Assembly (NCBI GenBank): GCA_963707655.1 | Contig: OY970172.1 | Coordinates: 352,001-416,000, forward strand | Origin: an uncultured bacterium | Lineage (GTDB): Bacteria > Babelota > Babeliae > Babelales > Vermiphilaceae | Direction: 5' to 3' | Length of the DNA: 64,000 bases | Part shown: positions 1 to 64,000 of the stretch, one piece after another | How positions within the stretch are numbered: the first letter of the stretch is position 1 | Layout: each line of letters begins with the position of its first letter | Translations under genes and position numbers: made by a program | The notes under the pieces: generated by a model | Databases searched by the model: none | What the model was told of the DNA's origin: nothing | What the model saw: only the letters and a program-made list of their open reading frames with translations

Positions 1-237
1 GAGCGGTGTAAGCTTTTTGACCAGACGCAGCGGAAATAGGCGTGCAACGATTAATGCGGCAATGCCGAGCCCCAAGCCAATCAGCTGTTTTTTAAGAAAA
101 TAAAATGCGCTGCTATGCTTTTCAAGCGCGAGCATTGAACTTGCTGAATAAATAAAGAGCAAGCCAATGACAATAAGCATAGTAGTGATAATAAGAAATA
201 TGCGCAGGTCAGATGAGATTTTTTTGTTGGCGATCAT
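1..237 (-). CDS. ftsW: FtsW/RodA-family SEDS protein, 5' part (runs off window start)
   Basis: Manual translation from ATG at 237: MIANKKISSDLRIFLIITTMLIVIGLLFIYSASSMLALEKHSSAFYFLKKQLIGLGLG. The GLxxIYSAS...YFLKKQ pattern is typical of FtsW; same strand as and downstream of murD. Confidence 0.85.
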   Translation of the reverse strand, partial: MIANKKISSDLRIFLIITTMLIVIGLLFIYSASSMLALEKHSSAFYFLKKQLIGLGLGIAALIVARLFPLRLVKKLTPL

Positions 238-503
238 GTATCACTTTTTAAGTAATAGTTTGTTTTTATTTATCCTAAAAGAGTGTTTCTCCTTTTGTCA
301 ATCATGTGATGGCCTTTTGATATCCCCATGATCACATGCATAAAAGATGTGTACAAGATGAATGTTTGAATATAAAAAGCTCCCATTTTTTCAATGAGAA
401 ATGGGAGCTTTTTATGCATAAATAAGGTATAATATATGAAATCTCATTGCGCATGATAATGCCGGATGCGTTATTAAAGCAGGCATCTTTTTGAGGAAGC
501 AAT

Positions 504-908
504 ATGCAAAAAAATAAAAAAAGTATTCTGAGTATATTATTTATGTCCGGGTTATTGGCACATGTCAATTCTGACGCCATGGACGGTGGGCGGCGCGCGC
601 GAGAATTCAGTATAGCGCTGTTTAACGATTATGATGACGCGTGCATACACGTTGAGTTGGGCGACTATACTATACAAGATGGGTCTTGCGAAATAATCGG
701 CTTGTTTCATGATAACACAAAATACTTGAACCTGATCGGGCAAAGCGGAAGTCGGCAGAGAATAGGTTTGCGTGCAGCGGAGCGTCACGCAGGATTGAAG
801 AATAAAGTGTTTCCGGTTGACGCAACCATGATTTTTGCCCTGAGTGAGCAAGAAATTATCATGGTAGCTACCACCGATATGTCAGCAGTAATTTATCGCA
901 TCGAATAA
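504..908 (+). CDS. Hypothetical secreted protein
   Basis: 134-aa ORF; basic N-terminus, hydrophobic stretch, then ...NSDA-MD. Confidence 0.65.
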   Translation: MQKNKKSILSILFMSGLLAHVNSDAMDGGRRAREFSIALFNDYDDACIHVELGDYTIQDGSCEIIGLFHDNTKYLNLIGQSGSRQRIGLRAAERHAGLKNKVFPVDATMIFALSEQEIIMVATTDMSAVIYRIE

Positions 909-926
909 CTTAGATAAGAAATTTTT

Positions 927-1325
927 ATGAAAAATAAAGTAACTGTTGTAATAACCATGTTATTGAGCGGTGGAATGGCGCATGCAATGGATGTGGCGTC
1001 AAAAAACGCACTTGCCGGCATGGTAACCATAACGATAAAAAACAGCTCTGTGTACAATATGCAGATTGATGACATGATTCGTGAACCACATATTATCAAG
1101 CCAGGCAAACAGGAAAGTGTGGTTTTGATGCAAAAGAAAAAAAGTTTTGCACTATCTCAGTTCACCGACCAAGAGACAACGCGAGGAATATTTAAAGTTA
1201 TATTCCCTAAGAAAGCTCTCGATGAGAGAAACTTTACTGTGGCAGCTGAAATCCTTCTGGATATGCAGCCAAAATCATCTATCTCCAATCTATCAGAGAA
1301 CGTGCGCGTTGTTCGAAAGAAATAG
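927..1325 (+). CDS. Hypothetical secreted protein
   Basis: 132 aa; Sec-type signal MKNKVTVVITMLLSGGMAHA-MD. Confidence 0.7.
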   Translation: MKNKVTVVITMLLSGGMAHAMDVASKNALAGMVTITIKNSSVYNMQIDDMIREPHIIKPGKQESVVLMQKKKSFALSQFTDQETTRGIFKVIFPKKALDERNFTVAAEILLDMQPKSSISNLSENVRVVRKK

Positions 1326-1360
1326 AAATATACCGATAAAAATACGCTATAGTTGTTGTG

Positions 1361-2719
1361 CTATAAAGTATTTTTGCTCATTCGAGCAATCAATTCTTTA
1401 AACCGCGTCCCTCGCTCTTCGTAATTTTTAAATAAATCATAGCTGGCACCCGCAGGTGAAAATAGCACTACATCTCCTGATTGTGCTGTTTTTACACATT
1501 GCTCAACGGCAGCCTCAAGGGTTTCAAAGGGGCTGCTCTTAATGCCGTTTTCTTGTGCCACGTGATGCAGCATTTCTGCCTCTTTGCCAAAGCAATAGAG
1601 CAACTTTACCTTGCCTGCTAGCTCTTCAATAAAGGGTGAGCGGTCAACTCCTTTGCTTATGCCGCCAACAAAAAGGATAACCGGTTTATCAGTAAAATTA
1701 TTCAGTGCTGCCAGGGTTGCAGCAGGAACGGTAGATTTTGAATCATTATAAAAGCTGACTCCATTGACGGCCGCAAGTGGTTCAAGGCGGTGTTCAGGCA
1801 TGTTTAATGTTTTGTTGCGTGTAATGAGATCTGTGATGGGCAGTTTAAGAGCATGCAGCGCGGCAACGATGATGAGCCAGTTTGCAGTAAATGATACGTT
1901 GGGCAGTACATCACAATGGCATAATATGGTGAGCGTTTCATGTTTTTTAAAAACAATTTCATTGTTTTCAATATAATAGAGGCCATCTTCACTCAATAAA
2001 TCGTCATACTCATGTGGCGGTGTAACGCTGAAAAAGAGTAATGGTCGCTTGGGTACAATAGCGCGGATACGGGGCAGTAACTCAAGAGGCACCAGGGCAA
2101 GATCACTGGCTTTTTGGCGCACTAAAATTTGTGCCTTTGCTTTAAAATATTCTTCACTCGTCCCGTGCCTATCAAGATGGTTGAGGTGAAAATTGGTCCA
2201 TAATGCCAGGCTTGGAGCAAATGCTGCGCACTGTTCAAGCTGAAAGCTAGAAACTTCAAGCAGGGCGCAGTCGGCGTTATTGCGCTCTTGCAGTAAATCA
2301 AGCATGCCAATGCCAATATTGCCGCCGGTTGCTACGCGCATTGGTTCTGATAAAAGTTGTGAAAGAAGGTGGGTGACAGTGGTTTTACCTATCGAGCCGG
2401 TGATGGCGATGATTGGTTTTTGCCAAAAGCTGGCGAAAATATCAAGCTCAGTAATAAATTTTTGCTGATACTTCTCATGCGGTCGCAGATCAATTCCCGG
2501 GCTTGCCAAACAATAGTCATGTTCGGCAAGGAATGCCTCAACATTATCTTGAGCATACTGCAAGGCATCGTGTTGATTGAGAAACTCTATTTCTTGAAGA
2601 GAAAGTTCTCTGTTGTCCATCACATCAACAGCGATCCCCCGGTGATAAAAAAAACGCACTGCCGCTTTTCCTGCCACCCCAAGGCCCCAGACGCCGATTT
2701 TTTTTGAGATAAATTCCAT
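1361..2719 (-). CDS. murD: UDP-N-acetylmuramoyl-L-alanine--D-glutamate ligase
   Basis: GLGVAG, SPGI, AITGSIGKTT, GGNIG, EVSSFQL, HLDRH, YNDSKST, SPAGASYD motifs. Start placed at MEFISKK (2719), because the longer ORF overlaps the ileS start. Confidence 0.95.
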   Translation of the reverse strand: MEFISKKIGVWGLGVAGKAAVRFFYHRGIAVDVMDNRELSLQEIEFLNQHDALQYAQDNVEAFLAEHDYCLASPGIDLRPHEKYQQKFITELDIFASFWQKPIIAITGSIGKTTVTHLLSQLLSEPMRVATGGNIGIGMLDLLQERNNADCALLEVSSFQLEQCAAFAPSLALWTNFHLNHLDRHGTSEEYFKAKAQILVRQKASDLALVPLELLPRIRAIVPKRPLLFFSVTPPHEYDDLLSEDGLYYIENNEIVFKKHETLTILCHCDVLPNVSFTANWLIIVAALHALKLPITDLITRNKTLNMPEHRLEPLAAVNGVSFYNDSKSTVPAATLAALNNFTDKPVILFVGGISKGVDRSPFIEELAGKVKLLYCFGKEAEMLHHVAQENGIKSSPFETLEAAVEQCVKTAQSGDVVLFSPAGASYDLFKNYEERGTRFKELIARMSKNTL

Positions 2720-2813
2720 AATTTTTATTGCACCTACCTGTTTTTTTGTTGTTTGGAATAGTATACTGAAACTGTTTAAAAAAATAGATAAAAAAAGTAT
2801 AGGATTCTTTTCC

Positions 2814-5762
2814 ATGGCAAATCATGAAGAAAATGTACCCAAAGTAAGCTTTAAAGATACGCTCAATTTACCACACACCGATTTTCCTATTCGAGCTACT
2901 CCCGCTATTGATGATCCGGCAATGCTTAAACGCTGGGAAGAAGAAAAGCTATCTGAAAAAACTTTTACCCATAATGAAGGTAAAGAAAAATTTATTTTGC
3001 ATGACGGACCTCCCTACGCGAATGGTAATATTCATATCGGCCATGCGTATAATAAAATTTTAAAAGATATTGTGTGCAAGGCGGAGCGCATGAGCGGCAA
3101 GCACGTGCCGGTAACACCGGGATGGGATTGCCATGGCTTGCCTATTGAATTTAAAGTATCTGCAGCCAATCCCGATGCGAACCCAACAGAGCTAAAAAAG
3201 AAATGCCGCGAGTACGCGCAAAGCTGGATTGATATACAGCGCGAAGAATTTAAAAAATTGGGCGTTTGCATGGATTGGGATCACCCTTACCTGACGATGA
3301 ATCACGAATATGAGGGATCAATCGTAGAGGCCTTTGGCAGATTTGTTGCGGGTGGCTATATTGAACGCAAAAATAAAACAGTGCCGTGGTGCGCATCATG
3401 CAAAACAGTATTGGCTACCGCAGAGATTGAATATCAAGAGCGCAAGGACCCGTCTCTGTATGTTGCATTTCCTCTTGAGCAGCGGGTGACTGATGCATTG
3501 ATTCCGGCGCTGCGGGGTAAACAAGTGAATGTTGTCGTCTGGACAACCACACCATGGACATTGCCATTGAATCGCGCTGTCCTTATACGACCAACTGCTC
3601 AGTACAGTGTCTTGGCCCTGTCTGCAAACACGTACGGCATCGTAGGATCGAAACTCGCCGATAAGTTCTGTGCGCTTCTGGGCATTGAGAAAAAAGTTAT
3701 AGCTGAACTTACCGCTGATCAATTTATTAAAGAAAAAGCAAAAGTTCATCACCCGTTTATTGATGTCCTTGTTCCCGTTATTCCCTCTGACACTGTTTTA
3801 GAAGATGACGGTACCGCTTTTGTGCATTGTGCCCCCGGATGCGGGCCCGAAGACTATGAGACCGGCATTAAGCATAATCTTGAAATTTTTTCTCCTATCA
3901 CGGTTGATGGTAAATACACCGCAGAAGTGATTCCTGCAGATTTGCAGGGAATGTCTGTGGCAGATGGGCAGATTTGGGTTATCAAAACATTGGCTGCGTC
4001 AGATAAATTACTATTTAAAACAAGCATTAAACACTCTTATCCGCACTGTTGGCGCTGCCACAATGGCCTTATTTTCCGTGCAACCAAACAATGGTTCTGC
4101 GATTTGTCAAAGAACGATTTAAAAAATAAAACATTGCACGCGATCGATACCATTACCAACTATCCGGAAAAATCAAAAAATAGGCTGAAGGCAACGGTGG
4201 AAGGGCGTCTGGAATGGTGTTTGTCGCGCCAGCGTATTTGGGGAGTACCAATTCCGGCGTTACTGTGTGCTTCATGCGATTGTACCTATACCAATCAACA
4301 ATTTATCGCTCATGTTGCGAAGCAGATTAAAAAAGAGGGAGTCGAATATTGGGATCGCGCCACATTAGAAGATCTTTTTGGCAATGATCGTTTGCGCTGT
4401 CCGCGCTGCTCGCAAGAGAATTGGATCAAAGAAAAAGATATTCTTGATGTATGGTTCGATTCGGGCATTAGCCATTTTGCGGTGCTTGAGAAAAATCCGG
4501 CGCTCCGTTTCCCTGCCGATATTTATTTAGAAGGCAAAGATCAGCATCGTGGCTGGTTCCAGAGTTCATTGCTCACCGGTATGGTGCTTGAAGATACAGC
4601 CCCCATGAAAGCAATTCTTACCCATGGCTTCACGGTGGATCAACAGGGAAGAAAAATGTCAAAATCATTGGGCAATGTCGTGTCGCCCGAACAAATGATT
4701 AAAGATTTGGGGACCGATGGGTTGCGTCTGTGGGCCGCGAGTATCGATTATGCAGATGATGCAGTTGTATCGCCCGTGCTCCTTGCTAATGTAAAAGAAG
4801 TGCTTCGTAAAATACGCAACACCTGCCGCTTCTTGCTTTCCAATCTGTATGATTATCATCATGAAAAAGACGCGTTGGCCTATAATGATCTCCTGCCAAT
4901 CGATCGACTCGCGATTGAGGAATTGCACCGCTTTAATGAAAAGATGGTGGCATTATATGAAAAATATGATTTCACCGCTCTATTTCATGGTCTTGCTGAT
5001 TATTGCTCAAGCACATTGAGTTCATTTTATCTTGATATTATTAAAGATCGTTTATACGTAGAGCAAAACAATGGTGTGTTGCGCCGTTCTGCGCAAACAA
5101 GCTGCTGGTATATTCTTGATACTTTGACTCGACTAGTTGCGCCAATTTTATCTTTTAATGCTGAACAAATTTCTGATTTTTATCAAAAAGGTAAAAAACA
5201 GTCTATTCATCTGCAATCATTTGCGTATATCCCCTCATTAATTGAGTTGTTGGCTCACAGCAATATGCTTGCAACCCCCCCTAGCCGACCACGCGGGTCA
5301 GAGATCGAGCGGGCAAAGACGCGCTTGGCAATTGATACTATTGCCCTGCAAGAGCAGTTGGTGATGTTTGATATGCAGTGGGATACGCTCAAAGCAATGC
5401 GCTCAGCAGTATTAAAAGCCATAGAGCAGCTGCGCGAGAAGGGAATTATTAAGCATTCATTAGAGGCGAAAGTAACCCTTTATTTTGATGCGGCTGCGCC
5501 ATGGAACGACGCGCTACGAGAATTCATTAATGCATTAAAGCGCACGGCGCAAACAGAGATGACCTTCTTTAAAGAATTTCTCATTGTTTCGCAGGTAACT
5601 TTTGCACAAGATCATCAAACATTACAGTCAACCGATGTTGCCGGTTTTTTTGTTGGTGTTGAAGTTGCGCAGGGTAATAAATGCCCGCGCTGCTGGAATT
5701 GGGATCAGACAAATGATGTTGATCATCTGTGCAATCGGTGTATGAAATTGATAAGAAAATAG
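2814..5762 (+). CDS. ileS: Isoleucine--tRNA ligase (type 1)
   Basis: LHDGPPYANG, HIGH, PGWDCHGLPIE, WTTTPWTLP, KMSKS, and C-terminal CPRCW...LCNRC zinc module. Confidence 0.98.
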   Translation: MANHEENVPKVSFKDTLNLPHTDFPIRATPAIDDPAMLKRWEEEKLSEKTFTHNEGKEKFILHDGPPYANGNIHIGHAYNKILKDIVCKAERMSGKHVPVTPGWDCHGLPIEFKVSAANPDANPTELKKKCREYAQSWIDIQREEFKKLGVCMDWDHPYLTMNHEYEGSIVEAFGRFVAGGYIERKNKTVPWCASCKTVLATAEIEYQERKDPSLYVAFPLEQRVTDALIPALRGKQVNVVVWTTTPWTLPLNRAVLIRPTAQYSVLALSANTYGIVGSKLADKFCALLGIEKKVIAELTADQFIKEKAKVHHPFIDVLVPVIPSDTVLEDDGTAFVHCAPGCGPEDYETGIKHNLEIFSPITVDGKYTAEVIPADLQGMSVADGQIWVIKTLAASDKLLFKTSIKHSYPHCWRCHNGLIFRATKQWFCDLSKNDLKNKTLHAIDTITNYPEKSKNRLKATVEGRLEWCLSRQRIWGVPIPALLCASCDCTYTNQQFIAHVAKQIKKEGVEYWDRATLEDLFGNDRLRCPRCSQENWIKEKDILDVWFDSGISHFAVLEKNPALRFPADIYLEGKDQHRGWFQSSLLTGMVLEDTAPMKAILTHGFTVDQQGRKMSKSLGNVVSPEQMIKDLGTDGLRLWAASIDYADDAVVSPVLLANVKEVLRKIRNTCRFLLSNLYDYHHEKDALAYNDLLPIDRLAIEELHRFNEKMVALYEKYDFTALFHGLADYCSSTLSSFYLDIIKDRLYVEQNNGVLRRSAQTSCWYILDTLTRLVAPILSFNAEQISDFYQKGKKQSIHLQSFAYIPSLIELLAHSNMLATPPSRPRGSEIERAKTRLAIDTIALQEQLVMFDMQWDTLKAMRSAVLKAIEQLREKGIIKHSLEAKVTLYFDAAAPWNDALREFINALKRTAQTEMTFFKEFLIVSQVTFAQDHQTLQSTDVAGFFVGVEVAQGNKCPRCWNWDQTNDVDHLCNRCMKLIRK

Positions 5763-5792
5763 TTTTCGTTTATAAAATGGAAAGATCTTCTC

Positions 5793-6383
5793 ATGGATTA
5801 TAAATTTTATGGCATGGCGTTGTTGTTTTTATCATGTGGCGCTACGCAGGCAATGGACAATCATCGTCCTCCGATGCAGCCGACAATTAATCTGCCGCTT
5901 GCTTGTGCGGGGCACATACAACCATGCGTGAAGGGATGGAAGTCCCTTTCTGATAAAGAACCAGAAAATTCTTTAGTTCTCGATAGTTTAGGGCGTGGCT
6001 CGTCTACATGGCATGATCGGGACGATGAAACAGTCTACTCTTCGCGTCAAACCATTAAAAATTGTTCAGATTCATATGTTATAAACTATACAAAAGATGG
6101 ACAGGACAATGAATTGAAAATTGGAGATAAACCAACATATTTAGCCCTGAATGCAAATAAAACAATATTGTTGGTTGAAGGCATTGAACTGGCAGTTGAG
6201 TCTGGGGACTGGTGCGATCTTGTTGCTGTGGTTTTAGCAACAAACAAACTATACAAACTTGATGAATATAACGGATCATGTGCCAGTTTTAAACATGCAA
6301 TTGGATTCGATGGAAACAAAGCAGTGGCACATTATAATTTTACCCGTCAGGAATGGGATCTTACTTCTCTCTTGCCGGAATAA
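5793..6383 (+). CDS. Hypothetical secreted protein
   Basis: 196 aa; signal peptide ending ATQA-MD. Confidence 0.7.
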   Translation: MDYKFYGMALLFLSCGATQAMDNHRPPMQPTINLPLACAGHIQPCVKGWKSLSDKEPENSLVLDSLGRGSSTWHDRDDETVYSSRQTIKNCSDSYVINYTKDGQDNELKIGDKPTYLALNANKTILLVEGIELAVESGDWCDLVAVVLATNKLYKLDEYNGSCASFKHAIGFDGNKAVAHYNFTRQEWDLTSLLPE

Positions 6384-6417
6384 GATTTGATACATCCCAC
6401 CCAAACAAAATCAATCT

Positions 6418-6457
6418 AAAGAGAGCCCCTGTTGCAAAAAATGGGGGCTCTTTCTTT
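6418..6457 (+). terminator. Rho-independent terminator
   Basis: GAGAGCCCC...GGGGCTCTTTC stem followed by a T-rich tract, after the 5793-6383 gene. Confidence 0.7.
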
Positions 6458-6546
6458 GTTCATTACGATCTCTATGCATGATCACTTCATAGCATATTTG
6501 AGTTGTTTTATATATTCAATGTGAAATTATGCAAGTCCATGGCTTT

Positions 6547-6575
6547 TTGACTGTTTTCATATATTTTTATAAAAT
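6547..6575 (+). promoter_or_regulatory. Sigma70-like promoter of the zinc-finger array
   Basis: TTGACT-17 nt-TAAAAT about 70 nt upstream of ATG 6647. Confidence 0.55.
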
Positions 6576-6646
6576 ATTATTTGTTAGTAATTTTGCTCAG
6601 ATAAAGAATAACTAGAGCCAGAAAATAGAATTGCAAGGACCTTAAG

Positions 6647-7804
6647 ATGAAAAAGACATTATTCGTCATCCTATCGCTGGCTTGCCACAGTTGCTGGGCG
6701 ATGGTCGCAGTTGAAGACGCCCCATTCGGTCAGTTGGCTCTGTTTGACCATGGATTTCAACCGGGTACACCGCTGCCACCCGTTGGAGAAGGGGATGAAC
6801 TTGCACAATGGGCGATGCGGGAGGCAGTTTCTACGCCTGATGCAGCAAACAGCATCGATGCAGTATTGTCTGCAGAGCAAAAGAAAGAAGTCTCTGCTCT
6901 TCATGCAGCATCTTTGGTTACGGTAAAAAAAGGAATGAAAAAGAGAAAAATAGCGAGAAGCGCGCTGTGGTGCGAGGAATGCAGATGTCGGGCAGTAAAT
7001 CTGAAGAACTTTGATCTGCACAAGCAAAGCAAGGGCCATTTAGAAAAAACAGGGCAGCCGTTACCACATTGGTCAGTATACAATTTCACCTGCGCACCAT
7101 GTGAATACGGGTCGTTTCGTAAGCAGGACTTGAATGCGCACATGCTCAGCAATTCTCACCTAATACAAACAGGACAATCGTTGCCGGATTGGCAAGTACA
7201 TAAATACAGATGTAAAACATGTAAATATGGAACGAGCAAAAGAACAGCCATGGATATCCACCTGCTCAGCAAGAGCCATTCAGAAAAAACGGGACAATCG
7301 TTATTAGATTGGTCAACATATGATTTTGCCTGCGAACCATGTGAATATGGAACTTGGAAAAAAGATCACTTCGATCTGCACATGCTCAGCAAGAGCCATT
7401 TAAAAAAAGTGGGACAATTGTTATCAGATTGGCAGGCATGTAAATACAAATGCGAAATATGTGAATATGGCATCGCTCAAAAAGTAAAATTTAATGAACA
7501 CATGCTAAGCAAAGGCCATTTAGAGAAAATAGGGCAATCGTTGGCGTGGGATGCATATCAATATAAATGTGCACCATGTGAATATGGAACCCCGCTGAAA
7601 AGAAGCTTGAATGCACATATGCTCAGTAAGGACCATTTAGAAAAAACAGGACAATCGTTACCAGCTTGGTCAGAATATGATTTTACCTGTGCACTGTGTA
7701 AATATGGAACTCCGCATAAAAGTAACTTAGATAGGCATATGCGAAATAGTAGGCATAAGAAAGCTTATTTGAAATCAATTGAAGTCCTGATTAGGAAAGA
7801 ATAG
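6647..7804 (+). CDS. Secreted tandem C2H2 zinc-finger protein, 7 fingers (array gene 1)
   Basis: Signal peptide MKKTLFVILSLACHSCWA-M; KKGMKKRKIAR basic patch; seven C-x2-C-x12-H-x5-H units with 39-40 aa period. Confidence 0.9.
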   Translation: MKKTLFVILSLACHSCWAMVAVEDAPFGQLALFDHGFQPGTPLPPVGEGDELAQWAMREAVSTPDAANSIDAVLSAEQKKEVSALHAASLVTVKKGMKKRKIARSALWCEECRCRAVNLKNFDLHKQSKGHLEKTGQPLPHWSVYNFTCAPCEYGSFRKQDLNAHMLSNSHLIQTGQSLPDWQVHKYRCKTCKYGTSKRTAMDIHLLSKSHSEKTGQSLLDWSTYDFACEPCEYGTWKKDHFDLHMLSKSHLKKVGQLLSDWQACKYKCEICEYGIAQKVKFNEHMLSKGHLEKIGQSLAWDAYQYKCAPCEYGTPLKRSLNAHMLSKDHLEKTGQSLPAWSEYDFTCALCKYGTPHKSNLDRHMRNSRHKKAYLKSIEVLIRKE

Positions 7805-7844
7805 TTGAGGCCGCAATAGTAATCGCAAGGAAAATAATAAGATG
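7802..7844 (+). repeat. Conserved intergenic spacer of the zinc-finger array (copies near 8881-8923, 9965-9996, 11149-11191)
   Basis: TAG(C/T)T(A/G)AGGC..AATAGTAATCGCAAGGAAAATAAxAAxATG recurs between genes and contains an AAGGA ribosome-binding site. Confidence 0.85.
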
Positions 7845-8852
7845 AAAAAGATATTACTCGTTATTCTATTGCTGGCTTGCCCCAGCTGCTGGGCGATGGT
7901 TGACGTTGAATACGCTCCATTCAGTCAGTTGGCTCTGTTTGACTATGGATTTCAACCAGACGCGGCGTTACTAATGGAAGAAGAGGGGAATGAGGACGAA
8001 CTTGCTCAATGGGCAATGCGGGAGGCAGTTTCTGCCCCCGATGCGACGAACAGCAATGATGCAGTATTGTCTACAGAACAAAAGAAGGCAGTCGCCGCTC
8101 TTCATGCGGCATCTTTGGTTACCGTAAAAAAAGGCATGAAACAGAGAAAAATAGCGAGAAGCAAGCTGTGGTGTAAGGAATGTAAATATCGGGCAGAGAG
8201 GCCGGTTGATTTTGATCGGCACAAGCAAAGCAAGGGCCATTTGGAAAAAATAGGACAGCCGTTGCCACATTGGTCAATATATGAATTTACCTGCGCGCCA
8301 TGTGAATATGGGGTCGTACGTAAAAAGGATTTGAATACACACATGCGAAGCAAAGGGCATTTAGAAAAAACGGGACAATCATTGCCAGATTGGCAGGCAT
8401 ATGAATTTACGTGCGCACCATGTGAATATGGAGCTTTGCAAAAAGCAACCTTGAATCTGCACATGCGGAGCAAGGGTCATTTAGAAAAAACAGGACAATC
8501 GTTGCCAGCTTGGCAAGCATATGAATTTACTTGCGTACCATGTGAATATGGGGGCGTGCGTAAGGAGGATTTGAATGCGCACATGCAAAGCAATTCCCAC
8601 CTAATAAAAACAGGACAATCGCTACCAGATTGGCAAGCATATGATTTCACCTGTGCCACATGTAAATATGGAGCCTTGAAAAAAACAACCTTGAATGACC
8701 ACATGCAAAGCAAAAGCCATTTAGAGAAAATAGGGCAATCGTTGGCGTGGGATGCATATAAATACAGATGTGAAACATGTAAACATGGCTTCTTGCAAAA
8801 AGGGCATTTTGATAGACATATGCGCAGTAAGAATCATAAAAAGCTTATTTGA
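7842..8852 (+). CDS. Secreted tandem C2H2 zinc-finger protein, 6 fingers (array gene 2)
   Basis: Same architecture; six fingers; C-terminal tail frameshifted relative to paralogs. Confidence 0.9.
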   Translation: MKKILLVILLLACPSCWAMVDVEYAPFSQLALFDYGFQPDAALLMEEEGNEDELAQWAMREAVSAPDATNSNDAVLSTEQKKAVAALHAASLVTVKKGMKQRKIARSKLWCKECKYRAERPVDFDRHKQSKGHLEKIGQPLPHWSIYEFTCAPCEYGVVRKKDLNTHMRSKGHLEKTGQSLPDWQAYEFTCAPCEYGALQKATLNLHMRSKGHLEKTGQSLPAWQAYEFTCVPCEYGGVRKEDLNAHMQSNSHLIKTGQSLPDWQAYDFTCATCKYGALKKTTLNDHMQSKSHLEKIGQSLAWDAYKYRCETCKHGFLQKGHFDRHMRSKNHKKLI

Positions 8853-8920
8853 AAGCATTGAAATCCTGACTAGGAAAGAATAGCTAAGGCCGCAATAGTA
8901 ATCGCAAGGAAAATAATAAA

Positions 8921-9967
8921 ATGAAAAAGACATTATTCGTTATCCTATTGCAGGCTTGGCCCAGCTGCTGGGCTATGGTTGACGTTGAAGACGCTCCATT
9001 CAGTCAGTTGGCTCTGTTTGACCATGGATTTCAACCAGACGCGGCGTTACTAATGGAAGAAGAGGGGCATGAGGACGAACTTGCTCAATGGGCAATGCGG
9101 GAGGCAGTTTCTACACCCGATGCGGCGAACAGCAATGATGCATTACTGCCTACAGAACAAAAGGAGGCAGTCGCCGCTCTTCATGCGGCATCTTTGGTTA
9201 CCGTAAAAAAAGGCATGAAAAAGAGAAAAATAGCGAGGAGCGAGCTCTGGTGTAAGGAATGCAAACATCGGGCAGTAAATCTGTATAACTTCGATCTGCA
9301 CAAGCAAAGCAAGGGCCATTTAGAAAAAACAGGACAACCATTACTCCATTGGTCAGCATACAATTTTACCTGCGCGCCATGTGAATATGGGGCGCTTCGT
9401 GATAAGGACTTGAATGTGCACATGCTAAGCCGTTCTCACCTAATAAAAACAGGACAATCGTTACCAGATTGGCAAGCATATAAATACAGATGTGAAACAT
9501 GTAAATATGGAGCTTGCAAAAAAACAACCTTCGATGTGCACGTGCACAGCAGGAGCCATTTAGAAAAAACAGGACAATCGCTGCCAGATTGGCAAGCATA
9601 TGAATTTACGTGTGCACCATGTGAATATGGAAGCCCGCAAAAAAGTAACTTGAATTTGCACATGCAAAGCAAAGGTCATTTAGAGAAAATAGGGCAATCG
9701 TTATCAGATTGGCAAGCATATGAATTTACTTGCGAACCATGTGAATATGGGGCCGTGCGTAAGGACGATTTGAATGCACACATGCACAGCAGGAGCCATT
9801 TAGAAAAAACAGGACAATCGTTACCAGATTGGTCAGCATACAATTTCACCTGTGCACTATGTGAATATGGAACCCCGTATGAAAATGACTTAGATAGACA
9901 TATGCGCAGTAAGAAGCATGAGAAAGCTTATTTGCAATCAATTGAAGTCCTGACTAGGAAAGAATAA
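8921..9967 (+). CDS. Secreted tandem C2H2 zinc-finger protein, 6 fingers (array gene 3)
   Basis: Same architecture; six fingers. Confidence 0.9.
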   Translation: MKKTLFVILLQAWPSCWAMVDVEDAPFSQLALFDHGFQPDAALLMEEEGHEDELAQWAMREAVSTPDAANSNDALLPTEQKEAVAALHAASLVTVKKGMKKRKIARSELWCKECKHRAVNLYNFDLHKQSKGHLEKTGQPLLHWSAYNFTCAPCEYGALRDKDLNVHMLSRSHLIKTGQSLPDWQAYKYRCETCKYGACKKTTFDVHVHSRSHLEKTGQSLPDWQAYEFTCAPCEYGSPQKSNLNLHMQSKGHLEKIGQSLSDWQAYEFTCEPCEYGAVRKDDLNAHMHSRSHLEKTGQSLPDWSAYNFTCALCEYGTPYENDLDRHMRSKKHEKAYLQSIEVLTRKE

Positions 9968-9993
9968 ATAGTAATTACAAGGAAAATGATAAG

Positions 9994-11151
9994 ATGAAAA
10001 AGATATTACTCGCTATCATAATGCTGACGGCCTCCAGCGGCAGGGCGATGCTTGAAGTTGAAGATGCTCCATTCGGTCAGTTGGCTCTGTTTGACTATGG
10101 ATTTCAATCAGGTACGCCGTTGTCACTGGTTGTAGAAGGGGACGAACTTGCACAATGGGCGATGCGGGAGGGAGCTTCTACACCTGATGCGGCAAACAGC
10201 ATCGATGCATTATTGTCTACAGAACAAAAGAAAGCAGTCGCTGCTCTTCATGCGGCATCTTTGGTTACCGTAAAAAAAGGCATGAAACAGAGAAAAATAG
10301 CGAGAAGTAAGCTGTGGTGCAAGGAATGCAAATATCGGGCAGGAAATCTGAATCACTTTGATGAGCACAAGCGAACCAAGGGCCATTTGGAAAAAACAGG
10401 ACAACCATTACCACATTGGTCAACATATGATTTTTCCTGCGAACCATGTGAATATGGGGTCGTGCGTAAGAAGGATTTGAATATACACATGCGAAGCAAA
10501 GGCCATTTAGAAAAAACGGGACAATCGCTACCAGATTGGGCAGCATACGATTTTACCTGCGCACCATGTGAATATGGAGCTTTGAAAAAAGCAACTTTGA
10601 ATTTGCACAAGCGAACCAAGGGCCATTTAGAAAAAACAGGACAATCGCTACCAGATTGGTCAACATATGATTTTTCCTGCGAACCATGTGAATACGGAAC
10701 CATGAAAAAAACAACCTTGAATGACCACATGCAAAGCAAGAGCCATTTAGAAAAAGTAGGACAATCGTTATCAGATTGGCAAGCATACGATTTCACCTGT
10801 GCACTATGTAAATATGGCACCACGCAAAAAGTAAACTTGAATGCACACATGCAAAGCAAGGGCCATTTAGAGAAAGCAGGGCAATCGTTGGCGTGGGATG
10901 CATATCAATATACATGCGCACCATGTGAATATGGAACCCCGCAAAAAAGATGCTTGAATGCACACATGCTCAGCAAGGATCATTTAGAAAAAACAGGACA
11001 ATCATTGCCAGATTGGCAAGCATACAATTTCACCTGTGCACTATGTAAATATGGAACTCCGCATAAAAGGAACTTAGATAGACATATGCGCAGTAAGAAG
11101 CATGAGAAAGCTTATTTGAAATCAATTGAAGTTCCGGCTAGGAAAGAATAG
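9994..11151 (+). CDS. Secreted tandem C2H2 zinc-finger protein, 7 fingers (array gene 4)
   Basis: Same architecture; seven fingers. Confidence 0.9.
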   Translation: MKKILLAIIMLTASSGRAMLEVEDAPFGQLALFDYGFQSGTPLSLVVEGDELAQWAMREGASTPDAANSIDALLSTEQKKAVAALHAASLVTVKKGMKQRKIARSKLWCKECKYRAGNLNHFDEHKRTKGHLEKTGQPLPHWSTYDFSCEPCEYGVVRKKDLNIHMRSKGHLEKTGQSLPDWAAYDFTCAPCEYGALKKATLNLHKRTKGHLEKTGQSLPDWSTYDFSCEPCEYGTMKKTTLNDHMQSKSHLEKVGQSLSDWQAYDFTCALCKYGTTQKVNLNAHMQSKGHLEKAGQSLAWDAYQYTCAPCEYGTPQKRCLNAHMLSKDHLEKTGQSLPDWQAYNFTCALCKYGTPHKRNLDRHMRSKKHEKAYLKSIEVPARKE

Positions 11152-11188
11152 CTAAGGCAGAAATAGTAATCGCAAGGAAAATAACAAG

Positions 11189-11986
11189 ATGAAAAAGACA
11201 TTATTCGTCATCCTAGTGCTGGCTTGCCCCAGCTGCTGGGCGATGGTTGAAGTTGAAGATGCTCCATTCGGTCAGTTGGATTTGTTTGACTATGGATTTC
11301 AACCGGGCGCGGCGTTGCTGATGGAAGAAGAGGGGAATGGGGACGAACTTGCGCAATGGGCGATGCGGGAGGCAGTTTCAGCACCCGATGCGGTGAACAG
11401 CAATAATGCATTACTGTCTACAGAACAAAAGAAGGCAATCGCTGCTCTTCATGCGGCATCTTTGGTTACCGTAAAAAAAGGCATGAAAAAGAGAAAAATA
11501 GCGAGAAGTAAGCTGTGGTGCAAGGAATGCAAATGTCGGGTAATAAATCTGAAGAACTTTGATTTGCACAAGCAAAGCAAGGGCCATTTAGAAAAAACAG
11601 GACAGCCGTTACCACATTGGTCAGCATATGAGTTTACTTGCGCACCGTGTGAATACGGGGCTTTTCTTAAGCAATCTTTGAATGCACATATGCGAAGCCG
11701 TTCCCACCTAATAAAAACAGGGCAATTGTTACCAGTTTGGCAAGCATATAAATACAGATGTGAAATATGTAAATATGGAACTCCGCATAAAGGAAACTTG
11801 AATACACACATGCAAAGCAAGGGCCATTTAGAGAAAACAGGGCAATCGTTGGTGTGGGATGCACATAGATACAGATGTGAAATATGTGAACGTGGCTTCT
11901 TGGAAAAAGGGCATTTTGATAGGCACATGCGCACTAAGAAGCATGAGAAATCAGTAACTAAAAAAACAATCGTGAGGAAAAAATAA
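11189..11986 (+). CDS. Secreted tandem C2H2 zinc-finger protein, 4 fingers (array gene 5)
   Basis: Same architecture; four fingers. Confidence 0.9.
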   Translation: MKKTLFVILVLACPSCWAMVEVEDAPFGQLDLFDYGFQPGAALLMEEEGNGDELAQWAMREAVSAPDAVNSNNALLSTEQKKAIAALHAASLVTVKKGMKKRKIARSKLWCKECKCRVINLKNFDLHKQSKGHLEKTGQPLPHWSAYEFTCAPCEYGAFLKQSLNAHMRSRSHLIKTGQLLPVWQAYKYRCEICKYGTPHKGNLNTHMQSKGHLEKTGQSLVWDAHRYRCEICERGFLEKGHFDRHMRTKKHEKSVTKKTIVRKK

Positions 11987-11987
11987 G

Positions 11988-12929
11988 ATGAAAAAGATAT
12001 TACTCGTTATCCTGTTGCTGGCTTGCCCCAGATGCTGGGCGATGGGCGAAGAAGCCTCATACTACGATCAGTTGGCCCTGTTTGACCATAGATCTCAACG
12101 AGATGTTCCCTTTTTATCAATGGAACAATGTGATGTGGACGGAATCGCGCCATGGATTATTGATGAGGAAAATCCGTTTAGCCAGTGGAATCCATCTGAC
12201 TATGAATTGCGACTAGGCACGCCATTATTGACACCGAGGCAAGAAGATGATGGGTGTGAGCTTGAGTCTTTGGCAATGCAGGGCAATGTTGTGGATCCTC
12301 ATGAGGAGCTGGACATCGGTGCATCATTGTCTACAAAACAAAAGAAAGCAGTCGCCGCTCTTCATGAGTCATCTTTGATTACCGTAAAAAAAGGTATGAA
12401 AGAGAGAAGAATAGCTAGGGGTAAGTTGTGGTGCAAGGAATGCGGATATAATGTCTGGCATAAAGGAAACTTGAATGCACACATGAAAGGCAAAGTTCAT
12501 CTAAGAAGAACAGAACAATCGTTACTAGATTGGCAAGAGCATAAACACAGATGTGCACCATGCAAATATGGTGACTGGCATAAAGGACACTTGAATGCAC
12601 ACATGAAAAGCAAAGCGCATCTAAGAAAAATAGAACAATTGTTGTCATCGGTATCGGGGCAATATCAATGTCCACCATGTGGATATGACACCCCTTTGAA
12701 GCGTAGCTGGAATGCGCACGAGCGTAGTAGGGACCATTTAGAAAAAACAGGACAGTTGTTAAAAGATTGGCGCTCATATGAATATAAATGTAAAACATGT
12801 AAACATGGCATGGCTTCCAGGCTTCAATGGGATACACACGTGCGAAGCAAGCAACATGTGCAAACAAGTAAACTGCTTATTGAAAATCAACGGAAAAGCG
12901 CCAGAGTAAAAGAAATAGCTAAAGCTTGA
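11988..12929 (+). CDS. Secreted tandem C2H2 zinc-finger protein, 4 fingers, divergent with longer acidic N-region (array gene 6)
   Basis: Signal peptide ...PRCWA-M; long D/E/W-rich N-region; four fingers. Confidence 0.88.
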   Translation: MKKILLVILLLACPRCWAMGEEASYYDQLALFDHRSQRDVPFLSMEQCDVDGIAPWIIDEENPFSQWNPSDYELRLGTPLLTPRQEDDGCELESLAMQGNVVDPHEELDIGASLSTKQKKAVAALHESSLITVKKGMKERRIARGKLWCKECGYNVWHKGNLNAHMKGKVHLRRTEQSLLDWQEHKHRCAPCKYGDWHKGHLNAHMKSKAHLRKIEQLLSSVSGQYQCPPCGYDTPLKRSWNAHERSRDHLEKTGQLLKDWRSYEYKCKTCKHGMASRLQWDTHVRSKQHVQTSKLLIENQRKSARVKEIAKA

Positions 12930-12962
12930 AAAATAATTGCAAGAAAAGAGTAGTGCATTCTC

Positions 12963-12995
12963 AAAAAACCCCGCCAATATAAAAGCGGGGTTTTT
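12963..12995. terminator. Bidirectional intrinsic terminator
   Basis: AAAAAACCCCGC-loop-GCGGGGTTTTT between convergent genes. Confidence 0.8.
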
Positions 12996-13015
12996 AGTTT
13001 TTAAGAAAGTTATAA

Positions 13016-14767
13016 TTATCTTATTGATTTAAGAACATCAATCAACTCTTTGAGCGATTTTTGCAAGGTATAGACCGATGCCGGCACTGGAACCAGTTGC
13101 ATTAAATTAGCATTGGGGACTGGTTGAGGTTCGCCCAAAAATGCCCATCGTTTATCAGCAGTAATGGTGCTTTCCTGATTTTTTATAGCATCAATCTGTT
13201 GCATTATTGAATTAATTGTTGCGGTTTTTGCGATTATTTCATCAACATCTATCTTATAATATTTTTTTTGTTCCGGGCTGAACTTGCTAAAGCGAACACG
13301 AAGAGCATTTGCTTTCTCCATAGTGCGGTCCGCGGCGTTTATTGCGCTTTGCAACGCATTTGCTGCTTGAGTATTAACGGGTGTAGCAGTACTCAGTACC
13401 AAAGTCTCTATATTTTTAAAGTTATTATCAATAAGAATATCAGTTACTCTATCCAGAGAAGAAGATAAATTGTCAAAGCTTTTTTCAGTTCGTTTATCTT
13501 CTTCACCTTTCTTTTTTTCATCCTCTTTTTTTGGTTTATCTGTTGCTGCCGGTTTAGCTGCTTCTTTTTTGCCTTCAGCCGGTTTTGGCATTGGCGCAGC
13601 GCCGCCTGCTTTTGGTGCGGATGCACCGCCGCCAGCGTTACCTCCTGTTTTACCGGTACCGCCGCCGGTTGATCGTGTTCCGGCTTCGGTTGATGAAGGT
13701 TGGTTGTCTGCAGAACCAAAACGAGGTTGTCCTGTTTGCTGATACAATGCATCATTTGAATAGCCACTGCCATATGAAGGGGTTTGTCTTTGCACCTTGC
13801 TGTATTGTGGTGCGGGTGCCTCATAACCAGCGGTGATTACCGGCGTTGCTGGGCGGGGGGCAGCACTTTTTTGTGCTTCCTGTATGCTTTTTGTTTTTTC
13901 TTCACTTAATTTAGCGGCCTTTGGTCCGTATGTGCCAATGATGCTTTCAAGGCTTGCGGGCAAACCGAGTTTGTAAAATGCCTCACTAATGCAGCTGAGC
14001 GCTTTTTTAAAGGCGGTGCTTGATTTTTCAGTCAAAGTAGTAGAACCAAATTCAGGAATTTCAATATTTGGTTCATTGATGCGTAACACACTTTCTACGC
14101 GTGCGAGGTTGTTGCGTACAACTTCATTTTTAATCAATTCAGGCAAATATTTATATTCTTTTGTTTTTGGATCGCGATCTTTCATCTTTGAGAGTTGTTG
14201 TATCAAAAGCTCTATCTGGCCTTTTAGTGTTTCCCAGCGGTCAAAAGATGGATTGATGCCGCCTTCTTTGAGCCATGCGCTCACTTTTATTGAAAAATCG
14301 GGAATAAGAGCACTTTTGCTTATTATTTTTTCAAGTCTTGTTAAAAGACTATCAATAATGGCAGCAGCTTCATCTATTTTTGAAGAAGCAATCGGTTTAG
14401 CCGCCGGTTTTGTTTCCTGCGTTACCGGCGTAGAAACAACAGGAGTTGTTTCTGTTATTGGTGTTTCAATCGGTTTAATTTTTTCTTCCAGTTGAGTAGC
14501 CTCTTTTTCAACTTCTGCCCAAAACTCTTCAAGAAATTTTTCCTGCTCGGCCGGTGGTAATTTAGCAACTTCCTTTTCAAGCTCTTGCATGATTTCCATA
14601 AAAAATTGCTGTTGCTGTTCCTCATTGAGTCCCTGTACCATCTCCATCATTTCGCGTTCTTGCGGATCTAAGCGAGAAAGGTCGAGCGCGCTCGCGCTTG
14701 TCACTACGATTGCAGATCCCCATATAATGAGCGATAAGAGCACAAGAAGATTTCTGAAAAAATTCAT
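13016..14767 (-). CDS. Secreted/membrane-anchored hypothetical protein with helical domains and a Gly/Pro/Lys-rich linker
   Basis: 583 aa; N-terminal signal (…SASA-LD); Q/E-rich helix; low-complexity GGGTGKTGGNAGGG linker. Confidence 0.8.
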   Translation of the reverse strand: MNFFRNLLVLLSLIIWGSAIVVTSASALDLSRLDPQEREMMEMVQGLNEEQQQQFFMEIMQELEKEVAKLPPAEQEKFLEEFWAEVEKEATQLEEKIKPIETPITETTPVVSTPVTQETKPAAKPIASSKIDEAAAIIDSLLTRLEKIISKSALIPDFSIKVSAWLKEGGINPSFDRWETLKGQIELLIQQLSKMKDRDPKTKEYKYLPELIKNEVVRNNLARVESVLRINEPNIEIPEFGSTTLTEKSSTAFKKALSCISEAFYKLGLPASLESIIGTYGPKAAKLSEEKTKSIQEAQKSAAPRPATPVITAGYEAPAPQYSKVQRQTPSYGSGYSNDALYQQTGQPRFGSADNQPSSTEAGTRSTGGGTGKTGGNAGGGASAPKAGGAAPMPKPAEGKKEAAKPAATDKPKKEDEKKKGEEDKRTEKSFDNLSSSLDRVTDILIDNNFKNIETLVLSTATPVNTQAANALQSAINAADRTMEKANALRVRFSKFSPEQKKYYKIDVDEIIAKTATINSIMQQIDAIKNQESTITADKRWAFLGEPQPVPNANLMQLVPVPASVYTLQKSLKELIDVLKSIR

Positions 14768-14851
14768 ATTTTTCCTTTTCGTTACGGTGTGTTAGATAGA
14801 ATTCTAATGTACCCTAGTATAAGGCAATTGCTATCAGTTACAATAGAGTTT

Positions 14852-15229
14852 ATGAAAAAACAGAACAAAAAAGGATTTCTTCTTATTGAATTTATTATTG
14901 CATGCGCATTGCTTGTATCGATAGCTGCACTGATGAGTTTGTATTTTTCTGCCATGGCAAAACAGTATTGCCAAGCAAAGCGCCATTTAGAAACTTTTCG
15001 TCTGTTGCAGCACGCGTTGTATGAAGATGGATCAGCTGCTGCGCATAACGCGGGAACGATAGACGCGCAAGAATTCATGTTGCCACCTCTTAAAGCAGCA
15101 TTGCGAAACAAGGGATATAGCAATGCGTTTCACCAAACATTAATTATTAAAGTAGTGAGCATGCCTGAGGATCAAGATGCTCGATTGATGCGCTTGGAGA
15201 GCATTTGTGTGCGTAGGAATGCAGTATGA
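14852..15229 (+). CDS. Prepilin-type N-terminal cleavage protein (minor pilin/pseudopilin)
   Basis: MKKQNKKG-FLLIEFIIA class III signal (G-F...E5). Confidence 0.8.
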   Translation: MKKQNKKGFLLIEFIIACALLVSIAALMSLYFSAMAKQYCQAKRHLETFRLLQHALYEDGSAAAHNAGTIDAQEFMLPPLKAALRNKGYSNAFHQTLIIKVVSMPEDQDARLMRLESICVRRNAV

Positions 15230-15663
15230 AAAAGCGGGGATTCACCTTAATTGAATGTATTATCGCCATAGCGCTGTTTGCGCTCATTGCGTTTTTAACA
15301 ACTCATTTTAGCGTACAATGTTATACAACAATTACTCAATTGCGCACGCAAAGTTCTGCGTTGATGATGTTTAATACTGCCTTTGATTTTCTTGCGCGCG
15401 ATCTTAAAATGGCGCCGACCATGAGTGAGTGGAAATCAAAAAACAAAAATGATTATACGTGGCGGCAGGGGGATGCCCAATTACGATGGCGCATAGATGA
15501 AAACAAGTTATTACGCAGCTGTGGTAATCGTTCAAGCGTTGTTGCATTGCATGTTGAATCGTTAACTATAGAAGAAGCGCGTAATGGATTTAATCTATTT
15601 TTAAAACTTGATAACAACGGACATTGTTATCAAACGAAACAATGGGTAAGGGTAGTGCGATGA
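15226..15663 (+). CDS. Prepilin-type protein (GspJ/PilW-like)
   Basis: MKKRG-FTLIECIIA, then ...LARDLKMA; ATGA overlap with the previous gene. Confidence 0.85.
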   Translation: MKKRGFTLIECIIAIALFALIAFLTTHFSVQCYTTITQLRTQSSALMMFNTAFDFLARDLKMAPTMSEWKSKNKNDYTWRQGDAQLRWRIDENKLLRSCGNRSSVVALHVESLTIEEARNGFNLFLKLDNNGHCYQTKQWVRVVR

Positions 15664-16055
15664 ATAAACCGGGGATGGCCCTTATTACCGTTTTTCTTTG
15701 TTTGTCTGCCTCATCCGTAATCATTCTTACCGCTTATCAAGCAATAGCGCTATTGCCCATTTTTTCCCGTGATCATATTAAATATCAAGCAGATGAACTG
15801 ATGCTTGATGGGGCTTGTATATATGCGCGCGAATTTTGCAGAGAAAATTGGAAACGCCTTGTTTTTTATGCTCAGCAGGGGGAAAAACAAGAGATATTTT
15901 TTGCGCCATCATCATCACCCGGTGTTCGAGCGCGCATTGGTATTAACTTGGGTACCAAAGAGCAGCAGATAGAAATATCGTTATTAAAAAAAGGCCAGCA
16001 GAGCTGTATGCGAAAAATATCTATAAATCACAACTGTGCCATTGCCTTACAGTAA
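15660..16055 (+). CDS. PilX/GspK-like minor pilin
   Basis: MNKPG-MALITVFL (G-xAL without E5, typical of PilX/GspK); ATGA overlap. Confidence 0.65.
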   Translation: MNKPGMALITVFLCLSASSVIILTAYQAIALLPIFSRDHIKYQADELMLDGACIYAREFCRENWKRLVFYAQQGEKQEIFFAPSSSPGVRARIGINLGTKEQQIEISLLKKGQQSCMRKISINHNCAIALQ

Positions 16056-16076
16056 CTATGCATCTCACCTGTATGG

Positions 16077-16422
16077 TTATGCCCGTCTCGCGCGTCTGGT
16101 AGCAGTTCTATGCGCAGTGGTGTTGTTGTGTTGAGTAAGATGTGTAACAATATCAGTGCCATACTGGCACGTTTTATACGTATATTCATGAAGGTACCAC
16201 GCTAAGAGCGGTAGTCCGGTAGCACGCTTCTTGGTCACCGCCAATCGAGCTATTTTTAAGTTTTTGGGCGCTCTTATATCCAGAGGCTCTGTATTGGCAT
16301 TGAGTCTACTGGCGTTTGTGAGCAGCCAATTCAATCTCATCTGTTATTGCCAGATCAATTTCTTGGGCAATGGCAAGGGAAAATGTGCTGATTATGAATA
16401 GTATAATTATTTTTGGCATCAT
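16077..16422 (-). pseudogene. Degenerate paralog of the 17000-17614 zinc-finger gene
   Basis: The frame MMPKIIILFIISTFSLAIAQEIDLAITDEIELAA stops at HKRQ*. Homology resumes in another frame (…KNLKIARLAVTKKR…GLPLLAWYLHEYT-YKTCQYGTD…H…H). First Cys replaced by Tyr; only one finger remains. Confidence 0.8.
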
Positions 16423-16999
16423 TATTCGTATGATTTCATGTATTGCGTGACTGCCTTAGCTTGCCCTTAAAACGATTCTTTATCAAGAGTAGATAAAAAG
16501 AAATTCTATGCGCCATTCAAAGACGCATAATTCTTACCCTTATGTTAATTCTTCTCCTCCTGCTTATTCAAACAACAAAGAACTCAGCCAACAGTGATAC
16601 AAGAAAGTATAAAAAGGACTGACCCTTGCTCAACTATTACTGATACATGTCATCATTGAAACCAAGAAGCTCCCCGTAATAATACCCGAGCAGTCATTGG
16701 TTCAAGGACCGTTGGAAAAAACATCTAACATGGTAAGTATTAAAAACCCTCAGCAAGACTCACCCGAAGTGCCAAAGGAATTAACGCAAGTTGTCTACAC
16801 GCAACAACTCTTTAATGGCCTTCCAGAATCAATAAGAAAGTATCTGTCTACTGTGGCGAGTCCACAACCTGTTCCTCAATCAATACAAAAGAGTATTGAC
16901 AGAATTGTGCGAGCGCACTAGATAGAGCCATACATTCGGGAGGGCAGGGGTTCTCTGCGGGCCCCTGAATGGGATCAACCACTTCTGGTTGTCTAGGCG

Positions 17000-17614
17000 T
17001 TATTGTTGTGCTCGTAAGGTTTGCAAGTCAATCGGTGCCACGCGTTCGGCGGCAGTTCTATGTTTGGCGCTATTGTTGTGTGAGGTAAAACGTTCGCGCC
17101 GATCAGTGCCATACTCGCACGTTTTACACATATATTCACGAAGGTACCACGCTACTTGCGGTAGTCCAGTAGCAGCTCTATGCGCAGTACTGTGGTTATG
17201 TTGAATAAGATGTGAAAAAACATCAGTGCCATACTTGCACGTTGCACACGTATATGCACGAAGGTACCACGCTACTTGCGGTAGTCCGGTAGTAGTTCTA
17301 TGTTTGGCGGTGTTATTATGTTTAACAAGGTCTGCAGGCTGATCAGTGCCATACTTGCAAATCTCACATATATATTTACGCTTACGCCACGTTGAAGCAA
17401 CACGCTTTTTGGTAGCTAATCGAGCCGCTTTTAAGTTTTTGGATACTTTTACGCTCGTGGGCATGGGCTTTGCATCAGCATTTACTTTCCCTATGTTTGC
17501 CAGTATAGTAACAGCCAATTGAATATCACCGATTCTTACTGGATTGACTTCTTGAGCCATTACCAGAGAAAATGTGCTGAGTATAATTATTTTTATCATC
17601 ATCATCATCATCAT
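17000..17614 (-). CDS. Secreted tandem C2H2 zinc-finger protein, 3 fingers (second subfamily)
   Basis: Signal MIKIIILSTFSLVMA-QE; basic KKRVASTWRKRK; three C-x2-C-x12-H-x5-H units with 40-aa period and linker TGLPQVAWYLRxY. Exact start within the (ATG)6 run is uncertain. Confidence 0.88.
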   Translation of the reverse strand: MMMMMMIKIIILSTFSLVMAQEVNPVRIGDIQLAVTILANIGKVNADAKPMPTSVKVSKNLKAARLATKKRVASTWRKRKYICEICKYGTDQPADLVKHNNTAKHRTTTGLPQVAWYLRAYTCATCKYGTDVFSHLIQHNHSTAHRAATGLPQVAWYLREYMCKTCEYGTDRRERFTSHNNSAKHRTAAERVAPIDLQTLRAQQ

Positions 17615-18030
17615 AGTTTCATTTTCCGTGCTCGTTTATGTGTGCAACTGCCTTAAACCAATCTTGCGTGGGTGATGAATTCTAGCTTGCCTTTTAAATG
17701 ACTTTTTATCAAGAACGAGCGACCTAAAAATACAATATGTCATATAAGGGCGCATAATTCATTGCCATTATGTCAATAAAGCCCGCCTGCTCATTCAGAC
17801 GAAAAAAGCTAAACTAACAGCGATACAAGATGATATAAAAAGGACTATTACATAATGTATTCTTAATCGGAAAAAATAGTATCGGCCCGATTTTGCGAGG
17901 CAAAATGTAATAAACCATTCCATCTCATGGCTAACATTGAAAAGGCGATTACGTTTTTTATTTCCAAGCAACTTTTTTTGGGCTATACTTTTTGCCATTA
18001 ATAAAGCATTTTTTTATGTATAGGAACATT

Positions 18031-18474
18031 ATGAAAGTATATCTATTAAAAAATATTGAACGAGTTGGTATTGCCGGAGAAATTATTAAAGTGAGCGATG
18101 GCTATGGTGCCAATTACCTTATTCCTCACAAATTGGCAGTAGCCGTCACCAGCGAGAACGAAGGATCATTTAAACAGCGCGCGCAAAGCATTGATCGCCG
18201 CAACGAAGTAATATCAACGCAAACTTCTATGTTGGCCGAAAAAATAAAATCAATTACCGTGACCTTAAAACGCAAAATGCATGATGATGGCAAGTTGTAT
18301 GGCTCGGTATCTCAAGGTGAAATTGCCGATCTTCTCGCAGAAAAAGGGGTCAGTGTTTCTAAGAGCCAAGTGGAAATCCCAAAATCAATCAAAGAAAAAG
18401 GGAACTACGAGGTAACCATTAAATTATCCTCACGCTTGCAGCCAACAATAACGCTTAAAGTAATCGCAGAATAG
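18031..18474 (+). CDS. rplI: 50S ribosomal protein L9
   Basis: MKVYLLKNIERVGIAGEIIKVSDGYGANYLIP and GKLYGSV motifs; upstream of dnaB. Confidence 0.95.
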   Translation: MKVYLLKNIERVGIAGEIIKVSDGYGANYLIPHKLAVAVTSENEGSFKQRAQSIDRRNEVISTQTSMLAEKIKSITVTLKRKMHDDGKLYGSVSQGEIADLLAEKGVSVSKSQVEIPKSIKEKGNYEVTIKLSSRLQPTITLKVIAE

Positions 18475-18505
18475 TACGTCATTTTTTTAAAGAGGCCACA
18501 GCAGA

Positions 18506-19873
18506 ATGTACGCTGACCGCAACACCACGGGTAGCCTGCAAAAAAAAATTAGTACTGAACGAGTAATAGGTAAAGCACTGCCATCAAACCTTGATGCAGA
18601 AAAAGCGGTGCTTGGCGCCTTACTTCTTAATGATGAATATATGTCATTAGTAAGTGAAATTATCGTAGCAGAAGATTTTTATAGCGCACCCCATAAACTT
18701 ATTTTCCAGGCAATTTTAGATATTACTGCCCAAAGAAAGCGGATTGATCTGCTCACGTTACAAGATGAGTTAAGTCGCAGAAATCAGCTCGAGGCAATAG
18801 GGGGCGTTGTGTATCTTCTTGCTTTACAGGAAGATATTCCTGCTATTGGCCTTATTGAGCAGCATGCGAATATTGTTAAAGAAAAATCGGTGCTGCGCAA
18901 TTTAATTGGTTCAGCTGCATCAATCATTACCAATTGTTATGATCAAAACAAGGCAAGCATAGATTCAGTGCTCGATGACGCTGAAAAAACTATCTTTCAA
19001 ATTGCCAACAAACGTACAAATCAAAGCTTTGTACAGCTTAACATTTGGCTTAAAAAAACATTCCAGCACCTTTCTGATATTAAAAGCAATAATAAAGGAA
19101 TCACCGGCGTTCCCTCAGGCTATAAAAAATTGGATGACATGACCTCAGGGTTTCAAAAGGGTGATTTGATTGTTCTTGCCGCGCGCCCGTCAATGGGCAA
19201 AACAGCGCTTGCCCTGAGTATTGCCGCACAAGCGGCCCATGATGCAACGGTTGGATTTTTCTCACTAGAAATGTCTGCCGAACAGTTAACGCTGCGTATG
19301 CTTTCTGCCGAATCAGGTATTGCGCATCATAACATTCGTAATGCAACAATAAGTTCGCAAGAATGGATCGAGCTCACGAGTGTTGCCGGACGCATGTCTC
19401 AAATGAAGTTATTTATTGACGATACCGCCATGCTCAGTGTCATGGATTTACGTACAAAAGCCCGCAAGTTAAAAATAGAGCACAAGTTGCAATTTCTGGT
19501 GATTGATTATTTGCAGCTCTTGCATAGTACCAACAAGCATGAAAACAGGCATCAGGAAGTATCTGAAATATCACGCTCACTTAAAGCATTAGCAAAAGAA
19601 TTAGATATTCCCATTGTGGCGCTCTCACAGCTTTCTCGTGCTGTTGATTCACGGATGGATAAACGTCCCATGCTTTCTGATTTGCGTGAATCGGGTGCGA
19701 TTGAACAAGATGCTGACTTGATTATGTTCTTGTATCGTGATGTAGTATACAACCAAGAAACAGAAAATCCGGCCTTGGCAGAACTTATTATCGGTAAACA
19801 AAGAAATGGTCCTACCGGGACAGTGTTTCTAAACTTTATGCGTGAATTAACAAAATTTGAAGATGAAGAGTAA
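18506..19873 (+). CDS. dnaB: Replicative DNA helicase
   Basis: AEKAVLG, AARPSMGKT, FSLEMS, IDYLQL, LSQLSR, DLRESGAIEQDAD, KQRNGPTG. Confidence 0.98.
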   Translation: MYADRNTTGSLQKKISTERVIGKALPSNLDAEKAVLGALLLNDEYMSLVSEIIVAEDFYSAPHKLIFQAILDITAQRKRIDLLTLQDELSRRNQLEAIGGVVYLLALQEDIPAIGLIEQHANIVKEKSVLRNLIGSAASIITNCYDQNKASIDSVLDDAEKTIFQIANKRTNQSFVQLNIWLKKTFQHLSDIKSNNKGITGVPSGYKKLDDMTSGFQKGDLIVLAARPSMGKTALALSIAAQAAHDATVGFFSLEMSAEQLTLRMLSAESGIAHHNIRNATISSQEWIELTSVAGRMSQMKLFIDDTAMLSVMDLRTKARKLKIEHKLQFLVIDYLQLLHSTNKHENRHQEVSEISRSLKALAKELDIPIVALSQLSRAVDSRMDKRPMLSDLRESGAIEQDADLIMFLYRDVVYNQETENPALAELIIGKQRNGPTGTVFLNFMRELTKFEDEE

Positions 19874-19924
19874 AGAAGCAGCGTGTAGTTTTACCATCTT
19901 TTACCCATAAGCAGGTTTATTCAT

Positions 19925-20668
19925 ATGTCAACTAAGTCTATTTCTCTTTTCTATACAAAAATGAATCGTTTTCTGACAAAATGTATCATTGCTCTTCTTG
20001 TTTCATCGTTCGTGCTGTATCAAGGCGCACGCATCTTGTGGGGCGAGCATTATATGACTTTTTTCAAAGGAATTGTCCGTAACCCCTTGCAAGTTGGTGC
20101 ATTTTCTCCCTGCTCAGTATTTGTTGCGCAGGAAATAACAAAATATGTGGCTTCTGATACAAAACAAGGATCATTGCGGGTTTTAGAGGTTGGCGCCGGG
20201 TCGGGAGTATTGACCACGGACCTTGAAAAGGCTCTACAGAAAAGGGGCGGGGAATATATTCTTGATGTTATTGAAATTGATCCCGAATATGCTGCGTTGT
20301 TAAAAAAACGATTTGAAAACAATAAGAATGTTGCTATTCATTGCATCGATATAAACGATTTTAATGTAGAACAGCGTTATGACTATCTCATTTCAACTCT
20401 ACCTTTTAATGTGATGGATAATTCTGTTATTAAACAGATTTTTCAGCAATATGAAAAAATGGTTGCACCCAATGGCGTACTTTCCTATGTTGAGCATATG
20501 TGGCTGCCTGATATAAAAGAAAAGACACTCAGTGGCACTGAAAAACAAGCATTTATTGAAAAGCGTACCATAGTAAACAGCTTCAAAGATAAATACCTTG
20601 TTGAAACAGTGAACGTATATAGAAATATTACTCCTTTATATGTGCACCATTTAAAAATAGTAGATTAA
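19925..20668 (+). CDS. Class I SAM methyltransferase, phospholipid N-methyltransferase (PmtA)-like
   Basis: NPLQVGAFSPCS, VLEVGAGSG, IEID, ISTLPF motifs; N-terminal hydrophobic anchor. Start may be at the second Met. Confidence 0.75.
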   Translation: MSTKSISLFYTKMNRFLTKCIIALLVSSFVLYQGARILWGEHYMTFFKGIVRNPLQVGAFSPCSVFVAQEITKYVASDTKQGSLRVLEVGAGSGVLTTDLEKALQKRGGEYILDVIEIDPEYAALLKKRFENNKNVAIHCIDINDFNVEQRYDYLISTLPFNVMDNSVIKQIFQQYEKMVAPNGVLSYVEHMWLPDIKEKTLSGTEKQAFIEKRTIVNSFKDKYLVETVNVYRNITPLYVHHLKIVD

Positions 20669-20712
20669 AGATTATAAAGTATAATGTATCTGCAAAAGGA
20701 GAGTAGAGTAGT

Positions 20713-21210
20713 ATGATAATTCTGGGCATCGATCCGGGATTTCAGGTCACCGGTTATGGTATTGTTAAAAAAGAGGGAAGCAAGTCTTACTTAATCGACT
20801 GCGGTTACCTTAAAATGAGTTCAACAAAAACATTATCATATCGCATAGGCATATTTTATAATTTTTTCACGAATAAAATTAAAGAGGCAAGTGTCACTAA
20901 TATTGCTCTTGAAACCCCGTTCTTGGGAAAAAACGCCCAAAACTTTCTCAAATTAGGGTATCTGCGTGGCATATTATATCTTCTTGCCGAGCAACATCAG
21001 CTGCCATTGCATGAGTTTTCACCGACAGAAGTAAAATCATCATTAACCGGTTTCGGTGGCGCAAGCAAAGAACAAGTTGCACGCGTTATTTTACGGTTAT
21101 TTCCTCAATTACAAGCTCCCGATAAGGCTGACGTTACCGATGCAATTGCCGTAACCTTGTGCGGCTTATGGAAAAGCAACAGCAACATATTGCTCAATAA
21201 GATGAAATAA
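20713..21210 (+). CDS. ruvC: Holliday junction resolvase RuvC
   Basis: MIILGIDPG…TGYG, ALETPF, VKSSLTGFGGASKEQV, DVTDAIA. Confidence 0.95.
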   Translation: MIILGIDPGFQVTGYGIVKKEGSKSYLIDCGYLKMSSTKTLSYRIGIFYNFFTNKIKEASVTNIALETPFLGKNAQNFLKLGYLRGILYLLAEQHQLPLHEFSPTEVKSSLTGFGGASKEQVARVILRLFPQLQAPDKADVTDAIAVTLCGLWKSNSNILLNKMK

Positions 21211-21380
21211 TGAGTGATAAACAAACACTTTTTTAAAAATGAAAGTAATGTCTTGCTTTTGCTCCGGTGCTTTATTTACCTTGTAGGCATGAAGGGTCAC
21301 GGGGAAGGGACGTCTTAATGCCAGGTCTCATCATTATGGTGATGGGGCCAACCGCGCTATTAAAGGAAGGGAATGTGCTC

Positions 21381-21851
21381 ATGACAAAATTGGGCTTCAC
21401 CTATCCATCGTTTACTAGAAGCAATTTTATCTATATTCATGATCAAAGAATCAGTTCTCATGAAGAAATCATTGCGCTGCATGATATATTGCTTACTCCC
21501 GGTTTTCATTGTTTAAAAGCTAAGAATATGGCATCGGGCAGAGTTGTTGTTGATGTTTTTCTTATGTCATTAAATTGTTTTCACACTATCGGTTGCTTAA
21601 CTATGGAAAAACATCAGTTACCCTGCAATATACAAAATATATATCAACAGTTAGAGCAGGGGGACTATCTATCTCAAGGGGCGGATGGGATAGAGAATTT
21701 TCTTGTTGATGCTTTTTACTGCGATTTTCTTTTCATTGAAATGCAGCCCATGCTCATGAGTAGCCGTTGGTTCCCCGTACTACAACAAAAAATGATTGAT
21801 TTAAAACTCGATCAGGCAATTCCTATTATTTATCTGATATATGAATATTAA
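21381..21851 (+). CDS. Hypothetical protein
   Basis: ORF from ATG 21381, preceded by AAGGAAGGG RBS. Confidence 0.65.
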   Translation: MTKLGFTYPSFTRSNFIYIHDQRISSHEEIIALHDILLTPGFHCLKAKNMASGRVVVDVFLMSLNCFHTIGCLTMEKHQLPCNIQNIYQQLEQGDYLSQGADGIENFLVDAFYCDFLFIEMQPMLMSSRWFPVLQQKMIDLKLDQAIPIIYLIYEY

Positions 21852-22633
21852 TCTTTCCATTCGTCAGGCGTTTCTTCTGCCTCTTCTTCTAATGATCCGC
21901 CTTTATCTTTAATAATTTGCTTGATCAGATTTTCTTTATCTGTTAATTGGTCAATTTTTTCTTGATCAACAGAACCAAACATTACTTTTGTTCCCTCAGT
22001 GACCAAAGCAGCACTATTCTTTTTATATTCTGCTTTCAGTTGATCAACCGTCATAGTTCTTAATGAGATCAAAAGCTCAATATGCTCTTTTTGTGTGACC
22101 AGAGAGCGTTTTTTCAACTGTGTTTTACTGTTTTCGATTTGTTGCTTAACGTTTGTCAATTCTGCCTTTAACTGTTCTATGTTCATAGAATCAAAACGTC
22201 GTAAAACTTCTCGGGCAACTTCAGGTTTTTTCAAAGGAGCACCTTTTCTTATTCCCTCTAAGAATTCATCACGATCACCGGTAGGTTCTTTCGTCTGCGG
22301 AGAGGTTTTTGGCTCTTCTGCCGGCAGTTGTTCTTCTTTCGGCTTTTCTACGGGAGGAGCTTTTTGCGCCGGTGGAGGAGGTGGCGGAGTAGGGACGTTT
22401 GGTTCAACGACGGGCAATTTTTCTTTCTTCTGTGCTTCTTTTAATGATTTAACCGCATCATATTGTTTTGACAGTACTGCTATATTTTTCTCTATATCGG
22501 CAATCTGTTTTTCAGTTTTTTCTTCAAACAATCGTATGTCTTGATCCAAGTTTTTGATTTCTTCAGACACGGTGGCAACAAGAACAGAGGAATGAAAGAA
22601 GAAACTGAACAGGAGAATAGAAATGCGCTTCAT
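21848..22633 (-). CDS. Secreted proline-rich WH2-motif protein with acidic Trp C-terminus (WASP/RickA-like candidate)
   Basis: Signal MKRISILLFSFFFHSSVLVA; coiled coil; PTPPPPPPA; GDRDEFLEGIRKGAPLKKP; ends EEEAEETPDEWKD. Confidence 0.8.
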   Translation of the reverse strand: MKRISILLFSFFFHSSVLVATVSEEIKNLDQDIRLFEEKTEKQIADIEKNIAVLSKQYDAVKSLKEAQKKEKLPVVEPNVPTPPPPPPAQKAPPVEKPKEEQLPAEEPKTSPQTKEPTGDRDEFLEGIRKGAPLKKPEVAREVLRRFDSMNIEQLKAELTNVKQQIENSKTQLKKRSLVTQKEHIELLISLRTMTVDQLKAEYKKNSAALVTEGTKVMFGSVDQEKIDQLTDKENLIKQIIKDKGGSLEEEAEETPDEWKD

Positions 22634-22673
22634 ACATTGCCTTTCTAAATCAGAGCCGATAAGAGCTATTATG

Positions 22674-23762
22674 TTAAAAGAGACTGCTGCTGCACAATAA
22701 CAAATCTCCAATAAACAAGGGAGAAAAACTATGTTTCTTACCGACATACTCTTTTTTTATTTCATATGTCTTTACATTATAACTCAAGATAACAAAAAGG
22801 TTTTCATCATAGTCAACAAAATAAATTTTCCCCTCATGATAGCGTGGCAATAATGGGGCCAAAGACTCAGTCAGCCGCTCTGTTGTATCTCCCGCCACAA
22901 AACAATACGGAATTTTAAAAGAAAATGCTTTTTCATAGCGCCACACCTCTGCTCTCTTTTCAATATAATAAGCATCAAACATGCACGCTGTAGCGTCATA
23001 ATTTATCACAAATCCAGAATTCTCCGATGTCATTGATAATGATACCGGAGAATGAATTTCATCAAAACCCAATAAGAGAGATTGTTGCTGCAATGTGCCC
23101 TGTGCTCTTGATTCATTTTTTTTACCTAACAAGCGTGCTACTCTCTCATCAAAAGTGTCTAGCGCATTAAAATTATTCTCTTCAGAAAGCGGTATAGATG
23201 GATATGTGCTGTGCATTAACACACAACCACTTTCATTATTATTGTGTTTAATATAATAAAGAGAATCAGTAATTTTTTGTGGATATATTAAATCATAATG
23301 CTCATCCTGCACCACAGCCTCAAGCTCGCCGGTAATAGTAAGATGAAAAATCGCATAATGCCCATATTGTTTAGCGCATACATACAGTGAGTTTCTATCT
23401 ATCCATGAAAATGAAAGAATATCATAAATAGGAGAATCTATATCTATACTCATTACCGAGCGCTTATCAAAGAACTTTACCCGTATTCTGCCCTGATCCA
23501 AAAAACTAATTCCTTCTTGATTTGGTACCAATGTCAAAAGCGTGGGATTAAGATGACTGGGCAGCCCTTTAAAAAAATTATTATTGTGTACATCCCATAC
23601 CCATACTTCAAGACGTTTATCAATCTTTTGATGCACCAAATAGACCATGGGCGCATCGGGCTTGCCTATCCATAGACAAGGATACAGATAAGGACCATCA
23701 AAACTGAAACAGGAAGAAGACGACGACAATAAAAGCATGCAAAACAGAAAAAAGAGCTTCAT
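22674..23762 (-). CDS. Secreted hypothetical protein, possibly beta-propeller (TolB-like)
   Basis: Signal peptide; repeated beta-strand patterns (FSWIDRNSLYV, SLYYI, KIYFVD, FSPLF). Confidence 0.7.
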   Translation of the reverse strand: MKLFFLFCMLLLSSSSSCFSFDGPYLYPCLWIGKPDAPMVYLVHQKIDKRLEVWVWDVHNNNFFKGLPSHLNPTLLTLVPNQEGISFLDQGRIRVKFFDKRSVMSIDIDSPIYDILSFSWIDRNSLYVCAKQYGHYAIFHLTITGELEAVVQDEHYDLIYPQKITDSLYYIKHNNNESGCVLMHSTYPSIPLSEENNFNALDTFDERVARLLGKKNESRAQGTLQQQSLLLGFDEIHSPVSLSMTSENSGFVINYDATACMFDAYYIEKRAEVWRYEKAFSFKIPYCFVAGDTTERLTESLAPLLPRYHEGKIYFVDYDENLFVILSYNVKTYEIKKEYVGKKHSFSPLFIGDLLLCSSSLF

Positions 23763-23855
23763 TGGTAATCCTTTTCTTAATCCTCATCGTAGATAGCCTT
23801 GTTATACAGTAACAAAAAGCGAGGCAAAAAAGTAAAATTTATTTGAAAAACCCGC

Positions 23856-23965
23856 AAAAAAAATCCACCGCACTGACCGAAATCAATGCGATGGAAAAAA
23901 GGAGAGTAGTAATGAAGCCTAATTGACAGAATAAATACTTGTGGGTTACCCCCAAGACTTATACT
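23856..23965 (-). ncRNA. Candidate small RNA with an anti-SD segment
   Basis: Minus strand: TTGACA(24000-23995)-17-TACTAT promoter, about 110 nt without an ORF, a 12-bp hairpin (23865-23894) and a U-tract. Confidence 0.55.
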
Positions 23966-24127
23966 GGAATAATAGTATTAATAAATAGTTCAAATGTCAA
24001 ATTTAAAAATTATTAAATTGATAGAAATATCAAATAAAATAGCTAATCATTCTCTTATAGAATAGCTTATTTTTTATGTCTGTCAATAGATAACGCTTTA
24101 AGAATTGGCTTACATAAAGGCATCATT

Positions 24128-25207
24128 TCAATGTGAAATGATGAGTCGCTGAAAATTAAGCGATTCAAGCTTCTGGAGCAAGAAGCTGTTACTTGTGGGG
24201 CAGGTAAATATAAGTTGACAATCAAGATTTTTCAAGACATCTATGATTTGATCAGATCGCTCTTGATCCAAGTCAGTTATGAAATCATCGAGTAACAATA
24301 TGGGCCGCACTGCTTTTTTAGCTATGAGATTTTTAATTTGAGCTATTTTCAGCAGCAAAATGATAAGTTTTTGCTGGCCACGCGAAGCAAAGGCGCGAGA
24401 GCGCTGGTCCCTAAATTGAATCATAAAATCATCAAGATGTGCCCCAAATAGCGATCGACCGAGCTGTAGCTCATTTTGATATAAAAGTGGCTGATCGGCC
24501 CAAAACTGCTCAAAATTGGTTGCAGCGCTTTCTTTTTTTTCCTGGTACGCAAAGGAGATTGAAATATCTTGGGGAAAATGGGCAGCCAACAACTCTTTAA
24601 CCCCCGTATCCAGTTCCGCCAGACCTTCTTTACGCTTTGTGCGAATAGCGTATGAAATATCCCATAATTCCTTGCTCCAAAATTCATAATATTCTTGCGA
24701 ATTATTATGGCGAAACAATGCGTTTCTGCTATCAACGGTATAACGGAGCTTTTTTACCAGAAGAGCAAAATCAGGATCATACAACATCATAACCTGGTCG
24801 AGGAATACCCTACGCTGATCCGGCCCCTCTTTAATCAATGCCAGATCATCTTCGGTTAACGTAACAATGCGATAATAATCCATCAGCTCTTTATAGGAGA
24901 CAATGCTTTTCTGATCAACTTTAACCACTCTTTTTTTACCGGAGAAACCTATTTTAATCTCATGTTCCTGGTAATCCTGGCTCTTGAGAGCAATTTTAAC
25001 GAAGAATGAATTTTGATCAAAATAGGAAAGTTCTTGCGGGCTATGGGTTCTAAAAGATCGCAAATAACAAGCATAATGCAAAGCCTCGAGCACTGATGTT
25101 TTGCCCGTACCGTTGATACCCTCAAGCAAGATAATGTGCTTATCAAAGGTAAGGTTAAGCTCTTTGAAGCATCTAAAATTCTTTAGATGAATACCGGTAA
25201 TATGCAT
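24128..25207 (-). CDS. recF: DNA replication/repair protein RecF
   Basis: LKNFR, GINGTGKTSVLEAL, SFRT, GPDQRRVFLD, ASRGQQK, LLLDD; follows dnaN. Confidence 0.95.
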   Translation of the reverse strand: MHITGIHLKNFRCFKELNLTFDKHIILLEGINGTGKTSVLEALHYACYLRSFRTHSPQELSYFDQNSFFVKIALKSQDYQEHEIKIGFSGKKRVVKVDQKSIVSYKELMDYYRIVTLTEDDLALIKEGPDQRRVFLDQVMMLYDPDFALLVKKLRYTVDSRNALFRHNNSQEYYEFWSKELWDISYAIRTKRKEGLAELDTGVKELLAAHFPQDISISFAYQEKKESAATNFEQFWADQPLLYQNELQLGRSLFGAHLDDFMIQFRDQRSRAFASRGQQKLIILLLKIAQIKNLIAKKAVRPILLLDDFITDLDQERSDQIIDVLKNLDCQLIFTCPTSNSFLLQKLESLNFQRLIISH

Positions 25208-26331
25208 TAGTTACTCAAGCTTGGGGAAACCGGCATTACCAAATAGAGCAATTCATGATCAGCGGCGTGAGATTCAAAGATAATCGGTTTTGCTGATGTC
25301 TGAAGATAAAATTTTACTTTATCTTCAGAAAAAGATTGCAGACCGCTTAATAAATAAGGAGCATAAAAACGAATATCTAAATCGGTTCCATCAAAATCAG
25401 GCAACGGCACTTCTTCTTTTAATTTTCCTACTTCCTGATTTTGCATAGAAACTTTTAATAAACGGGAGGTAAAACCAAAATTGGTAGCAATAAATTGCCC
25501 CGATAATAAGCAGGCTGAGCGGCGCAAGGTCTTGACCAGTTGCTGACGATCCACTGTTGCGGCTTTGAAACCATCTTTTTTCAAAATTGCCGAATATTGT
25601 GGAAATTGGTCCACTAATATTTTAGTAAAGAAATTAAATGACTCACCGGAAAACACTAATTGGTTGCCACAAATACCAACAAAAATTTCTTTATCGCCAG
25701 AACCTTCGACAATCTTTTTTACTTCAAAAATAGCGCGGCGCGGGATGAGCCAGGTGCGCGGTTGTGTTAACGTGTACTGCGCTGTTGAAACTTGCGCCAA
25801 ACAATGACCGTCGGTAGTTGTCATGGTAAGTCCGGTTTGGCCAATTTCTAAAAAAAGCCCGTTCAAAGCCGGATTAGCGTTATTTTGTGGAATAAGGAAC
25901 GCTACTTTATTGAGAAGATTCAATACAAAAGAAGATGCCATATGCATGAGGTTTTCAATGCGTTCGGGAAAAGGAGGAAATTCACTGGGGTCTTTGATAT
26001 TAAGCGCAATAGCTACCGATCCTGATTTAAGAAGCAGTTGCGCTTCTTCTACAACAAATTCAATTTCCCCTTCAAATTCTTTTACAATATCAAAGATGCG
26101 CTTTCCCGATACTAAAAATGAGCACTCTTGCATAATGTCTGCATGCTGCAATAAATAACTTGATTGCAAGCTTACTTCAAGATCGGTACTTTTTAAAACC
26201 AATTCTTTGTGGCCGAGTTGAAAAAGAATAGAATTGGTCGCATTAATAGTTGTTCGCTTTGTGCAAATTGGTTGCATGGCGGAAAGAATGGCCATTAGCG
26301 GTTTTTGATCAACAGTAAAATTATGTTTCAT
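25207..26331 (-). CDS. dnaN: DNA polymerase III beta clamp
   Basis: STDLE, EFPPFP, LNGL, TTDGHCL, FPQY, YLVMP; about 374 aa. Confidence 0.93.
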   Translation of the reverse strand: MKHNFTVDQKPLMAILSAMQPICTKRTTINATNSILFQLGHKELVLKSTDLEVSLQSSYLLQHADIMQECSFLVSGKRIFDIVKEFEGEIEFVVEEAQLLLKSGSVAIALNIKDPSEFPPFPERIENLMHMASSFVLNLLNKVAFLIPQNNANPALNGLFLEIGQTGLTMTTTDGHCLAQVSTAQYTLTQPRTWLIPRRAIFEVKKIVEGSGDKEIFVGICGNQLVFSGESFNFFTKILVDQFPQYSAILKKDGFKAATVDRQQLVKTLRRSACLLSGQFIATNFGFTSRLLKVSMQNQEVGKLKEEVPLPDFDGTDLDIRFYAPYLLSGLQSFSEDKVKFYLQTSAKPIIFESHAADHELLYLVMPVSPSLSN

Positions 26332-26555
26332 AAAATCCTTATTTTTCAATATTTTATTGCATAATTAAGATATGAATAAGTATACCGCGCTCCGGTAAAA
26401 AGAAAAAGATAGCCTTTTCTTTTATATAAAGACACTATTTGCATTAGTATCAAACCTTTTTTTAAAGACTATTTCTCTTAAATGTGTTGAAAATTTAATG
26501 ATTAACTTGATACTATTAAATTAATATTTGAAATGCTTTAAATTAAGGAAGAAAT

Positions 26556-27176
26556 ATGAAAATCATTCTGAGACATGCATTTACTTTGCTTGTTGTGGTC
26601 TTTCATTGTGCGCAATCAGCTGAGCAAAAAGAAAAACAAACTATGTTCAGTGCTGTTGCAACGGGAGATCTTCCTGCCGTAAAAGTATTGATAGAACGGG
26701 GAATTGATCTCAATCAACCAATCCTTGAAGGGGCAACTGCATTAATGTTTGCCGTGATGAATAATCATCTTGAAACAGCACAGCTACTCATAGCGAATGG
26801 TGCAAATGTCAATGTGCAAAACGATGCTGGATCTACCGCATTGATGATGGCCACCGCGAGAGCCAATTTTGACATAACGCAGTTGCTTGTAAAGAATGGC
26901 GCAAATCTCGATTTACAAGATGAGCGAGGATGGACCGCATTAATGATAGCCGTATACAATGAAGAATTTAAACTAGCGCAGCTACTCGTAAAGAACGGCG
27001 CAAATAGACGCCTCAAAAATAAGGATGGCGATACAGCACTTATTATAGCGATAAAGAATCGTAATGACCCAGCGTACATTGCTATGTTGGGATCTAAAGA
27101 TGAAATATCAGAGTATGAACAAGCGAGAAACAATGGCACTATTCCCGCATTGATCAATACTCTCAGAAATAGATAA
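26556..27176 (+). CDS. Secreted ankyrin-repeat protein
   Basis: Signal peptide plus about 4-5 GxTAL...LL..GA.vN repeats. Confidence 0.92.
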   Translation: MKIILRHAFTLLVVVFHCAQSAEQKEKQTMFSAVATGDLPAVKVLIERGIDLNQPILEGATALMFAVMNNHLETAQLLIANGANVNVQNDAGSTALMMATARANFDITQLLVKNGANLDLQDERGWTALMIAVYNEEFKLAQLLVKNGANRRLKNKDGDTALIIAIKNRNDPAYIAMLGSKDEISEYEQARNNGTIPALINTLRNR

Positions 27177-27205
27177 AATAGTATTTTGGTTGAAATGATT
27201 AATAT

Positions 27206-28120
27206 CTATGATCGTGGATGTTTTTTATCATACATTGATCGTAAATAACTTGTTTCAACATGAGTATATATTTGAACGGTCGCTATTGTTTCATGCCCGA
27301 GAAGCATTTGCAATGAACGCAAATCGGCACCGCGTTTAAGCATGTGGGTGGCAAAAGAATGACGCAAAACATGGGGAGAAATAGAGCGCACACAGCCGGT
27401 CTTTTTCCAAAGTTCTTTTAAACTCATCCAGAATGATTGGCGCGTAATAGCTTTAACCTTCCCCGCATAAAAAATAGGAAAAAGCCAATCTGTTGCGCGT
27501 GAACCATGATCAACATTAACAAATGAGCGGTGCACTGTTTTAAGATACTGCTGCAGCAACTCAAGCATCGGTTGTGGTAGCGGAATTAATCGCCCCTTGC
27601 CCCCTTTGCCTATTACTTCAACAAAACCGGTATCAAAATGAATATGGGGCAATTTTAAATGAGTAAGCTCACTAATACGCATTCCCGAAACATACAGCAA
27701 ATACAACATAACCTTTGTACGTATTCCCACGTCTGAAACGTCTTGATTTGCAACAGCAAAAAGCTGTTGAATTTCTTCTTCTGAAACAGCGCATGGCAGA
27801 GATTTATCAAGTTTGGGAAAAATAAGATCTTGCGCGCTATTTGCAATACCAAAACGCTCATACGCATAATTAAAAAATAATTTTAACGAAGAAATCTTGC
27901 GCGCCATCGTGCGGGCAGTTAATTTCAAGTCATATAAATAATGTAAAAAACTTTTTAATAATTCCGGATCAATGTCGGTAAGTTCTTCTTTTTTGTTCTT
28001 TACGAGATACGCAGTAAACTGATCAAGATCGTTTTTGTAAGCACTAAATGTGTTAAATGATACACATTTTTCAGTCAACAAGTAGGCTTGGAACTTAGTT
28101 AAAATTTCTTGAATGGTCAC
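27206..28120 (-). CDS. xerD: XerD/XerC-type tyrosine recombinase
   Basis: SGMRISEL, GKGGKGR, SPHVLRHSFATH, LLGH, TVQIYTHV, HPRS. XerC versus XerD assignment is not certain. Confidence 0.85.
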   Translation of the reverse strand: MTIQEILTKFQAYLLTEKCVSFNTFSAYKNDLDQFTAYLVKNKKEELTDIDPELLKSFLHYLYDLKLTARTMARKISSLKLFFNYAYERFGIANSAQDLIFPKLDKSLPCAVSEEEIQQLFAVANQDVSDVGIRTKVMLYLLYVSGMRISELTHLKLPHIHFDTGFVEVIGKGGKGRLIPLPQPMLELLQQYLKTVHRSFVNVDHGSRATDWLFPIFYAGKVKAITRQSFWMSLKELWKKTGCVRSISPHVLRHSFATHMLKRGADLRSLQMLLGHETIATVQIYTHVETSYLRSMYDKKHPRS

Positions 28121-28278
28121 GTGCTTTACTTTCCGTCCAATTGCTTATTTGTATACATATTTCCTACCCAAAGAATAGTAATGTTTTCACGCCAAAGCAA
28201 TAATTATTCTTTTATTTATTTCTCATTTATCCTATCTTGATTGAAGAGTAAAAATTTTCTTAAAAGTTTGGGATTGGC

Positions 28279-29040
28279 ATGGAGCATAATAATAACATTG
28301 ACACATTAATTTTTGATCTCTTTGGCGTTCTGTTCAAGTTTGATACAATTCCCTCTATCCGCTATTTGGGCATTTGTGATATTATCTGGTACTACTTCAG
28401 ATTTCAACAAAACCCTTTTAAACGCGCATTGAATGTTTTAGATAAAATGCGTCGGGAAGTCCCTGGTGAATATCAAGATCTCATGACCTATAAAGGGGAG
28501 CATCTTTTGCCTGAAAGCTTTGTAAATTGGCAAAAAGGATACACCTCTCGCGCCGAAATGGTCAGCAAAATACATCGTTACATACATCTTTTACAGAGCG
28601 AGAATTATTTTGTTAATGATTATGATAGAAAATCAATAGAAAGCCTTCTCATGCTTTTTGCCCATCCATCGCAATTAATTGATTCCTTCTACCCTCCCTC
28701 ATATATCATTGATTTAATAGAAAAAATATATGCGCAAAAAAGATATAAACTCTATATTATATCTAATATCGACACAGAAACTTTTAATCTTATCTCAAAA
28801 AGATATGAATCATTTTTTGCACTTTTTGATGGCTTTGTTGCCTCATGCAACGTACATAAAATAAAGCCTGATCCCGCGATTTATGAGTATGCGATCCACA
28901 AATACAATCTGGTTCCGGAGCGGTGTTATTTTATTGATGATCAAAAAGAAAATATTCTTGCCGCACAAAAACTGGGCATCAATACGCTCTTGTGCCCCAA
29001 GCCAAGTAAACTTGCCGGAATACTGGAGCCCTTGTTATAA
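28279..29040 (+). CDS. HAD-superfamily phosphatase
   Basis: IFDLFGVL, ISN, KPDPAIY, FIDD. Confidence 0.85.
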   Translation: MEHNNNIDTLIFDLFGVLFKFDTIPSIRYLGICDIIWYYFRFQQNPFKRALNVLDKMRREVPGEYQDLMTYKGEHLLPESFVNWQKGYTSRAEMVSKIHRYIHLLQSENYFVNDYDRKSIESLLMLFAHPSQLIDSFYPPSYIIDLIEKIYAQKRYKLYIISNIDTETFNLISKRYESFFALFDGFVASCNVHKIKPDPAIYEYAIHKYNLVPERCYFIDDQKENILAAQKLGINTLLCPKPSKLAGILEPLL

Positions 29041-29151
29041 AAAAGAGCTTGTAGCATAGTGAAAATGAGCTGCCATTTTTTTGCCATTCATTTACCCAAC
29101 ATACTATAGAAAATGTGCTGGGTAAGGTGAATAACAAAAAAAGCTTGGCTT

Positions 29152-30573
29152 CTAGTAGGATTTTGCCACTATAACGTCCCCCATGCTGGGACGATCACAA
29201 TTAAAGCAATCTAAAAAAGTTTTTTCCGGTAATAGACAGCGTGTTGTTGCCTGAAATTGTTTTAATTGTTTTTCGCACTCAGGCCGTTGGCACCAGCCCG
29301 TTTGATAAACCCCATTGTGCTCCATCAGTACAGGCCCGAAATCTTTTAATTTTTCAGCCTTGTGCCACTGACTCTCTTGGCGCTCTTTGGCTCGTTCAAA
29401 CATGGTCTTTTGAATTACTTCAAGACGATTTTTTACATAATCAGATACTTGGTCCAAAGAAACCGCTTCTTTCATCAATCCTAGACGGTCGGCAATAAGC
29501 GCATTGTTGCGCGCAATATCGCGCGGTCCAATTTCAAGGCGTAACGGCACGCCCTTTAATTCCCAATGCCAGAATTTGGCTCCGGGGGTTTTATTATCAT
29601 CAAGATCAATTTTGACGCGAACCCCATGAGCTGCAAGATTCTTTTCAATGCTGTGCGCAACATCTAAGACAGCATCTTTACTTTCCCCAGCCTTGAAAAT
29701 AGGGATAATAACCAATTGAATTGGCGCAATTTTTGGCGGTAATACCAATCCTTTTTGATCACCATGCACCATAACAACCGCACCGATTAAACGAGTCGTT
29801 GCTCCCCAACTTGTCAGATATGGGTGCGCAAGGGTACCGGTGCGATCTTGAAATTTGATATCAAAAGATACAGCGAAACTCTGAGACAGAAGATGCGAGG
29901 TGCCCATTTGCAAAGCCTTGCCATCTTGCATGACCCCTTCAAACGTTAAGGTTTTTTCTGCACCGGGGAACTTCTCTTGCTCAGATTTGGTTCCGGCAAT
30001 AACCGGTATTGCCAAATAGTTATGGGCAAGATCCACATACTCATCGAGCATGCGCTTGGTAAACGCCCATGCTTCATCTCGCGTTTCATGTGCCGTGTGG
30101 CCTTCCTGCCAGAAAAATTCGGTTGTTCTTAAGAATGCCCGGGGACGCATCTCCCAACGCACCACATTAGCCCATTGGTTAATTTTAAGCGGTAAATCGC
30201 GCCACGATGATATCCAGCGGGCAAACATATAGTGAATAATTGTTTCGGAAGTGGGCCTAATCACCAACGGTTCTTCAAGCTCTTTGCCTCCTGCGTGGGT
30301 TACCACCGCCAATTCAGGAGCAAATCCTTCAACATGCTCCGCTTCTCGCTTTAAAAATGATTCGGGAATAAGCAGAGGAAATGAGGCGTTTTGTGTGCCG
30401 GTTGCCTTAATTTTACTATCTAAAACATCTCTGATATGTTCCCATACGGCATAACCATAGGGGCGAATAACTATAGAGCCACGCACCGGTGATTGATCAG
30501 CAAACTCAGCAAGGTAAATTATTTCTTGATACCACTCATTAAACTGTTTTTTGATGTCTGGTAACTTATTCAT
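29152..30573 (-). CDS. proS: Proline--tRNA ligase (archaeal/eukaryotic type)
   Basis: HVEGFAPE, RPTSET, QWANVVRWE, FLRTTEFFWQEGHT, SWGATTR; ends AKSY. Confidence 0.97.
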   Translation of the reverse strand: MNKLPDIKKQFNEWYQEIIYLAEFADQSPVRGSIVIRPYGYAVWEHIRDVLDSKIKATGTQNASFPLLIPESFLKREAEHVEGFAPELAVVTHAGGKELEEPLVIRPTSETIIHYMFARWISSWRDLPLKINQWANVVRWEMRPRAFLRTTEFFWQEGHTAHETRDEAWAFTKRMLDEYVDLAHNYLAIPVIAGTKSEQEKFPGAEKTLTFEGVMQDGKALQMGTSHLLSQSFAVSFDIKFQDRTGTLAHPYLTSWGATTRLIGAVVMVHGDQKGLVLPPKIAPIQLVIIPIFKAGESKDAVLDVAHSIEKNLAAHGVRVKIDLDDNKTPGAKFWHWELKGVPLRLEIGPRDIARNNALIADRLGLMKEAVSLDQVSDYVKNRLEVIQKTMFERAKERQESQWHKAEKLKDFGPVLMEHNGVYQTGWCQRPECEKQLKQFQATTRCLLPEKTFLDCFNCDRPSMGDVIVAKSY

Positions 30574-30888
30574 ATTAGATACACTTTTTTCAATTAAGAT
30601 AAGATAACTCTATATTCTGATACGACAATAATATTAGTACAGAATATCCTATCGATCAAAATAAGTCATCTCGCGTTCATTTTTCTGCGTTAATTTTAAA
30701 TAAATACTATTTTTTTTATTATGTAGTCACTTCTTCATAAAACCGTCAAGCAGGTGTTTTTGATAAAACTCAATTTAGAAACTAATTATTTTTTTCAATT
30801 AATTGTTGATTTTCAAACAAGCAATTCTATAAGATGAAAGTAAGTAGAAGTTTCGATTGTTAATTTCTAAAAAAGGAAGGATTCACCC

Positions 30889-31032
30889 ATGGCAATCAAA
30901 CGCAAAGTCGCTAAGAAGGCAGTTAAGAGAGCTGCCCCTAAAAGAAAAGTGGCTAAAAAAGCAGTTAAAAAAACTGCTAAAAGAAAAGTAGCTAAAAAAG
31001 CGGTAAGAAGAACCGTTAAAAAAGCAGCGTAA
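30889..31032 (+). CDS. Small histone H1-like basic protein (47 aa), absent from the ORF track
   Basis: MAIKRKVAKKAVKRAAPKRKVAKKAVKKTAKRKVAKKAVRRTVKKAA*; AAGGAAGG RBS; followed by a terminator. Confidence 0.85.
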   Translation: MAIKRKVAKKAVKRAAPKRKVAKKAVKKTAKRKVAKKAVRRTVKKAA

Positions 31033-31047
31033 GCTGTAAGCTACTCT

Positions 31048-31095
31048 TTAAAAATAAAATAGGCCTTTCTCGTAAAGGCCTATTTTATTTTTAAA
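31048..31095. terminator. Bidirectional terminator
   Basis: AAAATAAAATAGGCCTTT-loop-AAAGGCCTATTTTATTTT long inverted repeat between convergent genes. Confidence 0.8.
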
Positions 31096-32054
31096 ACCCT
31101 TGTTTCTAACTCTTCCTGATAAAAGCAATACAGACCACACATGACCAAAATTAAAGTGGCCACAAAATAGCCTGATAATTGTTCATCAAAGAACAACCAA
31201 CCCAAGATAGCCGCAAATAACGGACACATAAAGCCGGCAAATGATAAAAAAGTAGCTGAATAGCGCTTTAAAAGATAGGCGTATAAGTTATAGCAAATCA
31301 CATTGGCAATTGTGATGAGCGCCAGCAAATAAACACCACTTAAAAGGAAAACCGTCCCTTTATTACCAATAAACGAAGCTAGCATATTTTCCCAGGGGCC
31401 AAGCTGCTGCCCCCCAATAATATGGGGCGCGCCTTCAATATATAATGAACTTATCAATGCTAAAAACCCACCGCCCAACATGGCGATGCCGTTAATGGTA
31501 AGCGGCGTATACTGGTATTCCTTCATCAAACGAAATACTAAAAGCCACCCATAACAGGCACTTGCCACGGCGAGTAACAATGCAAGCTCGGGAAAAGAGA
31601 CAAATGAGAAGTGGCCGACCAGGTCTTCAGTAACCGTTGACGAGAACAGCCAAGGAACAAGCGCAACAAGACCAAAAGCAAGGCCTAGCCATTTCTTGGC
31701 AGTTAATCGTTCATAACCGAGAAAAAATGCCATGAATGCGGTAATAAAAGGAGAAAAATTATAAATGAGTGCTGTTTTTGCGGAAGCGGTATATTGTAAT
31801 GCCCAAAATTCAGCTACATATGCTATGTAGATGTGAAAAAGAATAACTTGAAGCAACAACGGCCACGATCTTTTATTAATTTTGATCCCCGCCGTGTATG
31901 ATTCATAGCCAAGCAATAAAAACCCGGCAAGCAGCATGCGAATGCCGATGCACAAAAATGGCGGCAAAAATAAGAGTGTCGCTTTTGCTAAAGTAAAAGT
32001 GGTAGCAAAAAGCAGATACAGAATCACAATGAGCCAGAGTTGCATCATCTTCAC
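31080..32054 (-). CDS. DMT/EamA family transporter
   Basis: About 10 TM segments; ALQYTASAKTALIYNFSPF; PLFAAILGWLFFDE. Confidence 0.9.
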   Translation of the reverse strand: MKMMQLWLIVILYLLFATTFTLAKATLLFLPPFLCIGIRMLLAGFLLLGYESYTAGIKINKRSWPLLLQVILFHIYIAYVAEFWALQYTASAKTALIYNFSPFITAFMAFFLGYERLTAKKWLGLAFGLVALVPWLFSSTVTEDLVGHFSFVSFPELALLLAVASACYGWLLVFRLMKEYQYTPLTINGIAMLGGGFLALISSLYIEGAPHIIGGQQLGPWENMLASFIGNKGTVFLLSGVYLLALITIANVICYNLYAYLLKRYSATFLSFAGFMCPLFAAILGWLFFDEQLSGYFVATLILVMCGLYCFYQEELETRVLKIK

Positions 32055-32081
32055 ATCACATTCGTTTTAATATTCGGTATA

Positions 32082-32906
32082 TCACTCATGAGAACTTGAT
32101 ACAACCAATTCATTATCAACAACATGCACCCGCTTAATGTCGATCGCTTTGCCCGTTGCCGTGTCAACATCAATATAGACGCCAGAAATAACTCCTGGCC
32201 CCTCTGTTTCAACTTCAAAGCGTGTAGGCATTTGCGTTAAAAAATGCTGAATAATAGGCCCTTTTTTCATGCCAAGCATGCCATTAAGCGCGCCTACCAT
32301 GCCCAAATCGGTAACAAATGCCGTTCCTCCGGGCAACACTCGCTCGTCTGCGGTGGGCACATGAGTATGAGTGCCAACCACGCCAGATACTTTCCCATCA
32401 AGAAAGTGAGCTAGGCCAATTTTTTCTGAGGTAGCTTCAGCATGCATATCTACAAAAACAAGAGGAGTCTGGTGCTTAAGGTAGGTCAGAATAGATTCAA
32501 CGGTTCTAAAAGGACAATCAACATGCTCGCGCATAAATACACGGCCAAGAACGTTAATCACCGCTACGCGTTCACCTTTACAGCTGAAAATAGTTACGCC
32601 AACTCCCGGTGTTTCACTGGGAAAATTAGCTGGTCGCAATAAATCTTTATTTTCAGCCAAATAGGAATAAATATCCCGCTGTGCCCAGATATGATTACCG
32701 GAAGTTACCACGTCGGCACCACATTTTTTTAAGAATTTCATATCTTTAGCAGTAATGCCTCTACCGGACGGCGCACAGTTTTCTCCGTTTACTATCACGG
32801 CATCAATCGCATATTTATCTTTGATCTGCTGAATATGTTTTTGGAACATAGCCAAGCCGGTGGCACCAACTACGTCACCAATTAATAATACGCGTAAACG
32901 ATTCAT
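32082..32906 (-). CDS. ymdB: YmdB-like 2',3'-cyclic phosphodiesterase
   Basis: IGDVVG, NGEN, TSGNH, VDMHAEATSEK, GTHTH; downstream of rny. Confidence 0.93.
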   Translation of the reverse strand: MNRLRVLLIGDVVGATGLAMFQKHIQQIKDKYAIDAVIVNGENCAPSGRGITAKDMKFLKKCGADVVTSGNHIWAQRDIYSYLAENKDLLRPANFPSETPGVGVTIFSCKGERVAVINVLGRVFMREHVDCPFRTVESILTYLKHQTPLVFVDMHAEATSEKIGLAHFLDGKVSGVVGTHTHVPTADERVLPGGTAFVTDLGMVGALNGMLGMKKGPIIQHFLTQMPTRFEVETEGPGVISGVYIDVDTATGKAIDIKRVHVVDNELVVSSSHE

Positions 32907-32909
32907 TGG

Positions 32910-34469
32910 TTACCTTGCATATTCGATTGCCCGTTTTTCTCTAATAACATTGATTTTGATCTGGCCAGGAAAATTCATTTCTTTTTCTACTTTTTCTGCG
33001 ATTGAGCGCGCCAACATTGCTGCTTTATCATCATCCAAGCGGTCTTCTTCAACAATAATACGCACTTCTCTGCCGGCCTGCAAAGCATACGCCTTTTTAA
33101 TGCCTTCAAAAGAGTAGGCTATATCTTCTAATTGTTCCAAGCGCTTAACATACGCAGTCAACGTTTCTCGGCGAGCGCCCGGACGGGAGGCAGAAATAGT
33201 ATCTGCTATCACGACCAAAATTGCATACATAGAATTAAAAGGAACTTCTTCATGGTGAGCTGCAATAGCATTAACAATAATAGGGTCTTCGCCACAGCGC
33301 TTTGCAATGTCGCCACCAATCTTGGCGTGCGGGCCTTCAACCTCCGCAGTTACCGCTTTTCCTATATCATGAAATAGTCCTGCACGCATCGCAATGTTTC
33401 CATCGAGCCCAAGCTCTTGTGCTATCATGCGAGCGAAGATGCCGACTTCTTTTGAGTGTATCAATACATTTTGAGAAAAACTTGTTCTAAAATGTAATTT
33501 GCCGAGCAACGTAACAATCTCGGGATGAACCCCTTGTAAATTGCATTCTAAAATAGCAGCTTTGCCATATTCCTCTATTACTTCTTCGATCTCTTTTTCT
33601 GCCTGAAGCACTGTTTCTTCAATGCGAGTAGGATTGATACGACCATCAGTAATCAAACGCTCCAATGAACGTCGCGCAACTTCGCGGCGTATCGGATTAA
33701 ATCCTGAGATGGTAATAATTTCTGGCGTCTCGCCGATAACAAAATCCATACCGGTAGCCATTTCAAGCGCTTTAATGTTTCTTCCTTCTTTCCCGATGAT
33801 TCTCCCCTTCATTTCCTCATTGGGAAGATGAACAACGCTTGATGAATGAGCGGAAACCTGGTCAGCCGTATAGCGTTGCATAGCGCTCACCACAATCTGA
33901 ATAGATTGTTCTTTAGCTACCTGCTTGCTTTCTTCTTCAACTTTTTGTATCCACTTCTGATTGCTCAATTGCACTTCATCATGCAACATATCAAAAAGTG
34001 ATTGTCTGGCGTCTTCACGCGTCATGCTACTTACACGCTCAAGTTTTGAGACGAGATCATTATAAAGATTTTTTAATTTTATTTCATTAGCGCGCAGAAC
34101 ATCCTCGGTGCGAGAGATAACGCGCTCTTTTTGTTGCAACTCACGCTTGGTAGCATCTAAATCTTGCTCTTTTTTATCAATTGCTTCGTACTTATCACTT
34201 AATTTGCTCTGCAAGCGGTCAAGATCTGCACGCTCACGTTTAATTTCAATATCAAATTCAGTGCGTCTTTTATACAACTCATCTTTTACTTTTAAGAGTG
34301 CTTCTCTACGCTCAGTTTCGATTTCATTCTTGCTGCTTTGCATTTTTTCTTGGGATTCTTTGAGCACTCGATGCGCATCAACAATTTTTTTCCGTGCAAA
34401 GAGGAGCAAGAGAACGGTGATTGCTATCCCGCCAGCTGCGGCCATCAGTGAAATTATTGTAATATCCAT
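32910..34469 (-). CDS. rny: Ribonuclease Y
   Basis: N-terminal TM, coiled coil, KH (KGRIIGKEGRNI), HD (HDIGK), SRPGAR, AGREVR. Confidence 0.97.
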   Translation of the reverse strand: MDITIISLMAAAGGIAITVLLLLFARKKIVDAHRVLKESQEKMQSSKNEIETERREALLKVKDELYKRRTEFDIEIKRERADLDRLQSKLSDKYEAIDKKEQDLDATKRELQQKERVISRTEDVLRANEIKLKNLYNDLVSKLERVSSMTREDARQSLFDMLHDEVQLSNQKWIQKVEEESKQVAKEQSIQIVVSAMQRYTADQVSAHSSSVVHLPNEEMKGRIIGKEGRNIKALEMATGMDFVIGETPEIITISGFNPIRREVARRSLERLITDGRINPTRIEETVLQAEKEIEEVIEEYGKAAILECNLQGVHPEIVTLLGKLHFRTSFSQNVLIHSKEVGIFARMIAQELGLDGNIAMRAGLFHDIGKAVTAEVEGPHAKIGGDIAKRCGEDPIIVNAIAAHHEEVPFNSMYAILVVIADTISASRPGARRETLTAYVKRLEQLEDIAYSFEGIKKAYALQAGREVRIIVEEDRLDDDKAAMLARSIAEKVEKEMNFPGQIKINVIREKRAIEYAR

Positions 34470-34692
34470 TATTAAATTCCTACATATTCAAAAATAAATC
34501 TTAATGTGTCAAATCAACACTTCCATTATAACGACAAAATAAAATGATTTATAGGAGCGAGATGTTCTAAAACAAAGACGAGCTAGAAGAAATACCGGAA
34601 ATTCATTGATTAAAAGCAATTTTCACCGGGCAAACACCAAATTATTTGGCCATTTATCCGGTGAAAATTAGTAACTTTGACGCGATATACTG

Positions 34693-34974
34693 TTATGAAT
34701 CTAAAGCAGACGCAATGCGCTTGGTTAATTCTTCACAATAATCAAAAGATTGCTTATTAATGGTTTGTTCATGAACCAATTTGCTTGCCAGCTGCAAGGC
34801 AACAAAAACCGCAATTTTTTGAGCCGGCACACGCATCATTTTTTGTGCGACATCGTTCATAGATGAATCGACCATATGAGCGACAAAAGCAACATGTTGC
34901 TCTGACTCGTCACTCATAAACGCGTATTGCTCACCAAAAATAGTGATTTTATAGTTTTTTGGCTGCGCATTCAT
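34693..34974 (-). CDS. zapA: Cell division protein ZapA
   Basis: ITIFGEQY…VAHMVDSSM…IAVFVALQLA; synteny with rny. Confidence 0.85.
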   Translation of the reverse strand: MNAQPKNYKITIFGEQYAFMSDESEQHVAFVAHMVDSSMNDVAQKMMRVPAQKIAVFVALQLASKLVHEQTINKQSFDYCEELTKRIASALDS

Positions 34975-35222
34975 TGGCCATCAACTTCAACTAAAGAATC
35001 AATGTTCTTTATCAAATCGTCGATAACCATTTTGGTTAACGCTTTTTCTTGATCGAGCGAATCCAATCGCTCCGTATCAAGCATCAATGCTTCTTCAAGT
35101 GCTTTGATTTTTAAATTAAGCTGCTCATTTTCAGCGCCTAACTTTGAACAGGCTTGATTGGCACTTTGCAGTCGTTCAATTAAAACCGCTATCTTTTCTT
35201 CTAAAACTTTAAAAGCATCCAT
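34971..35222 (-). CDS. Short coiled-coil protein, ZapB-like
   Basis: 83-aa coiled coil (LEEKIAVLIE…) overlapping the zapA start. Confidence 0.7.
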   Translation of the reverse strand: MDAFKVLEEKIAVLIERLQSANQACSKLGAENEQLNLKIKALEEALMLDTERLDSLDQEKALTKMVIDDLIKNIDSLVEVDGQ

Positions 35223-35301
35223 ACTAAACTCCCTTTATGAGGAATGATCTATATTGAAAATAGTTTAGTAAGATGCTTAAAAGCTTGTCAAGATATCTGA
35301 T

Positions 35302-35649
35302 TTATTGCTTGGCAACTTGAACCAAACGAGTAAATGCTTGCGGCTCAAAAATAGCGAGCTGGCTCAACATTTTTCGATTCAATTCAACCTGAGCCTTTTT
35401 CAAACCAAAGATAAATTTGTTGTAAGAAAGACCGTTTTGCACTGAAGCAGCTTTGATACGAGCAATGAAAAGAGCGCGCATATCACGCTTTCTCAGTTTT
35501 CTTCCTTTAAAAGCGTATGCCATGGCACGCAATAAAGTTTCTTTAGCGCGTTTGAAAATATTCTTACGCTGTCCCCAATAACCCTTGGTAAGCTTCAATA
35601 ATTTTTTATGTCTTTTTTTGACCTGTAAACCGCGTTTAATTCTTGTCAT
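35302..35649 (-). CDS. rplT: 50S ribosomal protein L20
   Basis: MTRIKRG…KGYWG…RKLRKRDMRALFIARI…LNRKMLSQLA. Confidence 0.97.
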   Translation of the reverse strand: MTRIKRGLQVKKRHKKLLKLTKGYWGQRKNIFKRAKETLLRAMAYAFKGRKLRKRDMRALFIARIKAASVQNGLSYNKFIFGLKKAQVELNRKMLSQLAIFEPQAFTRLVQVAKQ

Positions 35650-35694
35650 GAATTATATACCCCACTCATGCTATCATCGAAATAAATATACCAA

Positions 35695-35892
35695 TTAACC
35701 ATACGGCAAAAGTTTTTTAATTCTATTAAAATCTGATGCCCCCACATAGGAACCTTCACGCAATTGTCTTTTTCTTTTTGCTGATTTTTTAGTCAACAAA
35801 TGACGACGATTTGCTTTTGCTCGCTTAATTTTGCTTTTACCTACTACTTTAAATCTTTTTTTTGCTGCTGAACGTGTTTTTATTTTAACCAT
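35695..35892 (-). CDS. rpmI: 50S ribosomal protein L35
   Basis: KIKTRSAAKKRF…HLLTKKSAKRKR. Confidence 0.96.
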   Translation of the reverse strand: MVKIKTRSAAKKRFKVVGKSKIKRAKANRRHLLTKKSAKRKRQLREGSYVGASDFNRIKKLLPYG

Positions 35893-35916
35893 TGTTTTCC
35901 CTAACGAGTATTTACC

Positions 35917-36495
35917 CTATTTAAGATAATAGATGCGCGACCACAATTGACCCAACTTCGCATCTTTCTCTTGAGCAAGGTCATCTTTCGAATATGAAGC
36001 CTCAAAGCTCTTGTTCACTTTGTCAAACATTTCGGCACCGCGCTCCTCTTTGGTCATCATCTCGCGACCTTTAAAGAAAAGAGTTACTTTTACTCGTTTT
36101 CCTTCTTGGAGGAATTGCAATGCCTGCTTTATTTTTGTTTGATAATCGTGCTCACCAATTTTTGGGCTTAATTTAATTTCTTTAACTTGAATAGTTTTTT
36201 GGTGCTTTTTTGACTCAGTCTGTTTCTTCTTTTTCTCGTACAAAACCTTGCCAAAATCCATAATTTTAACAACAGGAACGCCTTCGCGCCCTTCCTCAGA
36301 TATCATTACCAAGTCAAGGCCAGCGGCATCAGCCCTTTTTAAGGCATCAAAGCGAGAAACAATACCAACATTTTCTCCTTCATGAGTAATCAATTGCACT
36401 TGAGGCGCACGGATTTTCTCATTGACCAGAGCAGATGATTGTTGTTCTTTTTTAGTATTATTGTTATTAATTGGCGGTTTCAACGTTTTTTGCAT
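35917..36495 (-). CDS. infC: Translation initiation factor IF-3
   Basis: NEKIRAPQV, GLDLV, KIMDFGK, KEIKLSPKIGEHD. Confidence 0.95.
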   Translation of the reverse strand: MQKTLKPPINNNNTKKEQQSSALVNEKIRAPQVQLITHEGENVGIVSRFDALKRADAAGLDLVMISEEGREGVPVVKIMDFGKVLYEKKKKQTESKKHQKTIQVKEIKLSPKIGEHDYQTKIKQALQFLQEGKRVKVTLFFKGREMMTKEERGAEMFDKVNKSFEASYSKDDLAQEKDAKLGQLWSRIYYLK

Positions 36496-36506
36496 CCTTA
36501 TAAAAA

Positions 36507-37586
36507 TTATTCTTCGTTAACAAATTCCGCTTGCTCACCCACGGGCAAAATGACACTGTTTCGTGTTGCTATTGCTTCATGAACCTGAGTCCAAACAGAA
36601 TCAAAGAGCTTTTTATCATCTTTCAGTGCCTGAAGAGCCTGCTCGCGCCCCTGGGCGATCTTTGTATCGCGCAGAGAGAACCAAGAGCCGGACTGCTTCA
36701 CCACTTCATAATGAAGAGCGGCATCCAAAAGATCCAACTCTTTACTGATACCTTCATTAAACAGAAGGTCCAGTTCAACTTGTTTAAAGGGTGGCGCAAC
36801 CTTGTTTTTTACTACTTTCACGCGTACGCGGTTACCAATATGAAACTCATTTTTCTTAAGGCTCGCTACCTTACGCACATCAAGGCGCAGAGAGGCATAA
36901 AACTTTAATGCGTTTCCACCTGTTGTGGTTTCTTTATTGGCAAAAGGCATGGCCCCAATATTTTGTCTTATTTGATTGATGAAAATGAGTACTGTTTTTG
37001 ATTTATGGACAACCGGCGTCAATTTTCGCAATGCCTGCGACATCAACCGCGCTTGTAGCCCCATATGTGAATCACCCATCTCACCCTCAAGCTCCGCTTT
37101 GGGAACCAGGGCCGCAACAGAATCGATCACAATAATATCAACCGCTCCGGAGCGCACCAACATTTCTGCAATATCAAGTGCCTGTTCCCCATAATCGGGC
37201 TGAGAAATAATGAGATCTTCTGTATTAATACCCAATTTGGTCGCATATGCGGGATCCATGGCATGCTCTGCATCTATAAATGCGCAGATACCGCCCCGCT
37301 TTTGAGCCTGGGCAATCGCATGCATAGCCAAAGTTGTTTTTCCTGAAGATTCAGGTCCATAAATTTCGATAATTCTACCAACGGGGAGTCCACCTATACC
37401 GATAGCCTGATCAATAAGAATAGACCCGGTACTGAGTGCCTCGATTTTTGAAGCGTGCGCTTGGCCAAGCATCATTACAGCGCCATTGCCATACTGCTTG
37501 TCGATCTGAGAGAACGTTACTTCAAGAGCTTTTCTTTTGAACTCTTGGTCACGTTCAACAATGCCCGTGTTGTTTTTTGTTTTCAT
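36507..37586 (-). CDS. recA: Recombinase RecA
   Basis: [40 protein letters not shown]. Confidence 0.99.
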
Positions 37587-37602
37587 TTTGAATTTCTTTT
37601 CT

Positions 37603-39543
37603 TCAGCTATTCATCATGGATTTGTTTTGTTTTATTGTAGCAGATCTATATAAAGAAGCAACAAATCCCCCAAAAACAAGCTGTTCTTCCTGACCTTGTA
37701 TCTGTTGTTTTATCTGAGTTTTTTGCTCTTCGAACTCTTTTTTATTAAATGGCTCAATAGCATCAAGCTTAACAATATAGCCCTTGCCATCCCCTTTTGC
37801 AACTGTCACCATACCCACTTTTTCAAGTTGAAATATTCTTGCCGGGGTAATGCCACGTGCGGCCAATTTATCGATCGCCACCTTATCTCGCGGGGTGATA
37901 ATCTCAGTTTTTTCAACTTTGCCGCCGAATAATGCTGCAAATTCAGCTCCGGTTTTACCCTGGGCGTCACGCAGATATGAGCGCAACGCGGCATCAAACG
38001 CCTGCTCGGCTCGCTGTGCATAAAGGTCATTTTTGACCTTATTCTCGATGGATGCCAATGTTGGCGTATGCGCCTTCGCAACCTCAGTCAGCTGCACCAA
38101 TACTCCCAAATCACCTTCCATATCCACGGCGTAAGCGCCCGGAGCTATTCTGAACAAGCTCTTAATAAATGAACTCTGCGCGGCGCTCGTGTTGGTTACG
38201 ACAGTACGTTTGCCCTGTTTCTTTGTAATAAAATCAGCTATCGCTTGTGGATCTGTTTTACCTTCTTCGATAGCTTTGCGCGCATCAAGGGCAAAACGGC
38301 TATTAAACTGTTGTTGCGCCAAGCGGCTTTTAATTTCATTTTCAACGGCGGAAAGAGGCTTGTATGTCGCAGCTTTTTTCTCAACCAGCTGAAGGATTTC
38401 ATACCCGTCTTTTGTTCTTAGAATTGGTGACAAAGCACCTTTGGTTTGCAAAGCAAATGCTGCCTTTTCAAATTCACGGTCATGGCTGCCCTGTGCAAAA
38501 AGAGGCATTAAACCTCCTTGTGCTGCGGTTGCCTTATCATCAGAATTTGCCGTAGCAGCTGCGGCAAATGTTCCCGGTTCTTTAGCCAGCTGATCATGAA
38601 TTTTCTCTGCCTTTTCATGCGCCAGTGGGGTAGCGTTACCAATCAAAATTCTGCGCACTTGAACCTGCGCACCCTTATCTTTGTAATCATTTTTATGCGC
38701 ATTGTAATAATCACTCACTGCTTTGCTGTCGATGGTGATGCCGTAGTGCGCCGGGTCAAAGCGCCATACAAGGCCTGACCTTGTTTCCGGCACAAGGTAA
38801 CGTTTTTCCTGCGTATTTTTAGCATCAAAAAAAGCTTGTAATTCTTGAGCTGTTATTCCTCTTGCCACTTCTTTTTTTAGAAATTCATCAAGCGAAAGAG
38901 TAGCGATAGAAAATCGTTTACCCGAAAATTCAGTTGCTGCATAATCATGCAATACAAATTGCGGAACATAGGTTGTTTTTGTGATGACCGCATCAAGCAA
39001 TTTACGCTCCAATGCATGCACCACTCGATCATCAAATTCTGCCGCAGTAAGATTAATTTGGCGCAGGTAATGACGCAATGCTGCTGCGGAAATGCCCTGT
39101 TGATCGACAAGATGAGCGGGAATAATATCAGGCAGGTTCTGAATTATATACAAAGGATCGCTTAATTTTTCTGCAACATATTCAGCCGGCAAGCGCCACC
39201 CAATCTTTGCAACCACTTGATTTAATAATTCATCACGAACCGCATTATCAAGCGCCATTTGTTCTGGATTGTGATCCAATCCCATTAATTTGATATAAAA
39301 GTCAGCATATTCACCAAAACGTTGTCTGACCATCTGCAGCTGATAGTCTTGGGCAATAACGCGCCTGGTAATATCTTCGGGAGATATCATATACTTGTTA
39401 ACAGATGCTATCCACGGGCTACTTTGAAAAAAGAAATGCACCATTTGCGTTACAGAAAGCGGCAATACAAACATTGCCACTAAAATAAGAGCAATAATTT
39501 TTATTGCGCGACCATGCATTCTTTTTCTAATCTCGATAATCAT
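37603..39543 (-). CDS. PpiD/SurA-like membrane-anchored parvulin chaperone
   Basis: N-terminal TM, SurA-N-like region, parvulin domain (VRRIL…SDD…QGGLM…FEKAAF…TKDGYEIL). Confidence 0.85.
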
Positions 39544-39567
39544 ATAACAATTCCTTCTTTCTTTGTG

Positions 39568-40203
39568 TTAACAGGTTACTATGCGAACATCTTGCAATTT
39601 TTCTTGTGAAGAAATACGCTGCACAAGAACATCTAAATCTTCTTTTTTATTATAACGGCCGCTGACGACTTGATACCAGTAGCGTATTTTGCCTTGAGCA
39701 CTTCTGCTTTGCCGCTTCTGAACGTCAAGCTCCACCCCTCTCGCCAACCATCGCTTCACAAATTGCTCAGCAGTTTTTGCAGAACCGCACCCCAATAGTT
39801 GTGCATAATAACATGCGCCAGATGGTTCTCCCACATTTTCATCTTTTAGCACTTCAGCCACCTGTGGTTGTGCTGATGCAATGCTTGCTTCATTTTTTTC
39901 TACAAGCGCGATTTGCTCGTTTGTCTCAGCCGCCTCTACTACGGAACTATCGCCGCTATTTTCTGTGAGTTCATCACCAACATCATATAAAGTACAGAGC
40001 GATGAATAAATTTGATCCGCCAATGAGTCTTGCTCCATCTTTGTTGCAAATTTTTCAACACCCTTTTTCTGGCCCAAAAAATAACCGGCCATAAAAACAA
40101 AAAAACTGCTTAAAATTACCACAGAGACGATCCAACCAAGATGCCTATTAGTAAAGAAAACACCTTTTTCATCATCATGATTTCTCTTGTTATGCAAAGT
40201 CAT
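39568..40203 (-). CDS. SPOR-domain membrane protein
   Basis: Single TM (FMAGYFLG); C-terminal YYAQL…A…WYQVVSGRY. Confidence 0.75.
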   Translation of the reverse strand: MTLHNKRNHDDEKGVFFTNRHLGWIVSVVILSSFFVFMAGYFLGQKKGVEKFATKMEQDSLADQIYSSLCTLYDVGDELTENSGDSSVVEAAETNEQIALVEKNEASIASAQPQVAEVLKDENVGEPSGACYYAQLLGCGSAKTAEQFVKRWLARGVELDVQKRQSRSAQGKIRYWYQVVSGRYNKKEDLDVLVQRISSQEKLQDVRIVTC

Positions 40204-40225
40204 ACTATCCTCAAAAAATATCTTA

Positions 40226-41155
40226 TTATATCTGCGTGCACTCACGCACAAGTTGCTTAATATATAGTTCAAGATCGACGAAAGTCAAGTTAATTGTCTG
40301 AGTTGTTATGTTTGTTTTTTTGTTTTTGTCTTGATTGGCAGAAGATAATGAAGAGTTTAACATGCGCCAAAAACACAATTGTCGCTTTGCGTAGTGACGA
40401 CTTTTTGTTTTGATAGAAGCAAGAATATCTTCAAATTCTGCTGCGCCAGACAGGTAATCCAGCAAATCGTTATAGCCGATCAATTTTTTTTCATATAAAA
40501 ACCGCTCCCAATCGGTACCGCGCAATTTCTTTACTTCTTCCAACCATCCTTCATGCATCATTTTATCAACGCGGCTATTAATGCGTTCGTACAGCTCTTC
40601 TCGTTCGCGTGTTACACAAATAATTCGCACGCACGTCTCGAGTGGCATATATTCAGGTACCTGCTCAGATGGCTTTTTACCCGTCGTTTCCCAAATGTTT
40701 AATGCGCGTTCAACGCGATAGCGATCATGTATATGAATCTGCGCAGCTCTGTCGGGGTCAATCGCATGTAAATCACGCCACAACTGCTCATCTGTTTTAT
40801 CTGGCATCGCTCTATAAGGGGCTTGCGCGGTTCCGGGAACAAAAAAAAGTGATTTTAAATAGAATCCAGACCCGCCAACCAAAAGGGGAATTTTGCCTCT
40901 TCCTTTAATTTCAGCAATCAAACGCAGAACATCGGACCGATATTGAACAACGGTATAGTTAATGGGATCGTTCAAAATATCAAATAAATGATGGGGGGTA
41001 GCACTTGAGCGCCATTCAGGCTTTGCCGTTCCTATAGATAATGGGGTATAAAATGAACCCATATCCATATTGATTATTTCTACCGGCAATTGCGCTGCCA
41101 GCGCTAAAGAAAAATCTGTTTTTCCCGTTCCGGTGGGGCCAAAGATAATTATCAC
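40226..41155 (-). CDS. miaA: tRNA dimethylallyltransferase
   Basis: GPTGTGKT, IGTAKP, HHL.D, VGGSGFY, RVERAL, IGY, YAKRQ. Confidence 0.95.
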   Translation of the reverse strand: MIIIFGPTGTGKTDFSLALAAQLPVEIINMDMGSFYTPLSIGTAKPEWRSSATPHHLFDILNDPINYTVVQYRSDVLRLIAEIKGRGKIPLLVGGSGFYLKSLFFVPGTAQAPYRAMPDKTDEQLWRDLHAIDPDRAAQIHIHDRYRVERALNIWETTGKKPSEQVPEYMPLETCVRIICVTREREELYERINSRVDKMMHEGWLEEVKKLRGTDWERFLYEKKLIGYNDLLDYLSGAAEFEDILASIKTKSRHYAKRQLCFWRMLNSSLSSANQDKNKKTNITTQTINLTFVDLELYIKQLVRECTQI

Positions 41156-41270
41156 AAAAGTGTCTATTTTTAAAATTTTTATTATGAGAATTTAACCTAT
41201 ACCATTAAGATACACCATAACAAATAAAAGTGATATGGGTAAAATACACGCACCCATATCACTTTTATTC

Positions 41271-41810
41271 TTATCTTAATTGAGAAGAGGCAGTTGTTTT
41301 GCTACTGTCATAGCATATCGACTGAAACAATGATCGTAACTGCTCGATCATCTTTTCTTCTCCAATTTTTTTCACGAGAGATATTTCTTGCGCCAACAAA
41401 AGCTCTGTTTGTTGTAGCAGAGATTTTTCACCAAACGAAAGCTCTTTATACGCTGACATATGACGCAAATCACGATAAATTTTACAAATATCTCGCAAAT
41501 TCCCCGTTCGCAATTTACCTTGATACTCTTTATTGCGCTTATTCCAATTACTTGGTATTGATTCCGAGTTCATCATGTGTAAAGGCTCTGAGAGCATCAT
41601 AAAAATATCATTAATGCTATCGAGCGAACTCAGTCTCCGTACGCCTACCGCCTCAAGGTTTTCGACCGGAACCAAAATAGTCATATCTTTATTGATAAAT
41701 TTAAGCTCAAAAAAACGTGTGGGCGATCCGGAAATAATTTTTTCAAAGATGCGACTTATTTTTGCAACGCCATGACCGGGATAAACGACTTTTTCATCAA
41801 GAACAAACAC
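41271..41810 (-). CDS. carD: CarD/CdnL transcription regulator
   Basis: VVYPGHGVAKI, VGVR, NWNKR, LSFGEK. Confidence 0.92.
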   Translation of the reverse strand: MFVLDEKVVYPGHGVAKISRIFEKIISGSPTRFFELKFINKDMTILVPVENLEAVGVRRLSSLDSINDIFMMLSEPLHMMNSESIPSNWNKRNKEYQGKLRTGNLRDICKIYRDLRHMSAYKELSFGEKSLLQQTELLLAQEISLVKKIGEEKMIEQLRSLFQSICYDSSKTTASSQLR

Positions 41811-41953
41811 AAGTTTTCCCTTTTCATTTAAAGGGGAAAAACCTTATGATGAAGATTGCTCTTATCCATGCCTTCTTAGCTTAACATAAAAAAACAACCT
41901 CTTAAACAACATCACTAAGCTGGATCAGGAGATTGTTTTGGCAATTTTTGCGC

Positions 41954-42628
41954 TTATTGTGCTATCTCAGATATAATTCTGTAATTGTGATGCTTAACAA
42001 GTGAAAGCACAAGGCCTGTCACAATAACAGGAGGAATCCACCAATTGGTAGTCATCCATTCCTCCCATGTTTGTTCTTCCTCGAGCCCATACTCGTCCAT
42101 AAGCTCAACAAGAGCTAGATATAGCTGATCCATAGATGCTAAAATATCTCCGATAGGAAGGGCTGATATTTTGAAGTACAATCTAAAAATATCTTGTAAA
42201 GAAACAGAAAGCTCAACCGGCTTTTCCGGTTTTTTCTTTTCCGACTGCTCAGACAAAGCCGCGAGAGCCAAAACACAGCCGTGAGATACGGCGCAAACAA
42301 CAGAAGAAAATTCTTGTAAAAATAAATCTCTTTCAATGGTGTCATAACAGGAATTAAATATCTTCCATGTCTCGATAACCGGATCTATGCAGGTATCCTG
42401 CTCCATTTTTTTCATACATAATTTAACCAACTCATGTGAGCAGCAATTGGCAGGAGTATCAATCTCATGATGTATGTTCGTGCGCTTTATCTGCCTGTTG
42501 ATAATATCAATGAGTCGTATATGTTGTTCAATACGAGCCTTGATATCGTGAGAATCAAGATGAGATGCCGCCTGCATGTGGTGATGTGTTACACAGAAAA
42601 GAGAGAATAAAAGTAAAATATATTTCAT
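41954..42628 (-). CDS. Hypothetical secreted protein with C-terminal TM
   Basis: Signal peptide; C-terminal WWIPPVIVTGLVLSLV. Confidence 0.7.
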   Translation of the reverse strand: MKYILLLFSLFCVTHHHMQAASHLDSHDIKARIEQHIRLIDIINRQIKRTNIHHEIDTPANCCSHELVKLCMKKMEQDTCIDPVIETWKIFNSCYDTIERDLFLQEFSSVVCAVSHGCVLALAALSEQSEKKKPEKPVELSVSLQDIFRLYFKISALPIGDILASMDQLYLALVELMDEYGLEEEQTWEEWMTTNWWIPPVIVTGLVLSLVKHHNYRIISEIAQ

Positions 42629-42706
42629 GAAAAAACTCCCCTCTTTGGATGATACCTGTTATCCTATATTCCATAAGATAATCTATTTGGAGAATAAAAA
42701 ACAATA

Positions 42707-44047
42707 ATGATACCGCTCTATAATAATTTTCTTCGTGGCATAAGCATTAATCTTCTTGAATGGCTAATTTATCATGTGCTGTTTGTGTCGCATCAATTAC
42801 TTCTTTTCAAAATAATTAATATTTCATTATATGGAAAAATAGGCGCATTATTTGGTCTTTTATATACTACGATCGCGGTCTGTACTTTTGGCCTGGATAG
42901 CTCATTGGCCCCATTTTTTGCTCTTGCGCAACAAAGCAGGCAAACATGCAAAAAAGTAATCGGGTCACAAGTCATTGCACAAATAGGATTATTTATAATA
43001 GGTGGCACTATCGCCAACTTTTTGTTTTTTTCTCTCTTTAATGATACATCCCTGGGCATAATTTTTATCGGCGCAACTCTTGTTGAAGGGATGCGCAAAA
43101 TAATGAAAGTTATTCTGCACCTTACTTTTATGCACACAATGCGTATCAGTATAGAACTGGGCACCCTCATCAGCTATTTAGCACTGTTCTGGGGGCCATA
43201 CTTTTTATTGAACATTCCTCCTTCACTCTACTCATTATTCATTCCATTTTTTATTGCCTCTTTAATGAGCTGCGGCATACTGGCCCTATATCTTTACTAT
43301 TGGTATTTTTCATTGCCGCAAGCAAAAGTCGCTGTTCCGCCGTCTCTGGCATACCGTATCATCCGCATGAGATTGTATACCAGTCTTTATAGCATTGGGC
43401 ATCAATTATTTTCTAGCAATATACTCATCCCCTATATCGCGCTTCATAGTGGATTTGCACAAGCGGGTATATGGAACCTCATACAAACCATTACCAATAC
43501 CATTACCAATGTTATGCATAAAATAAGTGGCTTCACCAGTCAGGCCCTGCTCTCTCATGTTAAAGATCAAGAGCTGGCCGTAAAACAAAAAACGTTTTCA
43601 GTTATAACCAATACGCTCAATCAAATTGTATATGCCATCATAGTTTTCGTATTTATTAATTATCATAAATTATCTTTTATCCATAATAATGGATTTCCAG
43701 AAAAAGAATGGCTCATTGCGCCATTACTCTATATAGGTATTACCATTGTAGAACAATGGTCATTAGCCTATGAAAAATTTTATATGAATGAAGAACGCAC
43801 CGGCCATCTTATTATTTTTAATACGCTGATTATAATCAGCTGCCTTTTTCTCATGCGGGCACATTATTCATTGACCACTTTTTTGACCGCTTTGTTTATT
43901 TTAAGAATTTCTAGCTTCTTGCTGCTTGCTCTCGTTTCATACTACCTCTGGGGAATTAAGCCTGACTGGAGAATTAAGCCGCGCTATTTCATTATGGCTG
44001 TCATACTAGCAGTAGCTGTTTATCTCTACCTCCATTATTTGCACTAG
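42707..44047 (+). CDS. Multi-pass membrane protein, MOP/Wzx flippase-like
   Basis: About 12 TM; YG..…FGLDSSL pattern as in polysaccharide exporters. Confidence 0.65.
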   Translation: MIPLYNNFLRGISINLLEWLIYHVLFVSHQLLLFKIINISLYGKIGALFGLLYTTIAVCTFGLDSSLAPFFALAQQSRQTCKKVIGSQVIAQIGLFIIGGTIANFLFFSLFNDTSLGIIFIGATLVEGMRKIMKVILHLTFMHTMRISIELGTLISYLALFWGPYFLLNIPPSLYSLFIPFFIASLMSCGILALYLYYWYFSLPQAKVAVPPSLAYRIIRMRLYTSLYSIGHQLFSSNILIPYIALHSGFAQAGIWNLIQTITNTITNVMHKISGFTSQALLSHVKDQELAVKQKTFSVITNTLNQIVYAIIVFVFINYHKLSFIHNNGFPEKEWLIAPLLYIGITIVEQWSLAYEKFYMNEERTGHLIIFNTLIIISCLFLMRAHYSLTTFLTALFILRISSFLLLALVSYYLWGIKPDWRIKPRYFIMAVILAVAVYLYLHYLH

Positions 44048-44346
44048 ATCGCAACTCTGAACATAGCGAATAAAAACGATACCTGAGCAAACGATAACAA
44101 AGTCGGTCGATTAATGAGTCGATTATGGCAATTTATTTTAAATATATTAATTTTATTCGTCTCTTATATAAAAATGATAAATTTAAACAAAACTTTATTT
44201 AATTATTTTTTGTTTAATATTAAAATTTCACAACTGAATATTTGCTTAAGCAGAGAAAACATAGCCCTTTGCAAGATTAGGAATGAACGGCCAGGCAGCA
44301 CACGGAAAAAAGAGGGGCTTAAAAAAACTTGTTGTCCTGTCTCTGT

Positions 44347-45540
44347 TTATTTTTTCGTATAGTTGCCAATCGCATCAAGCAATCCCGGATCTTTAAAACC
44401 CATAACCGCTTGTTGCTTTATTACGTCAAGCAACGTATCTCCTTTTTTATTTTTTGCATTAATATTCGCGCCTTTAGCGATAAGAACCTTAAGAGCAACT
44501 TGTCTATCTGCAGCATGCTCTATGTTAGCAACCATAAGTAACGGCGTGTTGCCAAATACAGTTTCTGCAACATCAAGTGCGGGATTTTTATCGATAACAC
44601 ATTTTATAGAGTCAACGGGCACCGGGCTTAACATGGCATAATGCAAAGGAGTTCTTCCATTATTATCTTTTGCATTCACATCAGCTCCCTCAGCAATATA
44701 TTTTTTAGCCTCTGCAATATTGCCTCGATACAAAGCAAACATGAGGGCGGTTCTGCCCTGGTTATCTTTTTCTTTAAATCCCAAATTCCCTTGGCCAAGA
44801 CGCGGAAGCTCTTTTTGCAACGCCGCACCAACGCTATCAAGATCATCAGCAAAATGGAGCTCTTGCGCTTCTTGATAGGTGGTATTCCCTTTATTGTTTT
44901 TTATTTCAGGGTCTATAAAATCATTATACTTTGCCCTAAAATCTATAATCCACTGCTTATCATTCTGTTGAACTGCATTATGCATCAAAGTATTACCAAA
45001 AGAATCTCTCGTATTCACTTGAGCGCCATTTGCAATAAGAAAATCAGCGATTTCCATTTTTTCTTTTACATTATTGATTAAGAACAAAACAATGTGGAGC
45101 GGCGGCTCACCCCTTTGGTTTCTTACAAAGAGAGGAACCCCTCGCCGAACAAGCATTTTTATTATTGCAAAGCATCCTGGCGCTCTTGGTATATCATCAG
45201 CACCAAAAATGGCCAAATGGAGAGGAGTATAGCCATTAAAGTTTTTTTGCGCGGTTAAAGATGGATTGGCACCACGGGCAAGAAAAGCTTCTGCCTCTTT
45301 TTCATTACCATTGAGAGCAGCGAGCATAAGACCGGTATAACCGTTATCATCAAAAAGATCTATGTCTGAAGCGGGGGCCTGCGCTATCGCATCAAGCATA
45401 ATTTGGTTCGCTGAGTATGCACTATCAAGCCAAATCGGCAATGGCGTATTAAGTTGCGTAAAATAAAAAAAAGAAAGAAATGATGCCACATAGATGATAT
45501 TTTTTTTATTGCTTAATATATTTACCCATTTTGAAAACAT
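44347..45540 (-). CDS. Ankyrin-repeat protein with N-terminal signal/TM
   Basis: Multiple GxTPLH/GRTALM…GADVNAKD repeats. Confidence 0.92.
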   Translation of the reverse strand: MFSKWVNILSNKKNIIYVASFLSFFYFTQLNTPLPIWLDSAYSANQIMLDAIAQAPASDIDLFDDNGYTGLMLAALNGNEKEAEAFLARGANPSLTAQKNFNGYTPLHLAIFGADDIPRAPGCFAIIKMLVRRGVPLFVRNQRGEPPLHIVLFLINNVKEKMEIADFLIANGAQVNTRDSFGNTLMHNAVQQNDKQWIIDFRAKYNDFIDPEIKNNKGNTTYQEAQELHFADDLDSVGAALQKELPRLGQGNLGFKEKDNQGRTALMFALYRGNIAEAKKYIAEGADVNAKDNNGRTPLHYAMLSPVPVDSIKCVIDKNPALDVAETVFGNTPLLMVANIEHAADRQVALKVLIAKGANINAKNKKGDTLLDVIKQQAVMGFKDPGLLDAIGNYTKK

Positions 45541-45744
45541 GGTCCAGCCCTCACAATGTTTTATTCGCTTTACATTCATTATATTAATTTTATTTTATAT
45601 TAAGCAATAAACTATAAAAAGCTCATGCTTTTAATAATCAAATGCGGTAATCGTGACCCGCAAGAGACCAGGGCTTCATTGACTATTTGAATTGTTTCTT
45701 GCTATGGTGATGATAAGTATTGAAATAATAGATAAAAATGACAA

Positions 45745-45894
45745 ATGAAGGCATACAATAGGTTAAAAAAATTTACCCTAATCATTGCGCTTGGCACGAT
45801 GAACATCTTTGCGTACTGTGCCGAAGATACGTGTTCAAGCGATACAGGAAAAACCAATGAACCAAAGACCTCATCGTCAGACGCCGCGCAATGA
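45745..45894 (+). CDS. Small (49 aa) putative secreted peptide, absent from the ORF track
   Basis: MKAYNRLKKFTLIIALGTMNIFAYCA-EDTCSSDTGKTNEPKTSSSDAAQ*. Confidence 0.5.
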   Translation: MKAYNRLKKFTLIIALGTMNIFAYCAEDTCSSDTGKTNEPKTSSSDAAQ

Positions 45895-45985
45895 TCGAGA
45901 GATTGCTCATGCGCGACGAACAAATGGGCCATAGAGCACAAAGTAGGCTTTGCATAATTGCCTCTTTTGTGCTATCCTGCGTCCC

Positions 45986-47404
45986 ATGAATAGCACAATT
46001 TTATATCAAAAATTTTCTTCCGGCTTGGGATGGAACGGGTTTGTGTTCGCGGTGTATAAATCACTGAGCACCATACTGTCTACCCTTTTTTTCTATAAAC
46101 TTACTACGCATGATTTTTCACTCTGGGCGACAACAAATAGCTCTATTTATCTCCTCATTCTCTGGCTCGATCTTGGGCTTTCAAAATCAGTTCCCCGCTA
46201 TACGCCGGTCTTTGCCCGCAGCGCCACAGAGCATAAACAGTTCATTATTTGGGTATGCGTGATCCAATTAATGCTTTTGCTGATAGGGATACCGTTTTTG
46301 GTCTACTACATATCAAAAACTTCTTCTTCATTGCTCTTGTTGATTATAGCCCTGGCCACGTTTATTGCGGAGGGAGCCGTTAAGATCTTTCGTCTTATGT
46401 ACCATGCGCAATTCCACAACAAACAGTTCAATCTCTATAGTACGGCTGCCATCCTGCTGGAAACGGCAATAGATGTAGTATTACTGGCCACCATCAAAGA
46501 CAGCGCCCAACTCCTTATCGGAATACTCCTGGCCAAGCTATGCTGCTCAGTGCTCTTGGCGCTCTACAGCCTGTATAATGTGCCGTCTTTATACAAAGAT
46601 AAGGAATACCCCGGTGATCAGCAGCTCAATATCATGAAGGCGATCAAAGATTGCGTGCTGCATTCATTGGCTATGGGCTCTACCACGATACTGACCAGCC
46701 TCTCCGAAAGAAACTTTCTCATTCCTCTTTTTACTGCGGCGCTGGGTAGAGAAGCAGGCAACATATTCAAGGTTGCCAATGACTGGGCATTATTGTTTTA
46801 TCGCACCGCCATCAAAACAATCGGTTATAATGATACCGCTTTATTATCCCACATAGAGACGATGCCTAACCGCAAGGCACTCTTCCCTGAGGCTTTTGCA
46901 ACCTTATCAAACAAGATTGCTACCTTATGCGTCCCGATATTGGCATTATTGGGCTTGCTACTCTTTTATAGCATACGCACCAATCACACCTCGGTTGCTT
47001 TTGAATTATTTTTTATTATAGCCATATCCTATATGACAGAGGCATTATTTTCTATGTATGAGCGGGTGCTCGAGGTGAAACGTAGATATATGTTCCTCGC
47101 TGTTTCTTATATTCCTTATATAGCAATACTCATCGGCATGTTCTTCGTATCTTCATTTGGCTTGGTAAGCTCAGTACTCTGGGTACAAGGGATACGATTG
47201 GTGCAAGTGCTCTTTTTTATCGGCTTTGTCCGATTCGGTTATGGCTTACGGTTTCCTGCACGCTTTGTAATCCGCCTGGCGCTGTATATGTTGCCCGTGT
47301 GTATTGCCCTCTATCTGATTGCTCCTTTTGCTTTACCGCCGATTTTACACGCTCAGCACCATATTAAAGCGGTGATTATGCGTCTATTGGGATACACAGA
47401 GTAG
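45986..47404 (+). CDS. Multi-pass membrane protein, MOP/Wzx flippase-like
   Basis: About 12-13 TM; DLGLSKSVPRY motif; N-terminus resembles the 42707 gene. Confidence 0.7.
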   Translation: MNSTILYQKFSSGLGWNGFVFAVYKSLSTILSTLFFYKLTTHDFSLWATTNSSIYLLILWLDLGLSKSVPRYTPVFARSATEHKQFIIWVCVIQLMLLLIGIPFLVYYISKTSSSLLLLIIALATFIAEGAVKIFRLMYHAQFHNKQFNLYSTAAILLETAIDVVLLATIKDSAQLLIGILLAKLCCSVLLALYSLYNVPSLYKDKEYPGDQQLNIMKAIKDCVLHSLAMGSTTILTSLSERNFLIPLFTAALGREAGNIFKVANDWALLFYRTAIKTIGYNDTALLSHIETMPNRKALFPEAFATLSNKIATLCVPILALLGLLLFYSIRTNHTSVAFELFFIIAISYMTEALFSMYERVLEVKRRYMFLAVSYIPYIAILIGMFFVSSFGLVSSVLWVQGIRLVQVLFFIGFVRFGYGLRFPARFVIRLALYMLPVCIALYLIAPFALPPILHAQHHIKAVIMRLLGYTE

Positions 47405-48508
47405 TAGTTATTCTATACCATTTGATCGTTAAAAATTCTCTTTACGAAGAGCACCACCGCCTGCCTTCCCCCTTTAAGGATTCTTTTTAAATACTGTTAA
47501 TCCCCCATTGTTTTTTTAATGCATTTTCTCCACAATTTCCTACAATAACTCTGTCTGGGCGATAGTTTATGGGTTATGCGTTATTTGGTTCGGCTATCAT
47601 TGCGTCTGTTTAGGTGCGTGCGATTGGTTCGTGTACGTTACTCGTATATGTGTATAGGGGTGATCTTGTTTATTAGTGGTTAAGGTCTTATATGTTACCC
47701 GTAGTAGTGTAGAGTCATTTTTAATAATAATTCTTATAATCTTTCTTAGTAATCTTGTTTCTTATTCAATTGTTTTCCTTATACGTGTTATGCACCTCTA
47801 CGCTCACCTGCTCATAGGTGCATAGATAGTGAAATAGGTAAAATGCCCCCTTTTGGATCAGTAATGTTTTCCTTATAATGATCTAGATATCTATTTGCCT
47901 AACATCGAGTACCTAGAGTACCTATAGTACGTATATCTAACTAACGTCCATATCTAATGTGCCTTATATGTGTATGTGTGCTTCTCTATATTCCTTATAT
48001 TCCTAATATTCCTATTCCTTTTCCTTATTTCTTTATTTCCTTTGTTTTCCTTACTCTTTCCCTATTATTCCCCCCTGCCCCCTTACAAACGTAGGCGCCC
48101 CATCCCGCAGCCCCTACTCTGTTACCCCTCAAAGTTATGGCGAGGGTGGTAGACGGAGTGCCCTGTCGCGCCTCCGCGCGCATGGGGGTCGGGCTCAAAA
48201 ATGAGCCGAAGAAAGCGATAAAAACAAAGAGAATACCAATGACCAAGGCTAAAAAATAGGCGGCCAAACAAAACAAAATAGCTCGAGAGAAACCAAGCAG
48301 GCCAAGCGTCAGCGCTTACCATTAAGCTCCCCCTTATTCAATTTAAAAACAGGTGTGCCACCCAGTACATCCCTACTCTGTTGCCCGGAAAAAAGCATGA
48401 GCTCGAGCCCCGCCGACCATTAAATTATACGACAGAAATATCTCTTCTGAAATTAAAACAATGAGGCGGCCAGCCACCTCAAAACTTTCAAATATACCCA
48501 TAAGAAAA

Positions 48509-48529
48509 GTTGAGTGTAACTCACTAAGA
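48509..48529 (+). promoter_or_regulatory. HAIR-like (HspR) operator upstream of dnaK
   Basis: GTTGAGT-N7-ACTAAGA versus consensus CTTGAGT-N7-ACTCAAG; an hspR gene is present at 58045. Confidence 0.5.
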
Positions 48530-48546
48530 TTATTTTAGTTAAGAGT

Positions 48547-48576
48547 TTGACAAAGTGGTGACATTTGCCTTATAAT
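48547..48576 (+). promoter_or_regulatory. Sigma70 promoter of dnaK
   Basis: TTGACA-18 nt-TATAAT. Confidence 0.75.
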
Positions 48577-48647
48577 CAAGATACATTTTTAAGTCGAAGT
48601 AATTGAGTTAAAATTAAAACATATCTATACATAAAAAGGGTCCGCTT

Positions 48648-50543
48648 ATGGCTAAAAAAATAATAGGTATCGACTTGGGTACCACCAACTCGGTGGTTGC
48701 TTTTATGGAAGGCGGAGTCGCCAAAGTGATTCCAAACAAAGAAGGTGCTAACACTACCCCATCCGTTGTGGCATTTACCAAAGATGACAAGCGCCTGGTG
48801 GGTGTTATTGCTAAAAGACAGGCGATAACCAATCCAGAGAACACTATCTTCTCTTCAAAGCGCTTTATTGGCATGGAATATGACCAAATGAAAGAAGAGA
48901 TGAAACATGTTCCCTATAAACTTGCGCGCAAACCCAATGGGGATATTGCTATTGTTGCTCAAGGTAAAGAATACAGCCCTCAAGAAATTGGTGCTGCCAT
49001 TCTTGCACAACTCAAGCAAACAGCTGAAGATTATTTAGGCGAAACAGTTACCGAAGCAGTTATTACCGTTCCTGCATATTTTAACGACTCCCAGCGCCAG
49101 GCAACCAAAGACGCCGGACGCATCGCTGGCCTTGATGTAAAGCGCATCATAAACGAGCCTACCGCTGCTGCCTTGGCATACGGCATGGACAAGAAGAAAA
49201 ATGGCACCTTGGCGGTATTTGACTTTGGTGGCGGTACCTTTGATATCTCTATCCTGGAAATCAATGATGGTGTTATCGAAGTAAAATCAACCAATGGCGA
49301 TACCCATTTGGGCGGTGATGACATCGACCAAAAATTAATCAAATACTTGGCTGATGAATTCCAAAAAGAACACGGCGTTGATTTACGCAAAGACAGCATG
49401 GCATTACAGCGCTTGAAAGAAGCTGCTGAAAAAGCAAAAATAGAACTCTCGAGCCTCTCAGAGACTGAAATCAATCTTCCCTATATCACTGCCGATGCAA
49501 CAGGGCCAAAACACTTAGTAATGAAAATATCACGTGCAAAGCTAGAATCATTGTGCGAAGATATTTTCAAACGCTTGTTGGAGCCATGCAAAAAAGCAAT
49601 GCAAGATGCGCAAATGAGCAAAGAAGCAATTAACGAAGTAATTTTGGTTGGTGGTTCAACCCGTATTCCAAAGGTACAAGCACTCGTTAAAGAATTCTTT
49701 GGTAAAGAACCGAGCAAGTCAGTAAATCCTGATGAAGTGGTTGCCCTTGGCGCTGCAATTCAAGGCGGCGTACTTGCCGGGGACATTACTGATGTATTGC
49801 TTCTTGACGTTACTCCCCTTTCTCTTGGTATTGAGACATTGGGCGGCGTAATGACCAAATTAATTGAACGTAATACAACAATTCCAACACGCAAATCACA
49901 AGTATTCTCAACCGCAGAAGACAATCAAACTGCCGTTGACATTCGTGTGTTCCAAGGTGAACGTGAATTTGCCAAAGACAATAAAATGCTGGGCCAATTC
50001 CGCCTCGAGGGAATTCCCGCAGCACGCCGCGGTATGCCACAAGTTGAAGTTACTTTTGACATTGATGCAAACGGCATTGTGCATGTTTCGGCAAAAGATA
50101 AGGCTACTAATAAAGAGCAAAAGATCACTATCACCAGCAGCAGCGGCTTAAGCAAAGAAGAAGTTGATCGCATGGTGCATGAAGCAAAAGCTCATGAAGC
50201 TGAAGATAAGAAAATGCGTGAAGCGGTTGAAAAACGCAACCATCTTGATGGCTTGGTGTTGAGTATCGAAAAAACTCTCAGCGAGAATAAAGATAAACTT
50301 GCTGAAGAAGATATTAAAACAACAGAAGCAGCTCTTGAAAAAGCAAAACAAGCGCTTAAAGATCATGCCGATAACGCAGATGAGTTGCAAAAAGCAACTG
50401 ACGAGCTTATTCAGGCATCACACAAAGTAGCTGAAATTTTGTATAAGCAAGGCGCAGCACAAGAAGGCGCAAGCACAGAGTCTTCTGAATCAGAAACAAA
50501 AAAAACTGATGAAGAACCGATCGATGCTGAAATTAATGACTAA
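48648..50543 (+). CDS. dnaK: Chaperone DnaK
   Basis: [43 protein letters not shown]. Confidence 0.99.
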
Positions 50544-50569
50544 GTAATAATACTTACAACTTAAAACAG

Positions 50570-50609
50570 GGAGAGAGATCGCGATTATGCATCTCTCTCC
50601 TTTTTCTTT
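50570..50609 (+). terminator. dnaK terminator
   Basis: GGAGAGAGAT…ATCTCTCTCC stem followed by TTTTT. Confidence 0.8.
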
Positions 50610-50638
50610 ATAGATGCACGCATCCGTCTTTTGCAGCT

Positions 50639-50684
50639 CTTGCAAAAAAATAAAAACTCATCGATACTGTGGGTGAGTTTTTTG
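50639..50684 (+). promoter_or_regulatory. Repeated promoter/operator (copies at 51126-51170, 51824-51855, 52348-52390, 53642-53687)
   Basis: CTTGCAAAA…AAAACTCA(C/T)CGATA(A/C)TGT.GGTGAGTTTTT precedes each family gene. The palindrome is near-perfect in copies 1-2 and degenerate in copies 3-5. Confidence 0.8.
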
Positions 50685-50709
50685 TAACACCTTTTAAAGA
50701 AAGATGCCT

Positions 50710-51111
50710 ATGTTTAAAAAATTATTTTTCTTGCCTCTCGCGGTAATTGCTTCTGTTCACGCAATGGATAATGCAGAAACAAACAATCCTGCACCATGTG
50801 CCGCCAACAAAGATTCACTCACGCAATTAGTAAAAACAGCAACCATAGTTACCATAATCGCGCGCCACGATTCAAACAAAATAGAAAAGTTTGAATTTCC
50901 CATTCAGGACCAAACCACTGCTGGTGATGTGCAGTCTGCTGCGATGTACAAAATAAATGATAAAAAAAGCTTTCTTGGAGATTACCACAATGACGCGATC
51001 TTGGTTACTCCCAATCACAAAAACATGCTTATGGGCCACTCGCTCATAAAAGCAGAAATGACGAAATACAATACATCAACCTTTGACCTCGTCCCAGAAC
51101 ATTGGGTTTGA
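50710..51111 (+). CDS. Secreted small protein, RA/ubiquitin-like fold candidate (family member 1)
   Basis: MFKK…VHA-MD; VTII…FPIQDQTTAGDV…MTKYNTSTFDLV. Confidence 0.75.
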   Translation: MFKKLFFLPLAVIASVHAMDNAETNNPAPCAANKDSLTQLVKTATIVTIIARHDSNKIEKFEFPIQDQTTAGDVQSAAMYKINDKKSFLGDYHNDAILVTPNHKNMLMGHSLIKAEMTKYNTSTFDLVPEHWV

Positions 51112-51200
51112 TCCCTTCCCGCATACTTGCAAAACAATAAAAACTCACCGATAATGTAGGTGAGTTTTTTATTTAACAGCCCGCCAAAAAAGGAGTAATC

Positions 51201-51740
51201 ATGTTTAAAAAATTACTTTTCTTATCTCTATCACTCGTTGTTGCCGCCACTGCAATGGATATCCCTAATTTGATTGATGAAGATAGTACAACCGCACAGT
51301 TTGCAATTTATGTTGATGGCACTGTAGCCTTTTTGGCGCCACAGCCTGAACGTAAAAACATTTGTGTTTCATTTCCAATCCGTGGCCCGCTCGCTCGTGA
51401 CATACGCTGGTGTCGTCTTTATTGTCTCGTTAAAGATACAACCACGGCGAACCATATTAAACAGTTTATCACAAAGGCAATGCCTACCGCATATTCCAAA
51501 GACCCCCAATATAAAGACCATATAAGCTATAATTCATATACACTTTGCGCTGTTGATTACAAACCTATCCTGTGCGGCCTATTGAGATCACGAGAACTCA
51601 GACCGTTGGATGACCACGAATTAGTTAATCCATACACATATGCAAAAGATACGCACTTTACCCTCGTCCCAAAGAATAACGAATTACTGTTGATCACAGA
51701 ACCTGACAAATCCCCCATCGATACTGAAATCGGAGACTAA
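51201..51740 (+). CDS. Secreted small protein, Ras-association-like (member 2)
   Basis: MFKK…ATA-MD; LVKDTTTANHI…YTLCAV…RPLDDHELV…FTLV. Confidence 0.75.
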   Translation: MFKKLLFLSLSLVVAATAMDIPNLIDEDSTTAQFAIYVDGTVAFLAPQPERKNICVSFPIRGPLARDIRWCRLYCLVKDTTTANHIKQFITKAMPTAYSKDPQYKDHISYNSYTLCAVDYKPILCGLLRSRELRPLDDHELVNPYTYAKDTHFTLVPKNNELLLITEPDKSPIDTEIGD

Positions 51741-51902
51741 GCAATAATACTCACAACCCACACAAAGAAGAGCTATTCATTCTTTTCTTTTTTTCTACCG
51801 GCTTTTCATATCACTTTCATACTCTTGCAAAAATGATTAACACCTACCGATACTATACTATGGGCTTTATGATTGTTTACCGTCTCAAAAAATGAAAGCG
51901 CA

Positions 51903-52295
51903 ATGTTTAAAAAAATACTTTTCTCATCTACTTTCTTAATTACTCTTCATGCAATGGATAATCCGGTACATAATCAAACTATCACCGTGATATCAAGAAT
52001 ACAGTTGTTGCCGGTCGCGTTCCAGATCCCCGTTAATGATACCACTACCATACAAGAAGTAGACGCAACCATGAAGAAGATGTGCCAATCACAGCTGATC
52101 AAACATCTTGCAGGCGCACCCTGCCAGCCACTCACTCAAGATAGTACTGAATTATGTGCACTCTATAGATCATGGACAACATTAAAGCTATGCAGGCACT
52201 GCTCTGGCCCATTAGAAAAAGCACAAACAATTAAAAGTGTTATAAATCACCTGAATCCCGATTTATTCTATTTTAGCCTGAAGGATGGCATCTGA
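51903..52295 (+). CDS. Secreted small protein (member 3)
   Basis: MFKK…LHA-MD; ITVI…IPVNDTTTIQEV…ELCA…PLEKAQTIK. Confidence 0.75.
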   Translation: MFKKILFSSTFLITLHAMDNPVHNQTITVISRIQLLPVAFQIPVNDTTTIQEVDATMKKMCQSQLIKHLAGAPCQPLTQDSTELCALYRSWTTLKLCRHCSGPLEKAQTIKSVINHLNPDLFYFSLKDGI

Positions 52296-52418
52296 ACCCC
52301 CAACCCCTAATAAGAAACACGCACCATCAGCAGGCTCTGCGCAAATTCTTGCAAAAATAATAAAATTTACTAATAATATGGGTGAGTTTTATTTTGTTCG
52401 TCTTAAAAAAGAGTAGGC

Positions 52419-52850
52419 ATGTTTAAAAATTTATTTTTCTTATCTGTATTCAGCATTATCTCTGTGGGCGCTATGGATGATTCGAAAGTAGAACAAGGTA
52501 AAGAAGCACTACCCCAATGGATAAAAGAGGCAACTGTAGTTACCGTAATTTTAGAACGTGGCATTTTCAACGACACCACAATACAGGTCCCTATTTATGA
52601 TGCAACATCCGTGGGCGAGGTGCGCACAAGAGCCATTACTTCACTCAATGAATTAGAATACATCCACAGCGGGAGAAAAACATACCAATTTACTGATGCA
52701 GAATTGGTGGCTCGCTCCTCTAGCATTTATTACACAAAAAGAACTTTGATGGGCCAGTCTTCCATCAAAAACATGATGAAAAAATACAACACAGCAACAT
52801 TTGAACTCATCCAGAGACAAAACAAAGCATCTGAACAGTGCGAAAAATAA
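52419..52850 (+). CDS. Secreted small protein (member 4)
   Basis: MFKN…VGA-MD; ATVVTVIL…VPIYDATSVGEV…MKKYNTATFELI. Confidence 0.78.
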   Translation: MFKNLFFLSVFSIISVGAMDDSKVEQGKEALPQWIKEATVVTVILERGIFNDTTIQVPIYDATSVGEVRTRAITSLNELEYIHSGRKTYQFTDAELVARSSSIYYTKRTLMGQSSIKNMMKKYNTATFELIQRQNKASEQCEK

Positions 52851-52871
52851 CCGCTCTCTTAATCTCACGCG

Positions 52872-53465
52872 CTATTTCCAGATGAGCGGCGCAATGTCGT
52901 CAACCGTTACGTTGTTATCCAAGCTCAACTCGCTATTGGTTACCCCTTTCCTGCCATTGTCCGGGCCAGTTTGCGGACGAACGCCGTCTTTATCAACGGT
53001 GATATACACGGTTTTGCCTGCAGTGAATTTATTATAAAAATCCGGCACTGGTGCCTTTTGTTCAAACCAAGTGCCGCCACCCTTTGACCTACAATTATTT
53101 TCAAACTCTTCTCTCAGAATTTTTTCTGAAACTTTGCTCAAAGGATCAATTGTCCATATAGCTAGATAAAAATCTCCTTGCAAATGAAAACCTCTTATCT
53201 GCCGGGATCCGCTATCCAACAGCGTAAGTAGGCGAACGTATGAGTTAACTTTCAGAGGCAGCCGACTACTCTTATCCAGACTAGCAAAAAGGCCTCTTTC
53301 ATAAGCCATGACCCATACAGGGCCACCAGTCTTATTGAGAACTTCTGCTGCGACATCTTCTTCCGTATGAATTTTTCTCTGCGCATCTCCATCAGCGCTC
53401 TGAGCCTGAAATGCTATGATTAATAGCATGCCGCGCACAATATTTTTTTCCCAATGCAGCTTCAT
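52872..53465 (-). CDS. Hypothetical secreted protein
   Basis: 197 aa; signal ending AQSA-D; GGGGGAAG RBS. Confidence 0.65.
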   Translation of the reverse strand: MKLHWEKNIVRGMLLIIAFQAQSADGDAQRKIHTEEDVAAEVLNKTGGPVWVMAYERGLFASLDKSSRLPLKVNSYVRLLTLLDSGSRQIRGFHLQGDFYLAIWTIDPLSKVSEKILREEFENNCRSKGGGTWFEQKAPVPDFYNKFTAGKTVYITVDKDGVRPQTGPDNGRKGVTNSELSLDNNVTVDDIAPLIWK

Positions 53466-53720
53466 AGTACTTCCCCCCTTGCGCTCAATGCGTTATTACC
53501 TTTTCGATGGAGCAATGCTTGCCAATAATTTTTAAAAATGCCCATTTTCATAACTCAGTGTAGCAGCACAAAAATTCAAATTGCAATGAACCCATCGCGG
53601 CGAGTCCCCAATAATGGGTAAAGTATCCTTTACCGTCAGACCTTGCAAAAATAGTAAAAGTCACTTACATTATCGGTAAGTTTTTTTGATCGCCTACTAT
53701 ACTATTGGATCTATTCGAAA

Positions 53721-54122
53721 ATGATTAAAAATATGATGCTTTTTTCCCTCTCTCTTGCTGCTTCTGCCCATGCAATGACGGATAGCATAGATCTGCCCCA
53801 ATCTATAAAAGATGCATCTACGGTGACGGTAATTTTACAAAAACATTGGTTCTCGAGCGACACCGAAACGCAGATTGCCATCACCGACACAACCACCGTT
53901 GCACACGTATGCCATGCAGGAAAAAATCAATTAAATGCTCTGCGAACACAAAAAACAGATGATCAGCGTCGCCTTACCTACACACTTACTGCGCAATTCT
54001 ACTGCAATCCCACTGATGACATTCTTTCTGAATCACAAGAATTGCCAAAAAACCGTTTCATCAAAGAAATGATGAAAAAATATGACACAGATATTTTTGT
54101 CCTCTGCGAAAATCAAAGTTAA
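53721..54122 (+). CDS. Secreted small protein (member 5)
   Basis: MIKN…AHA-MT; ASTVTVIL…IAITDTTTVAHV…MMKKYDTDIFVL. Confidence 0.78.
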   Translation: MIKNMMLFSLSLAASAHAMTDSIDLPQSIKDASTVTVILQKHWFSSDTETQIAITDTTTVAHVCHAGKNQLNALRTQKTDDQRRLTYTLTAQFYCNPTDDILSESQELPKNRFIKEMMKKYDTDIFVLCENQS

Positions 54123-54140
54123 AAAACTGCTCGAAATAGA

Positions 54141-54170
54141 AAAAGGGAGCCGATAAAAGCTCCCTTCTTT
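54141..54170. terminator. Bidirectional terminator
   Basis: AAAAGGGAGC-loop-GCTCCCTTCTTT between convergent genes. Confidence 0.75.
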
Positions 54171-54189
54171 ATCTCAAAAATTTCTAAGC

Positions 54190-54423
54190 TTAGTGCTTAC
54201 AATCTTTGCTACATGCCATGAAGAGCATGATCAAGCTAAAGACACCGGCAACGCCGATACAATAATAAATAGGATCAACAATGCTCATTGAAGTCATTGA
54301 ACCAAGTTTTTCAACAAGATTATGACCCAGCGGCTTTAATCCCCAGTTAATTGCCCCTAATGAAGCAAGCAACCAAGCAACCATAGCAACAATTTTCATG
54401 GCGCCATTGTGGTGATGAAACAT
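54190..54423 (-). CDS. DUF378-like small membrane protein
   Basis: LGAINWGL…NLV…IYYCIGVAG; AAGGAG RBS before ATG 54423. Confidence 0.8.
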   Translation of the reverse strand: MFHHHNGAMKIVAMVAWLLASLGAINWGLKPLGHNLVEKLGSMTSMSIVDPIYYCIGVAGVFSLIMLFMACSKDCKH

Positions 54424-54693
54424 AACTATTCTCCTTCGTGAATAATTTGTAAAAAGATGAGACCTACTCTTCTTCTCATAACATAAAAAAAGAGTGGATT
54501 CAATGGTTCTGTGAGAATGTGCAGGGAGCATGCATGAAAAACTTATAAATAAGGCATTTTAATGATTCGTGCCAACTGTTTGCTCCCCGGTTCATTGACG
54601 CCCTATACATTTAATAGTCCAAAGTTGAAAAAAAGGTTCTTTTCCAGCACACTTATAGATACATAATCAATGTTGAAACAATAGGAATATCAA

Positions 54694-55806
54694 ATGACCA
54701 TTCAAGCCGGCCTGGTAGGATTGCCCAATGTGGGCAAATCAAGTTTATTTAATGCTCTAACCAAATCAAGTGTCCCTGCTGAAAATTACCCTTTCTGCAC
54801 GATTGACCCACACATGGCCATCACCTATGTACCCGATCAGCGCCTGGATGACATGCAAAGAATATACGGTTCAAAAAAGCATATTCCCGCTACGGTTAAT
54901 TTTGTTGATATCGCCGGCCTGGTCAAAGGAGCAGCTTCTGGTCAGGGTCTGGGCAACCAGTTCTTGAGCCACATTCGTGAAGTGGACCTCATTTTACACG
55001 TATTGCGCTGCTTTGAAGATAGCAACATTCTCCACTCAGGCGACACGATTGACCCCATCTCCGATTATGAGATTATTATTGCCGAACTGATGCTCAAAGA
55101 TCTTGAATCGGTAGAAAAACGATTACAAAAGATGGAAAAATTGATCAAAACAAGCGCAAGCAAGCCGGCAGAAAAAAAAGAGCTGGAAGCAGAAGAAATA
55201 ATATTAAAAAAACTTATGCCCGCTTTAAATGCTGCTGATCTCAAGGCGGTACACACGCTCACTAAAAATGCGCCAAGCACCCTGATCCCTCTATTGTCGG
55301 CAAAAAACTTTCTTGTTATAGCCAATGTTGCCGAAGACGAGCTTGAAAATGATGGCTACAAGAACAATAAGCATTATCAAAAATTAGTGCAGCACTTTGG
55401 CGCCGATCGCGTAATTGCCGTATGCGCAAAGGTTGAATATGAACTCTCACAATTAAATCCTGAAGAAGCACAAGAGATGATGGGATTGCTCGGTATACAA
55501 GAACGCAGCCTTGATCGCATCATTCAAGAAACCTATAATCATCTGGGCCTTATCACCTTTTTTACCTGCGGTCCGCAAGAAGCTCATGCCTGGCCAATAA
55601 AAAAGGGTATTACTATTCGTAAAGCGGCAGGTGAAATCCATTCCGATCTTGAGCGTGGCTTTATCTGCGCAGAAATCTTTAACTGCAACGATCTTATCAA
55701 AGCAGGCAGCGAGGCAAAGCTCAAAGACACCGGCAAGATGCGCACCGAGGGCCAAGATTATGTGGTACAAGATGGTGACGTGGTTCATATTAAATTTAAT
55801 GTATGA
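54694..55806 (+). CDS. ychF: Ribosome-binding ATPase YchF
   Basis: GLVGLPNVGKS, NYPFCTIDP, DIAGLVKGA, IHSDLERGFI, YVVQDGD. Confidence 0.98.
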   Translation: MTIQAGLVGLPNVGKSSLFNALTKSSVPAENYPFCTIDPHMAITYVPDQRLDDMQRIYGSKKHIPATVNFVDIAGLVKGAASGQGLGNQFLSHIREVDLILHVLRCFEDSNILHSGDTIDPISDYEIIIAELMLKDLESVEKRLQKMEKLIKTSASKPAEKKELEAEEIILKKLMPALNAADLKAVHTLTKNAPSTLIPLLSAKNFLVIANVAEDELENDGYKNNKHYQKLVQHFGADRVIAVCAKVEYELSQLNPEEAQEMMGLLGIQERSLDRIIQETYNHLGLITFFTCGPQEAHAWPIKKGITIRKAAGEIHSDLERGFICAEIFNCNDLIKAGSEAKLKDTGKMRTEGQDYVVQDGDVVHIKFNV

Positions 55807-55834
55807 TTTTCGCTCACGAAGATATGGGGATAGT

Positions 55835-56392
55835 ATGACTATACAGCAAGCTCTGCATCTCTCTTTGTATCTTGGCTTAATAATACCGGCTATTAATTTC
55901 CCCATGGCGTCACCCGATTATCAAAGTCAAATTGTTCATTGTTGGAAAAAAACCGATCTGAGGGATGCGGTAAAAGATGATATAGTGGTGCGGGATAATA
56001 CCATAGAAATATTAACTTACCTCACACAAGTCAGTTCACCTTTCAAATGGATCGATGCGGATCAAAATGATTTTATTGATTTTCTTTATAAACAATTAAA
56101 CACAGATGAACAGACAAAAAAGCGTGATGCACCTTTAATGCTACCCTTGCCTCAGGATGCGCCACTTCAAGCACAAAGAGAACGCAAGCAAAGAATCAGC
56201 GATTTTATTCTCAGCCTCTACGGTGAGCTCCAGGTAAAACGCTCTTTGGAGAAGCATGATCAGTATTTGAAAAAACAAATGGCTGCGGAACAACTGACAC
56301 AATTCAAAACGTACAAAAAGGGAAGATTTATCTTGTATGTACGGCAACCGGTAGAGCCCTCTGAAAAAACTATCTCTGCCGACAGCAACTGA
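55835..56392 (+). CDS. Hypothetical secreted protein
   Basis: Start at MTIQQ; hydrophobic N-terminus. Confidence 0.6.
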   Translation: MTIQQALHLSLYLGLIIPAINFPMASPDYQSQIVHCWKKTDLRDAVKDDIVVRDNTIEILTYLTQVSSPFKWIDADQNDFIDFLYKQLNTDEQTKKRDAPLMLPLPQDAPLQAQRERKQRISDFILSLYGELQVKRSLEKHDQYLKKQMAAEQLTQFKTYKKGRFILYVRQPVEPSEKTISADSN

Positions 56393-56492
56393 GAATAGTA
56401 CAAAGAAAATCCCGCTACTTTGCATACAACAATACAAAATAACGGGATATTTTTATGCCATCATCGCCACAGTACGTTCTGGCAAGATACTA

Positions 56493-56753
56493 TTACTTAA
56501 TTTTATAAGAAGAAGCATCCTCCACTTGGCCTTCACGATCATGTTCTTTTTCTTCTTGGCGCTCAAGCTCTGCCTTACGATCTTTTTCTCCCTGGCTTTC
56601 ACGACGCCTTTCACTATCTATCTTTTCTTGTGCTTCTTGTCTGTCGGTGTAACCACCACGATTTGTTCCTGCACCGTTGTTACTATAGGCATACACTGGG
56701 GAAGCGCTGAGCAAAAATGCAATACCAAATACTATCGGTTTACTCATCTTCAT
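56493..56753 (-). CDS. Small secreted highly charged protein
   Basis: MKMSK…SPVYA signal; E/R/K-rich body. Confidence 0.7.
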   Translation of the reverse strand: MKMSKPIVFGIAFLLSASPVYAYSNNGAGTNRGGYTDRQEAQEKIDSERRRESQGEKDRKAELERQEEKEHDREGQVEDASSYKIK

Positions 56754-56881
56754 AATTATTCCCCTCTCTCATTTTTATTAACACCCATTTGGCCATAAAA
56801 AAACTCCCCGCCTTTCAAAGGCCGAGAATGAATGAGCCAACTCATTGTAATAAAAACGGGGGCTTTTAAGCCCCCGCATAG

Positions 56882-57283
56882 TTACTTAGAATTAATGGTA
56901 TAGCCACCATCAAGTATTCTTGCATTGGTGTTAGCTGGATAACCTACTTGTGCCGGAGTACCTGTCTGGTATCCTGTAGGCTGTTGATATCCGGTAGGGG
57001 CATGAAGATGACCGTTACCGGCCTGATAACCTACTTGTGCTTGGGTACCATTACCAGCTTGATAACCTACTTGGGCTTGGCTACCTCGCACAGGAAGAGC
57101 ATGCATTTCTCCCTCATGGTAAGGCTGGCTACGCATTTCTCCCTCATAGTAAGGCTGGCTATGCATTTCGCCTTCATGGTAAGGAAGAGTTCGTACTCTG
57201 CCCTCATCTAAACCTACTGCTGCCAATATAGGCGCAGACATTAATAAAGCTACCGCTATTAAAGCTTTTTTATTCATCTTCAT
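56882..57283 (-). CDS. Small secreted repeat protein
   Basis: MKMNK…APILA signal; 3x PY(H/Y)EGEM(H/R) and 2-3x AQVGY repeats. Confidence 0.78.
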   Translation of the reverse strand: MKMNKKALIAVALLMSAPILAAVGLDEGRVRTLPYHEGEMHSQPYYEGEMRSQPYHEGEMHALPVRGSQAQVGYQAGNGTQAQVGYQAGNGHLHAPTGYQQPTGYQTGTPAQVGYPANTNARILDGGYTINSK

Positions 57284-57347
57284 AAACTATTCTCCTTTTT
57301 TATATATCACTATCGGTCTCTTAAAAAATCAAAATCTTTATAAACAC

Positions 57348-57698
57348 TCAATCCTTTTTTAATGCAGGCTCGCCCGCAAAGAATATATATCGCCGCGCTG
57401 CACCCGGCATAGCCATATCTTCATTTTTCAAGTAATACGCACCCACATAATTGGTAAACATAAGGTGTGGCGGCGTACCCGTTGCAGAAACTTTTTCACC
57501 ATACACGGGAGAAATAACGGTGCCATCGGAACAGATGATTGCACTATCTTTGATCGGTTGCCCTGCCTGCAAAGAGATAAAATCCTCTTTACCCACAAAA
57601 AAGCATTCCCGCCCATCTTTTACCCCACCTGCCGTATTCAGGAGCAAAATTAGGCTGTTTAGTACAAAAAACTTTCCTGCGCTACTTGAATTAACCAT
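57348..57698 (-). CDS. Hypothetical protein
   Basis: 116-aa ORF; no recognised motif. Confidence 0.35.
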   Translation of the reverse strand: MVNSSSAGKFFVLNSLILLLNTAGGVKDGRECFFVGKEDFISLQAGQPIKDSAIICSDGTVISPVYGEKVSATGTPPHLMFTNYVGAYYLKNEDMAMPGAARRYIFFAGEPALKKD

Positions 57699-57882
57699 AT
57701 CCCATTCCCCACATATCTTCTATCTACCCTTATAATAATACAAAGTGAATTTAAAAAACAAGCATTTTGTGTTTGAAATCAAGCATATTTTTTATCAAAT
57801 ATCGGGAAATATGGTATACTATCTTATAAATAAAGAATAGGGTATAGTTACTTGAAACTAATGAGTTTTTTGGTGGGTCACA

Positions 57883-58018
57883 ATGAAGCGCCCAACGGGT
57901 TTAAATCCGTTGTGTTGCGCGTAATTCTTCGAAGCCAACCCTACTACGCTAAAGCTTCGAAGGGTTCTAATTGCCGATTCATCCCCGAGACAAAATGTTT
58001 CGGGGGGTCTGGCGAAGT
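57883..58018. repeat. Hairpin cluster, MITE/REP-like
   Basis: Three palindromes: CAACGG-GTTTAAAT-CCGTTG, CTTCGAAGC…GCTTCGAAG, CCCCGAGACA-AAA-TGTTTCGGGG. Confidence 0.55.
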
Positions 58019-58044
58019 AGAACAATAACTATGAGTGTAAAACT

Positions 58045-58530
58045 ATGAAAAGAAAAAAAGGTTTTTTTTCCATATCTGCAGTGGCAAAAATGTTTTCTGT
58101 ACATCAGCAAACAATTCGTCTGTATGAAAAAGAGGGATTGATCACTCCCAAAAGATCTGAGGGTAATACCCGTCTTTTCTCGGATGAAGATGTAGAAAGG
58201 CTCGAGGAAATCATGTATCTAACTCACCAACTGGGTATCAACCTTGCCGGGGTTGAAATGATTTTTAAGCTCAAAAAACAGATTAAAAAAATGCAAAAAA
58301 ATATGAATAGACTCTTTGATGAAACGCAGCAAGAGCTTGATAAAGAAGCAGAAATCCCGCAACAAGCGGTAAAAAATAGCGCCCGCACCTTACTAAAAAT
58401 TAAGCACGAGCGGGTAATGCCCGGCGAGACGGCACATAGAGAGTTGTTGCCGGCACCGGAAAAGAGTACAACGAAGCAACAAAACAATTTCTCCCTAGAG
58501 AACTGGGAAGTCGAATATGATGAAGATTAG
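58045..58530 (+). CDS. hspR: MerR-family heat-shock repressor HspR
   Basis: SISAVAKMFSVHQQTIRLYEKEGLITPKRSEGNTRLFS…LTHQLGINLAGVE. Confidence 0.85.
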   Translation: MKRKKGFFSISAVAKMFSVHQQTIRLYEKEGLITPKRSEGNTRLFSDEDVERLEEIMYLTHQLGINLAGVEMIFKLKKQIKKMQKNMNRLFDETQQELDKEAEIPQQAVKNSARTLLKIKHERVMPGETAHRELLPAPEKSTTKQQNNFSLENWEVEYDED

Positions 58531-58579
58531 AATTTTTGAGATTTTTTTACTATAGCTCTCATGACAGGAGGCATTGACC

Positions 58580-59443
58580 ATGTTCGCAAATTATTTTAAA
58601 ACCACCCTACTTCTTGGCGCATTGAGTGGATTATTGGTAGCGACCGGATCATTACTGGGCGGAACGCACGGGCTAACCATTGCTCTGTGGATGGCAGCGG
58701 TGATCAATGGCATAGCATATTTTTTTTCGGACCGTATCGTTCTTGGTATGTATGGCGCGCAAAAACTTGATGCCGACTCTTATCCCCACCTCTATAGCAC
58801 GGTAGAAGAATTGTGTGGCATTATGCAACTCCCCTTGCCAAAATTGTGGATCGTAAATACCCCAATGGCAAATGCTTTTGCAACGGGCCGCTCTCCGCGC
58901 CATGCCTCAATAGCAGTTACCCGGGGCATTTTAGAAATTCTTGATGCCGATGAATTGCGCGGCGTTTTAGCACATGAACTGGCCCACATTAAAAATCGCG
59001 ATATTTTAATCGGCACCGTTGCCGCCATGATCGCCTCGGCTATAGGCTATCTGGGAAGTATGGCGCGCCATTCATTGTTTTGGGGATCATCCAATAAAAA
59101 GCAGAACAACAATACTGCGGTGACTTTAATAGTGGCAATTTTTGTTCCCCTCGCCGCTACATTGATGCAACTGGCAGTTTCACGCTCACGCGAATATGCA
59201 GCAGATGAAACGGGCGCACATTCATGCCATGATCCGTTGGCATTAGCCTCCGCTCTTGAAAAACTGCACCGGCACACCGCGCATACCCATGCATATGCAA
59301 AAAACGAAGCGCATGCAAGCAGCGCGGCCCTCTTCATTGTGCACCCGTTGAGTTGTAACACAGTACGCTCATTATTTGCTACCCATCCTCCATTGGAAAA
59401 GCGAATAGAGCGCCTGCATCAAATGCACAGAAAAATGTTTTAA
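58580..59443 (+). CDS. htpX: Zinc metalloprotease HtpX
   Basis: NAFATGR, GVLAHELAH, SRSREYAAD, FATHPP. Confidence 0.95.
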   Translation: MFANYFKTTLLLGALSGLLVATGSLLGGTHGLTIALWMAAVINGIAYFFSDRIVLGMYGAQKLDADSYPHLYSTVEELCGIMQLPLPKLWIVNTPMANAFATGRSPRHASIAVTRGILEILDADELRGVLAHELAHIKNRDILIGTVAAMIASAIGYLGSMARHSLFWGSSNKKQNNNTAVTLIVAIFVPLAATLMQLAVSRSREYAADETGAHSCHDPLALASALEKLHRHTAHTHAYAKNEAHASSAALFIVHPLSCNTVRSLFATHPPLEKRIERLHQMHRKMF

Positions 59444-59511
59444 TCGGCAACAAAAAAATGCAACGCTTATAAAAAGTTATAAACAGCACATGGCGACAAA
59501 GGAGAAAATAA

Positions 59512-59985
59512 ATGGACCACGATTCATTCAACAATGACGAAGCAGAAAACAATCAATTTATTATCTCGTATGAACTGGTTGCTTTACTGCGATGGCTCAT
59601 TGAAAATGATACTGATAAATTTAAAAAAATAATTACCAAATCATATTCAGCGGGTCTCAAAGACGACATTCATCGCATTCAAAACAAACAGGAAGAGGTA
59701 ACCATAGAAGATATTCATTTTACCATTCTAGAATTTTTGAGTCTGCTTGATTCATTAATTCATGAAACTATAAATGAAAAAGTTGTACAACGCGCCGTTG
59801 AAAAAAATTTGATGCCGACCATCGAACACATCGATTCAAAAATTTTTGACGACGCTACTGTCCGCTCAAGCGTTGAGCGAGCAACAGCAAGCAATGATAA
59901 ACATCCACACGAAAACCCTCATACGGTCCTCTATAAAGAGCTGCTCAAGCGATGGAAGCCAAATAAAAAAATGGTAATCAATTAA
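59512..59985 (+). CDS. Hypothetical protein
   Basis: 157 aa with AAGGAG RBS. Confidence 0.75.
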   Translation: MDHDSFNNDEAENNQFIISYELVALLRWLIENDTDKFKKIITKSYSAGLKDDIHRIQNKQEEVTIEDIHFTILEFLSLLDSLIHETINEKVVQRAVEKNLMPTIEHIDSKIFDDATVRSSVERATASNDKHPHENPHTVLYKELLKRWKPNKKMVIN

Positions 59986-59990
59986 AAATA

Positions 59991-60024
59991 AAAAAAGCCC
60001 TGTGCAAAAACGCAGGGCTTTTTT
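59991..60024. terminator. Bidirectional terminator
   Basis: AAAAAAGCCCTG…CAGGGCTTTTTT. Confidence 0.8.
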
Positions 60025-60044
60025 ATTGCGATAGGTAAAAAAAT

Positions 60045-60680
60045 TTATTCTCTGCATCCATGCAAGAGATGATTAAAAAATCCCAATTGAGCGAGTGCTT
60101 CACGCACTTCGAACAATGGCAATCCCATCACCGTAGTATATGAACCATCGATTTTTTTTAGAAATTGTGCGCCAAAGAGCTCAATGGCGACTGCGCCGGA
60201 ACTGGTCAATGCCGGTGCTTTTTCAAGATATATATCGATCCACGCATCAGGAACATCAAAAACATACCGGGCCGTAACTACCTGCTCAATGCGCGCATCT
60301 TTGTGCCACCGGCCGTCACGATATACTTTACGCTCAAGGCAAAAAGCTGTTGCCAGTGTTATTTCATGATCTCTATTCAATGTTATTTTTGCAATCGCAT
60401 CTTCACGATCAATCGGCTTTCCATTTAATCTGCCATTGATATCATTTGACAGCGTATCGGCGGTAAGTACAAAGCAGCAATCACCCTGCGCGCTCTGCGG
60501 CAAAACAACATGATCCATTTTATATGCAGCGATCGCGGCTACTGCTTGGTTAAGTGGCAAATTCCAGTCACACAGTGCTTCATCAGCATCTTGATTGGCT
60601 AAAACAAACGGAATCTGCGCCTCACGCAGCAACACCTGACGAGATTGAGATTTTGAGCCGAGAAAAAGAGTATGTTCCAT
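60045..60680 (-). CDS. maf: Maf-family nucleotide pyrophosphatase
   Basis: LGSKSQSR..LL, ADT, GKP, IDGSYTTVMGLP. Confidence 0.92.
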   Translation of the reverse strand: MEHTLFLGSKSQSRQVLLREAQIPFVLANQDADEALCDWNLPLNQAVAAIAAYKMDHVVLPQSAQGDCCFVLTADTLSNDINGRLNGKPIDREDAIAKITLNRDHEITLATAFCLERKVYRDGRWHKDARIEQVVTARYVFDVPDAWIDIYLEKAPALTSSGAVAIELFGAQFLKKIDGSYTTVMGLPLFEVREALAQLGFFNHLLHGCRE

Positions 60681-60853
60681 AAAAAATCCTATGTTTTCTA
60701 GATATGTAAGCACCGCATACTGCTGCTACATCTAGTATACCGCCTTATCTAGTGCTGTCTTGCATGTCTGTAAATTTTTTCATTATTCTCATTGATTTTT
60801 TTGAAAAACTCTTGCTAGCATAAAAAAGCTTATTATAATCGCCGATTATTTAC

Positions 60854-61846
60854 ATGAGGTGCCTTGTGACCACAGTACACGCAAGACCAATAACTGATTA
60901 TTTAGAGACATGGGGCGGAGTAACGTCCACCGTAGCGCTCGATCCGGCTTGTTCATTATTCCACACTCCCGCTATTGATGGGGTCATTGCGTATCGCGAA
61001 GGACACCACTGCGTAGCAGTAATTGGCGATGTTATGAGCGCACCGCATGATCAACTGCCGTTAGTAGAGGCGTTTAAAAAATTTTGTGACGAGCAAGATA
61101 AAGGGATCGTGTATATCAACATATCAGAACCATTTGCCCATACATTATTTGATAAAAAATATATACACTTTGCTGCTGCGATGGGAAAAGATATTGTACT
61201 CAACCCAGCGATAGACCCTAGGCTAGCGCCCGGGCGTCATGCCTATACTTTGCGTAAAAACCATAATGCTGCCACCCGCCAAGGGTTGACCGTGCATGAA
61301 TACAAAGAGAATGAAATGCATTTGCATGATGAAATGGAACGAGTAAAACTGCTATGGCTCGGCAATCGCAAAGGTCCGCAGGCAACGCTCGCTTCGCAAA
61401 TAGATTTATTCACCTACCGCTCGAACAAACGCCACTTTTATGTATTAAAAGACGATGAGGTCATCGGAGTGTTAATGCTCAACAAGGTTCGCCAAGGATG
61501 GGTTATTTACCTAGCGATGCTCAACCCAACGGCACCGGCCATAACATCTGATATTCTATTTTTACATGCCCTTGATATTTTACGTGAAGAAGGGGCATCT
61601 TTTTTGTCTATGGGTATACCGAGTGCAACTTGTGAACTGATGTTAACGAAAAATAAATTTCACGCATGGATCATAGAACAAAGCTATCCGATTGCCGCAA
61701 AATTTCTCAACTTAAAAAATAAAGAACGTTATTGGGAAAAATTTAACCCGCAAAAAAATCACGTCTTTATAGGAAGCAGCAGAGACAAAATCGGACTAAA
61801 CGAAATAATAACTGTTATGAAAGTTTTTAACAGCACTTTTCAGTAA
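60854..61846 (+). CDS. Stand-alone MprF/aminoacyl-phosphatidylglycerol synthase C-terminal-like domain
   Basis: GVIAYR…VIGD, LVEAFKKFC, LRKNHN.A.RQGL, W, FLSMG, YWEKFNP pattern; no TM domain. Confidence 0.7.
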   Translation: MRCLVTTVHARPITDYLETWGGVTSTVALDPACSLFHTPAIDGVIAYREGHHCVAVIGDVMSAPHDQLPLVEAFKKFCDEQDKGIVYINISEPFAHTLFDKKYIHFAAAMGKDIVLNPAIDPRLAPGRHAYTLRKNHNAATRQGLTVHEYKENEMHLHDEMERVKLLWLGNRKGPQATLASQIDLFTYRSNKRHFYVLKDDEVIGVLMLNKVRQGWVIYLAMLNPTAPAITSDILFLHALDILREEGASFLSMGIPSATCELMLTKNKFHAWIIEQSYPIAAKFLNLKNKERYWEKFNPQKNHVFIGSSRDKIGLNEIITVMKVFNSTFQ

Positions 61847-62188
61847 TTATTTCTGAACATCCGGTACGGTATTATATTCGGCAAAGCGCCATTGCTCACG
61901 GCCATCAATAACTATCGACGAGGCAAACATCTCATAAGGTCTGTCCCAAATAATGGTATCATTTTCAACAGCGTAATAGAGTACGCGTCGCTGCGCATCA
62001 GTAATTTTCGCATAATCATCTATTACGCCGGCTTCTGTATCAACCGCAATAGCAATAACTTTGTAAAGCGCGCCCTTGTAATGTTTATACATTTGACCAA
62101 CCTGAATTGTTCTCATTGTCGTATTACTTTCAGCGAATAATAAAGGTATAGTGCTTATCAAAACAATTAATACTAACGTACGCACCAT
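61847..62188 (-). CDS. DUF1653-like protein with signal peptide
   Basis: YKHYKG..YKV…VLY…WDRPYEMF…RF. Confidence 0.8.
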   Translation of the reverse strand: MVRTLVLIVLISTIPLLFAESNTTMRTIQVGQMYKHYKGALYKVIAIAVDTEAGVIDDYAKITDAQRRVLYYAVENDTIIWDRPYEMFASSIVIDGREQWRFAEYNTVPDVQK

Positions 62189-62491
62189 TACACAATCCCT
62201 ATCTTGTGTAAATTGGCCTGATTGTCTTTTGCTGATGCAGCGCATGAAGACTATATCAATTAATCGCTTTGCGAGCAATTAAAGTTATGCATGCGCCTTG
62301 TTCAATCTTTACATTTCCCCATACTTTTATCATTCGCTTTACAATGCGTTCTCTTTATTATTATTTTTCTATAGTGCCGCAACAAGAGATAACGGTATTA
62401 CACGGCACCGTTAAGGCTTATTGCACTATGATGAGGGGCCGCGCGGTAATAGCGTGGCCCTTTGTCTTTTTGTGCGAGTTGTTTGAAAAAG

Positions 62492-64000
62492 CTAAAAAGA
62501 TAATCCTGATTTCATCCAAACACCACATTGCGAAATAGCAGCGCTTTTGCCGCACATGTCGCGACCGGCCAGCTCAACAAAACCACCAAAGCCCACATAG
62601 GGACTCCAGAAGCATGTTTGTGGCCATGTGTAGCTGCCATGAATAAAAAATTTGTGCGTGAGTGCCTGTTTTTTTTCTTTATCCAAATCAAGATCATTAT
62701 CAGATAAAACTATTGGCTCCAGCGAAATGCGCTGTTGATTGGCTGCAGCAGCAACGAGGCCGGGGGCATAATTAATATAATCAGTAGTATTGGCGATTAC
62801 ATTTGAGGTGACGCCAAACTGCGGATTATCAACGCCGGGATTTTGCATCTGGTTATTTGCGCCGGTGCCAACAAAGCTCGTGCCTATGGGCGTATTGGTT
62901 CCGGCATGAATTGTGGCAGTGCTTTCTGTTGCAGAAAGCGGAATAATGGCGTCTGCACCAATTACTGCATTAGTGGCCCCAAAGCCATAGGTGTACGCGT
63001 CCCCCTTAAGCGCCCATGTACCACTTGCCAGCGCTGTTGAACCAACCATTTTTATTTTATCTTTTGTTTTTATCCAAAAATCATAGCCAAAATCAATTGC
63101 CACACTTTGATGATGCGTGGTGTAGGTAAGCATTGCAGCAATATCTGCCTGGACATCATTACTCACCTTCAAGCAGGCGCTGGTGAGATTGGCAAGGGGT
63201 GTGTATACGTTTTGAAATTGCGCGTTTGGTTGCGTGCTGCTGGCCGTGGGGCCACCACTTGTGTCGCTCCCATTGCCAAATAAGAATGGGCCAACGGGCG
63301 GATTAATTTTTTGCGCGAGCATATATTTGCTTGAGCAGCTATTTTTTATATCCAAGGTACGCTGCTGCCCCGCGGAAAACATGTGGGTAACAATCGCATC
63401 AAGAGAAAAAATCCATGAATTATAATCATCGCACCCATGCCAAAATGCGTAGCGTGAGGTAAAGTAGCCGCCCAGCTCCCAATGATGGCCATTGCCCACG
63501 ATTGGTTGAAAAATAAATTCATCCTTTACGCGTGAGCCGGTTGGCGCAACAACAACTGCTCCCAGACCAACATGATAATCAGCTCGGTTCAAAAAATTCC
63601 AACCGAAGATGGTGTAAATATCGCTTAATTGTGTGGTATTTATAGTTTGGTTTGATGGCAAAGAAAATTTGCTTTTGTCCAACGGCTCAAAGACTACACC
63701 ATCGGCAACATCCAGCGTTGGCACTTTTTCAAAGCCAATGAATTGTCTAAAATTGGTAAGCAGCGCGCTACGCATAACTTCTACCGGCGCAAAATAACCG
63801 GCGGCATAATTATTGGTGCCGGGATTTATTATAGTTTCAATGCAATGCAAGGCGCTGTGAGAATGTACTATGGGCACCTGAATCCATAAAAATAGATTTG
63901 GGCAGAGACAATCAAAGCCAATATAAAAATTGAGATCAAATATAAAAGAGCTCAATTTTGGTTTTATAGAAACAGTGCTTTGATAATCGGTAGGCAAACC
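62492..64000 (-). CDS. Large exported/outer-membrane-like protein, 3' part (start beyond window)
   Basis: Open to the window end; amphipathic beta-strands; C-terminal WMKSGLSF. Confidence 0.7.
   Translation of the reverse strand, partial: GLPTDYQSTVSIKPKLSSFIFDLNFYIGFDCLCPNLFLWIQVPIVHSHSALHCIETIINPGTNNYAAGYFAPVEVMRSALLTNFRQFIGFEKVPTLDVADGVVFEPLDKSKFSLPSNQTINTTQLSDIYTIFGWNFLNRADYHVGLGAVVVAPTGSRVKDEFIFQPIVGNGHHWELGGYFTSRYAFWHGCDDYNSWIFSLDAIVTHMFSAGQQRTLDIKNSCSSKYMLAQKINPPVGPFLFGNGSDTSGGPTASSTQPNAQFQNVYTPLANLTSACLKVSNDVQADIAAMLTYTTHHQSVAIDFGYDFWIKTKDKIKMVGSTALASGTWALKGDAYTYGFGATNAVIGADAIIPLSATESTATIHAGTNTPIGTSFVGTGANNQMQNPGVDNPQFGVTSNVIANTTDYINYAPGLVAAAANQQRISLEPIVLSDNDLDLDKEKKQALTHKFFIHGSYTWPQTCFWSPYVGFGGFVELAGRDMCGKSAAISQCGVWMKSGLSF

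What the first reader, a model, noticed from the sequence alone, without database searches (positions are those of the whole stretch)
6647..12929. Array of six secreted tandem zinc-finger proteins: a candidate TALE-like modular effector system
Seen: six co-oriented paralogs with one promoter, short conserved spacers and one terminator. Each has a Sec signal, an acidic/aromatic region, a KKGMK(K/Q/E)R(K/R)IAR basic patch and 7/6/6/7/4/4 fingers of the form C-x2-C-x12-H-x5-H at 39-40 aa period. Known: multi-C2H2 arrays are a eukaryotic hallmark and rare in bacteria; TAL effectors combine secretion, NLS, activation domain and variable repeats. Inference: these are host-nucleus-targeted nucleic-acid-binding effectors of a protist parasite, and I know of no described bacterial system like this.
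Basis: partly seen in the sequence, partly recalled or inferred. Interest (0 to 1): 0.95.

Follow-up and report, generated by a model that had tools for sequence, protein, structure and literature searches.

The report
Secreted zinc-finger effector gene array
A tiny parasitic bacterium of protists carries six tandem genes for exported proteins built like eukaryotic transcription factors (acidic region, nuclear-import-like patch, 4-7 zinc fingers), most likely tools for reprogramming the host cell, and similar genes turn out to be common across its phylum.

Summary
Six co-oriented paralogs (6647-12929, +) each carry a Sec-type N-terminus, an acidic/aromatic region, the basic patch and 7/6/6/7/4/4 fingers (C-x2-C-x12-H-x5-H) at a 39-40 aa period. 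That is 34 fingers against 0.009 expected by shuffling.

The host genome is one 1.09 Mb contig of a Dependentiae/Babeliales bacterium. The flanks are bacterial, so this is not eukaryotic contamination.

Three more relatives lie nearby: 17000-17614(-), a relic at 16077-16340(-), and one just upstream of the window. Rare unnamed metagenome proteins share the layout.

Secreted-looking poly-C2H2 proteins, often in tandem arrays, occur widely in the phylum (PF00096 in 62 of 261 genomes). This 40-aa-unit type is strong only in this genome.

Variability concentrates on the recognition-helix face. The predicted fold is a tandem ββα finger with a kinked helix.

Best reading (about 0.55): Sec/secretin-exported, host-nucleus-targeted nucleic-acid-binding effectors. 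They resemble fungal MoHTR C2H2 effectors and are TALE-like only by analogy. DNA versus dsRNA is unresolved. My searches found no description in the literature.

The parts
6420..6453 (+). Intrinsic-terminator-like hairpin ending the upstream 196-aa gene. It separates the array from upstream transcription.
   Evidence: 14 pairs, 6 GC, T-rich tail
6547..6575 (+). Best sigma-70-like promoter site upstream of gene 1 (TTGACT-17-TAAAAT).
   Evidence: 10 of 12 matches. This is a consensus match only.
6647..7804 (+). Paralog 1, 385 aa: signal-peptide-like N-terminus, acidic region, basic patch, 7 fingers.
7842..8852 (+). Paralog 2, 336 aa, 6 fingers.
8921..9967 (+). Paralog 3, 348 aa, 6 fingers.
9994..11151 (+). 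Paralog 4, 385 aa, 7 fingers. Fingers 2-4 (10420-10779) were modelled.
11189..11986 (+). Paralog 5, 265 aa, 4 fingers.
11988..12929 (+). Paralog 6, 313 aa, 4 fingers. It is the most diverged copy, has a longer acidic region, and starts 1 nt after the stop of gene 5.
12964..12995 (.). 11-bp GC-cored hairpin flanked by A and T runs, between the array and the convergent gene 13016-14767(-). Likely a bidirectional terminator.
   Evidence: -16.5 kcal/mol, z -4.69; sequence printed
17000..17614 (-). Diverged seventh family member, 204 aa: hydrophobic N-terminus, K/R-rich patch, 3 fingers at a 40-aa period.
   Evidence: E 9.9e-49 to the finger profile
16077..16340 (-). Short 87-aa ORF resembling the 17000-17614 gene. 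It has one finger whose first Cys position reads Y, so it is probably a decayed copy.
   Evidence: read by eye; no family hit

Best explanation
The six genes form one transcription unit in an obligately host-dependent Dependentiae (Babeliales) bacterium. They encode a diversifying family of exported, eukaryote-type poly-zinc-finger proteins that act on the protist host.

Proposed path:
1. (Inferred) The Sec signal peptide takes the unfolded protein across the inner membrane.
2. (Inferred) A secretin-based (type II / type IV-pilus-like) route or outer-membrane vesicles release it. Cultured relatives live directly in the host cytoplasm.
3. (Inferred) The K/R-rich patch (K-K-G-M-K-K-R-K-I-A-R) serves as a nuclear import signal.
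4. (Inferred; DNA somewhat more likely than dsRNA) The 4-7 fingers bind host nucleic acid, each finger using the variable face of its helix.
5. (Speculative) The acidic, aromatic-rich N-terminal region recruits host factors, like an activation domain.

Shown by sequence comparison: the paralogs differ by gain or loss of whole 40-aa finger units and by substitutions concentrated on the recognition-helix face. The N-terminal module is more uniform and, at least between genes 2 and 3, has been homogenised by gene conversion.
For: Anatomy:
- 34 of 34 fingers keep the four zinc ligands at a fixed 39-40 aa period.
- PF12171 is at or over its cut-off in 6 of 6 proteins, PF12874 in 4 of 6 and PF12756 in 4 of 6.
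- AlphaFold2 of three fingers with a 39-row alignment gives pLDDT 86 and pTM 0.56. Each unit is hairpin, helix, kink, helix, and confidence does not dip in the linkers.

Export:
- 6 of 6 start M-K-K followed by a hydrophobic run (mean hydropathy 3.07 and 3.65 over 10 aa for the two of the six, genes 5 and 6, measured) that ends in a small-x-A motif.
- The genome has SecY, two secretins and T2SS-E-type ATPases.
- No VirB4 or FHIPEP was found (genome 88.6% complete).
- In a cultured Dependentiae, Sec-signal-bearing effectors, a cytoplasmic lifestyle and vesicles are reported (Deeg 2019, PMC6561590, passages).

Layout:
- The region after the signal has net charge -7 to -15 with 16-23% F/W/Y/L/M. 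The finger regions are +2 to +18.
- In loci of other Dependentiae genomes, 31 of 35 multi-finger ORFs have a hydrophobic N-terminus, against 25 of 43 other ORFs (Fisher p 0.005). 22 of 35 have a net-acidic middle and 18 of 35 a K/R cluster before finger 1.
- Tandem arrays of such genes occur in G053 (about 8 genes), G093 (5) and G257 (3), among others.

Specificity surface:
- The five most variable of 37 unit positions are helix +2, -2, -1, +3 and +6.
- With positions -1, +2, +3 and +6 fixed a priori, dN is 0.374 against 0.166 elsewhere. Only 117 of 7315 four-position subsets reach that value.

DNA use of this finger class: relatives are fused to GIY-YIG nuclease domains (P0093, P0146).

Precedent: fungal MoHTR1-3 have signal peptide + NLS + C2H2. 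MoHTR3 reaches the host nucleus, and MoHTR1/2 bind promoter elements (PMC10189765, passages).
Against: - No signal-peptide or NLS predictor was available, so both calls rest on sequence features.
- In a cultured relative 44% of all genes carry signal peptides. The signal is therefore weak evidence for effector status.
- Pfam's best families (zf-met, zf-C2H2_jaz, zf-C2H2_2) are annotated mainly as RNA-related.
- Matches to DNA-bound arrays are weak: Foldseek E >= 8.7e-3, and VIA Z <= 6.7, which the tool says is within background. The PDB sequence profile reaches only E 8e-5.
- The 17-residue linker is unlike the short linker of DNA-wrapping arrays.
- dN/dS at the a-priori contact positions is 0.75, so positive selection is not shown. 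The values near 1-1.5 used a site class partly chosen after seeing the variability.
- The finger region of paralog 3 is only +2.
- The host is unknown.
- Short public contigs confirm pieces but do not bridge the array.
Confidence: 0.55

Rival explanations
1. The proteins are exported effectors that bind double-stranded or structured RNA rather than DNA, as JAZ/ZFa, U1C or Rei1-type fingers do. They would act in the host cytoplasm or nucleolus, for example on RNA silencing, ribosome assembly or a competing virus's RNA.
For: Top Pfam families are zf-C2H2_jaz (6 of 6 at or over cut-off), zf-met and zf-C2H2_2. The H-x5-H spacing gives a kinked helix in the model. Single-finger structural matches include the JAZ dsRNA-binding finger 2mkn_A (Z 3.2), spliceosomal and pre-60S factors and Mod5. 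The long linkers are unlike those of DNA-wrapping arrays.
Against: Variability is concentrated on the helix face used for base reading, which backbone-only dsRNA binding would not require. The same finger class is fused to GIY-YIG DNA nucleases. The acidic region plus NLS-like patch fits a transcription-factor layout. Multi-finger structural matches are all DNA complexes, although weak.
Confidence: 0.2
2. The fingers are protein-binding or zinc-handling modules that stay in the periplasm or on the cell surface, or act in the host cytoplasm as scaffolds, with no nucleic-acid role. The basic patch is not an NLS.
For: The export signal places them outside the bacterial cytoplasm, and nothing here shows release. 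C2H2 fingers can mediate protein contacts (EEA1-Rab5 3mjh_D and Helios-cereblon 9e2u appear among the fold matches). Net charge of the finger regions is modest, +2 to +18.
Against: The same signal / acidic / K-R patch / finger layout recurs across many genera with classical Kruppel-type fingers, whose established role is nucleic-acid binding. Paralog diversification on the helix face points to many specific ligands.
Confidence: 0.12
3. The array is a selfish, giant-virus-like zinc-finger cassette (MIGE-type) in which each protein binds DNA near its own gene.
For: The finger class is shared with giant-virus MAG proteins (L116, L117) and with GIY-YIG fusions. Earlier notes of this scan describe such cassettes (unchecked).
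Against: All six proteins carry export signals, so they leave the compartment that holds their genes. The spacers are only 26-68 nt, with no long conserved leader. No nuclease domain was found.
Confidence: 0.03
4. The array is eukaryotic contamination or an assembly artefact.
For: The fingers are eukaryote-like. Paralogous repeats are hard to assemble. One public contig joins 10075 to 7924.
Against: The array sits in a single 1,091,075-bp contig. It lies between IleRS/MurD-like and ribosomal L9/DnaB genes. GC is 0.40-0.43, like the flanks. The genes have Shine-Dalgarno sites and bacterial signal peptides and no introns. Contigs of 4 runs from 3 studies match pieces at 99-100% identity.
Confidence: 0.02

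Closest known systems
MoHTR1/2/3, secreted nuclear C2H2 zinc-finger effectors of the rice blast fungus Magnaporthe oryzae (PMC10189765, passages read)
   Same: Both have an N-terminal signal peptide, an NLS and a C2H2 domain. Host-nucleus localisation and promoter-element binding are reported for the fungal proteins. This is the closest functional model.
   Different: MoHTR proteins come from a eukaryotic pathogen, are small and carry a single C-terminal C2H2 domain. Here the producer is a bacterium with 4-7 fingers of a 40-aa unit, in a six-gene tandem array. Homology between the two was not tested.
TAL effectors of Xanthomonas/Ralstonia (properties recalled; cited only in the reference list of PMC7819608)
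   Same: Both are bacterial proteins with a secretion signal, an NLS, an acidic region and a variable number of tandem nucleic-acid-reading repeats, occurring as paralog families.
   Different: TALE repeats are 33-35 aa helical hairpins read by two residues and are delivered by type III secretion, with the NLS and activation domain at the C-terminus. Here the repeats are 39-40 aa zinc-binding C2H2 fingers, the signal is Sec-type, and the acidic region and NLS-like patch precede the repeats. There was no TAL Pfam hit at E <= 0.1.
Eukaryotic H-x5-H C2H2 fingers: zf-met (PF12874), zf-C2H2_jaz (PF12171), zf-C2H2_2 (PF12756)
   Same: HMM matches are over the curated cut-offs. The ligand spacing C-x2-C-x12-H-x5-H is the same. 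Fingers are separated by long linkers.
   Different: The aromatic residue sits two positions after the second Cys (C-x2-C-x-Y), as in CTCF/REST-type DNA-binding fingers. The linker has its own conserved motif (L-E-K-T-G-Q-S-L-P-D-W). The proteins carry bacterial export signals.
Classical Kruppel-type poly-C2H2 proteins of other Dependentiae (e.g. G053 L031 3097-11884, G093 L034 157-3897)
   Same: Same phylum. Same layout of signal, acidic region, K/R patch and fingers. Same tandem paralog arrays.
   Different: Those have a 28-aa period, H-x3-H spacing and T-G-E-K-P linkers. PF00096 at E <= 1e-4 finds them in 62 of 261 genomes but not in this genome.
Giant-virus zinc-finger proteins, including GIY-YIG fusions (GVMAG loci L116, L117; P0093, P0146). 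The MIGE cassettes are known to me only from earlier notes of this scan.
   Same: Same finger class (C-x2-C-x-Y-x-T ... H-x5-H) at roughly 40-aa spacing, with 28-32% identity over three fingers. Both are protist-associated.
   Different: The viral proteins have no signal peptide, acidic region or basic patch. Some carry nuclease domains. No long conserved non-coding leader exists here.
Ros/MucR prokaryotic zinc-finger regulators (properties recalled; cited in the reference list seen)
   Same: They are bacterial proteins with a Cys2His2 zinc site.
   Different: Ros/MucR proteins are single-domain cytoplasmic regulators with a different spacing and a larger fold. There was no such Pfam hit here.

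Membership tests
C2H2 zinc fingers of the zf-met / zf-C2H2_jaz type (Pfam PF12874, PF12171) | HMM score at or above the curated gathering cut-off | tested here: met
   PF12171 scores 27.5/34.8/25.5/36.5/43.7/22.8 bits against a cut-off of 22.6 (6 of 6). PF12874 is over 21.2 in 4 of 6.
C2H2 zinc fingers of the zf-met / zf-C2H2_jaz type (Pfam PF12874, PF12171) | Four zinc ligands with C-x2-C-x12-H-x5-H spacing | tested here: met
   34 of 34 units match.
C2H2 zinc fingers of the zf-met / zf-C2H2_jaz type (Pfam PF12874, PF12171) | Beta-hairpin plus helix fold | tested here: met
   The AlphaFold2 model has pLDDT 86 and shows E-E-H-kink-H three times. Fold matches are to C2H2 arrays only.
C2H2 zinc fingers of the zf-met / zf-C2H2_jaz type (Pfam PF12874, PF12171) | Binding of double-stranded RNA | not testable with these tools
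   This needs EMSA or a similar assay. The JAZ finger 2mkn_A matches one finger at Z 3.2 only.
TAL effectors | Tandem 33-35 aa repeats with a two-residue specificity code | tested here: not met
   The repeats are 39-40 aa zinc fingers. There was no TAL family hit at E <= 0.1.
TAL effectors | Type III secretion | tested here: not met
   The N-terminus is Sec-type. No FHIPEP (SctV/FlhA) match was found in the genome, which is 88.6% complete.
TAL effectors | Functional NLS and acidic activation domain | tested here: inconclusive
   A K/R patch and an acidic/aromatic region exist, but they are N-terminal to the repeats and their function is untested.
Nucleomodulins (bacterial effectors acting in the host nucleus) | Delivered from the bacterium and localised to the host nucleus | not testable with these tools
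   Only sequence features are available. The review PMC7819608 lists no C2H2 effector in the passages found.
Fungal MoHTR-type secreted C2H2 effectors | Signal peptide + NLS + C2H2 domain in one small secreted protein | tested here: inconclusive
   The layout matches by sequence features. Sequence homology to MoHTR was not tested, because no MoHTR sequence was available from a tool.
Giant-virus MIGE-type zinc-finger cassettes (definition from earlier notes of this scan, unchecked) | Long conserved non-coding leader in front of each zinc-finger gene | tested here: not met
   The spacers are 37/68/26/37/1 nt.
Ros/MucR | Single Ros/MucR domain in a cytoplasmic regulator | tested here: not met
   No Ros/MucR Pfam hit at E <= 0.1. 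The fingers are tandem and the proteins carry an export signal.

The most novel reading that the evidence does not exclude
Dependentiae have independently built, from fingers acquired from hosts or giant viruses, a natural family of 'designer' transcription factors. These are exported by the Sec/secretin route and imported into the protist nucleus. Each paralog would read a different host DNA site through its variable helix positions, and the acidic N-terminal region would activate transcription. The 40-aa unit of this genome, with its conserved structured linker, would be a new DNA-reading geometry distinct from the classical three-base-per-finger array, making it a bacterial counterpart of TAL effectors based on zinc fingers.
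Probability: 0.3. Interest if true: 0.92.

Novelty: new variant of a known kind. Interest (0 to 1): 0.8.

Why it matters
If these proteins are delivered to the host nucleus, they would be the first bacterial effectors built from tandem eukaryote-type zinc fingers. They would also give a second natural example, after TAL effectors, of bacteria using a modular, evolvable nucleic-acid-reading array to reprogram a eukaryotic host.

The phylum-wide spread (classical C2H2 in 62 of 261 genomes, 37 of 145 genera) suggests a major, undescribed arm of the Dependentiae host-manipulation toolkit beside the known ankyrin proteins.

The link to giant-virus fingers bears on gene exchange among parasites that share protist hosts.

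The 40-aa unit with a conserved linker could be a new scaffold for engineered binders.

Tried and rejected
- Word-indexed search of 5.8 billion proteins with paralog 4 found only the window's own paralogs (2 hits among 6316 candidates).
- The search for related loci in the named genome collection with the six-paralog alignment found 603 pattern matches, none confirmed.
- The single-sequence AlphaFold2 model of paralog 5 failed (pLDDT 35.4) and was not used.
- ESM Atlas search with the N-terminal 108 residues gave no usable hit.
- Rfam on the whole window gave 0 matches at gathering thresholds.
- NCBIfam on paralog 4 gave only a chance-level hit (E 0.003, far below cut-off).
- Earlier findings of this scan: nothing for this genome, for the sequence or for the first word set.
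- Public runs: no RNA holder listed. Parts of the array have no contig cover, and no contig bridges the whole array.
- The X4 contig joining 10075 to 7924 shares 32 letters on both sides. It may be a short-read chimera between paralogs or a real recombinant, and this is undecided.
- Lipoprotein reading: four of six have L-A-C near residue 13, but the Cys is absent in paralogs 3 and 4. I rejected a conserved lipobox (rule recalled, not run).
- My by-eye guess of GIY-YIG domains in P0021, P0026, P0041, P0078 and P0132 was not confirmed by Pfam. Only P0093 and P0146 passed, 2 of 7.
- The internal 'terminators' at 8094, 9173, 10240 and 11441 are the same 5-bp stem inside the homologous coding sequence. 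Terminator-like sites (10) are not above shuffles (7.2 +/- 3.4).
- One literature search failed on term length and was not repeated.
- A first viral-contig scan failed because the alignment was too diverse. It was repeated with a closer alignment.

Full report
THE OBSERVATION

The window holds six co-oriented ORFs at 6647-7804, 7842-8852, 8921-9967, 9994-11151, 11189-11986 and 11988-12929. They are 52-73% identical to the first. A strict search for C-x2-C-x12-H-x5-H finds 7/6/6/7/4/4 fingers, 34 in all, every one 39 or 40 residues from the next. Two thousand shuffles of the same residues give a mean of 0.009 and never more than one. At the DNA level, Tandem Repeats Finder reports 120-nt arrays in genes 1-4.

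The spacers are 37, 68, 26, 37 and 1 nt with a shared core, and each start codon has AAGGA or GAGGA about 10 nt upstream.

The upstream gene ends in a strong hairpin at 6420-6453, and the best promoter-like site (10 of 12) is at 6547-6575. After gene 6 an 11-bp hairpin with flanking A and T runs lies at 12964-12995 (-16.5 kcal/mol, z -4.69). A single operon is therefore plausible but not shown, because promoter-like sites are no more frequent than in shuffles.

WHERE IT LIES

The window is part of a single 1,091,075-bp contig. Relatives of the adjacent isoleucyl-tRNA synthetase (49-84% identical) come from records named Candidatus Dependentiae, Candidatus Babeliales, candidate division TM6 and Vermiphilus pyriformis.

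The flanks are ordinary bacterial genes: a Mur ligase, IleRS, ribosomal protein L9, DnaB, RuvC, RecF and the DNA polymerase III beta clamp. GC content is like the surroundings. Short contigs from four public runs in three studies (soil, peat, wetland) match pieces of the array at 99-100% identity, but none spans it. Contamination is very unlikely. The exact six-gene order rests on this one assembly.

MORE FAMILY MEMBERS

A search of the genome finds all hits within about 19 kb. Besides the six, these are:
- a 204-aa, three-finger gene at 17000-17614(-);
- a decayed one-finger relic at 16077-16340(-);
- a 294-aa, two-finger gene just upstream of the window (L010 4158-5042).

The same-genus genome G001 has three adjacent small genes with signal peptides and one or two fingers.

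An exhaustive HMMER search of 1.84 billion representatives gave 1355 hits at E <= 0.001, 131 at <= 1e-10 and 9 at <= 1e-30. Among the shorter hits, five (P0011, P0032, P0050, P0077, P0098) share the whole layout: a hydrophobic N-terminus, an acidic/aromatic stretch, a basic stretch, and three or four fingers at about 40 aa with a similar linker. Four of these five were looked up in public sources (P0050 was not); all four are unnamed and rare there, in clusters of 1-4 members.

A PHYLUM-WIDE PATTERN

The jaz-type model PF12171 matches 28 of 261 genomes of the phylum and 0 of 14 control genomes. The classical model PF00096 matches 62 of 261 genomes (37 of 145 genera) and 1 of 14 controls. It does not match this genome at that threshold.

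Reading the loci shows tandem arrays of genes for proteins with a hydrophobic N-terminus, an acidic stretch, a K/R cluster and 2-13 classical 28-aa fingers with T-G-E-K-P linkers. Examples are about eight genes in G053, five in G093 and three in G257.

By a crude hydropathy measure, 31 of 35 such multi-finger ORFs have a signal-like N-terminus, against 25 of 43 other ORFs in the same loci (p 0.005). These genomes are related and the loci were chosen through their fingers, so the test overstates.

A profile of the 40-aa unit is strong only in this genome (17 matches). The seven other genomes that pass E 1e-6, of 261, do so weakly. The six loci of five of them that I read (G083, G084, G116, G155, G215; G001 and G156 not read) hold classical fingers in four and no finger ORF in one. 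So the kind of gene is common in the phylum, while this finger unit and its six-fold expansion are particular to this lineage.

WHAT THE FINGERS ARE

Pfam places them in zf-C2H2_jaz, zf-met and zf-C2H2_2. A profile search of PDB sequences gives only weak hits, the best being CTCF fingers that share the C-x2-C-x-Y form.

AlphaFold2 on three fingers with a 39-row alignment gives pLDDT 86 and pTM 0.56. Each unit is a beta hairpin, an 8-residue helix, a kink between the two histidines and a second short helix. Confidence does not fall in the linkers.

Foldseek and VIA-align rank DNA-bound arrays first (PRDM9, CTCF, TFIIIA), but at E >= 8.7e-3 and Z <= 6.7, which the tool rates as background level. 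Single fingers also match RNA-binding fingers such as JAZ (2mkn_A, Z 3.2). The fold is thus confirmed, and the ligand is not.

WHERE THEY VARY

Helix positions are numbered as for Zif268, which I recalled rather than took from a tool. Across the 34 units the most variable positions are helix +2, -2, -1, +3 and +6. Positions +1 (K), +4 (L/F), +5 (N/D), +10 (S), +11 (K) and the linker are conserved.

I fixed the canonical contact positions -1, +2, +3 and +6 beforehand and compared each finger with its nearest relative in another paralog (24 pairs). This gave dN 0.374 against 0.166 for the other positions. Only 117 of 7315 possible four-position sets did as well. dN/dS is 0.75 against 0.46, so selection is relaxed or mixed and not demonstrably positive.

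The N-terminal module evolves differently. Between genes 2 and 3 its dS is 0.076 while that of the fingers is 0.63, a sign of gene conversion.

ROUTE OUT OF THE CELL

All six begin M-K-K, followed by a short hydrophobic run and a small-x-A motif. The genome has SecY, two secretins and T2SS-E-type ATPases. No VirB4 or FHIPEP was found, in a genome estimated 88.6% complete. A gene with a prepilin methylation motif lies 2.3 kb downstream of the array.

In the cultured relative Chromulinavorax destructans, the passages I read report a Sec system, signal peptides on 44% of genes including putative effectors, growth in the host cytoplasm and possible vesicles. They do not mention zinc fingers (PMC6561590).

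RELATIVES OUTSIDE THE PHYLUM

Many strong hits are long eukaryote-type proteins with ZAD, homeodomain or ankyrin domains, or zf-met/JAZ proteins. Others carry GIY-YIG or related nuclease domains (P0093, P0146, P0056).

Two giant-virus MAG contigs encode signal-less proteins with the same finger form at about 40-aa spacing (28-32% identity over three fingers). Earlier notes of this scan describe giant-virus zinc-finger cassettes, some with GIY-YIG. I treated these notes as a lead only. A nuclease fusion implies that this finger class can address DNA.

COMPARISON WITH WHAT IS KNOWN

The closest functional model is the MoHTR family of the rice blast fungus. These are small secreted proteins with a signal peptide, an NLS and a C2H2 domain. 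MoHTR3 reaches the host nucleus, and MoHTR1/2 are said to bind promoter elements (PMC10189765, passages).

TAL effectors are similar in logic but fail the membership test on repeat type and secretion route.

I found no paper describing secreted C2H2 proteins of bacteria:
- Dependentiae + zinc finger: 1 paper holds both terms, a review of bacterial methyltransferases, judged irrelevant from its title and abstract and not opened.
- Babeliales + C2H2: 0 papers.
- TM6 + C2H2: 76 papers hold both terms; of the 10 listed, 8 are Drosophila studies, one is on a plant and one uses C2H2 for acetylene.
- Searches on amoeba symbionts and eukaryotic-like proteins: nothing relevant.
- A nucleomodulin review: 0 mentions of C2H2.
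- The Legionella effector domain atlas: 0 mentions.

Subscription journals and supplements were not covered.

VERDICT

That they are host-nucleus-directed nucleic-acid-binding effectors is the best-supported reading (about 0.55). DNA is somewhat favoured over dsRNA. No step after translation has been tested.

Noticed in passing
window 14789-16055 (+): Three small overlapping ORFs lie 1.9 kb downstream of the array. The middle one (15226-15663) has a prepilin N-terminal methylation motif (PF07963 29.4 bits against cut-off 21.2; TIGR02532 29.0 against 16.3). Its neighbours have weak minor-pilin hits below cut-off. This may be a pseudopilin set of the secretin system beside its possible cargo genes.
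   Followed up: partly
window 13016-14767 (-): A 583-aa protein with a signal-like N-terminus, glutamate-rich coiled-coil-like stretches and a G/A/P/K-rich low-complexity middle. It has no family above cut-off. It converges on the array and shares its terminator hairpin.
   Followed up: partly
G053 locus L031 3097-11884 (-); G093 locus L034 157-3897 (+): Other Dependentiae genomes hold tandem arrays of 5-8 genes for signal-peptide proteins with 4-12 classical Kruppel-type fingers (T-G-E-K-P linkers) and a K/R patch. These are as striking as the window's array and, as far as my searches went, undescribed.
   Followed up: partly
window 9909-10075 joined to 7924-8028 in one contig of run X4: A 272-nt public contig joins the N-terminal region of paralog 4 to that of paralog 2 (32 shared letters). 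It is either a short-read chimera or a recombinant array in another strain. Separately, genes 2 and 3 have nearly identical 5' modules (dS 0.076).
   Followed up: no
window 26556-27176 (+) and 27206-28120 (-): A 206-aa ankyrin-repeat protein (Ank_2, E 9e-58) lies next to a tyrosine recombinase of the phage-integrase family (E 1.5e-41). The ankyrin protein is a typical host-interaction gene of this phylum.
   Followed up: no
window about 16000-24000: GC skew changes sign here, with cumulative skew peaking near 20-22 kb. Gene orientation switches from mostly + to mostly -. DnaB, RecF and the beta clamp lie close by. This may be a replication landmark.
   Followed up: no
proteins P0009, P0010: Two metagenome proteins of 1250 and 1378 aa combine N-terminal ankyrin repeats with C-terminal fingers of this 40-aa class. 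They join two 'eukaryote-like' modules in one protein. Their source organism is unknown.
   Followed up: no
window 5793-6383 (+) and L010 3320-3844 (-), 6504-6908 (+): Several small ORFs around the array have signal-like N-termini and no family match. The neighbourhood may be enriched in exported proteins of unknown function.
   Followed up: no

Follow-up and report, generated by a model that had tools for sequence, protein, structure and literature searches.

A tandem family of putatively exported zinc-finger arrays with a variable recognition face in a Dependentiae bacterium

Introduction

Among described zinc-finger proteins, those of the zf-met/JAZ/U1-matrin type (PF12874, PF12171, PF12756; ZNF346/JAZ, Xenopus ZFa, wig-1) share with the family reported here a C-x2-C-x12-H-x5-H spacing in which an S/G-K pair precedes the second His, a helix that runs past the first His, and long non-TGEKP linkers with array periods near 40 residues. 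Unlike them, our fingers have an aromatic residue two positions past the second Cys (C-x2-C-x-Y-G), as in classical fingers of the CTCF, REST and ZFAT type, and a strongly conserved 15-residue linker with a nearly invariant Trp that the eukaryote-like matches lack; moreover, their recognition face is hypervariable and the proteins are bacterial and, by prediction, signal-peptide-bearing. Krueppel/TFIIIA-type C2H2 arrays (CTCF, PRDM9, KRAB-ZNFs) are alike in their beta-beta-alpha fold, in variation at helix positions -1, 2, 3 and 6, in the residue types at -1 and +3, and in evolving via tandem duplication and shuffling of fingers. They differ in H-x3/4-H rather than H-x5-H spacing, in a 28- rather than 40-residue period, and in having TGEKP linkers.

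Two bacterial systems are also relevant. TAL effectors of Xanthomonas, delivered to the eukaryotic host by type III secretion, combine tandem repeats that differ at few recognition residues with nuclear localisation and acidic activation regions; their likeness to the present family is a functional analogy only, with no relationship in sequence or fold. Ros/MucR proteins, like ours, are bacterial and have a Cys2His2-type zinc site, but their one finger belongs to another, larger fold, and they are cytoplasmic, without a signal peptide.

Here, we report six finger genes which we tentatively regard as recently expanded, exported, host-directed effectors that would bind host nucleic acid, with double-stranded DNA as the best guess. 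Export as effectors is highly probable and nucleic-acid binding likely; DNA as the ligand is conceivable and RNA somewhat less so.

Results and Discussion

Gene family and organism

The window, i.e., the whole 64,000-nucleotide stretch analysed, is part of a single 1,091,075-bp contig of a Dependentiae (TM6) genome of about 1.09 Mb. Relatives of its IleRS (55/55 loci, best 84% identity) have titles naming Dependentiae, Babeliales, TM6 or Vermiphilus, and the bearer of the six genes is an obligate intracellular Dependentiae (TM6) bacterium, a parasite of protists.

The six paralogous genes lie in tandem on the plus strand at 6647-12929. Paralog 1 (385 aa, 6647..7804) comprises a predicted signal peptide, an acidic region, a basic patch and 7 fingers (6965-7756); zf-C2H2_2 (37.6 bits) and zf-C2H2_jaz (27.5 bits) both match it above the Pfam cut-off, and its AAGGA stands 8-10 nt upstream of the ATG. 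It is followed by paralog 2 (336 aa, 7842..8852; 6 fingers, 8166-8837), paralog 3 (348 aa, 8921..9967; 6 fingers, 9245-9919), paralog 4 (385 aa, 9994..11151; 7 fingers, 10312-11103), which was folded with AlphaFold2, paralog 5 (P0001; 265 aa, 11189..11986; 4 fingers, 11513-11944) and paralog 6 (P0002; 313 aa, 11988..12929; 4 fingers, 12426-12857). The last is the most divergent, with about 51% identity to paralog 4 and a longer acidic region. Scanning the translations of the six ORFs with a regular expression gives 7+6+6+7+4+4 = 34 fingers, and their start at 6965 and end at 12857 agree with the first-pass annotation, which had placed 34 fingers at 6965..12860. Judged from the DNA, these are real genes, given the short gaps between them (1-68 bp), the AAGGA conserved 5' of each ATG in all six, and a GC content that matches that of the flanks. 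In genes 1-4, Tandem Repeats Finder also detects 120-bp arrays.

On the minus strand, a divergent family member (P0003; 204 aa, 17000..17614) has a signal-peptide-like N-terminus, a 120-bp tandem repeat and 3 fingers; these follow the 40-aa unit of the six paralogs, linker position 11 again being Trp. A related 87-aa remnant with one finger (minus strand, 16077..16340; profile match G000:C1:368083-368238), in which Tyr replaces the first Cys of the finger, is probably a decayed copy.

The finger unit

The C-x2-C-x12-H-x5-H spacing is kept in 34/34 fingers, with 136/136 zinc ligands in place. Around the ligands, most scaffold columns have an entropy below 1.5 bits, in line with the near-fixed scaffold already noted in the first reading of the sequence: x2 is Y in 28/34, x3 is G in 27/34, +1 is K in 25/34 (noted before as mostly K), +4 is L/F in 31/34, +5 is N/D in all 34, and the third and fourth residues after the first His are S (29/34) and K (26/34). 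All nine helix heptads quoted earlier are present. The 28 internal linkers are 15 residues long in 23 cases (40-aa period) and 14 in 5 (39-aa period), and are conserved at L1 (27/28), K3 (26/28), G5 (26/28), Q6 (28/28), L8 (28/28), W11 (27/28) and Y14 (23/28).

This unit had been proposed as a new 40-aa scaffold with a Trp-containing linker. The unit is real and recurs in divergent relatives, where internal linkers are of 15 residues in 10/12 and Trp stands at linker position 11 in 9/10 of these; the 40-residue period itself, however, is already known, and eukaryote-like zf-met arrays with this period and without the Trp are among the matches (P0024, P0138). Among the 150 best of 1355 matches from 1.84 billion representatives, the Trp-linker unit is confined to this small family; it recurs in four metagenomic protein clusters and in the divergent paralogs. 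Literature searches found no earlier description of this finger family.

Variation on the recognition face

The earlier suggestion that variation concentrates at the base-contacting helix positions is borne out by column entropy, which is highest at +2 (3.50 bits), followed by x5 (3.21), -1 (2.88), +3 (2.72), +6 (2.70) and x4 (2.50). Positions +2, -1, +3 and +6 thus rank first, third, fourth and fifth among 40 columns, and four columns named beforehand would all be among the top five by chance with a probability of 5.5e-5. Nor is variability uniform across the repeat. Across 13 independent pairs of nearest-neighbour fingers, differences occupy 25/52 cells at the four helix positions and 92/384 at other non-ligand positions (odds ratio 2.9, Fisher p = 7e-4), i.e., between the closest fingers the four change about twice as often as the others. 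An all-pairs comparison was saturated (pS about 0.6). Counted by parsimony (SLAC-like) on a FastTree tree of the 34 units, the four positions have an omega of 1.08 (N 85.7, S 21.3) versus 0.47 elsewhere (p = 1.2e-4); please note that units of 120 nt resolve the tree poorly, that it takes no account of recombination, and that near-saturated synonymous sites make parsimony counts give omega too low.

The residue types agree in part with the canonical ones of C2H2 DNA recognition claimed at first: -1 is R/K/Q/H/N in 28/34 and +3 is N/D/H/T/S in 30/34, a restricted, polar set, but +6 is A/L/I/V in 21/34 and so mostly hydrophobic. The (-1, 2, 3, 6) quadruplets are 31 distinct ones among 34 fingers, and the order of finger orthology groups differs between paralogs. 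Three processes diversify the family: genes duplicate in tandem, entire finger modules are shuffled from one paralog to another, and substitutions concentrate on the recognition face.

The omega of the four positions does not exceed 1 (p = 0.39), and in single-site tests linker position 13 alone reaches significance (p = 0.047, uncorrected). By itself an omega of about 1 fits relaxed constraint, and one may imagine that there is no code at all, the exposed helix face being where a small zinc-stabilised fold is constrained least and where recent paralogs, which may be redundant or decaying, drift; the decayed copy at 16077-16340 would be in keeping with this. We consider such drift improbable, since the six frames are intact with ribosome-binding sites, every zinc ligand is kept, the alphabets at -1 and +3 are restricted, omega elsewhere is 0.47, and parsimony counts underestimate omega near synonymous saturation. 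The readable DNA code put forward in the first-pass annotation is nevertheless at most a hypothesis, given an omega near 1, a mostly hydrophobic +6, a 15-residue non-TGEKP linker and zf-met/JAZ scores at least equal to the classical ones; the first two also set the family apart from Krueppel/TFIIIA-type arrays, omega not being clearly above 1.

Finger type and putative ligand

Pfam C2H2-clan models match all six proteins above cut-off (zf-C2H2_jaz 6/6, zf-met 4/6, zf-C2H2_2 4/6), with the Krueppel-type zf-C2H2 (PF00096) in 1/6; finger by finger, zf-met is found in 12/34, jaz in 9/34, zf-H2C2_5 in 9/34 and zf-C2H2 in 8/34. When non-family matches among the representatives are limited to modest lengths, zf-met-type arrays come out best (P0006, 2e-47; P0015). 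In the AlphaFold2 model of paralog 4, the units are beta-beta-alpha and the helix is predicted to break, then continue past the first His; the finger with its extension (residues 1-32) superposes on 7uqz_I, 6qx9_A2, 9j8p_A (TUT1), 2mkn_A (JAZ) and 5zwo_W with rmsd 2.1-3.2 A.

Together with the H-x5-H spacing, the S-K pair before the second His and the long non-TGEKP linkers, these matches argue for a different ligand of the same exported effectors, namely structured or double-stranded host RNA, bound as by JAZ, ZFa, wig-1 and other U1/matrin-type fingers, e.g., to trap the precursors of small RNAs or to attach to ribosomal or spliceosomal RNA. On this view the variable face would adjust which RNA shapes or partners are preferred instead of forming a DNA code, and the Lys conserved at +1, at linker position 3 and four residues past the first His would suit backbone contacts. 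We hold RNA binding to be unlikely, though a serious competitor. The RNA-associated U1/matrin/JAZ-type superpositions are weak (Z 2.0-2.6) and tied with classical fingers, and the PDB profile search is led by DNA-bound C-x2-C-x-Tyr fingers (CTCF 4.6e-11, PRDM9, ZNF64, ZFAT), with no JAZ/ZFa-type chain among the 60 of 128 matches listed. Generic double-stranded-RNA binders, moreover, would have no obvious need for so many distinct quadruplets, and a sister architecture in other Dependentiae has classical TGEKP fingers.

Positions x4 and x5 and linker positions 12, 13 and 15 are variable too, which would give a larger contiguous surface, and +6, x4 and x5 hold mostly hydrophobic or small residues. 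Protein-binding C2H2 fingers exist, and the paralogs might use the variable helix face to dock on different host proteins. This is rather unlikely, as the finger arrays are net positive (+2 to +18), the scaffold conserves basic residues, and the Pfam and PDB matches are all nucleic-acid-associated finger types. Our preferred, still tentative, ligand is double-stranded DNA, which would be read non-contiguously, the structured 15-residue linker with its Trp being incompatible with the canonical 3-bp register.

Export and proposed mode of action

Read by eye, the N-termini of all six proteins show MKK followed by a hydrophobic stretch and, ahead of residue 20, a small-residue site, and the proteins are putatively signal-peptide-bearing. 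The order of parts is the same throughout: signal peptide, an acidic region of 71-111 residues (net -8 to -16) studded with hydrophobics, a basic NLS-like patch of KKGMKKRKIARSK type (net +6 to +8) just before finger 1, and the finger array. The first-pass annotation missed these N-termini, and six signal-peptide genes of an intracellular bacterium change what the finding is: with eukaryote-style fingers that vary on the face normally used for reading nucleic acids, the proteins look like host-directed, target-diversified effectors.

We propose that the signal peptide would lead the proteins through Sec, with release via a type II-like secretin pathway or vesicles. Such a route has been put forward for effectors of other Dependentiae as well. 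Inside the protist host, the patch of basic residues would act as a nuclear localisation signal and the acidic region as an effector or activation-like part, while the array of 4-7 fingers, each with its own residue set at -1, +2, +3 and +6, would bind host nucleic acid. If this is double-stranded DNA, the proteins would be transcription-factor mimics. That the proteins pass beyond the periplasm, enter the nucleus or have an activation function is suggested by composition only.

Two secretin genes of the genome score above cut-off; neither the type IV marker VirB4 nor the type III marker FHIPEP was found in it (completeness 88.6%), the latter a difference from TAL effectors, as is the putative nature of the DNA binding and of any code. 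Passages of a report on TM6 genomes (PMC4776705) describe type II secretion components with two gspD copies, and passages on one cultured Dependentiae bacterium (PMC6561590) give signal peptides on 44% of CDS, putative effectors included. A signal peptide alone is evidence for crossing the inner membrane only, and the proteins could instead act in the periplasm or at the surface, as zinc-stapled structural rods or zinc buffers, or be cytoplasmic Ros/MucR-like regulators. We regard a role not directed at the host as very improbable: by Pfam and AlphaFold2 the modules are beta-beta-alpha fingers rather than beta modules, the six proteins have no Pfam match to Ros/MucR at E up to 1, signal peptides appear typical of Dependentiae effectors in the passages cited, and other Dependentiae combine this acidic-basic-finger layout with classical fingers of eukaryote type.

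Other Dependentiae

A profile search gave matches in 7/261 Dependentiae species genomes. Signal-peptide C2H2 arrays, as predicted from sequence, occur elsewhere in the phylum with the same order of parts (G093 locus L105, G155 locus L107, G040 locus L014), also as tandem paralogs differing in finger number. Unlike ours, however, their fingers are canonical, i.e., 28-residue, TGEKP/TDERP-linked and H-x3-H, and the 65-residue two-finger profile does not match these three loci at E <= 1e-5. In G093 there are three tandem genes, each with a signal peptide, an acidic region, a KKRKR patch and classical fingers on TGEKP linkers, numbering 6, 5 or 4, and G155 has one gene of the same layout. Proteins with the same acidic DEL-A-QW motif are found in a further genome, G210.

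Organization of the finger gene cluster

Six tandem genes on the + strand (window 6647-12929, paralogs 1-6) of 385, 336, 348, 385, 265, and 313 codons are separated by gaps of 1-68 bp, and an AAGGA motif is conserved 8-10 nt 5' of every ATG. A pattern scan of the translations found C-x2-C-x12-H-x5-H in 34/34 fingers (7+6+6+7+4+4 per paralog, span 6965-12857), in agreement with the number and coordinates of the fingers in the first-pass annotation, and all 34 lie within the Cys2His2 spacing of the C2H2 clan, i.e., C-x2-4-C-x12-H-x3-6-H. The internal linkers (n = 28) have 15 residues in 23 cases and 14 in five, giving a period of 40 or 39 residues; their consensus is LEKTGQSLPDWxAYx, not the seven-residue TGEKP type, and the period is not 28. 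Tandem Repeats Finder reported a 120-bp period in genes 1-4, and the long antisense ORFs across the cluster are by-products of the repeats.

A single 1,091,075-bp contig contains the window at bases 352001-416000. The cluster, whose GC content equals that of its flanks, is surrounded by housekeeping genes (Mur ligase, IleRS, and ribosomal protein L9), with a further neighbour that we read from its translation as a probable DnaB-like helicase. All 55 confirmed IleRS relatives in the species-genome collection (55/55) belong to uncultured bacteria, the best at 84% identity; the informative ones are assigned to Dependentiae, Babeliales, TM6, Vermiphilaceae, or Vermiphilus pyriformis (Vermiphilus at 56% identity), and the organism carrying the cluster is therefore a member of Dependentiae. 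Two papers describe this phylum as obligate intracellular protist parasites (PMC6561590, PMC4776705). None of the sequencing runs listed with the locus is an RNA run, and the DNA runs gave only short contigs of low depth.

Variation at the recognition-helix positions

The first-pass annotation had proposed that variation is focused on the canonical base-contacting positions -1, 2, 3, and 6, and that per-column entropy and dN/dS would reveal it. With the first His numbered +7, the entropy maxima over the 34 units are +2 (3.50 bits), x5 (3.21), -1 (2.88), +3 (2.72), +6 (2.70), and x4 (2.50); no zinc ligand varies, and in the scaffold and linker most columns stay below 1.5 bits. The four canonical contact positions (+2, -1, +3, +6) take ranks 1, 3, 4, and 5 of 40, with a chance probability of 5.5e-5 for columns named beforehand. 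To allow for the descent of the fingers by duplication, 13 nearest-neighbour pairs with no finger in common (79-92% identity at the nucleotide level) were also compared: the four positions differ in 25/52 cells vs 92/384 for the remaining non-ligand positions (odds ratio 2.9, p = 7e-4). All-against-all per-site pN/pS was saturated, so tree-based and nearest-pair counts were used instead. A parsimony count on a FastTree tree, which rests on short sequences, ignores recombination, and has synonymous sites close to saturation, gave omega of 1.08 at the four positions vs 0.47 elsewhere (p = 1.2e-4 for the difference, p = 0.39 for the excess over 1).

From the entropy, pair, and omega results, the concentration of variation is therefore confirmed, with qualifications: omega is not significantly above 1, and linker positions 12, 13, and 15 vary as well, as do x4 and x5. 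Hypervariability at -1, 2, 3, and 6 is one feature of classical Krueppel-type arrays that these fingers share, and the (-1, 2, 3, 6) quadruplets are almost all different (31 distinct among 34 fingers).

Omega close to 1 cannot by itself separate diversifying selection from relaxed constraint, and taken alone it is compatible with unconstrained drift of a helix face that carries no code. What stands against drift is the restricted choice of residues, i.e., R/K/Q/H/N at -1 in 28/34 fingers and N/D/H/T/S at +3 in 30/34, and we regard this explanation as improbable. Position +6 is A/L/I/V in 21/34 fingers, which counts against a textbook DNA code. A further explanation is that the fingers dock onto proteins, which we consider unlikely.

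A hybrid finger unit

All six paralogs fall in the C2H2 clan of Pfam. zf-C2H2_jaz (PF12171) scores 27.5, 34.8, 25.5, 36.5, 43.7, and 22.8 bits, i.e., above its cut-off of 22.6 in 6/6, while zf-met (PF12874) exceeds its 21.2 in 4/6, zf-C2H2_2 passes its cut-off in 4/6, and the classical zf-C2H2 (PF00096) exceeds 25.2 bits in only 1/6 (27.5), the others being at 11.1-23.2 or unlisted. Scanned finger by finger at E <= 0.01, zf-met is found in 12/34, jaz in 9, zf-H2C2_5 in 9, zf-C2H2 in 8, and zf-C2H2_2 in 7. Pfam listed no Ros/MucR family for the six paralogs at E <= 1; Ros/MucR proteins are cytoplasmic and have a single finger, whereas the paralogs have 4-7 fingers and signal-peptide-like N-termini. 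Classical Krueppel-type arrays differ as well, having a 28-residue period and TGEKP linkers in place of the 40/39 residues and other consensus found here. With the zf-met/JAZ type the paralogs share the H-x5-H spacing (34/34), a helix predicted to break and continue past the first His, and non-TGEKP linkers of 14-15 residues; the linkers of ZFa, at 34-44 residues, are longer.

The PDB sequences matched by a profile of 28 two-finger units are led by CTCF (4.6e-11), PRDM9, ZNF64, and ZFAT, which are DNA-bound C-x2-C-x-Tyr fingers, with alignments that end before the second His; phmmer with paralog 2 found no PDB match at E <= 0.01. In the AlphaFold2 two-finger model (mean pLDDT 76.3), a hairpin is followed by a helix (13-20), a break, a short second helix (23-29) that takes in the second His and the first part of the linker, and a further helix of one turn at the Trp; each unit is thus predicted to have a beta-hairpin-then-helix order, and the inter-finger orientation is probably arbitrary. 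The whole-protein model has the same strand-helix pattern, with mean pLDDT 55 and pTM 0.19 that make it fit for secondary structure only. Foldseek with the two-finger model found no PDB match at E <= 0.001, the best entries that miss this threshold being generic DNA-bound C2H2 pairs (TM ~0.36-0.40). A wide VIA-align search gave nine chains at Z >= 2 and none at Z >= 5, too weak for subfamily assignment: finger plus extension aligns to the U1/matrin/JAZ-type chains 7uqz_I, 6qx9_A2, 9j8p_A, 2mkn_A (JAZ), and 5zwo_W at Z of only 2.0-2.6, tied with classical fingers, and the second finger aligns to classical fingers at the same weak Z. ESM Atlas neighbours, all eukaryotic or giant-virus C2H2 clusters (0.91-0.92, few shared features), serve as leads only, the recognition value of 1681 being below the 2300 reached by 91/100 proteins of known families.

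The most apt description of the unit is a hybrid, with a classical "aromatic-swapped" front half, a zf-met/JAZ-like back half (H-x2-S-K-x-H and extended helix), and then a conserved 15-residue linker with Trp at position 11. In a second reading, the paralogs would be RNA-binding effectors of the JAZ kind; it is a close contender to the DNA reading, and is itself rather unlikely.

Protein architecture and possible export

In all six paralogs the N-terminal segment is followed by an acidic region, a basic patch, and the finger array. The N-terminal segment of ~19 residues begins with MKK and a hydrophobic run and ends with C-W-A or G-R-A; by inspection, MKK, 12-14 hydrophobic residues, and a small-residue site are present in 6/6. 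Its composition suggests a Sec signal peptide. A lipobox-like L-A-C occurs in only 4/6, and we consider a lipoprotein signal unlikely because the Cys is absent from the other 2/6. The acidic region (71-111 residues, net -8 to -16) is studded with aromatic and aliphatic residues, the basic patch is of the VTVKKGMKKRKIARSK type (net +6 to +8) and would, judged by composition, resemble a nuclear-localisation signal, and the finger arrays carry net +2 to +18. No Pfam family matched the N-terminal 106 residues.

Components of an outer-membrane export route were found, i.e., two secretin genes in the genome (122.5 and 119.9 bits) and prepilin-type genes beside the cluster; in the genome, at a completeness of 88.6%, neither a type III (FHIPEP) nor a type IV (VirB4) marker turned up. 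Right after the cluster's neighbour come three small genes that overlap (window 14789-16055, +), and at least one of them, 15226-15663, encodes an N-terminal prepilin methylation motif (Pfam N_methyl, 29.4 bits); these genes may encode pseudopilins belonging to the machinery of type II secretion or of a type IV pilus. The prepilin motif and secretins agree with published reports that type II secretion parts and two gspD copies are common to TM6 genomes (PMC4776705) and that 44% of the CDS of one cultured Dependentiae, putative effectors included, have signal peptides (PMC6561590). The protein at window 13016-14767 (-), of 583 aa, has a signal-peptide-like start and long low-complexity stretches rich in Glu/Lys/Pro/Ala/Gly, with no Pfam family above cut-off.

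Our leading reading, to which we would give not quite an even chance, is that the paralogs are exported, host-directed nucleic-acid-binding effectors, the likeliest target being nuclear DNA read non-contiguously. Gene structure, finger chemistry, variability pattern, phylum membership, the presence of secretins, and the recurring architecture are direct observations. The paralogs would be exported beyond the periplasm and imported into the host nucleus, where the fingers would read nuclear DNA non-contiguously and the acidic region might have an activation-like role. A non-host role is highly improbable. In its strongest form, which would make the specificities readable from sequence and rewritable by helix exchange as the first-pass annotation had imagined, the proposal becomes a TALE-like system of Dependentiae: Sec/type II-exported arrays of 40-residue Trp-braced units, each using -1, 2, 3, and 6 to read either a few bp of the host's DNA or a defined feature in RNA, with the paralogs as differently addressed regulators of host genes. 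We hold this extended form to be quite doubtful.

If the paralogs enter the host nucleus, they would form a new class of bacterial nucleomodulins and a natural experiment in the diversification of zinc-finger specificity under host-parasite conflict, parallel to TAL effectors and KRAB-ZNF/PRDM9. The compact Trp-braced 40-residue unit may also be of use to protein engineers if its binding mode is modular. Eukaryote-type C2H2 arrays are rare in bacteria. Full-text searches of articles found nothing linking C2H2 fingers with Dependentiae or with secreted bacterial effectors, and nothing on secreted bacterial C2H2 arrays; the only prokaryotic C2H2 literature that surfaced, Ros/MucR, stood in a reference list. 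The domain class is already known; what is new is the Trp-braced 40-residue unit, its bacterial secreted context, and an expansion focused on the recognition face. Zinc-finger arrays would join, as candidate effectors of this poorly known phylum, the ankyrin-repeat proteins that PMC6561590 reports as typical candidates.

Relatives within and beyond the phylum

Among 261 species genomes, the strict two-finger profile at E <= 1e-5 matched the own genome only, and a broader eight-protein profile matched 7/261 genomes at E <= 1e-4 and 4/41 relatives at E <= 1e-3. In a genome of the same genus (G001), three finger genes with signal peptides lie in tandem, and one of them has the Trp linker; another genome (G210) encodes proteins that share the acidic DEL-A-QW motif and have zf-met-like fingers. 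Three tandem genes in G093 (locus L105, G093:C2:1-2355) encode a signal peptide, an acidic region, KKRKR, and 6/5/4 classical TGEKP-linked fingers; similar genes with a signal peptide, an acidic region, a KKRKR-type patch, and classical TGEKP/TDERP-linked C2H2 fingers occur in G155 (L107) and G040 (L014), with 4-6 fingers across the three loci. The genes of these last three loci apparently encode secreted Krueppel-type arrays in bacteria. The signal peptide-acidic-basic-C2H2 layout is therefore a recurring, sporadic Dependentiae theme, of which the window holds the largest array among those found, made of a finger unit that is a variant of its own.

Outside the phylum collection, a word-indexed homology search with paralog 4 returned two matches, both the window's own genes; the six-protein alignment found no relative in genome contigs, and the two-finger profile none in viral or metagenome contigs. 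When 1.84 billion representatives were searched exhaustively with the profile, 1355 matches reached E <= 0.001. The best 150 of these are mostly long eukaryotic C2H2 proteins, e.g., of beetles, with many fingers of other spacings, or zf-met arrays; among these 150, only four foreign clusters, P0011 (fragment P0105), P0032, P0050, and P0098, combine the 40-residue unit and the Trp linker with an N-terminus that resembles a signal peptide. The contig of a member of the P0098 cluster (L103) is gene-dense and has a second small finger gene; by eye, a hydrophobic stretch like that of a signal peptide opens several of its ORFs. In seven divergent members (two from the own genome, one of the same genus, and four metagenomic), 10/12 internal linkers have 15 residues, and 9 of these 10 have Trp at linker position 11.

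Within the own genome (G000), a divergent protein of 204 aa with three fingers is encoded at window 17000-17614 (-) and a probably decayed finger-gene copy lies at window 16077-16340 (-). Just upstream of the window, at G000:C1:350158-351042 (L011:1158-2042), a 294-aa protein with two fingers is an outlying member of the family; its start resembles a signal peptide, a region rich in Pro/Ala and a basic motif of the HGMKK type follow, and its fingers are spaced by 40 residues and joined by a Trp linker. A second finger family occupies three tandem genes at G000:C1:725791-730060 (L024:791-5060). Its proteins (399, 524, and 440 aa) begin with what looks like a signal peptide and contain 3-5 repeats, each ~85-90 residues long as judged by eye, in which a C-x2-C-N-Y...H-x5/6-H finger alternates with C-x-C...H-x-C, joined by a conserved ALTKIATTDQERRIQAAW segment. 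In one protein examined, Pfam gives only zf-C2H2_2 (36.6 bits); this family looks unrelated to paralogs 1-6.

A metagenomic protein of 384 aa, P0021 (longest contig 210,972 bp), has six fingers with the C-x2-C-x-[YF] front and the S-K-x-H-L-E-K-x-G back found in the unit of paralogs 1-6, without the Trp, and preceding them an N-terminal region that is GIY-YIG-like by eye; it has no relative among the viral contigs.

Evolution of the array

By nearest-neighbour and tree analysis, the 34 units fall into some ten orthology groups, including a constant first finger, a 14-residue-linker group, and two kinds of terminal finger. Because the order and number of these groups differ across the six paralogs, the sequences indicate tandem gene duplication and an unequal exchange in which whole finger modules moved, with later substitutions focused on the helix face. 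In a peat metagenome run, a 272-nt contig joins 9909-10075 to 7924-8028 (start of paralog 4 to the N-terminal region of paralog 2) over 32 shared bases; it is likely an assembly (k-mer) join through the paralogous N-terminal repeat, and a recombinant array of a related strain is the weaker alternative. A protein of 71 aa, P0016, from a 245,884-bp ENA contig, matches paralog 2 exactly over the first ~59 residues and differs thereafter; it may be either a frameshifted allele from an almost identical strain or the result of a different assembly of the repeats.

Follow-up and report, generated by a model that had tools for sequence, protein, structure and literature searches.

The window, that is the whole stretch of 64,000 nucleotides that was analyzed, belongs to a 1.09-Mb Dependentiae (TM6) genome, which encodes the target gene at 21848..22633 on the minus strand. 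An earlier note on this DNA had placed a gene at 21848-22633, and these coordinates are correct. The minus strand there reads as an open frame of 261 amino acids followed by a stop, and the translation of the plus strand is riddled with stops. The same note had guessed a host-associated lifestyle, which agrees with the organism being an intracellular parasite of protists. The features of the locus, with residues numbered in the target protein, are as follows.

22674..23762, minus strand: upstream gene for a 362-aa signal-peptide protein of unassigned function, 40 bp from the target gene
21848..22633, minus strand: target gene (P0001), 261 aa and a stop, with ATG 22633 favored as the start
22571..22633, minus strand: signal-peptide-like N-terminus of the Sec type, residues 1-21 (MKR, a 17-residue hydrophobic run, VLVA/T(V))
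22421..22570, minus strand: long amphipathic helix, residues 22-71, a possible coiled coil or oligomerization region as modeled
22280..22420, minus strand: disordered Pro/Glu/Lys-rich linker, residues 72-118 (AlphaFold2 pLDDT below 50 at residues 72-119)
22367-22393, minus strand: PTPPPPPPA, residues 81-89, inside the disordered linker
22226..22285, minus strand: WH2-like motif, residues 117-136, a short helix EFLEGIRKG and then LKKP
21905..22225, minus strand: folded all-helical domain, residues 137-243, five helices (AlphaFold2 pLDDT 83-95)
22184-22219, minus strand: the element VAREVLRRFDSM, residues 139-150, called "C" in the earlier note; helix 1 of the folded domain
21890..21934, minus strand: last helix ENLIKQIIKDKGGSL, residues 234-248, directly 5' of the acidic tail and conserved in P0002 and P0003
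21851..21895, minus strand: disordered acidic tail resembling an A motif, residues 247-261, ending in EEEAEETPDEWKD before the stop (AlphaFold2 pLDDT below 50)

The start at ATG 22633 is favored for two reasons. First, the longer frame of 299 aa from ATG 22747, the less favored start, would run 74 nt into the upstream gene. Secondly, the homologue P0003, described below, has one N-terminal hydrophobic segment. The upstream 362-aa protein gave no Pfam match. Promoter-like sites were located only upstream of its gene and a terminator-like hairpin comes after recF; the upstream gene and the target are possibly co-transcribed.

The N-terminus of the target shows the hydrophobic signal-like segment that had been proposed for it, as called by a crude hydropathy rule that about 45% of background ORFs (419 of 937) also pass. 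P0003 keeps this segment, with an A-T-A cleavage-like site. The helical stretch noticed earlier behind the signal peptide corresponds to a long helix at residues 2-71 in the AlphaFold2 model, with pLDDT values of 71-85 across residues 21-70. In the linker that follows, PTPPPPPPA is present as described. Its PPPPPP is identical in the alignment of the target with P0003, and the target is the only one of the genome's 1616 stop-to-stop ORFs of at least 100 aa with a run of five or more prolines.

The Pfam WH2 profile (PF02205) matched residues 117-136, which overlap the element GDRDEFLEGIRKGAPLKKP (residues 119-137) that the earlier note had recognized as a WH2 motif. The canonical I..G..LKK layout is present, as F-L-E-G-I-R-K-G-A-P-L-K-K. 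The match to the target scored 19.2 bits (E=9.6e-4), and 21.7 bits (E=2.9e-4) in a per-genome search, both below the Pfam cut-off (GA 23.1); the aligned WH2 of P0003 scored 27.1 bits (E=3e-6), above it. At E≤0.1 the target was the sole PF02205 match in its genome (1616 ORFs of at least 100 aa). A regular-expression search gave six matches in 11,600 ORFs, and of these only the match in the target ends in LKK. AlphaFold2 places the WH2 helix at residues 119-129 with LKKP extended after it. In addition, the WH2 of the target aligns with that of WAVE1 in 4n78_D.

The acidic tail was the third element of interest. The ending EEEAEETPDEWKD is present as had been reported, acidic and with a Trp. W259 lies two residues from the C-terminus, and the residue next to it is a Lys, not an acid. 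No other ORF of the genome (1 of 1616) has a Trp in its last five residues together with at least six D/E in its last 13. Residues E249-E251, E253-P256, E258, W259 and D261 are unchanged in P0003, and no other linear stretch is as strictly conserved between the target and P0003 as this tail. The likeness to an A motif, an acidic run with a near-terminal Trp, lies at the level of pattern, since composition correction leaves the tail with no significant profile score. A kinesin-light-chain "W-acidic" reading of this ending is also conceivable.

P0003 is the single full-length homologue of the target, with 42% identity. An exhaustive HMMER search gave one relative, the 59-aa fragment P0002, and the cluster of P0002 gave P0003. 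A search of 5.8 billion proteins, the genomes of 61 relatives and the A2 profile search each returned the target alone, and there was no relative among the 590 pattern matches from a scan of metagenome contigs with A1. P0003 shares the signal peptide, PPPPPP, L-E-x-I-R-K-G-x-P-L-K-K-P and E-E-T-P-x-E-W-x-D. Conservation of the motifs in homologues had been named in advance as a check, and the poly-proline track, the WH2 and the acidic-Trp tail are all kept; this evidence is thin because the family has two members. P0003 also carries an additional upstream W-C-acidic-like module, which is weak (domain i-E 0.5).

The region between the WH2 and the tail is where the target departs from the layout that the earlier note had drawn. 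Instead of the coiled coil of about 100 aa suggested between a C and an A motif, AlphaFold2 gives a compact multi-helix domain of about 105 aa, in a model built from an alignment of two sequences. This domain is the best-conserved part of the family (with the P0003 query the match spans residues 134-352 in the numbering of P0003, E=8e-23), and contains an internal repeat, M-x-[IV]-[ED]-Q-L-K-A-E, at residues 150-158 and 194-202. The identification of VAREVLRRFDSM as a WASP central motif does not hold. Its RR is replaced by ES in P0003, and it forms helix 1 of the folded domain. Hhalign of the target against the Dependentiae WCA profile aligned 23 WH2 columns only (E=4.5e-4, probability 33%). 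Against a C-A profile built from 10 Dependentiae tails, the target scored -3.5 bits (5.1 bits without bias correction), and the list of 69 ORFs obtained at E≤100 from 11,600 ORFs did not include it. In a leave-one-out analysis this kind of profile recovered 7 of the 10 canonical tails at E<0.01; two of the 10 accepted tails (L083 and L099) fail the profile as well. With the full W-C-A profile the target was not listed at E≤10 among the 11,600 ORFs. The spacing also differs: 125 aa separate the end of the WH2 match from the C-terminus of the target, as compared to 36-89 aa in nine other tails. Thus, W, C and A do not lie together in a short disordered stretch, as a confidently predicted helical domain intervenes. 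From the loss of RR in P0003, the AlphaFold2 domain, the C-A profile and hhalign, the target is seen to have W, a folded domain and A with no recognizable C. As read from the sequence and the predicted model, its layout is "W ... folded domain ... A" and not "W-C-coiled coil-A." In the HMMER alignments the last helix, ENLIKQIIKDKGGSL, falls beneath the C columns without significance, and this helix is no more than a candidate for a non-canonical C-like element.

The searches gave little by which the folded domain could be assigned to a known fold or family. Foldseek against the PDB with the whole AlphaFold2 model found nothing at E≤0.001, VIA-align wide with the same model found generic helical hairpins and long helices only (best Z 7.5), the ESM Atlas held no usable match for the target, and no NCBIfam family came close to any cut-off. 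A SAP domain (PF02037) was considered and rejected: the target matched at E=0.12 (12.5 bits, cut-off 23.9) over the first 12 profile positions only, and P0003 at E=0.077 (13.1 bits), also under 23.9.

With a family of two members and no function-bearing domain found by Pfam, NCBIfam or fold searches, the target could be a helical protein of the bacterial periplasm or surface, whose proline-rich and acidic low-complexity segments do no more than resemble eukaryotic motifs and which has no role in actin biology. The sub-threshold WH2 of the target would fit this view, as would a signal peptide that indicates Sec export only and that about 45% of ORFs seem to bear by the hydropathy rule. However, three motifs, each of them genome-unique, occur together here in canonical order, they have been kept despite an overall identity of 42%, the WH2 of P0003 exceeds the cut-off, and the WH2 profile is specific, with matches in 0 of 14 control genomes. 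For these reasons a protein without any actin role is considered highly improbable.

The WH2 was next viewed across the phylum. PF02205 matched at E≤0.01 in 32 of 261 Dependentiae genomes, 21 of these above the cut-off. Of the 27 WH2 ORFs with complete 3' ends, 10 end in an acidic-Trp tail, the target counted, and 17 do not; the background for such a tail in the target genome is the 1 in 1616 given above. Signal-peptide-like N-termini were found in 18 of 21 5'-complete WH2 ORFs, compared to 419 of 937 background ORFs. A profile of nine such tails covered W, C and A of N-WASP (6uhc_H) over profile positions 4-70 (E=7e-13) and matched WAVE1 at E=6e-6, which makes WASP mimicry an established theme in Dependentiae. 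A match of the Dependentiae profile to the WH2 of Vibrio VPA1370 (E=0.0033) was also obtained. Judged by their sequences, canonical W-C-A tails on proteins predicted to be secreted recur in this phylum. Dependentiae retain components of Sec and type II secretion, according to PMC4776705, and signal peptides are present on many of the putative effectors of Chromulinavorax, according to PMC6561590. Searches of the literature on Dependentiae, TM6 and Babelota, supplements aside, gave no report of WH2 or WCA proteins.

The individual W-C-A proteins of the phylum (among them L082/L088, L084, L097, L107, L109 and L089) are mostly like the target in having a signal-peptide-like N-terminus, a Pro-rich region, a WH2 and an acidic-Trp end. 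They differ in that their match to N-WASP extends over W, C and A and that 36-58 aa follow the WH2 match, whereas the target matches in W only. They share no homology with the target outside the motifs, as the P0001 and P0003 queries matched the target genome only. Among eukaryotic proteins, the class I nucleation-promoting factors (NPFs) WASP/N-WASP and SCAR/WAVE likewise combine poly-proline, a WH2 and an acidic tail with a Trp two residues from the end, and in the AlphaFold2 model of the target the motifs are likewise presented in disordered segments. Unlike them, the target has no recognizable C helix, has a helical domain of about 105 aa between W and A, and has a signal peptide in place of regulatory N-terminal domains.

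Two groups of bacterial proteins bear on how the WH2 might act. VopL/VopF of Vibrio, RavH of Legionella and TARP of Chlamydia are secreted proteins with actin-binding motifs of the WH2 type, which the target has as well, and they are not known to have an acidic-Trp tail. They rely on tandem WH2s or oligomerization, whereas the target has one WH2. By analogy, the target could work independently of Arp2/3, binding, sequestering or delivering actin monomers, or nucleating filaments through an oligomerizing N-terminal helix, with its tail serving another partner or none. The WH2 is the only part of the target that aligns to any actin-regulator profile, the C-A and W-C-A profiles detected no C helix, and 17 of 27 Dependentiae WH2 ORFs lack the tail. 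The long N-terminal helix, as modeled, could multimerize single WH2s, and RavH is described as a tandem WH2-like nucleator (PMC13481308). Against this, the tail is the strictest-conserved linear stretch between the target and P0003, a similar tail on nine other WH2 ORFs is part of N-WASP-like W-C-A modules, and the target has a single WH2 and an oligomerization that is putative. This alternative is therefore regarded as unlikely.

The second group, RickA of Rickettsia and ActA of Listeria, resembles the target in that an intracellular bacterium carries WH2 and acidic motifs for recruiting host actin assembly. The Sec signal of the target looks cleavable and no anchor is known for it, while RickA and ActA have C motifs and surface anchoring. 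RickA is stated to activate Arp2/3 (bioRxiv 10.1101/2025.08.14.669974), and ActA and BimA are said to use WH2 domains (PMC12904589). No homology of the target to RickA or ActA was detected, and neither surfaced in any sequence search.

A decoy or inhibitor might also be expected to look like the target, in which a short acidic Trp tail comes straight after a folded domain and a canonical C is absent. Arpin is an A-only ligand of Arp2/3. A tail of this kind in the target would occupy Arp2/3 without an activating C helix and the WH2 would capture actin monomers, for example blunting phagosome or actin-dependent defenses. In PMC12904589, A motifs are described as common to activators and inhibitors of Arp2/3. 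According to that paper, Legionella SidG requires its acidic A domain to bind Arp3, this domain suffices for the binding, and the Trp in it is essential for the toxicity of SidG in yeast. The SidG A domain resembles the target tail: it is acidic, has a critical Trp and engages Arp2/3 outside a W-C-A unit. SidG itself, a large effector secreted by a type IV system, has a Cys-His-Asp triad and control of Rac1, whereas the target, by its sequence, would be a Sec-exported protein with a WH2 and poly-proline. An upstream poly-proline track with a WH2 is a hallmark of assembly-promoting factors, the relatives in the phylum have complete W-C-A modules, and P0003 has its weak extra W-C-acidic-like module (domain i-E 0.5), all of which speak against a decoy and make this explanation very unlikely.

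The reading we prefer, with a probability of roughly one half, is that the target is a Sec-exported effector directed against the host protist's actin cytoskeleton, either a WASP- or RickA-like NPF or a tether between Arp2/3 and actin. It rests on three genome-unique features, poly-proline, WH2 and acidic-Trp tail, found in one ORF and in W-A order, and the AlphaFold2 layout, in which the proline arm and the acidic tail are disordered and the WH2 forms a short helix, fits the presentation of linear motifs. Points that weigh against it are the sub-threshold WH2 of the target, the missing C helix, the long, partly folded interval behind the WH2, the Lys after W259, the small family and the lack of the gene in the same-genus relative L002. 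The earlier note had proposed an Arp2/3-activating or actin-binding effector. The part of this proposal that stands is the succession of poly-proline, WH2 and acidic-Trp tail in WASP order, kept in P0003, and the part that does not is the C motif. As one canonical piece is missing, the target is best described as a probable but atypical actin manipulator. That it activates Arp2/3 is a more tentative claim, which we hold to be possible but somewhat doubtful.

Under the preferred reading of a host-actin effector, the signal peptide would be cleaved and the protein exported, presumably beyond the periplasm. The disordered arm would display a poly-proline track of the classic type for docking profilin, SH3 or EVH1 domains, and the single WH2 on this arm would bind one actin monomer. 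At the C-terminus, the acidic tail and the conserved Trp in it may dock the Arp2/3 complex in the manner of an A motif. Actin monomers and Arp2/3 would in this way be united at the bacterium or its vacuole, or close by, and the folded domain of about 105 aa may position, regulate or localize the tail. A further, rather unlikely extension is that the target and P0003 represent a new NPF architecture, in which the last helix replaces C or the domain gates the tail as a built-in switch for regulation or localization, and that the phylum Dependentiae uses Sec-dependent export of modular WASP mimics to remodel protist actin, with no need of type III, IV or VI injection. If so, this repertoire of host-actin effectors would be a previously undescribed one.

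One of the main routes to understanding Arp2/3 has been the mimicry of the WASP family by bacteria and viruses, for example by RickA and ActA. The present results extend this strategy to a candidate phylum made up of obligate parasites of protists, the effectors of which have hardly been characterized. The theme there is recurrent and modular, with many complete N-WASP-like W-C-A tails and putative Sec signal peptides on almost all of the WH2 proteins. These signal peptides pose a question of delivery, namely the route by which such proteins reach host actin. The target, with W and A, no canonical C and an inserted folded domain, would be a test case for the minimal needs of Arp2/3 engagement and activation.

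Several minor observations concern the locus itself. In the same-genus relative L002, the 362-aa gene is kept and the target is missing at the syntenic site, so the target is dispensable in that relative. The GC content of the target gene is 38.5%, compared to 41.3% for the genome, and does not indicate a recent foreign origin. Rfam gave no match within the window. Lastly, seven contigs of 151-272 nt from four peat or soil metagenome runs cover parts of 22098-22640 only and are identical to the window, with no variants.

The target, P0001, is a protein of 261 aa on the minus strand at window positions 21848-22633 (ATG at 22633). No open frame exists on the plus strand of this interval, where translation gives stops throughout. 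The longest frame is 299 aa, from an ATG at 22747, and overlaps the upstream gene by 74 nt. The ATG at 22633 was taken as the start because P0003, the only full-length homologue, has one hydrophobic segment at its N-terminus. Every motif on which an earlier note had based a likeness to WASP was found in the translation:

Residues 1-21: signal-like N-terminus
Residues 81-89: PTPPPPPPA
Residues 119-137: GDRDEFLEGIRKGAPLKKP, the WH2 stretch
Residues 139-150: VAREVLRRFDSM, named as the central (C) motif in the earlier note
C-terminal end: EEEAEETPDEWKD

The Pfam WH2 model identified residues 117-136 (E=9.6e-4, 19.2 bits), and in a six-frame scan the target (21.7 bits, E=2.9e-4) was the sole match at E<=0.1 in its genome. 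Both scores are under the Pfam cut-off of 23.1. Against a background of 1616 stop-to-stop ORFs of at least 100 aa from the same genome, the target alone (1/1616) has five or more consecutive prolines, and it alone (1/1616) combines Trp in the last five residues with six or more D/E among the 13 C-terminal residues. Chance does not explain three genome-unique features that share one ORF and follow the order of WASP. The GC content of the gene (38.5%) is close to that of the genome (41.3%).

Searches with the target sequence (a set of 5.8 billion proteins, the genomes of 61 relatives, and a profile) returned only the target itself and P0002, a homologous fragment of 59 aa (E=2e-7) with 52% identity across the C-terminus. 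P0003 (352 aa) was found in the 90% cluster of P0002 and is 42% identical to P0001. The two share the signal segment, PPPPPP, most of the helical region, the WH2 core (L-E-x-I-R-K-G-x-P-L-K-K-P) and the tail (E-E-E-x-E-E-T-P-x-E-W-x-D), and the WH2 of P0003 is above the Pfam cut-off (27.1 bits, E=3e-6). These motifs are conserved in one full-length homologue, P0003; a lack of such conservation would, by the earlier note, have refuted its reading. With P0003 as query, 261 Dependentiae genomes gave no match outside the genome of the window. Short metagenome contigs identical to parts of the target gene came from at least four runs in four studies, labelled peat and soil; they held no sequence variants, and the listed runs containing the gene sequence included no RNA run.

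WH2 motifs were also identified in other Dependentiae. The Pfam model matched 9 of 80 same-family genomes at E<=0.1 (4 over the cut-off), 32 of 261 genomes across the phylum at E<=0.01 (21 over the cut-off; 24 of 145 genera), and 0 of 14 control genomes. ORFs were inspected at 30 of the 44 listed WH2 places; three leave their locus at the 3' end, and two of the remaining 27 are short, probably spurious frames. An acidic-Trp tail ends 10 of the 27, the target included. By a crude hydropathy rule, 18 of 21 5'-complete WH2 ORFs of at least 100 aa have signal-peptide-like N-termini, compared with 419 of 937 in the background. Proteins with complete WH2-C-acidic-Trp tails, mostly with a signal peptide and Pro-rich, are encoded at these loci in other Dependentiae genomes:

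L082, 1378-2181, minus strand; database name "hypothetical protein"
L083, 653-889, plus strand
L084, 1492-1719, plus strand
L088
L089, 1492-1689, plus strand
L097, 1354-1584, minus strand
L098, 1492-1755, plus strand; module N-terminal, then a long Glu/Lys-rich region
L099, 1492-1833, plus strand
L107, 1366-1581, minus strand
L109, 1492-1659, plus strand

A3, a profile of WH2, C and acidic (A) motifs (W-C-A) from nine such tails (L099 was excluded for its long spacer), matched N-WASP (6uhc_H; profile positions 4-70, E=7e-13) and WAVE1 (positions 4-68, E=6e-6) across W, C and A, and also matched Spire, WIP and a Vibrio WH2 peptide. These Dependentiae proteins have motifs in common with the target but are otherwise unrelated to it. 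In L086 (G020:C8), a 444-aa frame has a signal peptide, an extended stretch of PKAPAAPPMAPP-type repeats, two WH2-like motifs and an acidic end without Trp; for these reasons it looks formin/VASP-ligand-like rather than W-C-A. L104 (G144:C17) and L108 (G048:C1) encode a separate WH2 family of about 380 aa with two WH2-like motifs each, whose ends (...DEAW* or ...DETW*) are poor in acids and close on Trp.

An AlphaFold2 model of the target (two-sequence alignment, mean pLDDT 70) gave the following:

Residues 2-71: long helix
Residues 72-118: disorder
Residues 119-129: short helix, the WH2 helix
Residues 137-243: helical domain of five helices, confident (pLDDT 83-95)
C-terminal to this domain: disordered tail

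The coiled coil of about 100 aa reported after C in the earlier note is thus modelled as a five-helix domain instead. The C motif of that note is not supported either: VAREVLRRFDSM forms helix 1 of this domain, and P0003 has Glu-Ser in place of its Arg pair. A C-A profile was built from ten Dependentiae tails picked for their acidic-Trp ends. In leave-one-out runs this profile recovered 7 of 10 tails at E<0.01 (L109 at E=0.05; L083 and L099 failed). The target scored -3.5 bits (5.1 bits without composition correction) and was not among the 69 ORFs listed at E<=100 in a search of 11,600 ORFs, nor did A3 list it at E<=10 in a search of 11,600 ORFs. Finally, hhalign to the W-C-A profile aligned only 23 WH2 columns (E=4.5e-4, probability 33%). 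The target therefore has W and an A-like tail, but no canonical C could be recognised. HMMER placed a conserved helix, ENLIKQIIKDKGGSL, the last one ahead of the tail, under the C columns without significance. P0003 has an additional upstream module (residues 106-154; WH2-like, basic helix, acidic, no Trp), absent from the target, with a weak match to W-C-A positions 9-65 (domain i-E 0.5; whole protein E=4.9e-4, Z=11,600).

Fold and ESM Atlas searches for the helical domain were uninformative. An internal repeat, M-x-[IV]-[ED]-Q-L-K-A-E, starts two of its helices (residues 150-158 and 194-202; 22031-22186, minus strand), with weak, sub-threshold SAP-domain matches (E=0.12 in the target, E=0.077 in P0003). 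L002, the locus of a same-genus relative, has a similar M-S-V-E-D-L-K-T-E-L in a small ORF (11685-12083) for a secreted protein.

The genome of the window is a single contig of 1,091,075 bp, and the relatives of its DnaB are Dependentiae/Babeliales/TM6 (72% identity to Vermiphilus pyriformis, 90% to one MAG). Dependentiae live inside protists as obligate parasites. The most likely reading, with a probability of about 0.5, is that the target is exported by Sec and acts on host actin. TM6 genomes are described as having in common components of Sec and type II secretion, and possibly of the type IV pilus (PMC4776705). In Chromulinavorax, putative signal peptides are reported on 44% of CDS, many putative effectors are apparently secreted, and outer-membrane vesicles were observed (PMC6561590). 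The signal-like N-terminus would also suit a non-actin envelope protein, which the WASP-ordered motifs make the least probable of the alternatives.

As an actin effector, the target would bind G-actin through WH2, recruit profilin-actin or SH3/EVH1 partners through its poly-Pro track, and dock Arp2/3 through its acidic-Trp tail. Legionella SidG needs its A domain to bind Arp3, for which this domain also suffices, and its yeast toxicity requires the A-domain Trp; A motifs are common to Arp2/3 activators and inhibitors (PMC12904589). An A-only decoy or inhibitor would fit this tail, has the upstream poly-Pro and WH2 against it, and is improbable. Activation of Arp2/3 is less likely than not, given the lack of C and the inserted folded domain. 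A WH2 protein that binds or nucleates actin independently of Arp2/3 would need no C, would leave the conserved tail to another partner or none, and is unlikely, less so than a decoy. The earlier note was largely right in observation and partly right in interpretation, and the target would be a new, atypical variant of known WASP-mimic effectors. It belongs to a repertoire of WASP-mimic-type proteins in Dependentiae for which no descriptive paper was found; literature searches gave no paper linking WH2 to Dependentiae/TM6/Babelota and nothing relevant on actin or effectors in Dependentiae.

The neighbours include housekeeping genes (L9, DnaB, methyltransferase, RuvC, RecF, DnaN, XerC/D-type recombinase, ProRS), an ankyrin-repeat protein and two conserved hypotheticals. 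The features considered here are:

21267-21851, plus strand: conserved hypothetical without Pfam match, converging on the target with a 4-nt overlap at its stop codon
22674-23762, minus strand: signal-peptide protein of 362 aa without Pfam match, 40 bp upstream of the target
26556-27176, plus strand: ankyrin-repeat protein of 206 aa (Ank_2 E=9e-58), adjoining dnaN
L002 8837-9613, plus strand: outer-membrane-protein-like gene (258 aa, signal peptide) between RuvC and the conserved hypothetical, absent from the window

Co-transcription of the target with the 362-aa gene is possible, since the only promoter-like matches on this strand are upstream of the latter. The 21267-21851 gene probably starts at an internal Met. 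L002 has homologues of the 362-aa protein (10460-11542) and of the 21267-21851 gene (9927-10409, 160 aa). It lacks the target gene, and the flanking genes abut with a 50-bp gap; genes are gained and lost at this locus, a small hotspot. The ankyrin-repeat protein is a candidate for another eukaryote-like effector.

Follow-up and report, generated by a model that had tools for sequence, protein, structure and literature searches.

A tandem array of predicted secreted proteins, likely derived from ubiquitin, flanked by dnaK and ychF in a Babeliales genome

Array, flanks and upstream elements

The window (the whole stretch of DNA analysed, 64 000 nt) comes from a genome of Babeliales (Babelota/Dependentiae). 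Five intact plus-strand ORFs, P1–P5, lie there between dnaK and ychF and form an array of five paralogs (Table 1). Each of the five starts with a signal-like N-terminus (basic-hydrophobic-A-M-[D/T], read by eye from the sequence). As a marker of ankyrin effectors in this genome the A-M-D signal was rejected, being present in only 1 of 8 ankyrin-like ORFs. The counterpart of the small membrane protein on the right flank in genome L099 (82% identical) matches PF04070 over cut-off. No Rfam family was found within 47000–58000, and no RNA sequencing runs containing the array were listed. Short DNA contigs from three sequencing runs are almost identical to parts of the array, at low depth; these matches serve as a check of sequence reality only.

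Table 1. Features of the array and its flanks (window coordinates)
Feature	Coordinates	Strand	Comment
dnaK	48648..50543	+	Left flank; NCBIfam DnaK over cut-off; P2 tail copy stems from its 3' end
dnaK last ~13 codons, stop and 3' flank	50503..50575	+	Copied at 51700-51772, 71% over 73 nt
Cassette and overlapping palindrome before P1	50639..50684	+	TTGCAA, 17 nt, -10-like hexamer
P1	50710..51111	+	133 aa; signal-like N-terminus, remodelled domain, probably ubiquitin-derived and beta-grasp
Cassette and palindrome before P2	51126..51171	+	Promoter-like
P2	51201..51740	+	179 aa; most divergent; predicted beta-grasp, long beta3-beta4 hairpin; C-terminus enters dnaK-tail copy
Orphan dnaK 3'-end copy	51700..51772	+	In frame with P2 end
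Cassette before P3	51824..51854	+	Promoter-like; palindrome decayed
P3	51903..52295	+	130 aa; Trp-bearing beta3-beta4 insertion as in relatives; helix 1 followed by a long insertion
Cassette and palindrome before P4	52348..52393	+	Promoter-like
P4	52419..52850	+	143 aa; AlphaFold model beta-grasp, mean pLDDT 83
Unrelated signal-peptide-like ORF in P4/P5 gap	52872..53465	-	Paralogs elsewhere in genome; outside the family
Cassette and palindrome before P5	53642..53687	+	Promoter-like
P5	53721..54122	+	133 aa; signal-like N-terminus, remodelled and probably ubiquitin-derived domain
Small membrane protein, DUF378-like	54190..54423	-	Right flank; same site in L004 and L099
ychF	54694..55806	+	Right flank; TIGR00092 over cut-off

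A duplicated promoter-like cassette precedes each of the five genes. As a generic promoter scan by itself gives no support (9 sites versus 11.3 expected), the cassette call rests on repetition. The HspR operator pattern (HAIR) had no match near the array. The copy of the dnaK tail scored 62 against a shuffle mean of 28 and maximum of 39 (200 shuffles).

Relatedness of the five proteins

The original prediction described five secreted paralogs with a common motif pattern. D.T[T/S] does occur in all five; the rest of the pattern is uneven, with VTVI in P3, P4 and P5 (VTII in P1, ICVS in P2) and IK..M.KY in three members (P1, P4, P5). The motifs singled out for the second member are present: YTLCAV at 113-118 and RPLDDHELV at 134-142 of P2.

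Local alignment scores of the mature parts, compared with 2000 shuffles, gave z 23 for P1-P4, 21 for P4-P5 and 5 for P1-P5; P3 paired with P1, P4 and P5 at z 2.2-3.3, and none of the four P2 pairs was significant (z 0.1-1.6). The likeness is thus above chance, though uneven. A family profile of 27 sequences, none from the window genome, recovered all five members among 2967 ORFs: P4 at 3.7e-14, P5 at 5.8e-13, P3 at 6.3e-13, P1 at 2.1e-7 and, weakest, P2 at 9.4e-4 (best reversed-sequence control, 0.087). A relative in L099, 38% identical and at the corresponding locus, also ties P2 to the family, as does the common upstream DNA cassette. Pfam and NCBIfam searches with P1–P5 returned nothing relevant; when P4 alone served as query for a word-based search, a 94% variant was the sole homologue found.

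Divergence and distribution

An array behind dnaK was seen in three genomes: the window genome, L004 and L099. L099 has five members at the same site; DnaK and YchF are 94.3 and 94.5% identical between the two genomes, while array members reach at most 39%, which bears out the rapid divergence claimed originally. The best window-L099 member pairs have dN of 0.57-0.7, versus 0.03-0.04 for DnaK/YchF, approaching the flanking dS (0.8-0.87). Reading frames are intact in all ten members of the two arrays. With pairwise dN/dS below 1 and dS saturated, these values do not demonstrate positive selection.

A match to the family was observed in 24 of 261 genomes of the phylum (one of these matches, in G169, lies in YchF); 217 genomes, and 20 more listed as blanks, were without the gene. 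Profile matches in G163 and G071 were dropped as spurious (internal stops), as was one in G207; P0015 was dropped as a repeat protein. The family is present in about 20 Babeliales genomes, two relatives being named Ca. Babeliales, and in most genomes other than the three above the gene sits away from dnaK. No neighbour gene recurred across family loci beyond close-kin synteny. A search for longer, fused forms found none, a result of little weight. Single-protein scans of sequence collections, in which the range outside the phylum was barely covered, returned the source loci only and nothing in viral contigs. We found no description of the family in the literature.

Predicted fold

AlphaFold models of P2 and P4 are beta-grasp, with beta1-beta2-alpha1-beta3-(beta4)-beta5 topology, so the fold called in the original prediction holds. 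The matches listed by structure searches with the two models were beta-grasp domains (top Z 9.6 for both). For P2 the Ras-association (RA) domains came first, NORE1A at Z 9.6 (rmsd 3.3, 100 aligned) and PLC-epsilon at 9.4; FERM and RBD followed within 1-1.2 Z, and ubiquitin-type chains scored 7.2-8.2. For P4 a FERM domain came first, with PLC-epsilon and SIN1 at Z 9.2. Telling RA, FERM-F1 and ubiquitin apart takes more than a predicted structure.

Stepwise link to ubiquitin

The Pfam ubiquitin family PF00240 matched 21 of 33 distinct relatives at E<=0.1, seven of them over the cut-off of 25.4 bits; none of the five window members matched. Across the phylum, 35 of 261 genomes have a PF00240 match (15 over cut-off). 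When a 30-row family profile was compared with the PDB, all of the best 60 rows of 339 were ubiquitin; among these best 60, single-domain ubiquitin matches had E of about 4e-6 to 1.5e-5 over ubiquitin residues 2-45.

For the dnaK-locus subfamily the link is transitive. Its profile found nothing in the PDB at E<=10 and was not significant against near-canonical ubiquitin directly (probability 1.2, E 0.043). It did match the intermediates (probability 98.7, E 4e-16, 100 columns), these in turn matched near-canonical Babeliales ubiquitin domains (probability 96.9, E 1.3e-10), and for one of these domains the match to ubiquitin itself has E 1e-28. These sequence comparisons support homology to ubiquitin through intermediates, and the array proteins likely descend from ubiquitin of eukaryote type. 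In the tree, where 4 of 32 inner branches had good support, neither root nor donor could be resolved. Leads from the ESM Atlas, all under 0.9 (ubiquitin-type clusters 0.79-0.83), were not counted.

The stepwise chain and the PF00240 matches sustain the ubiquitin-like half of the original title. The RA-type signature found no support: the cited motifs (T.T..V, L.D) align with ubiquitin's own T22-I23 and L50-D52, and no RA, RBD or PI3K-RBD family was detected for any window member or relative scanned. In the 261 phylum genomes, RA (PF00788) gave a single match at E<=0.01 and none over cut-off.

Changes relative to ubiquitin

Gly-Gly near the C-terminus is absent from all five window members and from all 26 relatives. 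In the family alignment core positions of ubiquitin are kept, but the surface positions L8, I44, H68 and V70 are not: no window member retains L8, I44 or H68, and two retain V70 (alignment near I44 is less sure for P1, P4 and P5). The segment between L43 and L50 (beta3-beta4) has 14-24 aa in 30 of 30 rows, compared with 6 in all five near-canonical domains. This insertion is enriched in Trp (4.3% versus 1.0% elsewhere; 14 of 30 rows have a Trp there) and in Trp/Tyr/Phe taken together (14.5% versus 7.0%), and acid residues are scarce in it. Relatives retain an EGIP..QQ.L segment; they keep the Ile36-side motif, which is lost from the window members. In L099 one member terminates in a lone Gly.

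DISCUSSION

We favour, at a probability of roughly 0.45, the reading that the array proteins are ubiquitin-derived binders that cannot be conjugated and are exported to the protist host, probably directed against the ubiquitin system there. They would work as non-catalytic binding decoys, most likely on host ubiquitin-system proteins. Lack of Gly-Gly and of E1/E2 in the genome suggests action by binding only: E1 (PF00899) and JAB (PF14464) had no match in the genome, which is 89% complete, with controls matched; E2 (PF00179) and USP had none either, in searches where no positive control matched. Export would go through Sec and then through a type II system (the genome has two secretins) or vesicle release; a Sec signal reaches the periplasm only, and delivery to the host is assumed. 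With the core fixed, new specificities could come from two elements on either side of ubiquitin's usual binding face, the beta1-beta2 loop and the longer beta3-beta4 hairpin, each paralog possibly meeting a different target or host allele. Against this reading, loss of the Ile36-side motif could mean that the window members have given up contact with ubiquitin-system proteins altogether.

A parallel would be the engineered ubiquitin variants (UbV) that block deubiquitinases and E3 ligases: they too have a ubiquitin scaffold with changed surface and bind specific enzymes of these classes, and one carries an 8-residue beta1-beta2 insertion (PMC5434665). Unlike the family, these variants were made in the laboratory and carry few changes; they illustrate a possible mode of action and are no relatives.

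It looks unlikely that binders of the same origin are directed at host targets unrelated to the ubiquitin system, with the aromatic hairpin or the beta1-beta2 loop entering host membranes or gripping other host proteins (e.g. at vacuole or mitochondrion). The aromatic, acid-poor insertion and loss of ubiquitin's surface patches speak for it, and remodelling of host mitochondria and shedding of vesicles are known from Chromulinavorax (PMC6561590). On the other hand, P1, P2, P4 and P5 have no Trp in the insertion, and the high sequence diversity would suit protein targets over lipids.

One could also think of periplasmic or surface proteins that serve the bacterium itself (in stress or at the envelope, beside dnaK), or of weakly constrained birth-and-death drift. 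Location behind dnaK in three genomes, dN close to flanking dS and a database variant of P4 (P0007) that stops early with a different tail are consistent with this; a promoter-like cassette for each gene, location elsewhere in most other genomes, absence from the 217 genomes and 20 listed blanks, and retention of frames and core residues make it quite improbable.

The closest known system is BfUbb of Bacteroides. BfUbb/BoUbb (PMC3352274, PMC11467351) share with the family the nature of bacterial ubiquitin homologue, a signal peptide (by eye in P1–P5), no terminal Gly-Gly, no E1/E2 in the genome and patchy distribution; BfUbb differs in that it is a single-copy protein, 63% identical to ubiquitin, whose C-terminus has a Cys/disulfide and whose target is a bacterial PPIase. 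The family, in contrast, shows little similarity to ubiquitin; it carries a beta3-beta4 insertion, has gained a helix ahead of strand 5, no longer has the I44 patch and forms tandem arrays in protist parasites. BfUbb-like antibacterials that enter the periplasm of co-infecting Babeliales or other endosymbionts and block an essential protein would fit the fast strain-level turnover, and the only secreted bacterial ubiquitin homologue studied acts so (PMC11467351). We consider such a role hardly probable, given the missing conserved C-terminal Cys and high ubiquitin identity, the lack of a recurring immunity-like partner gene and the few rivals that obligate intracellular parasites presumably encounter.

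Mimicry of RA/RBD domains, with GTP-loaded host GTPases of the Ras/Rap family bound by strand 2 and the end of helix 1, is not favoured and seems very unlikely: RA and RBD domains are among the best structural matches and P2 has a basic strand 2, but there is no RA/RBD profile match, for P4 the scores of FERM-F1 and other beta-grasp folds lie within 1 Z, and the higher Z may simply follow from a longer hairpin adding aligned residues. Ras binding is made largely of main-chain beta-sheet contacts with variable residues (PMC5147862), so that sequence alone is a weak argument against it. Ras binders have two conserved basic Ras-contact positions (PMC8163975). In the family, on an assumed rather than superposed register for CRAF R59 and K84, these positions appear basic in none and one of the five members, and both in one of 30 rows. 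Fold, long hairpin and long helix 1 are shared with RA, RBD and FERM-F1, which also give the best structural Z; a sequence link is missing, most basic contact positions appear to be absent, and the family consists of stand-alone, predicted secreted bacterial proteins. Of the original interpretation, then, beta-grasp fold, rapid divergence and ubiquitin likeness remain, and the RA-type signature is not supported.

To PF00240 (ubiquitin, NEDD8, type II UBL) the family is close in fold, in core residues and, among relatives, in EGIP..QQ.L; it differs by replaced surface patches, the insertion, predicted secretion and missing Gly-Gly. Bacterial E1-E2-Ubl-JAB systems likewise contain a beta-grasp protein in a bacterium; in contrast to them the array has signal peptides, no Gly-Gly and no adjoining or genomic E1/E2/JAB found. 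Secreted deubiquitinases, F-box and RING proteins are known from Babela, as is a Ulp1-ATPase (PMC4378268), and Ubl effectors of amoeba symbionts have been named in general (PMC3417536). With such effectors the family shares phylum or niche, signal peptides and lineage-specific expansion. Those described for Babela are enzymes or adaptors; in the part of that paper covered, no stand-alone secreted ubiquitin-fold family was found described.

A broader scenario, which we offer as doubtful though possible, is that Babeliales captured eukaryote-type ubiquitin, added a secretion signal and removed Gly-Gly, giving rise to a natural ubiquitin-variant library: tandem arrays turning over between close relatives and diversifying the loops used by engineers of deubiquitinase/E3 inhibitors. 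The phylum would then contain the full series from near-canonical ubiquitin to proteins predicted to look more like RA, a living path to RA-like architecture. An RA-like predicted shape, one should caution, can arise from ubiquitin through loop growth.

Secreted bacterial ubiquitin homologues have so far been studied mainly as BfUbb. The most derived members described here are invisible to Pfam, and the family may provide fold and origin for part of the phylum's large stock of unannotated secreted proteins. The proteins, of about 110 residues, should be easy to express and to study in laboratory amoebae. Should they prove to block ubiquitin enzymes, they would be natural counterparts of engineered inhibitors; the family suggests that ubiquitin itself serves as a binder scaffold of protist parasites.

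An array of five predicted secreted paralogs

The window's genome is a single contig of 1.09 Mb (41% GC) from Babelota (Dependentiae), described as protist parasites (PMC12172432, PMC4776705). All five ORFs claimed in the original prediction are present, with dnaK on one side and ychF on the other; an unrelated gene, with no Pfam match, separates the fourth from the fifth. A TTGCAA/-10-like cassette lies upstream of all five members; a palindrome accompanies four of the five cassettes and is absent from the rest of the genome; it could act as an operator or terminate read-through. L099, the equivalent locus of a close relative, keeps one palindrome copy. No HAIR-like site was found near the array.

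Comparison of mature parts (2000 shuffles) placed P1, P4 and P5 as clearly related (z 5-23), P3 as marginal and P2 as not significant. When 2967 ORFs were searched with a profile built from 27 sequences of other origin, all of P1-P5 were recovered (E 3.7e-14 to 9.4e-4; best reversed-sequence control, 0.087), along with two further genes elsewhere in the genome; as the searches that yielded these 27 sequences were seeded with window proteins, the test indicates mutual homology rather than independent discovery. The common cassette and palindrome DNA agrees with the profile result. A database variant of P4 (protein P0007, 94% identical) is only 109 aa long and differs in its tail; either the allele carries a frameshift or its assembly is wrong.

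Family genes and associated features (window coordinates, unless given for the genome's own contig, G000:C1, or for L-numbered loci of other genomes of the phylum)
Feature	Location	Strand	Remark
Paralogs P1-P5	50710-51111, 51201-51740, 51903-52295, 52419-52850, 53721-54122	+	
Palindrome over -10-like element	50653-50682, 51139-51168, 52362-52390, 53656-53685		before four members
Unrelated secreted-type ORF	52872-53465	-	between P4 and P5; paralogs at G000:C1:804113, 802930
Paralog array elsewhere in window	6647-12929	+	six tandem ORFs, near-identical signal-peptide N-termini
HspR-like regulator, then htpX	58045-59443		3.5 kb from array
Sixth clear family member	G000:C1:471840-472223	+	solitary, without promoter cassette
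Second tandem trio, signal-peptide ORFs (109-119 aa)	G000:C1:212159-213238	-	beta-grasp-like look; best member E 1.5e-4 to 7.5e-4 with family profiles, other two not significant
Orphan partial copy of gatA 3' end	G000:C1:213319-213375		just past the trio
Family domain C-terminal in longer secreted proteins	L018:1471-2328, L017:1480-2112		286 and 211 aa
Near-canonical ubiquitin domains	L037:230-2379, L038:1417-1989, L039:1129-2181, L040:1486-1797		other Babeliales genomes; L037, two tandem genes; L038, Gly run directly after the domain, which cleavage could expose

Fold and descent

AlphaFold runs (30-row alignments, both including ubiquitin-like relatives) produced beta-grasp models for P4 (mean pLDDT 83, pTM 0.72) and P2 (74 and 0.66). 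Foldseek matched P4 to the Ring1B C-terminal domain, ubiquitin, archaeal ubiquitin and PI3K (11 matches at E<=0.001); for P2 it gave no match below 0.001. A wide structure search returned FERM (Z 9.6-9.3) and RA and RBD (9.2) for P4, and NORE1A RA (9.6), PLC-epsilon RA (9.4) and ubiquitin-type chains (7.2-8.2) for P2. We regard the predicted beta-grasp fold as settled for these two members; structure does not decide which beta-grasp family they belong to.

Sequence profiles point to ubiquitin. Three rounds over 261 phylum genomes matched the family profile in 7, 18 and 24 genomes, the last count taking in one YchF false match and some near-canonical ubiquitin domains. Pfam PF00240 was matched at E<=0.1 by 21 of 33 distinct relatives (35 scans minus two near-duplicates), seven above cut-off, and RA or RBD was listed for none of the 33; single weak matches were to the PI3K adaptor-binding domain (0.016) and FERM F0 (0.031). 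Against PDB, all of the best 60 of 339 rows for the family profile were ubiquitin, and NCBI auto-annotates one relative as 'ubiquitin-like domain-containing protein'. Across the phylum, PF00240 occurred in 35/261 genomes (15 above cut-off) and the RA profile in 1/261 (none above cut-off).

Near-canonical ubiquitin domains sit in signal-peptide proteins of other Babeliales. Profile-profile comparison connected the dnaK-locus subfamily, which includes the window's members, with intermediates (98.7%), and intermediates with near-canonical domains (96.9%); direct comparison of the two ends was not significant, the subfamily profile found nothing in PDB, and none of the five window proteins had a Pfam ubiquitin match. 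On balance we hold it very probable that the family descends from a ubiquitin-type domain; donor and direction we can only infer, since the family tree does not resolve.

We placed 30 family rows on one near-canonical domain, with residues numbered as in ubiquitin. Kept residues were T22 (26/30), I/V23 (28/30), K27 (24/30), L/I43 (27/30), L/I50 (28/30) and F/L67 (29/30); L8 was kept in 5/30, and H68 was not among the six commonest residues at its position in these rows. The L43-L50 segment has 14-24 residues in 30/30 family rows versus 6 in 5/5 near-canonical domains, and because of this length Pfam matches end near position 41-44. The insertion, a long beta3-beta4 hairpin in the P2 model, contains 4.3% Trp versus 1.0% elsewhere; the helix IK..M..Y is located before strand 5. 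In the window subfamily the beta1-beta2 loop and helix 1 are also longer, and the EGIP..QQ segment is lost. No Gly-Gly was found in the family. In several dnaK-locus members (L099:3097-5274, P2 and P3) between two and six cysteines lie within or close to the insertion; disulfide bonding or metal binding by these cysteines is conceivable.

Evolution of the array

Gene order in L099 matches that in the window, running from dnaK through five family genes and one DUF378 gene to ychF. DnaK and YchF are 94.3% and 94.5% identical between the two loci (dS 0.8-0.87, dN 0.03-0.04), whereas the best of 25 pairs of array genes reaches 39% (dN 0.57-0.7). The proposed rapid divergence agrees with this difference; however, with dS saturated among the array genes, fast change is not separable from old paralogy with turnover, and the values do not demonstrate positive selection. 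In a genome of the same genus two genes occupy the array site, and one of them is clearly a family member. P2 carries a dnaK-tail copy at its C-terminus (score 62 versus a maximum of 39 in 200 shuffles) and its best L099 match has a similar ending; recombination at the 3' end of dnaK thus took part in the growth of the array. Across 29 family loci no partner gene recurred beyond close-kin synteny.

Possible function

We found no description of the family in the literature, where subscription journals and bioRxiv supplements were sparsely covered and an earlier mention is possible; in the Babela supplements, no stand-alone ubiquitin-fold protein was among the best 6 of 13 matches. Ubiquitin-like proteins are named, in general terms, among effectors of intracellular bacteria (PMC3417536). 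No E1, E2, USP or JAB genes were found in the genome, in searches whose positive control rang in two of four.

Action on other host targets or on membranes is a possible but unlikely role, and a role in the bacterium's own cell, or drift, is improbable. An antibacterial function like that of BfUbb (PMC11467351) is quite improbable here.

GTPase binding is the least probable of these roles. Among Ras binders just two basic positions are conserved, and main-chain contacts account for much of the binding (PMC8163975, PMC5147862). The RA motifs cited in the original prediction fall on positions that ubiquitin also has, and of its 'RA/ubiquitin-like signature' only the second half stands. In the register that we assume for the window members, the two basic positions are basic in 0/5 and 1/5. 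Convergence through growth of the loops is the best reading of the likeness to RA. The array is real and the predicted fold as guessed, and we reassign the family from RA to remodelled ubiquitin.

The genome encodes two secretins, which fits published reports of a type II system in the phylum (PMC4776705). Signal peptides were described in 44% of Chromulinavorax proteins (PMC6561590), and many ubiquitin-system effectors in Babela (PMC4378268). BfUbb, which also has no Gly-Gly, inhibits ubiquitination in vitro (PMC3352274). Ubiquitin variants engineered to have an altered surface or an insertion between beta1 and beta2 act as specific inhibitors (PMC5434665); the window subfamily also lengthens this loop. 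Our tentative reading, to which we give a probability of about 45%, is that the family proteins would be exported from the bacterium and would act in the host as non-conjugatable binders rather than as conjugated modifiers, the most likely target being the host ubiquitin system.
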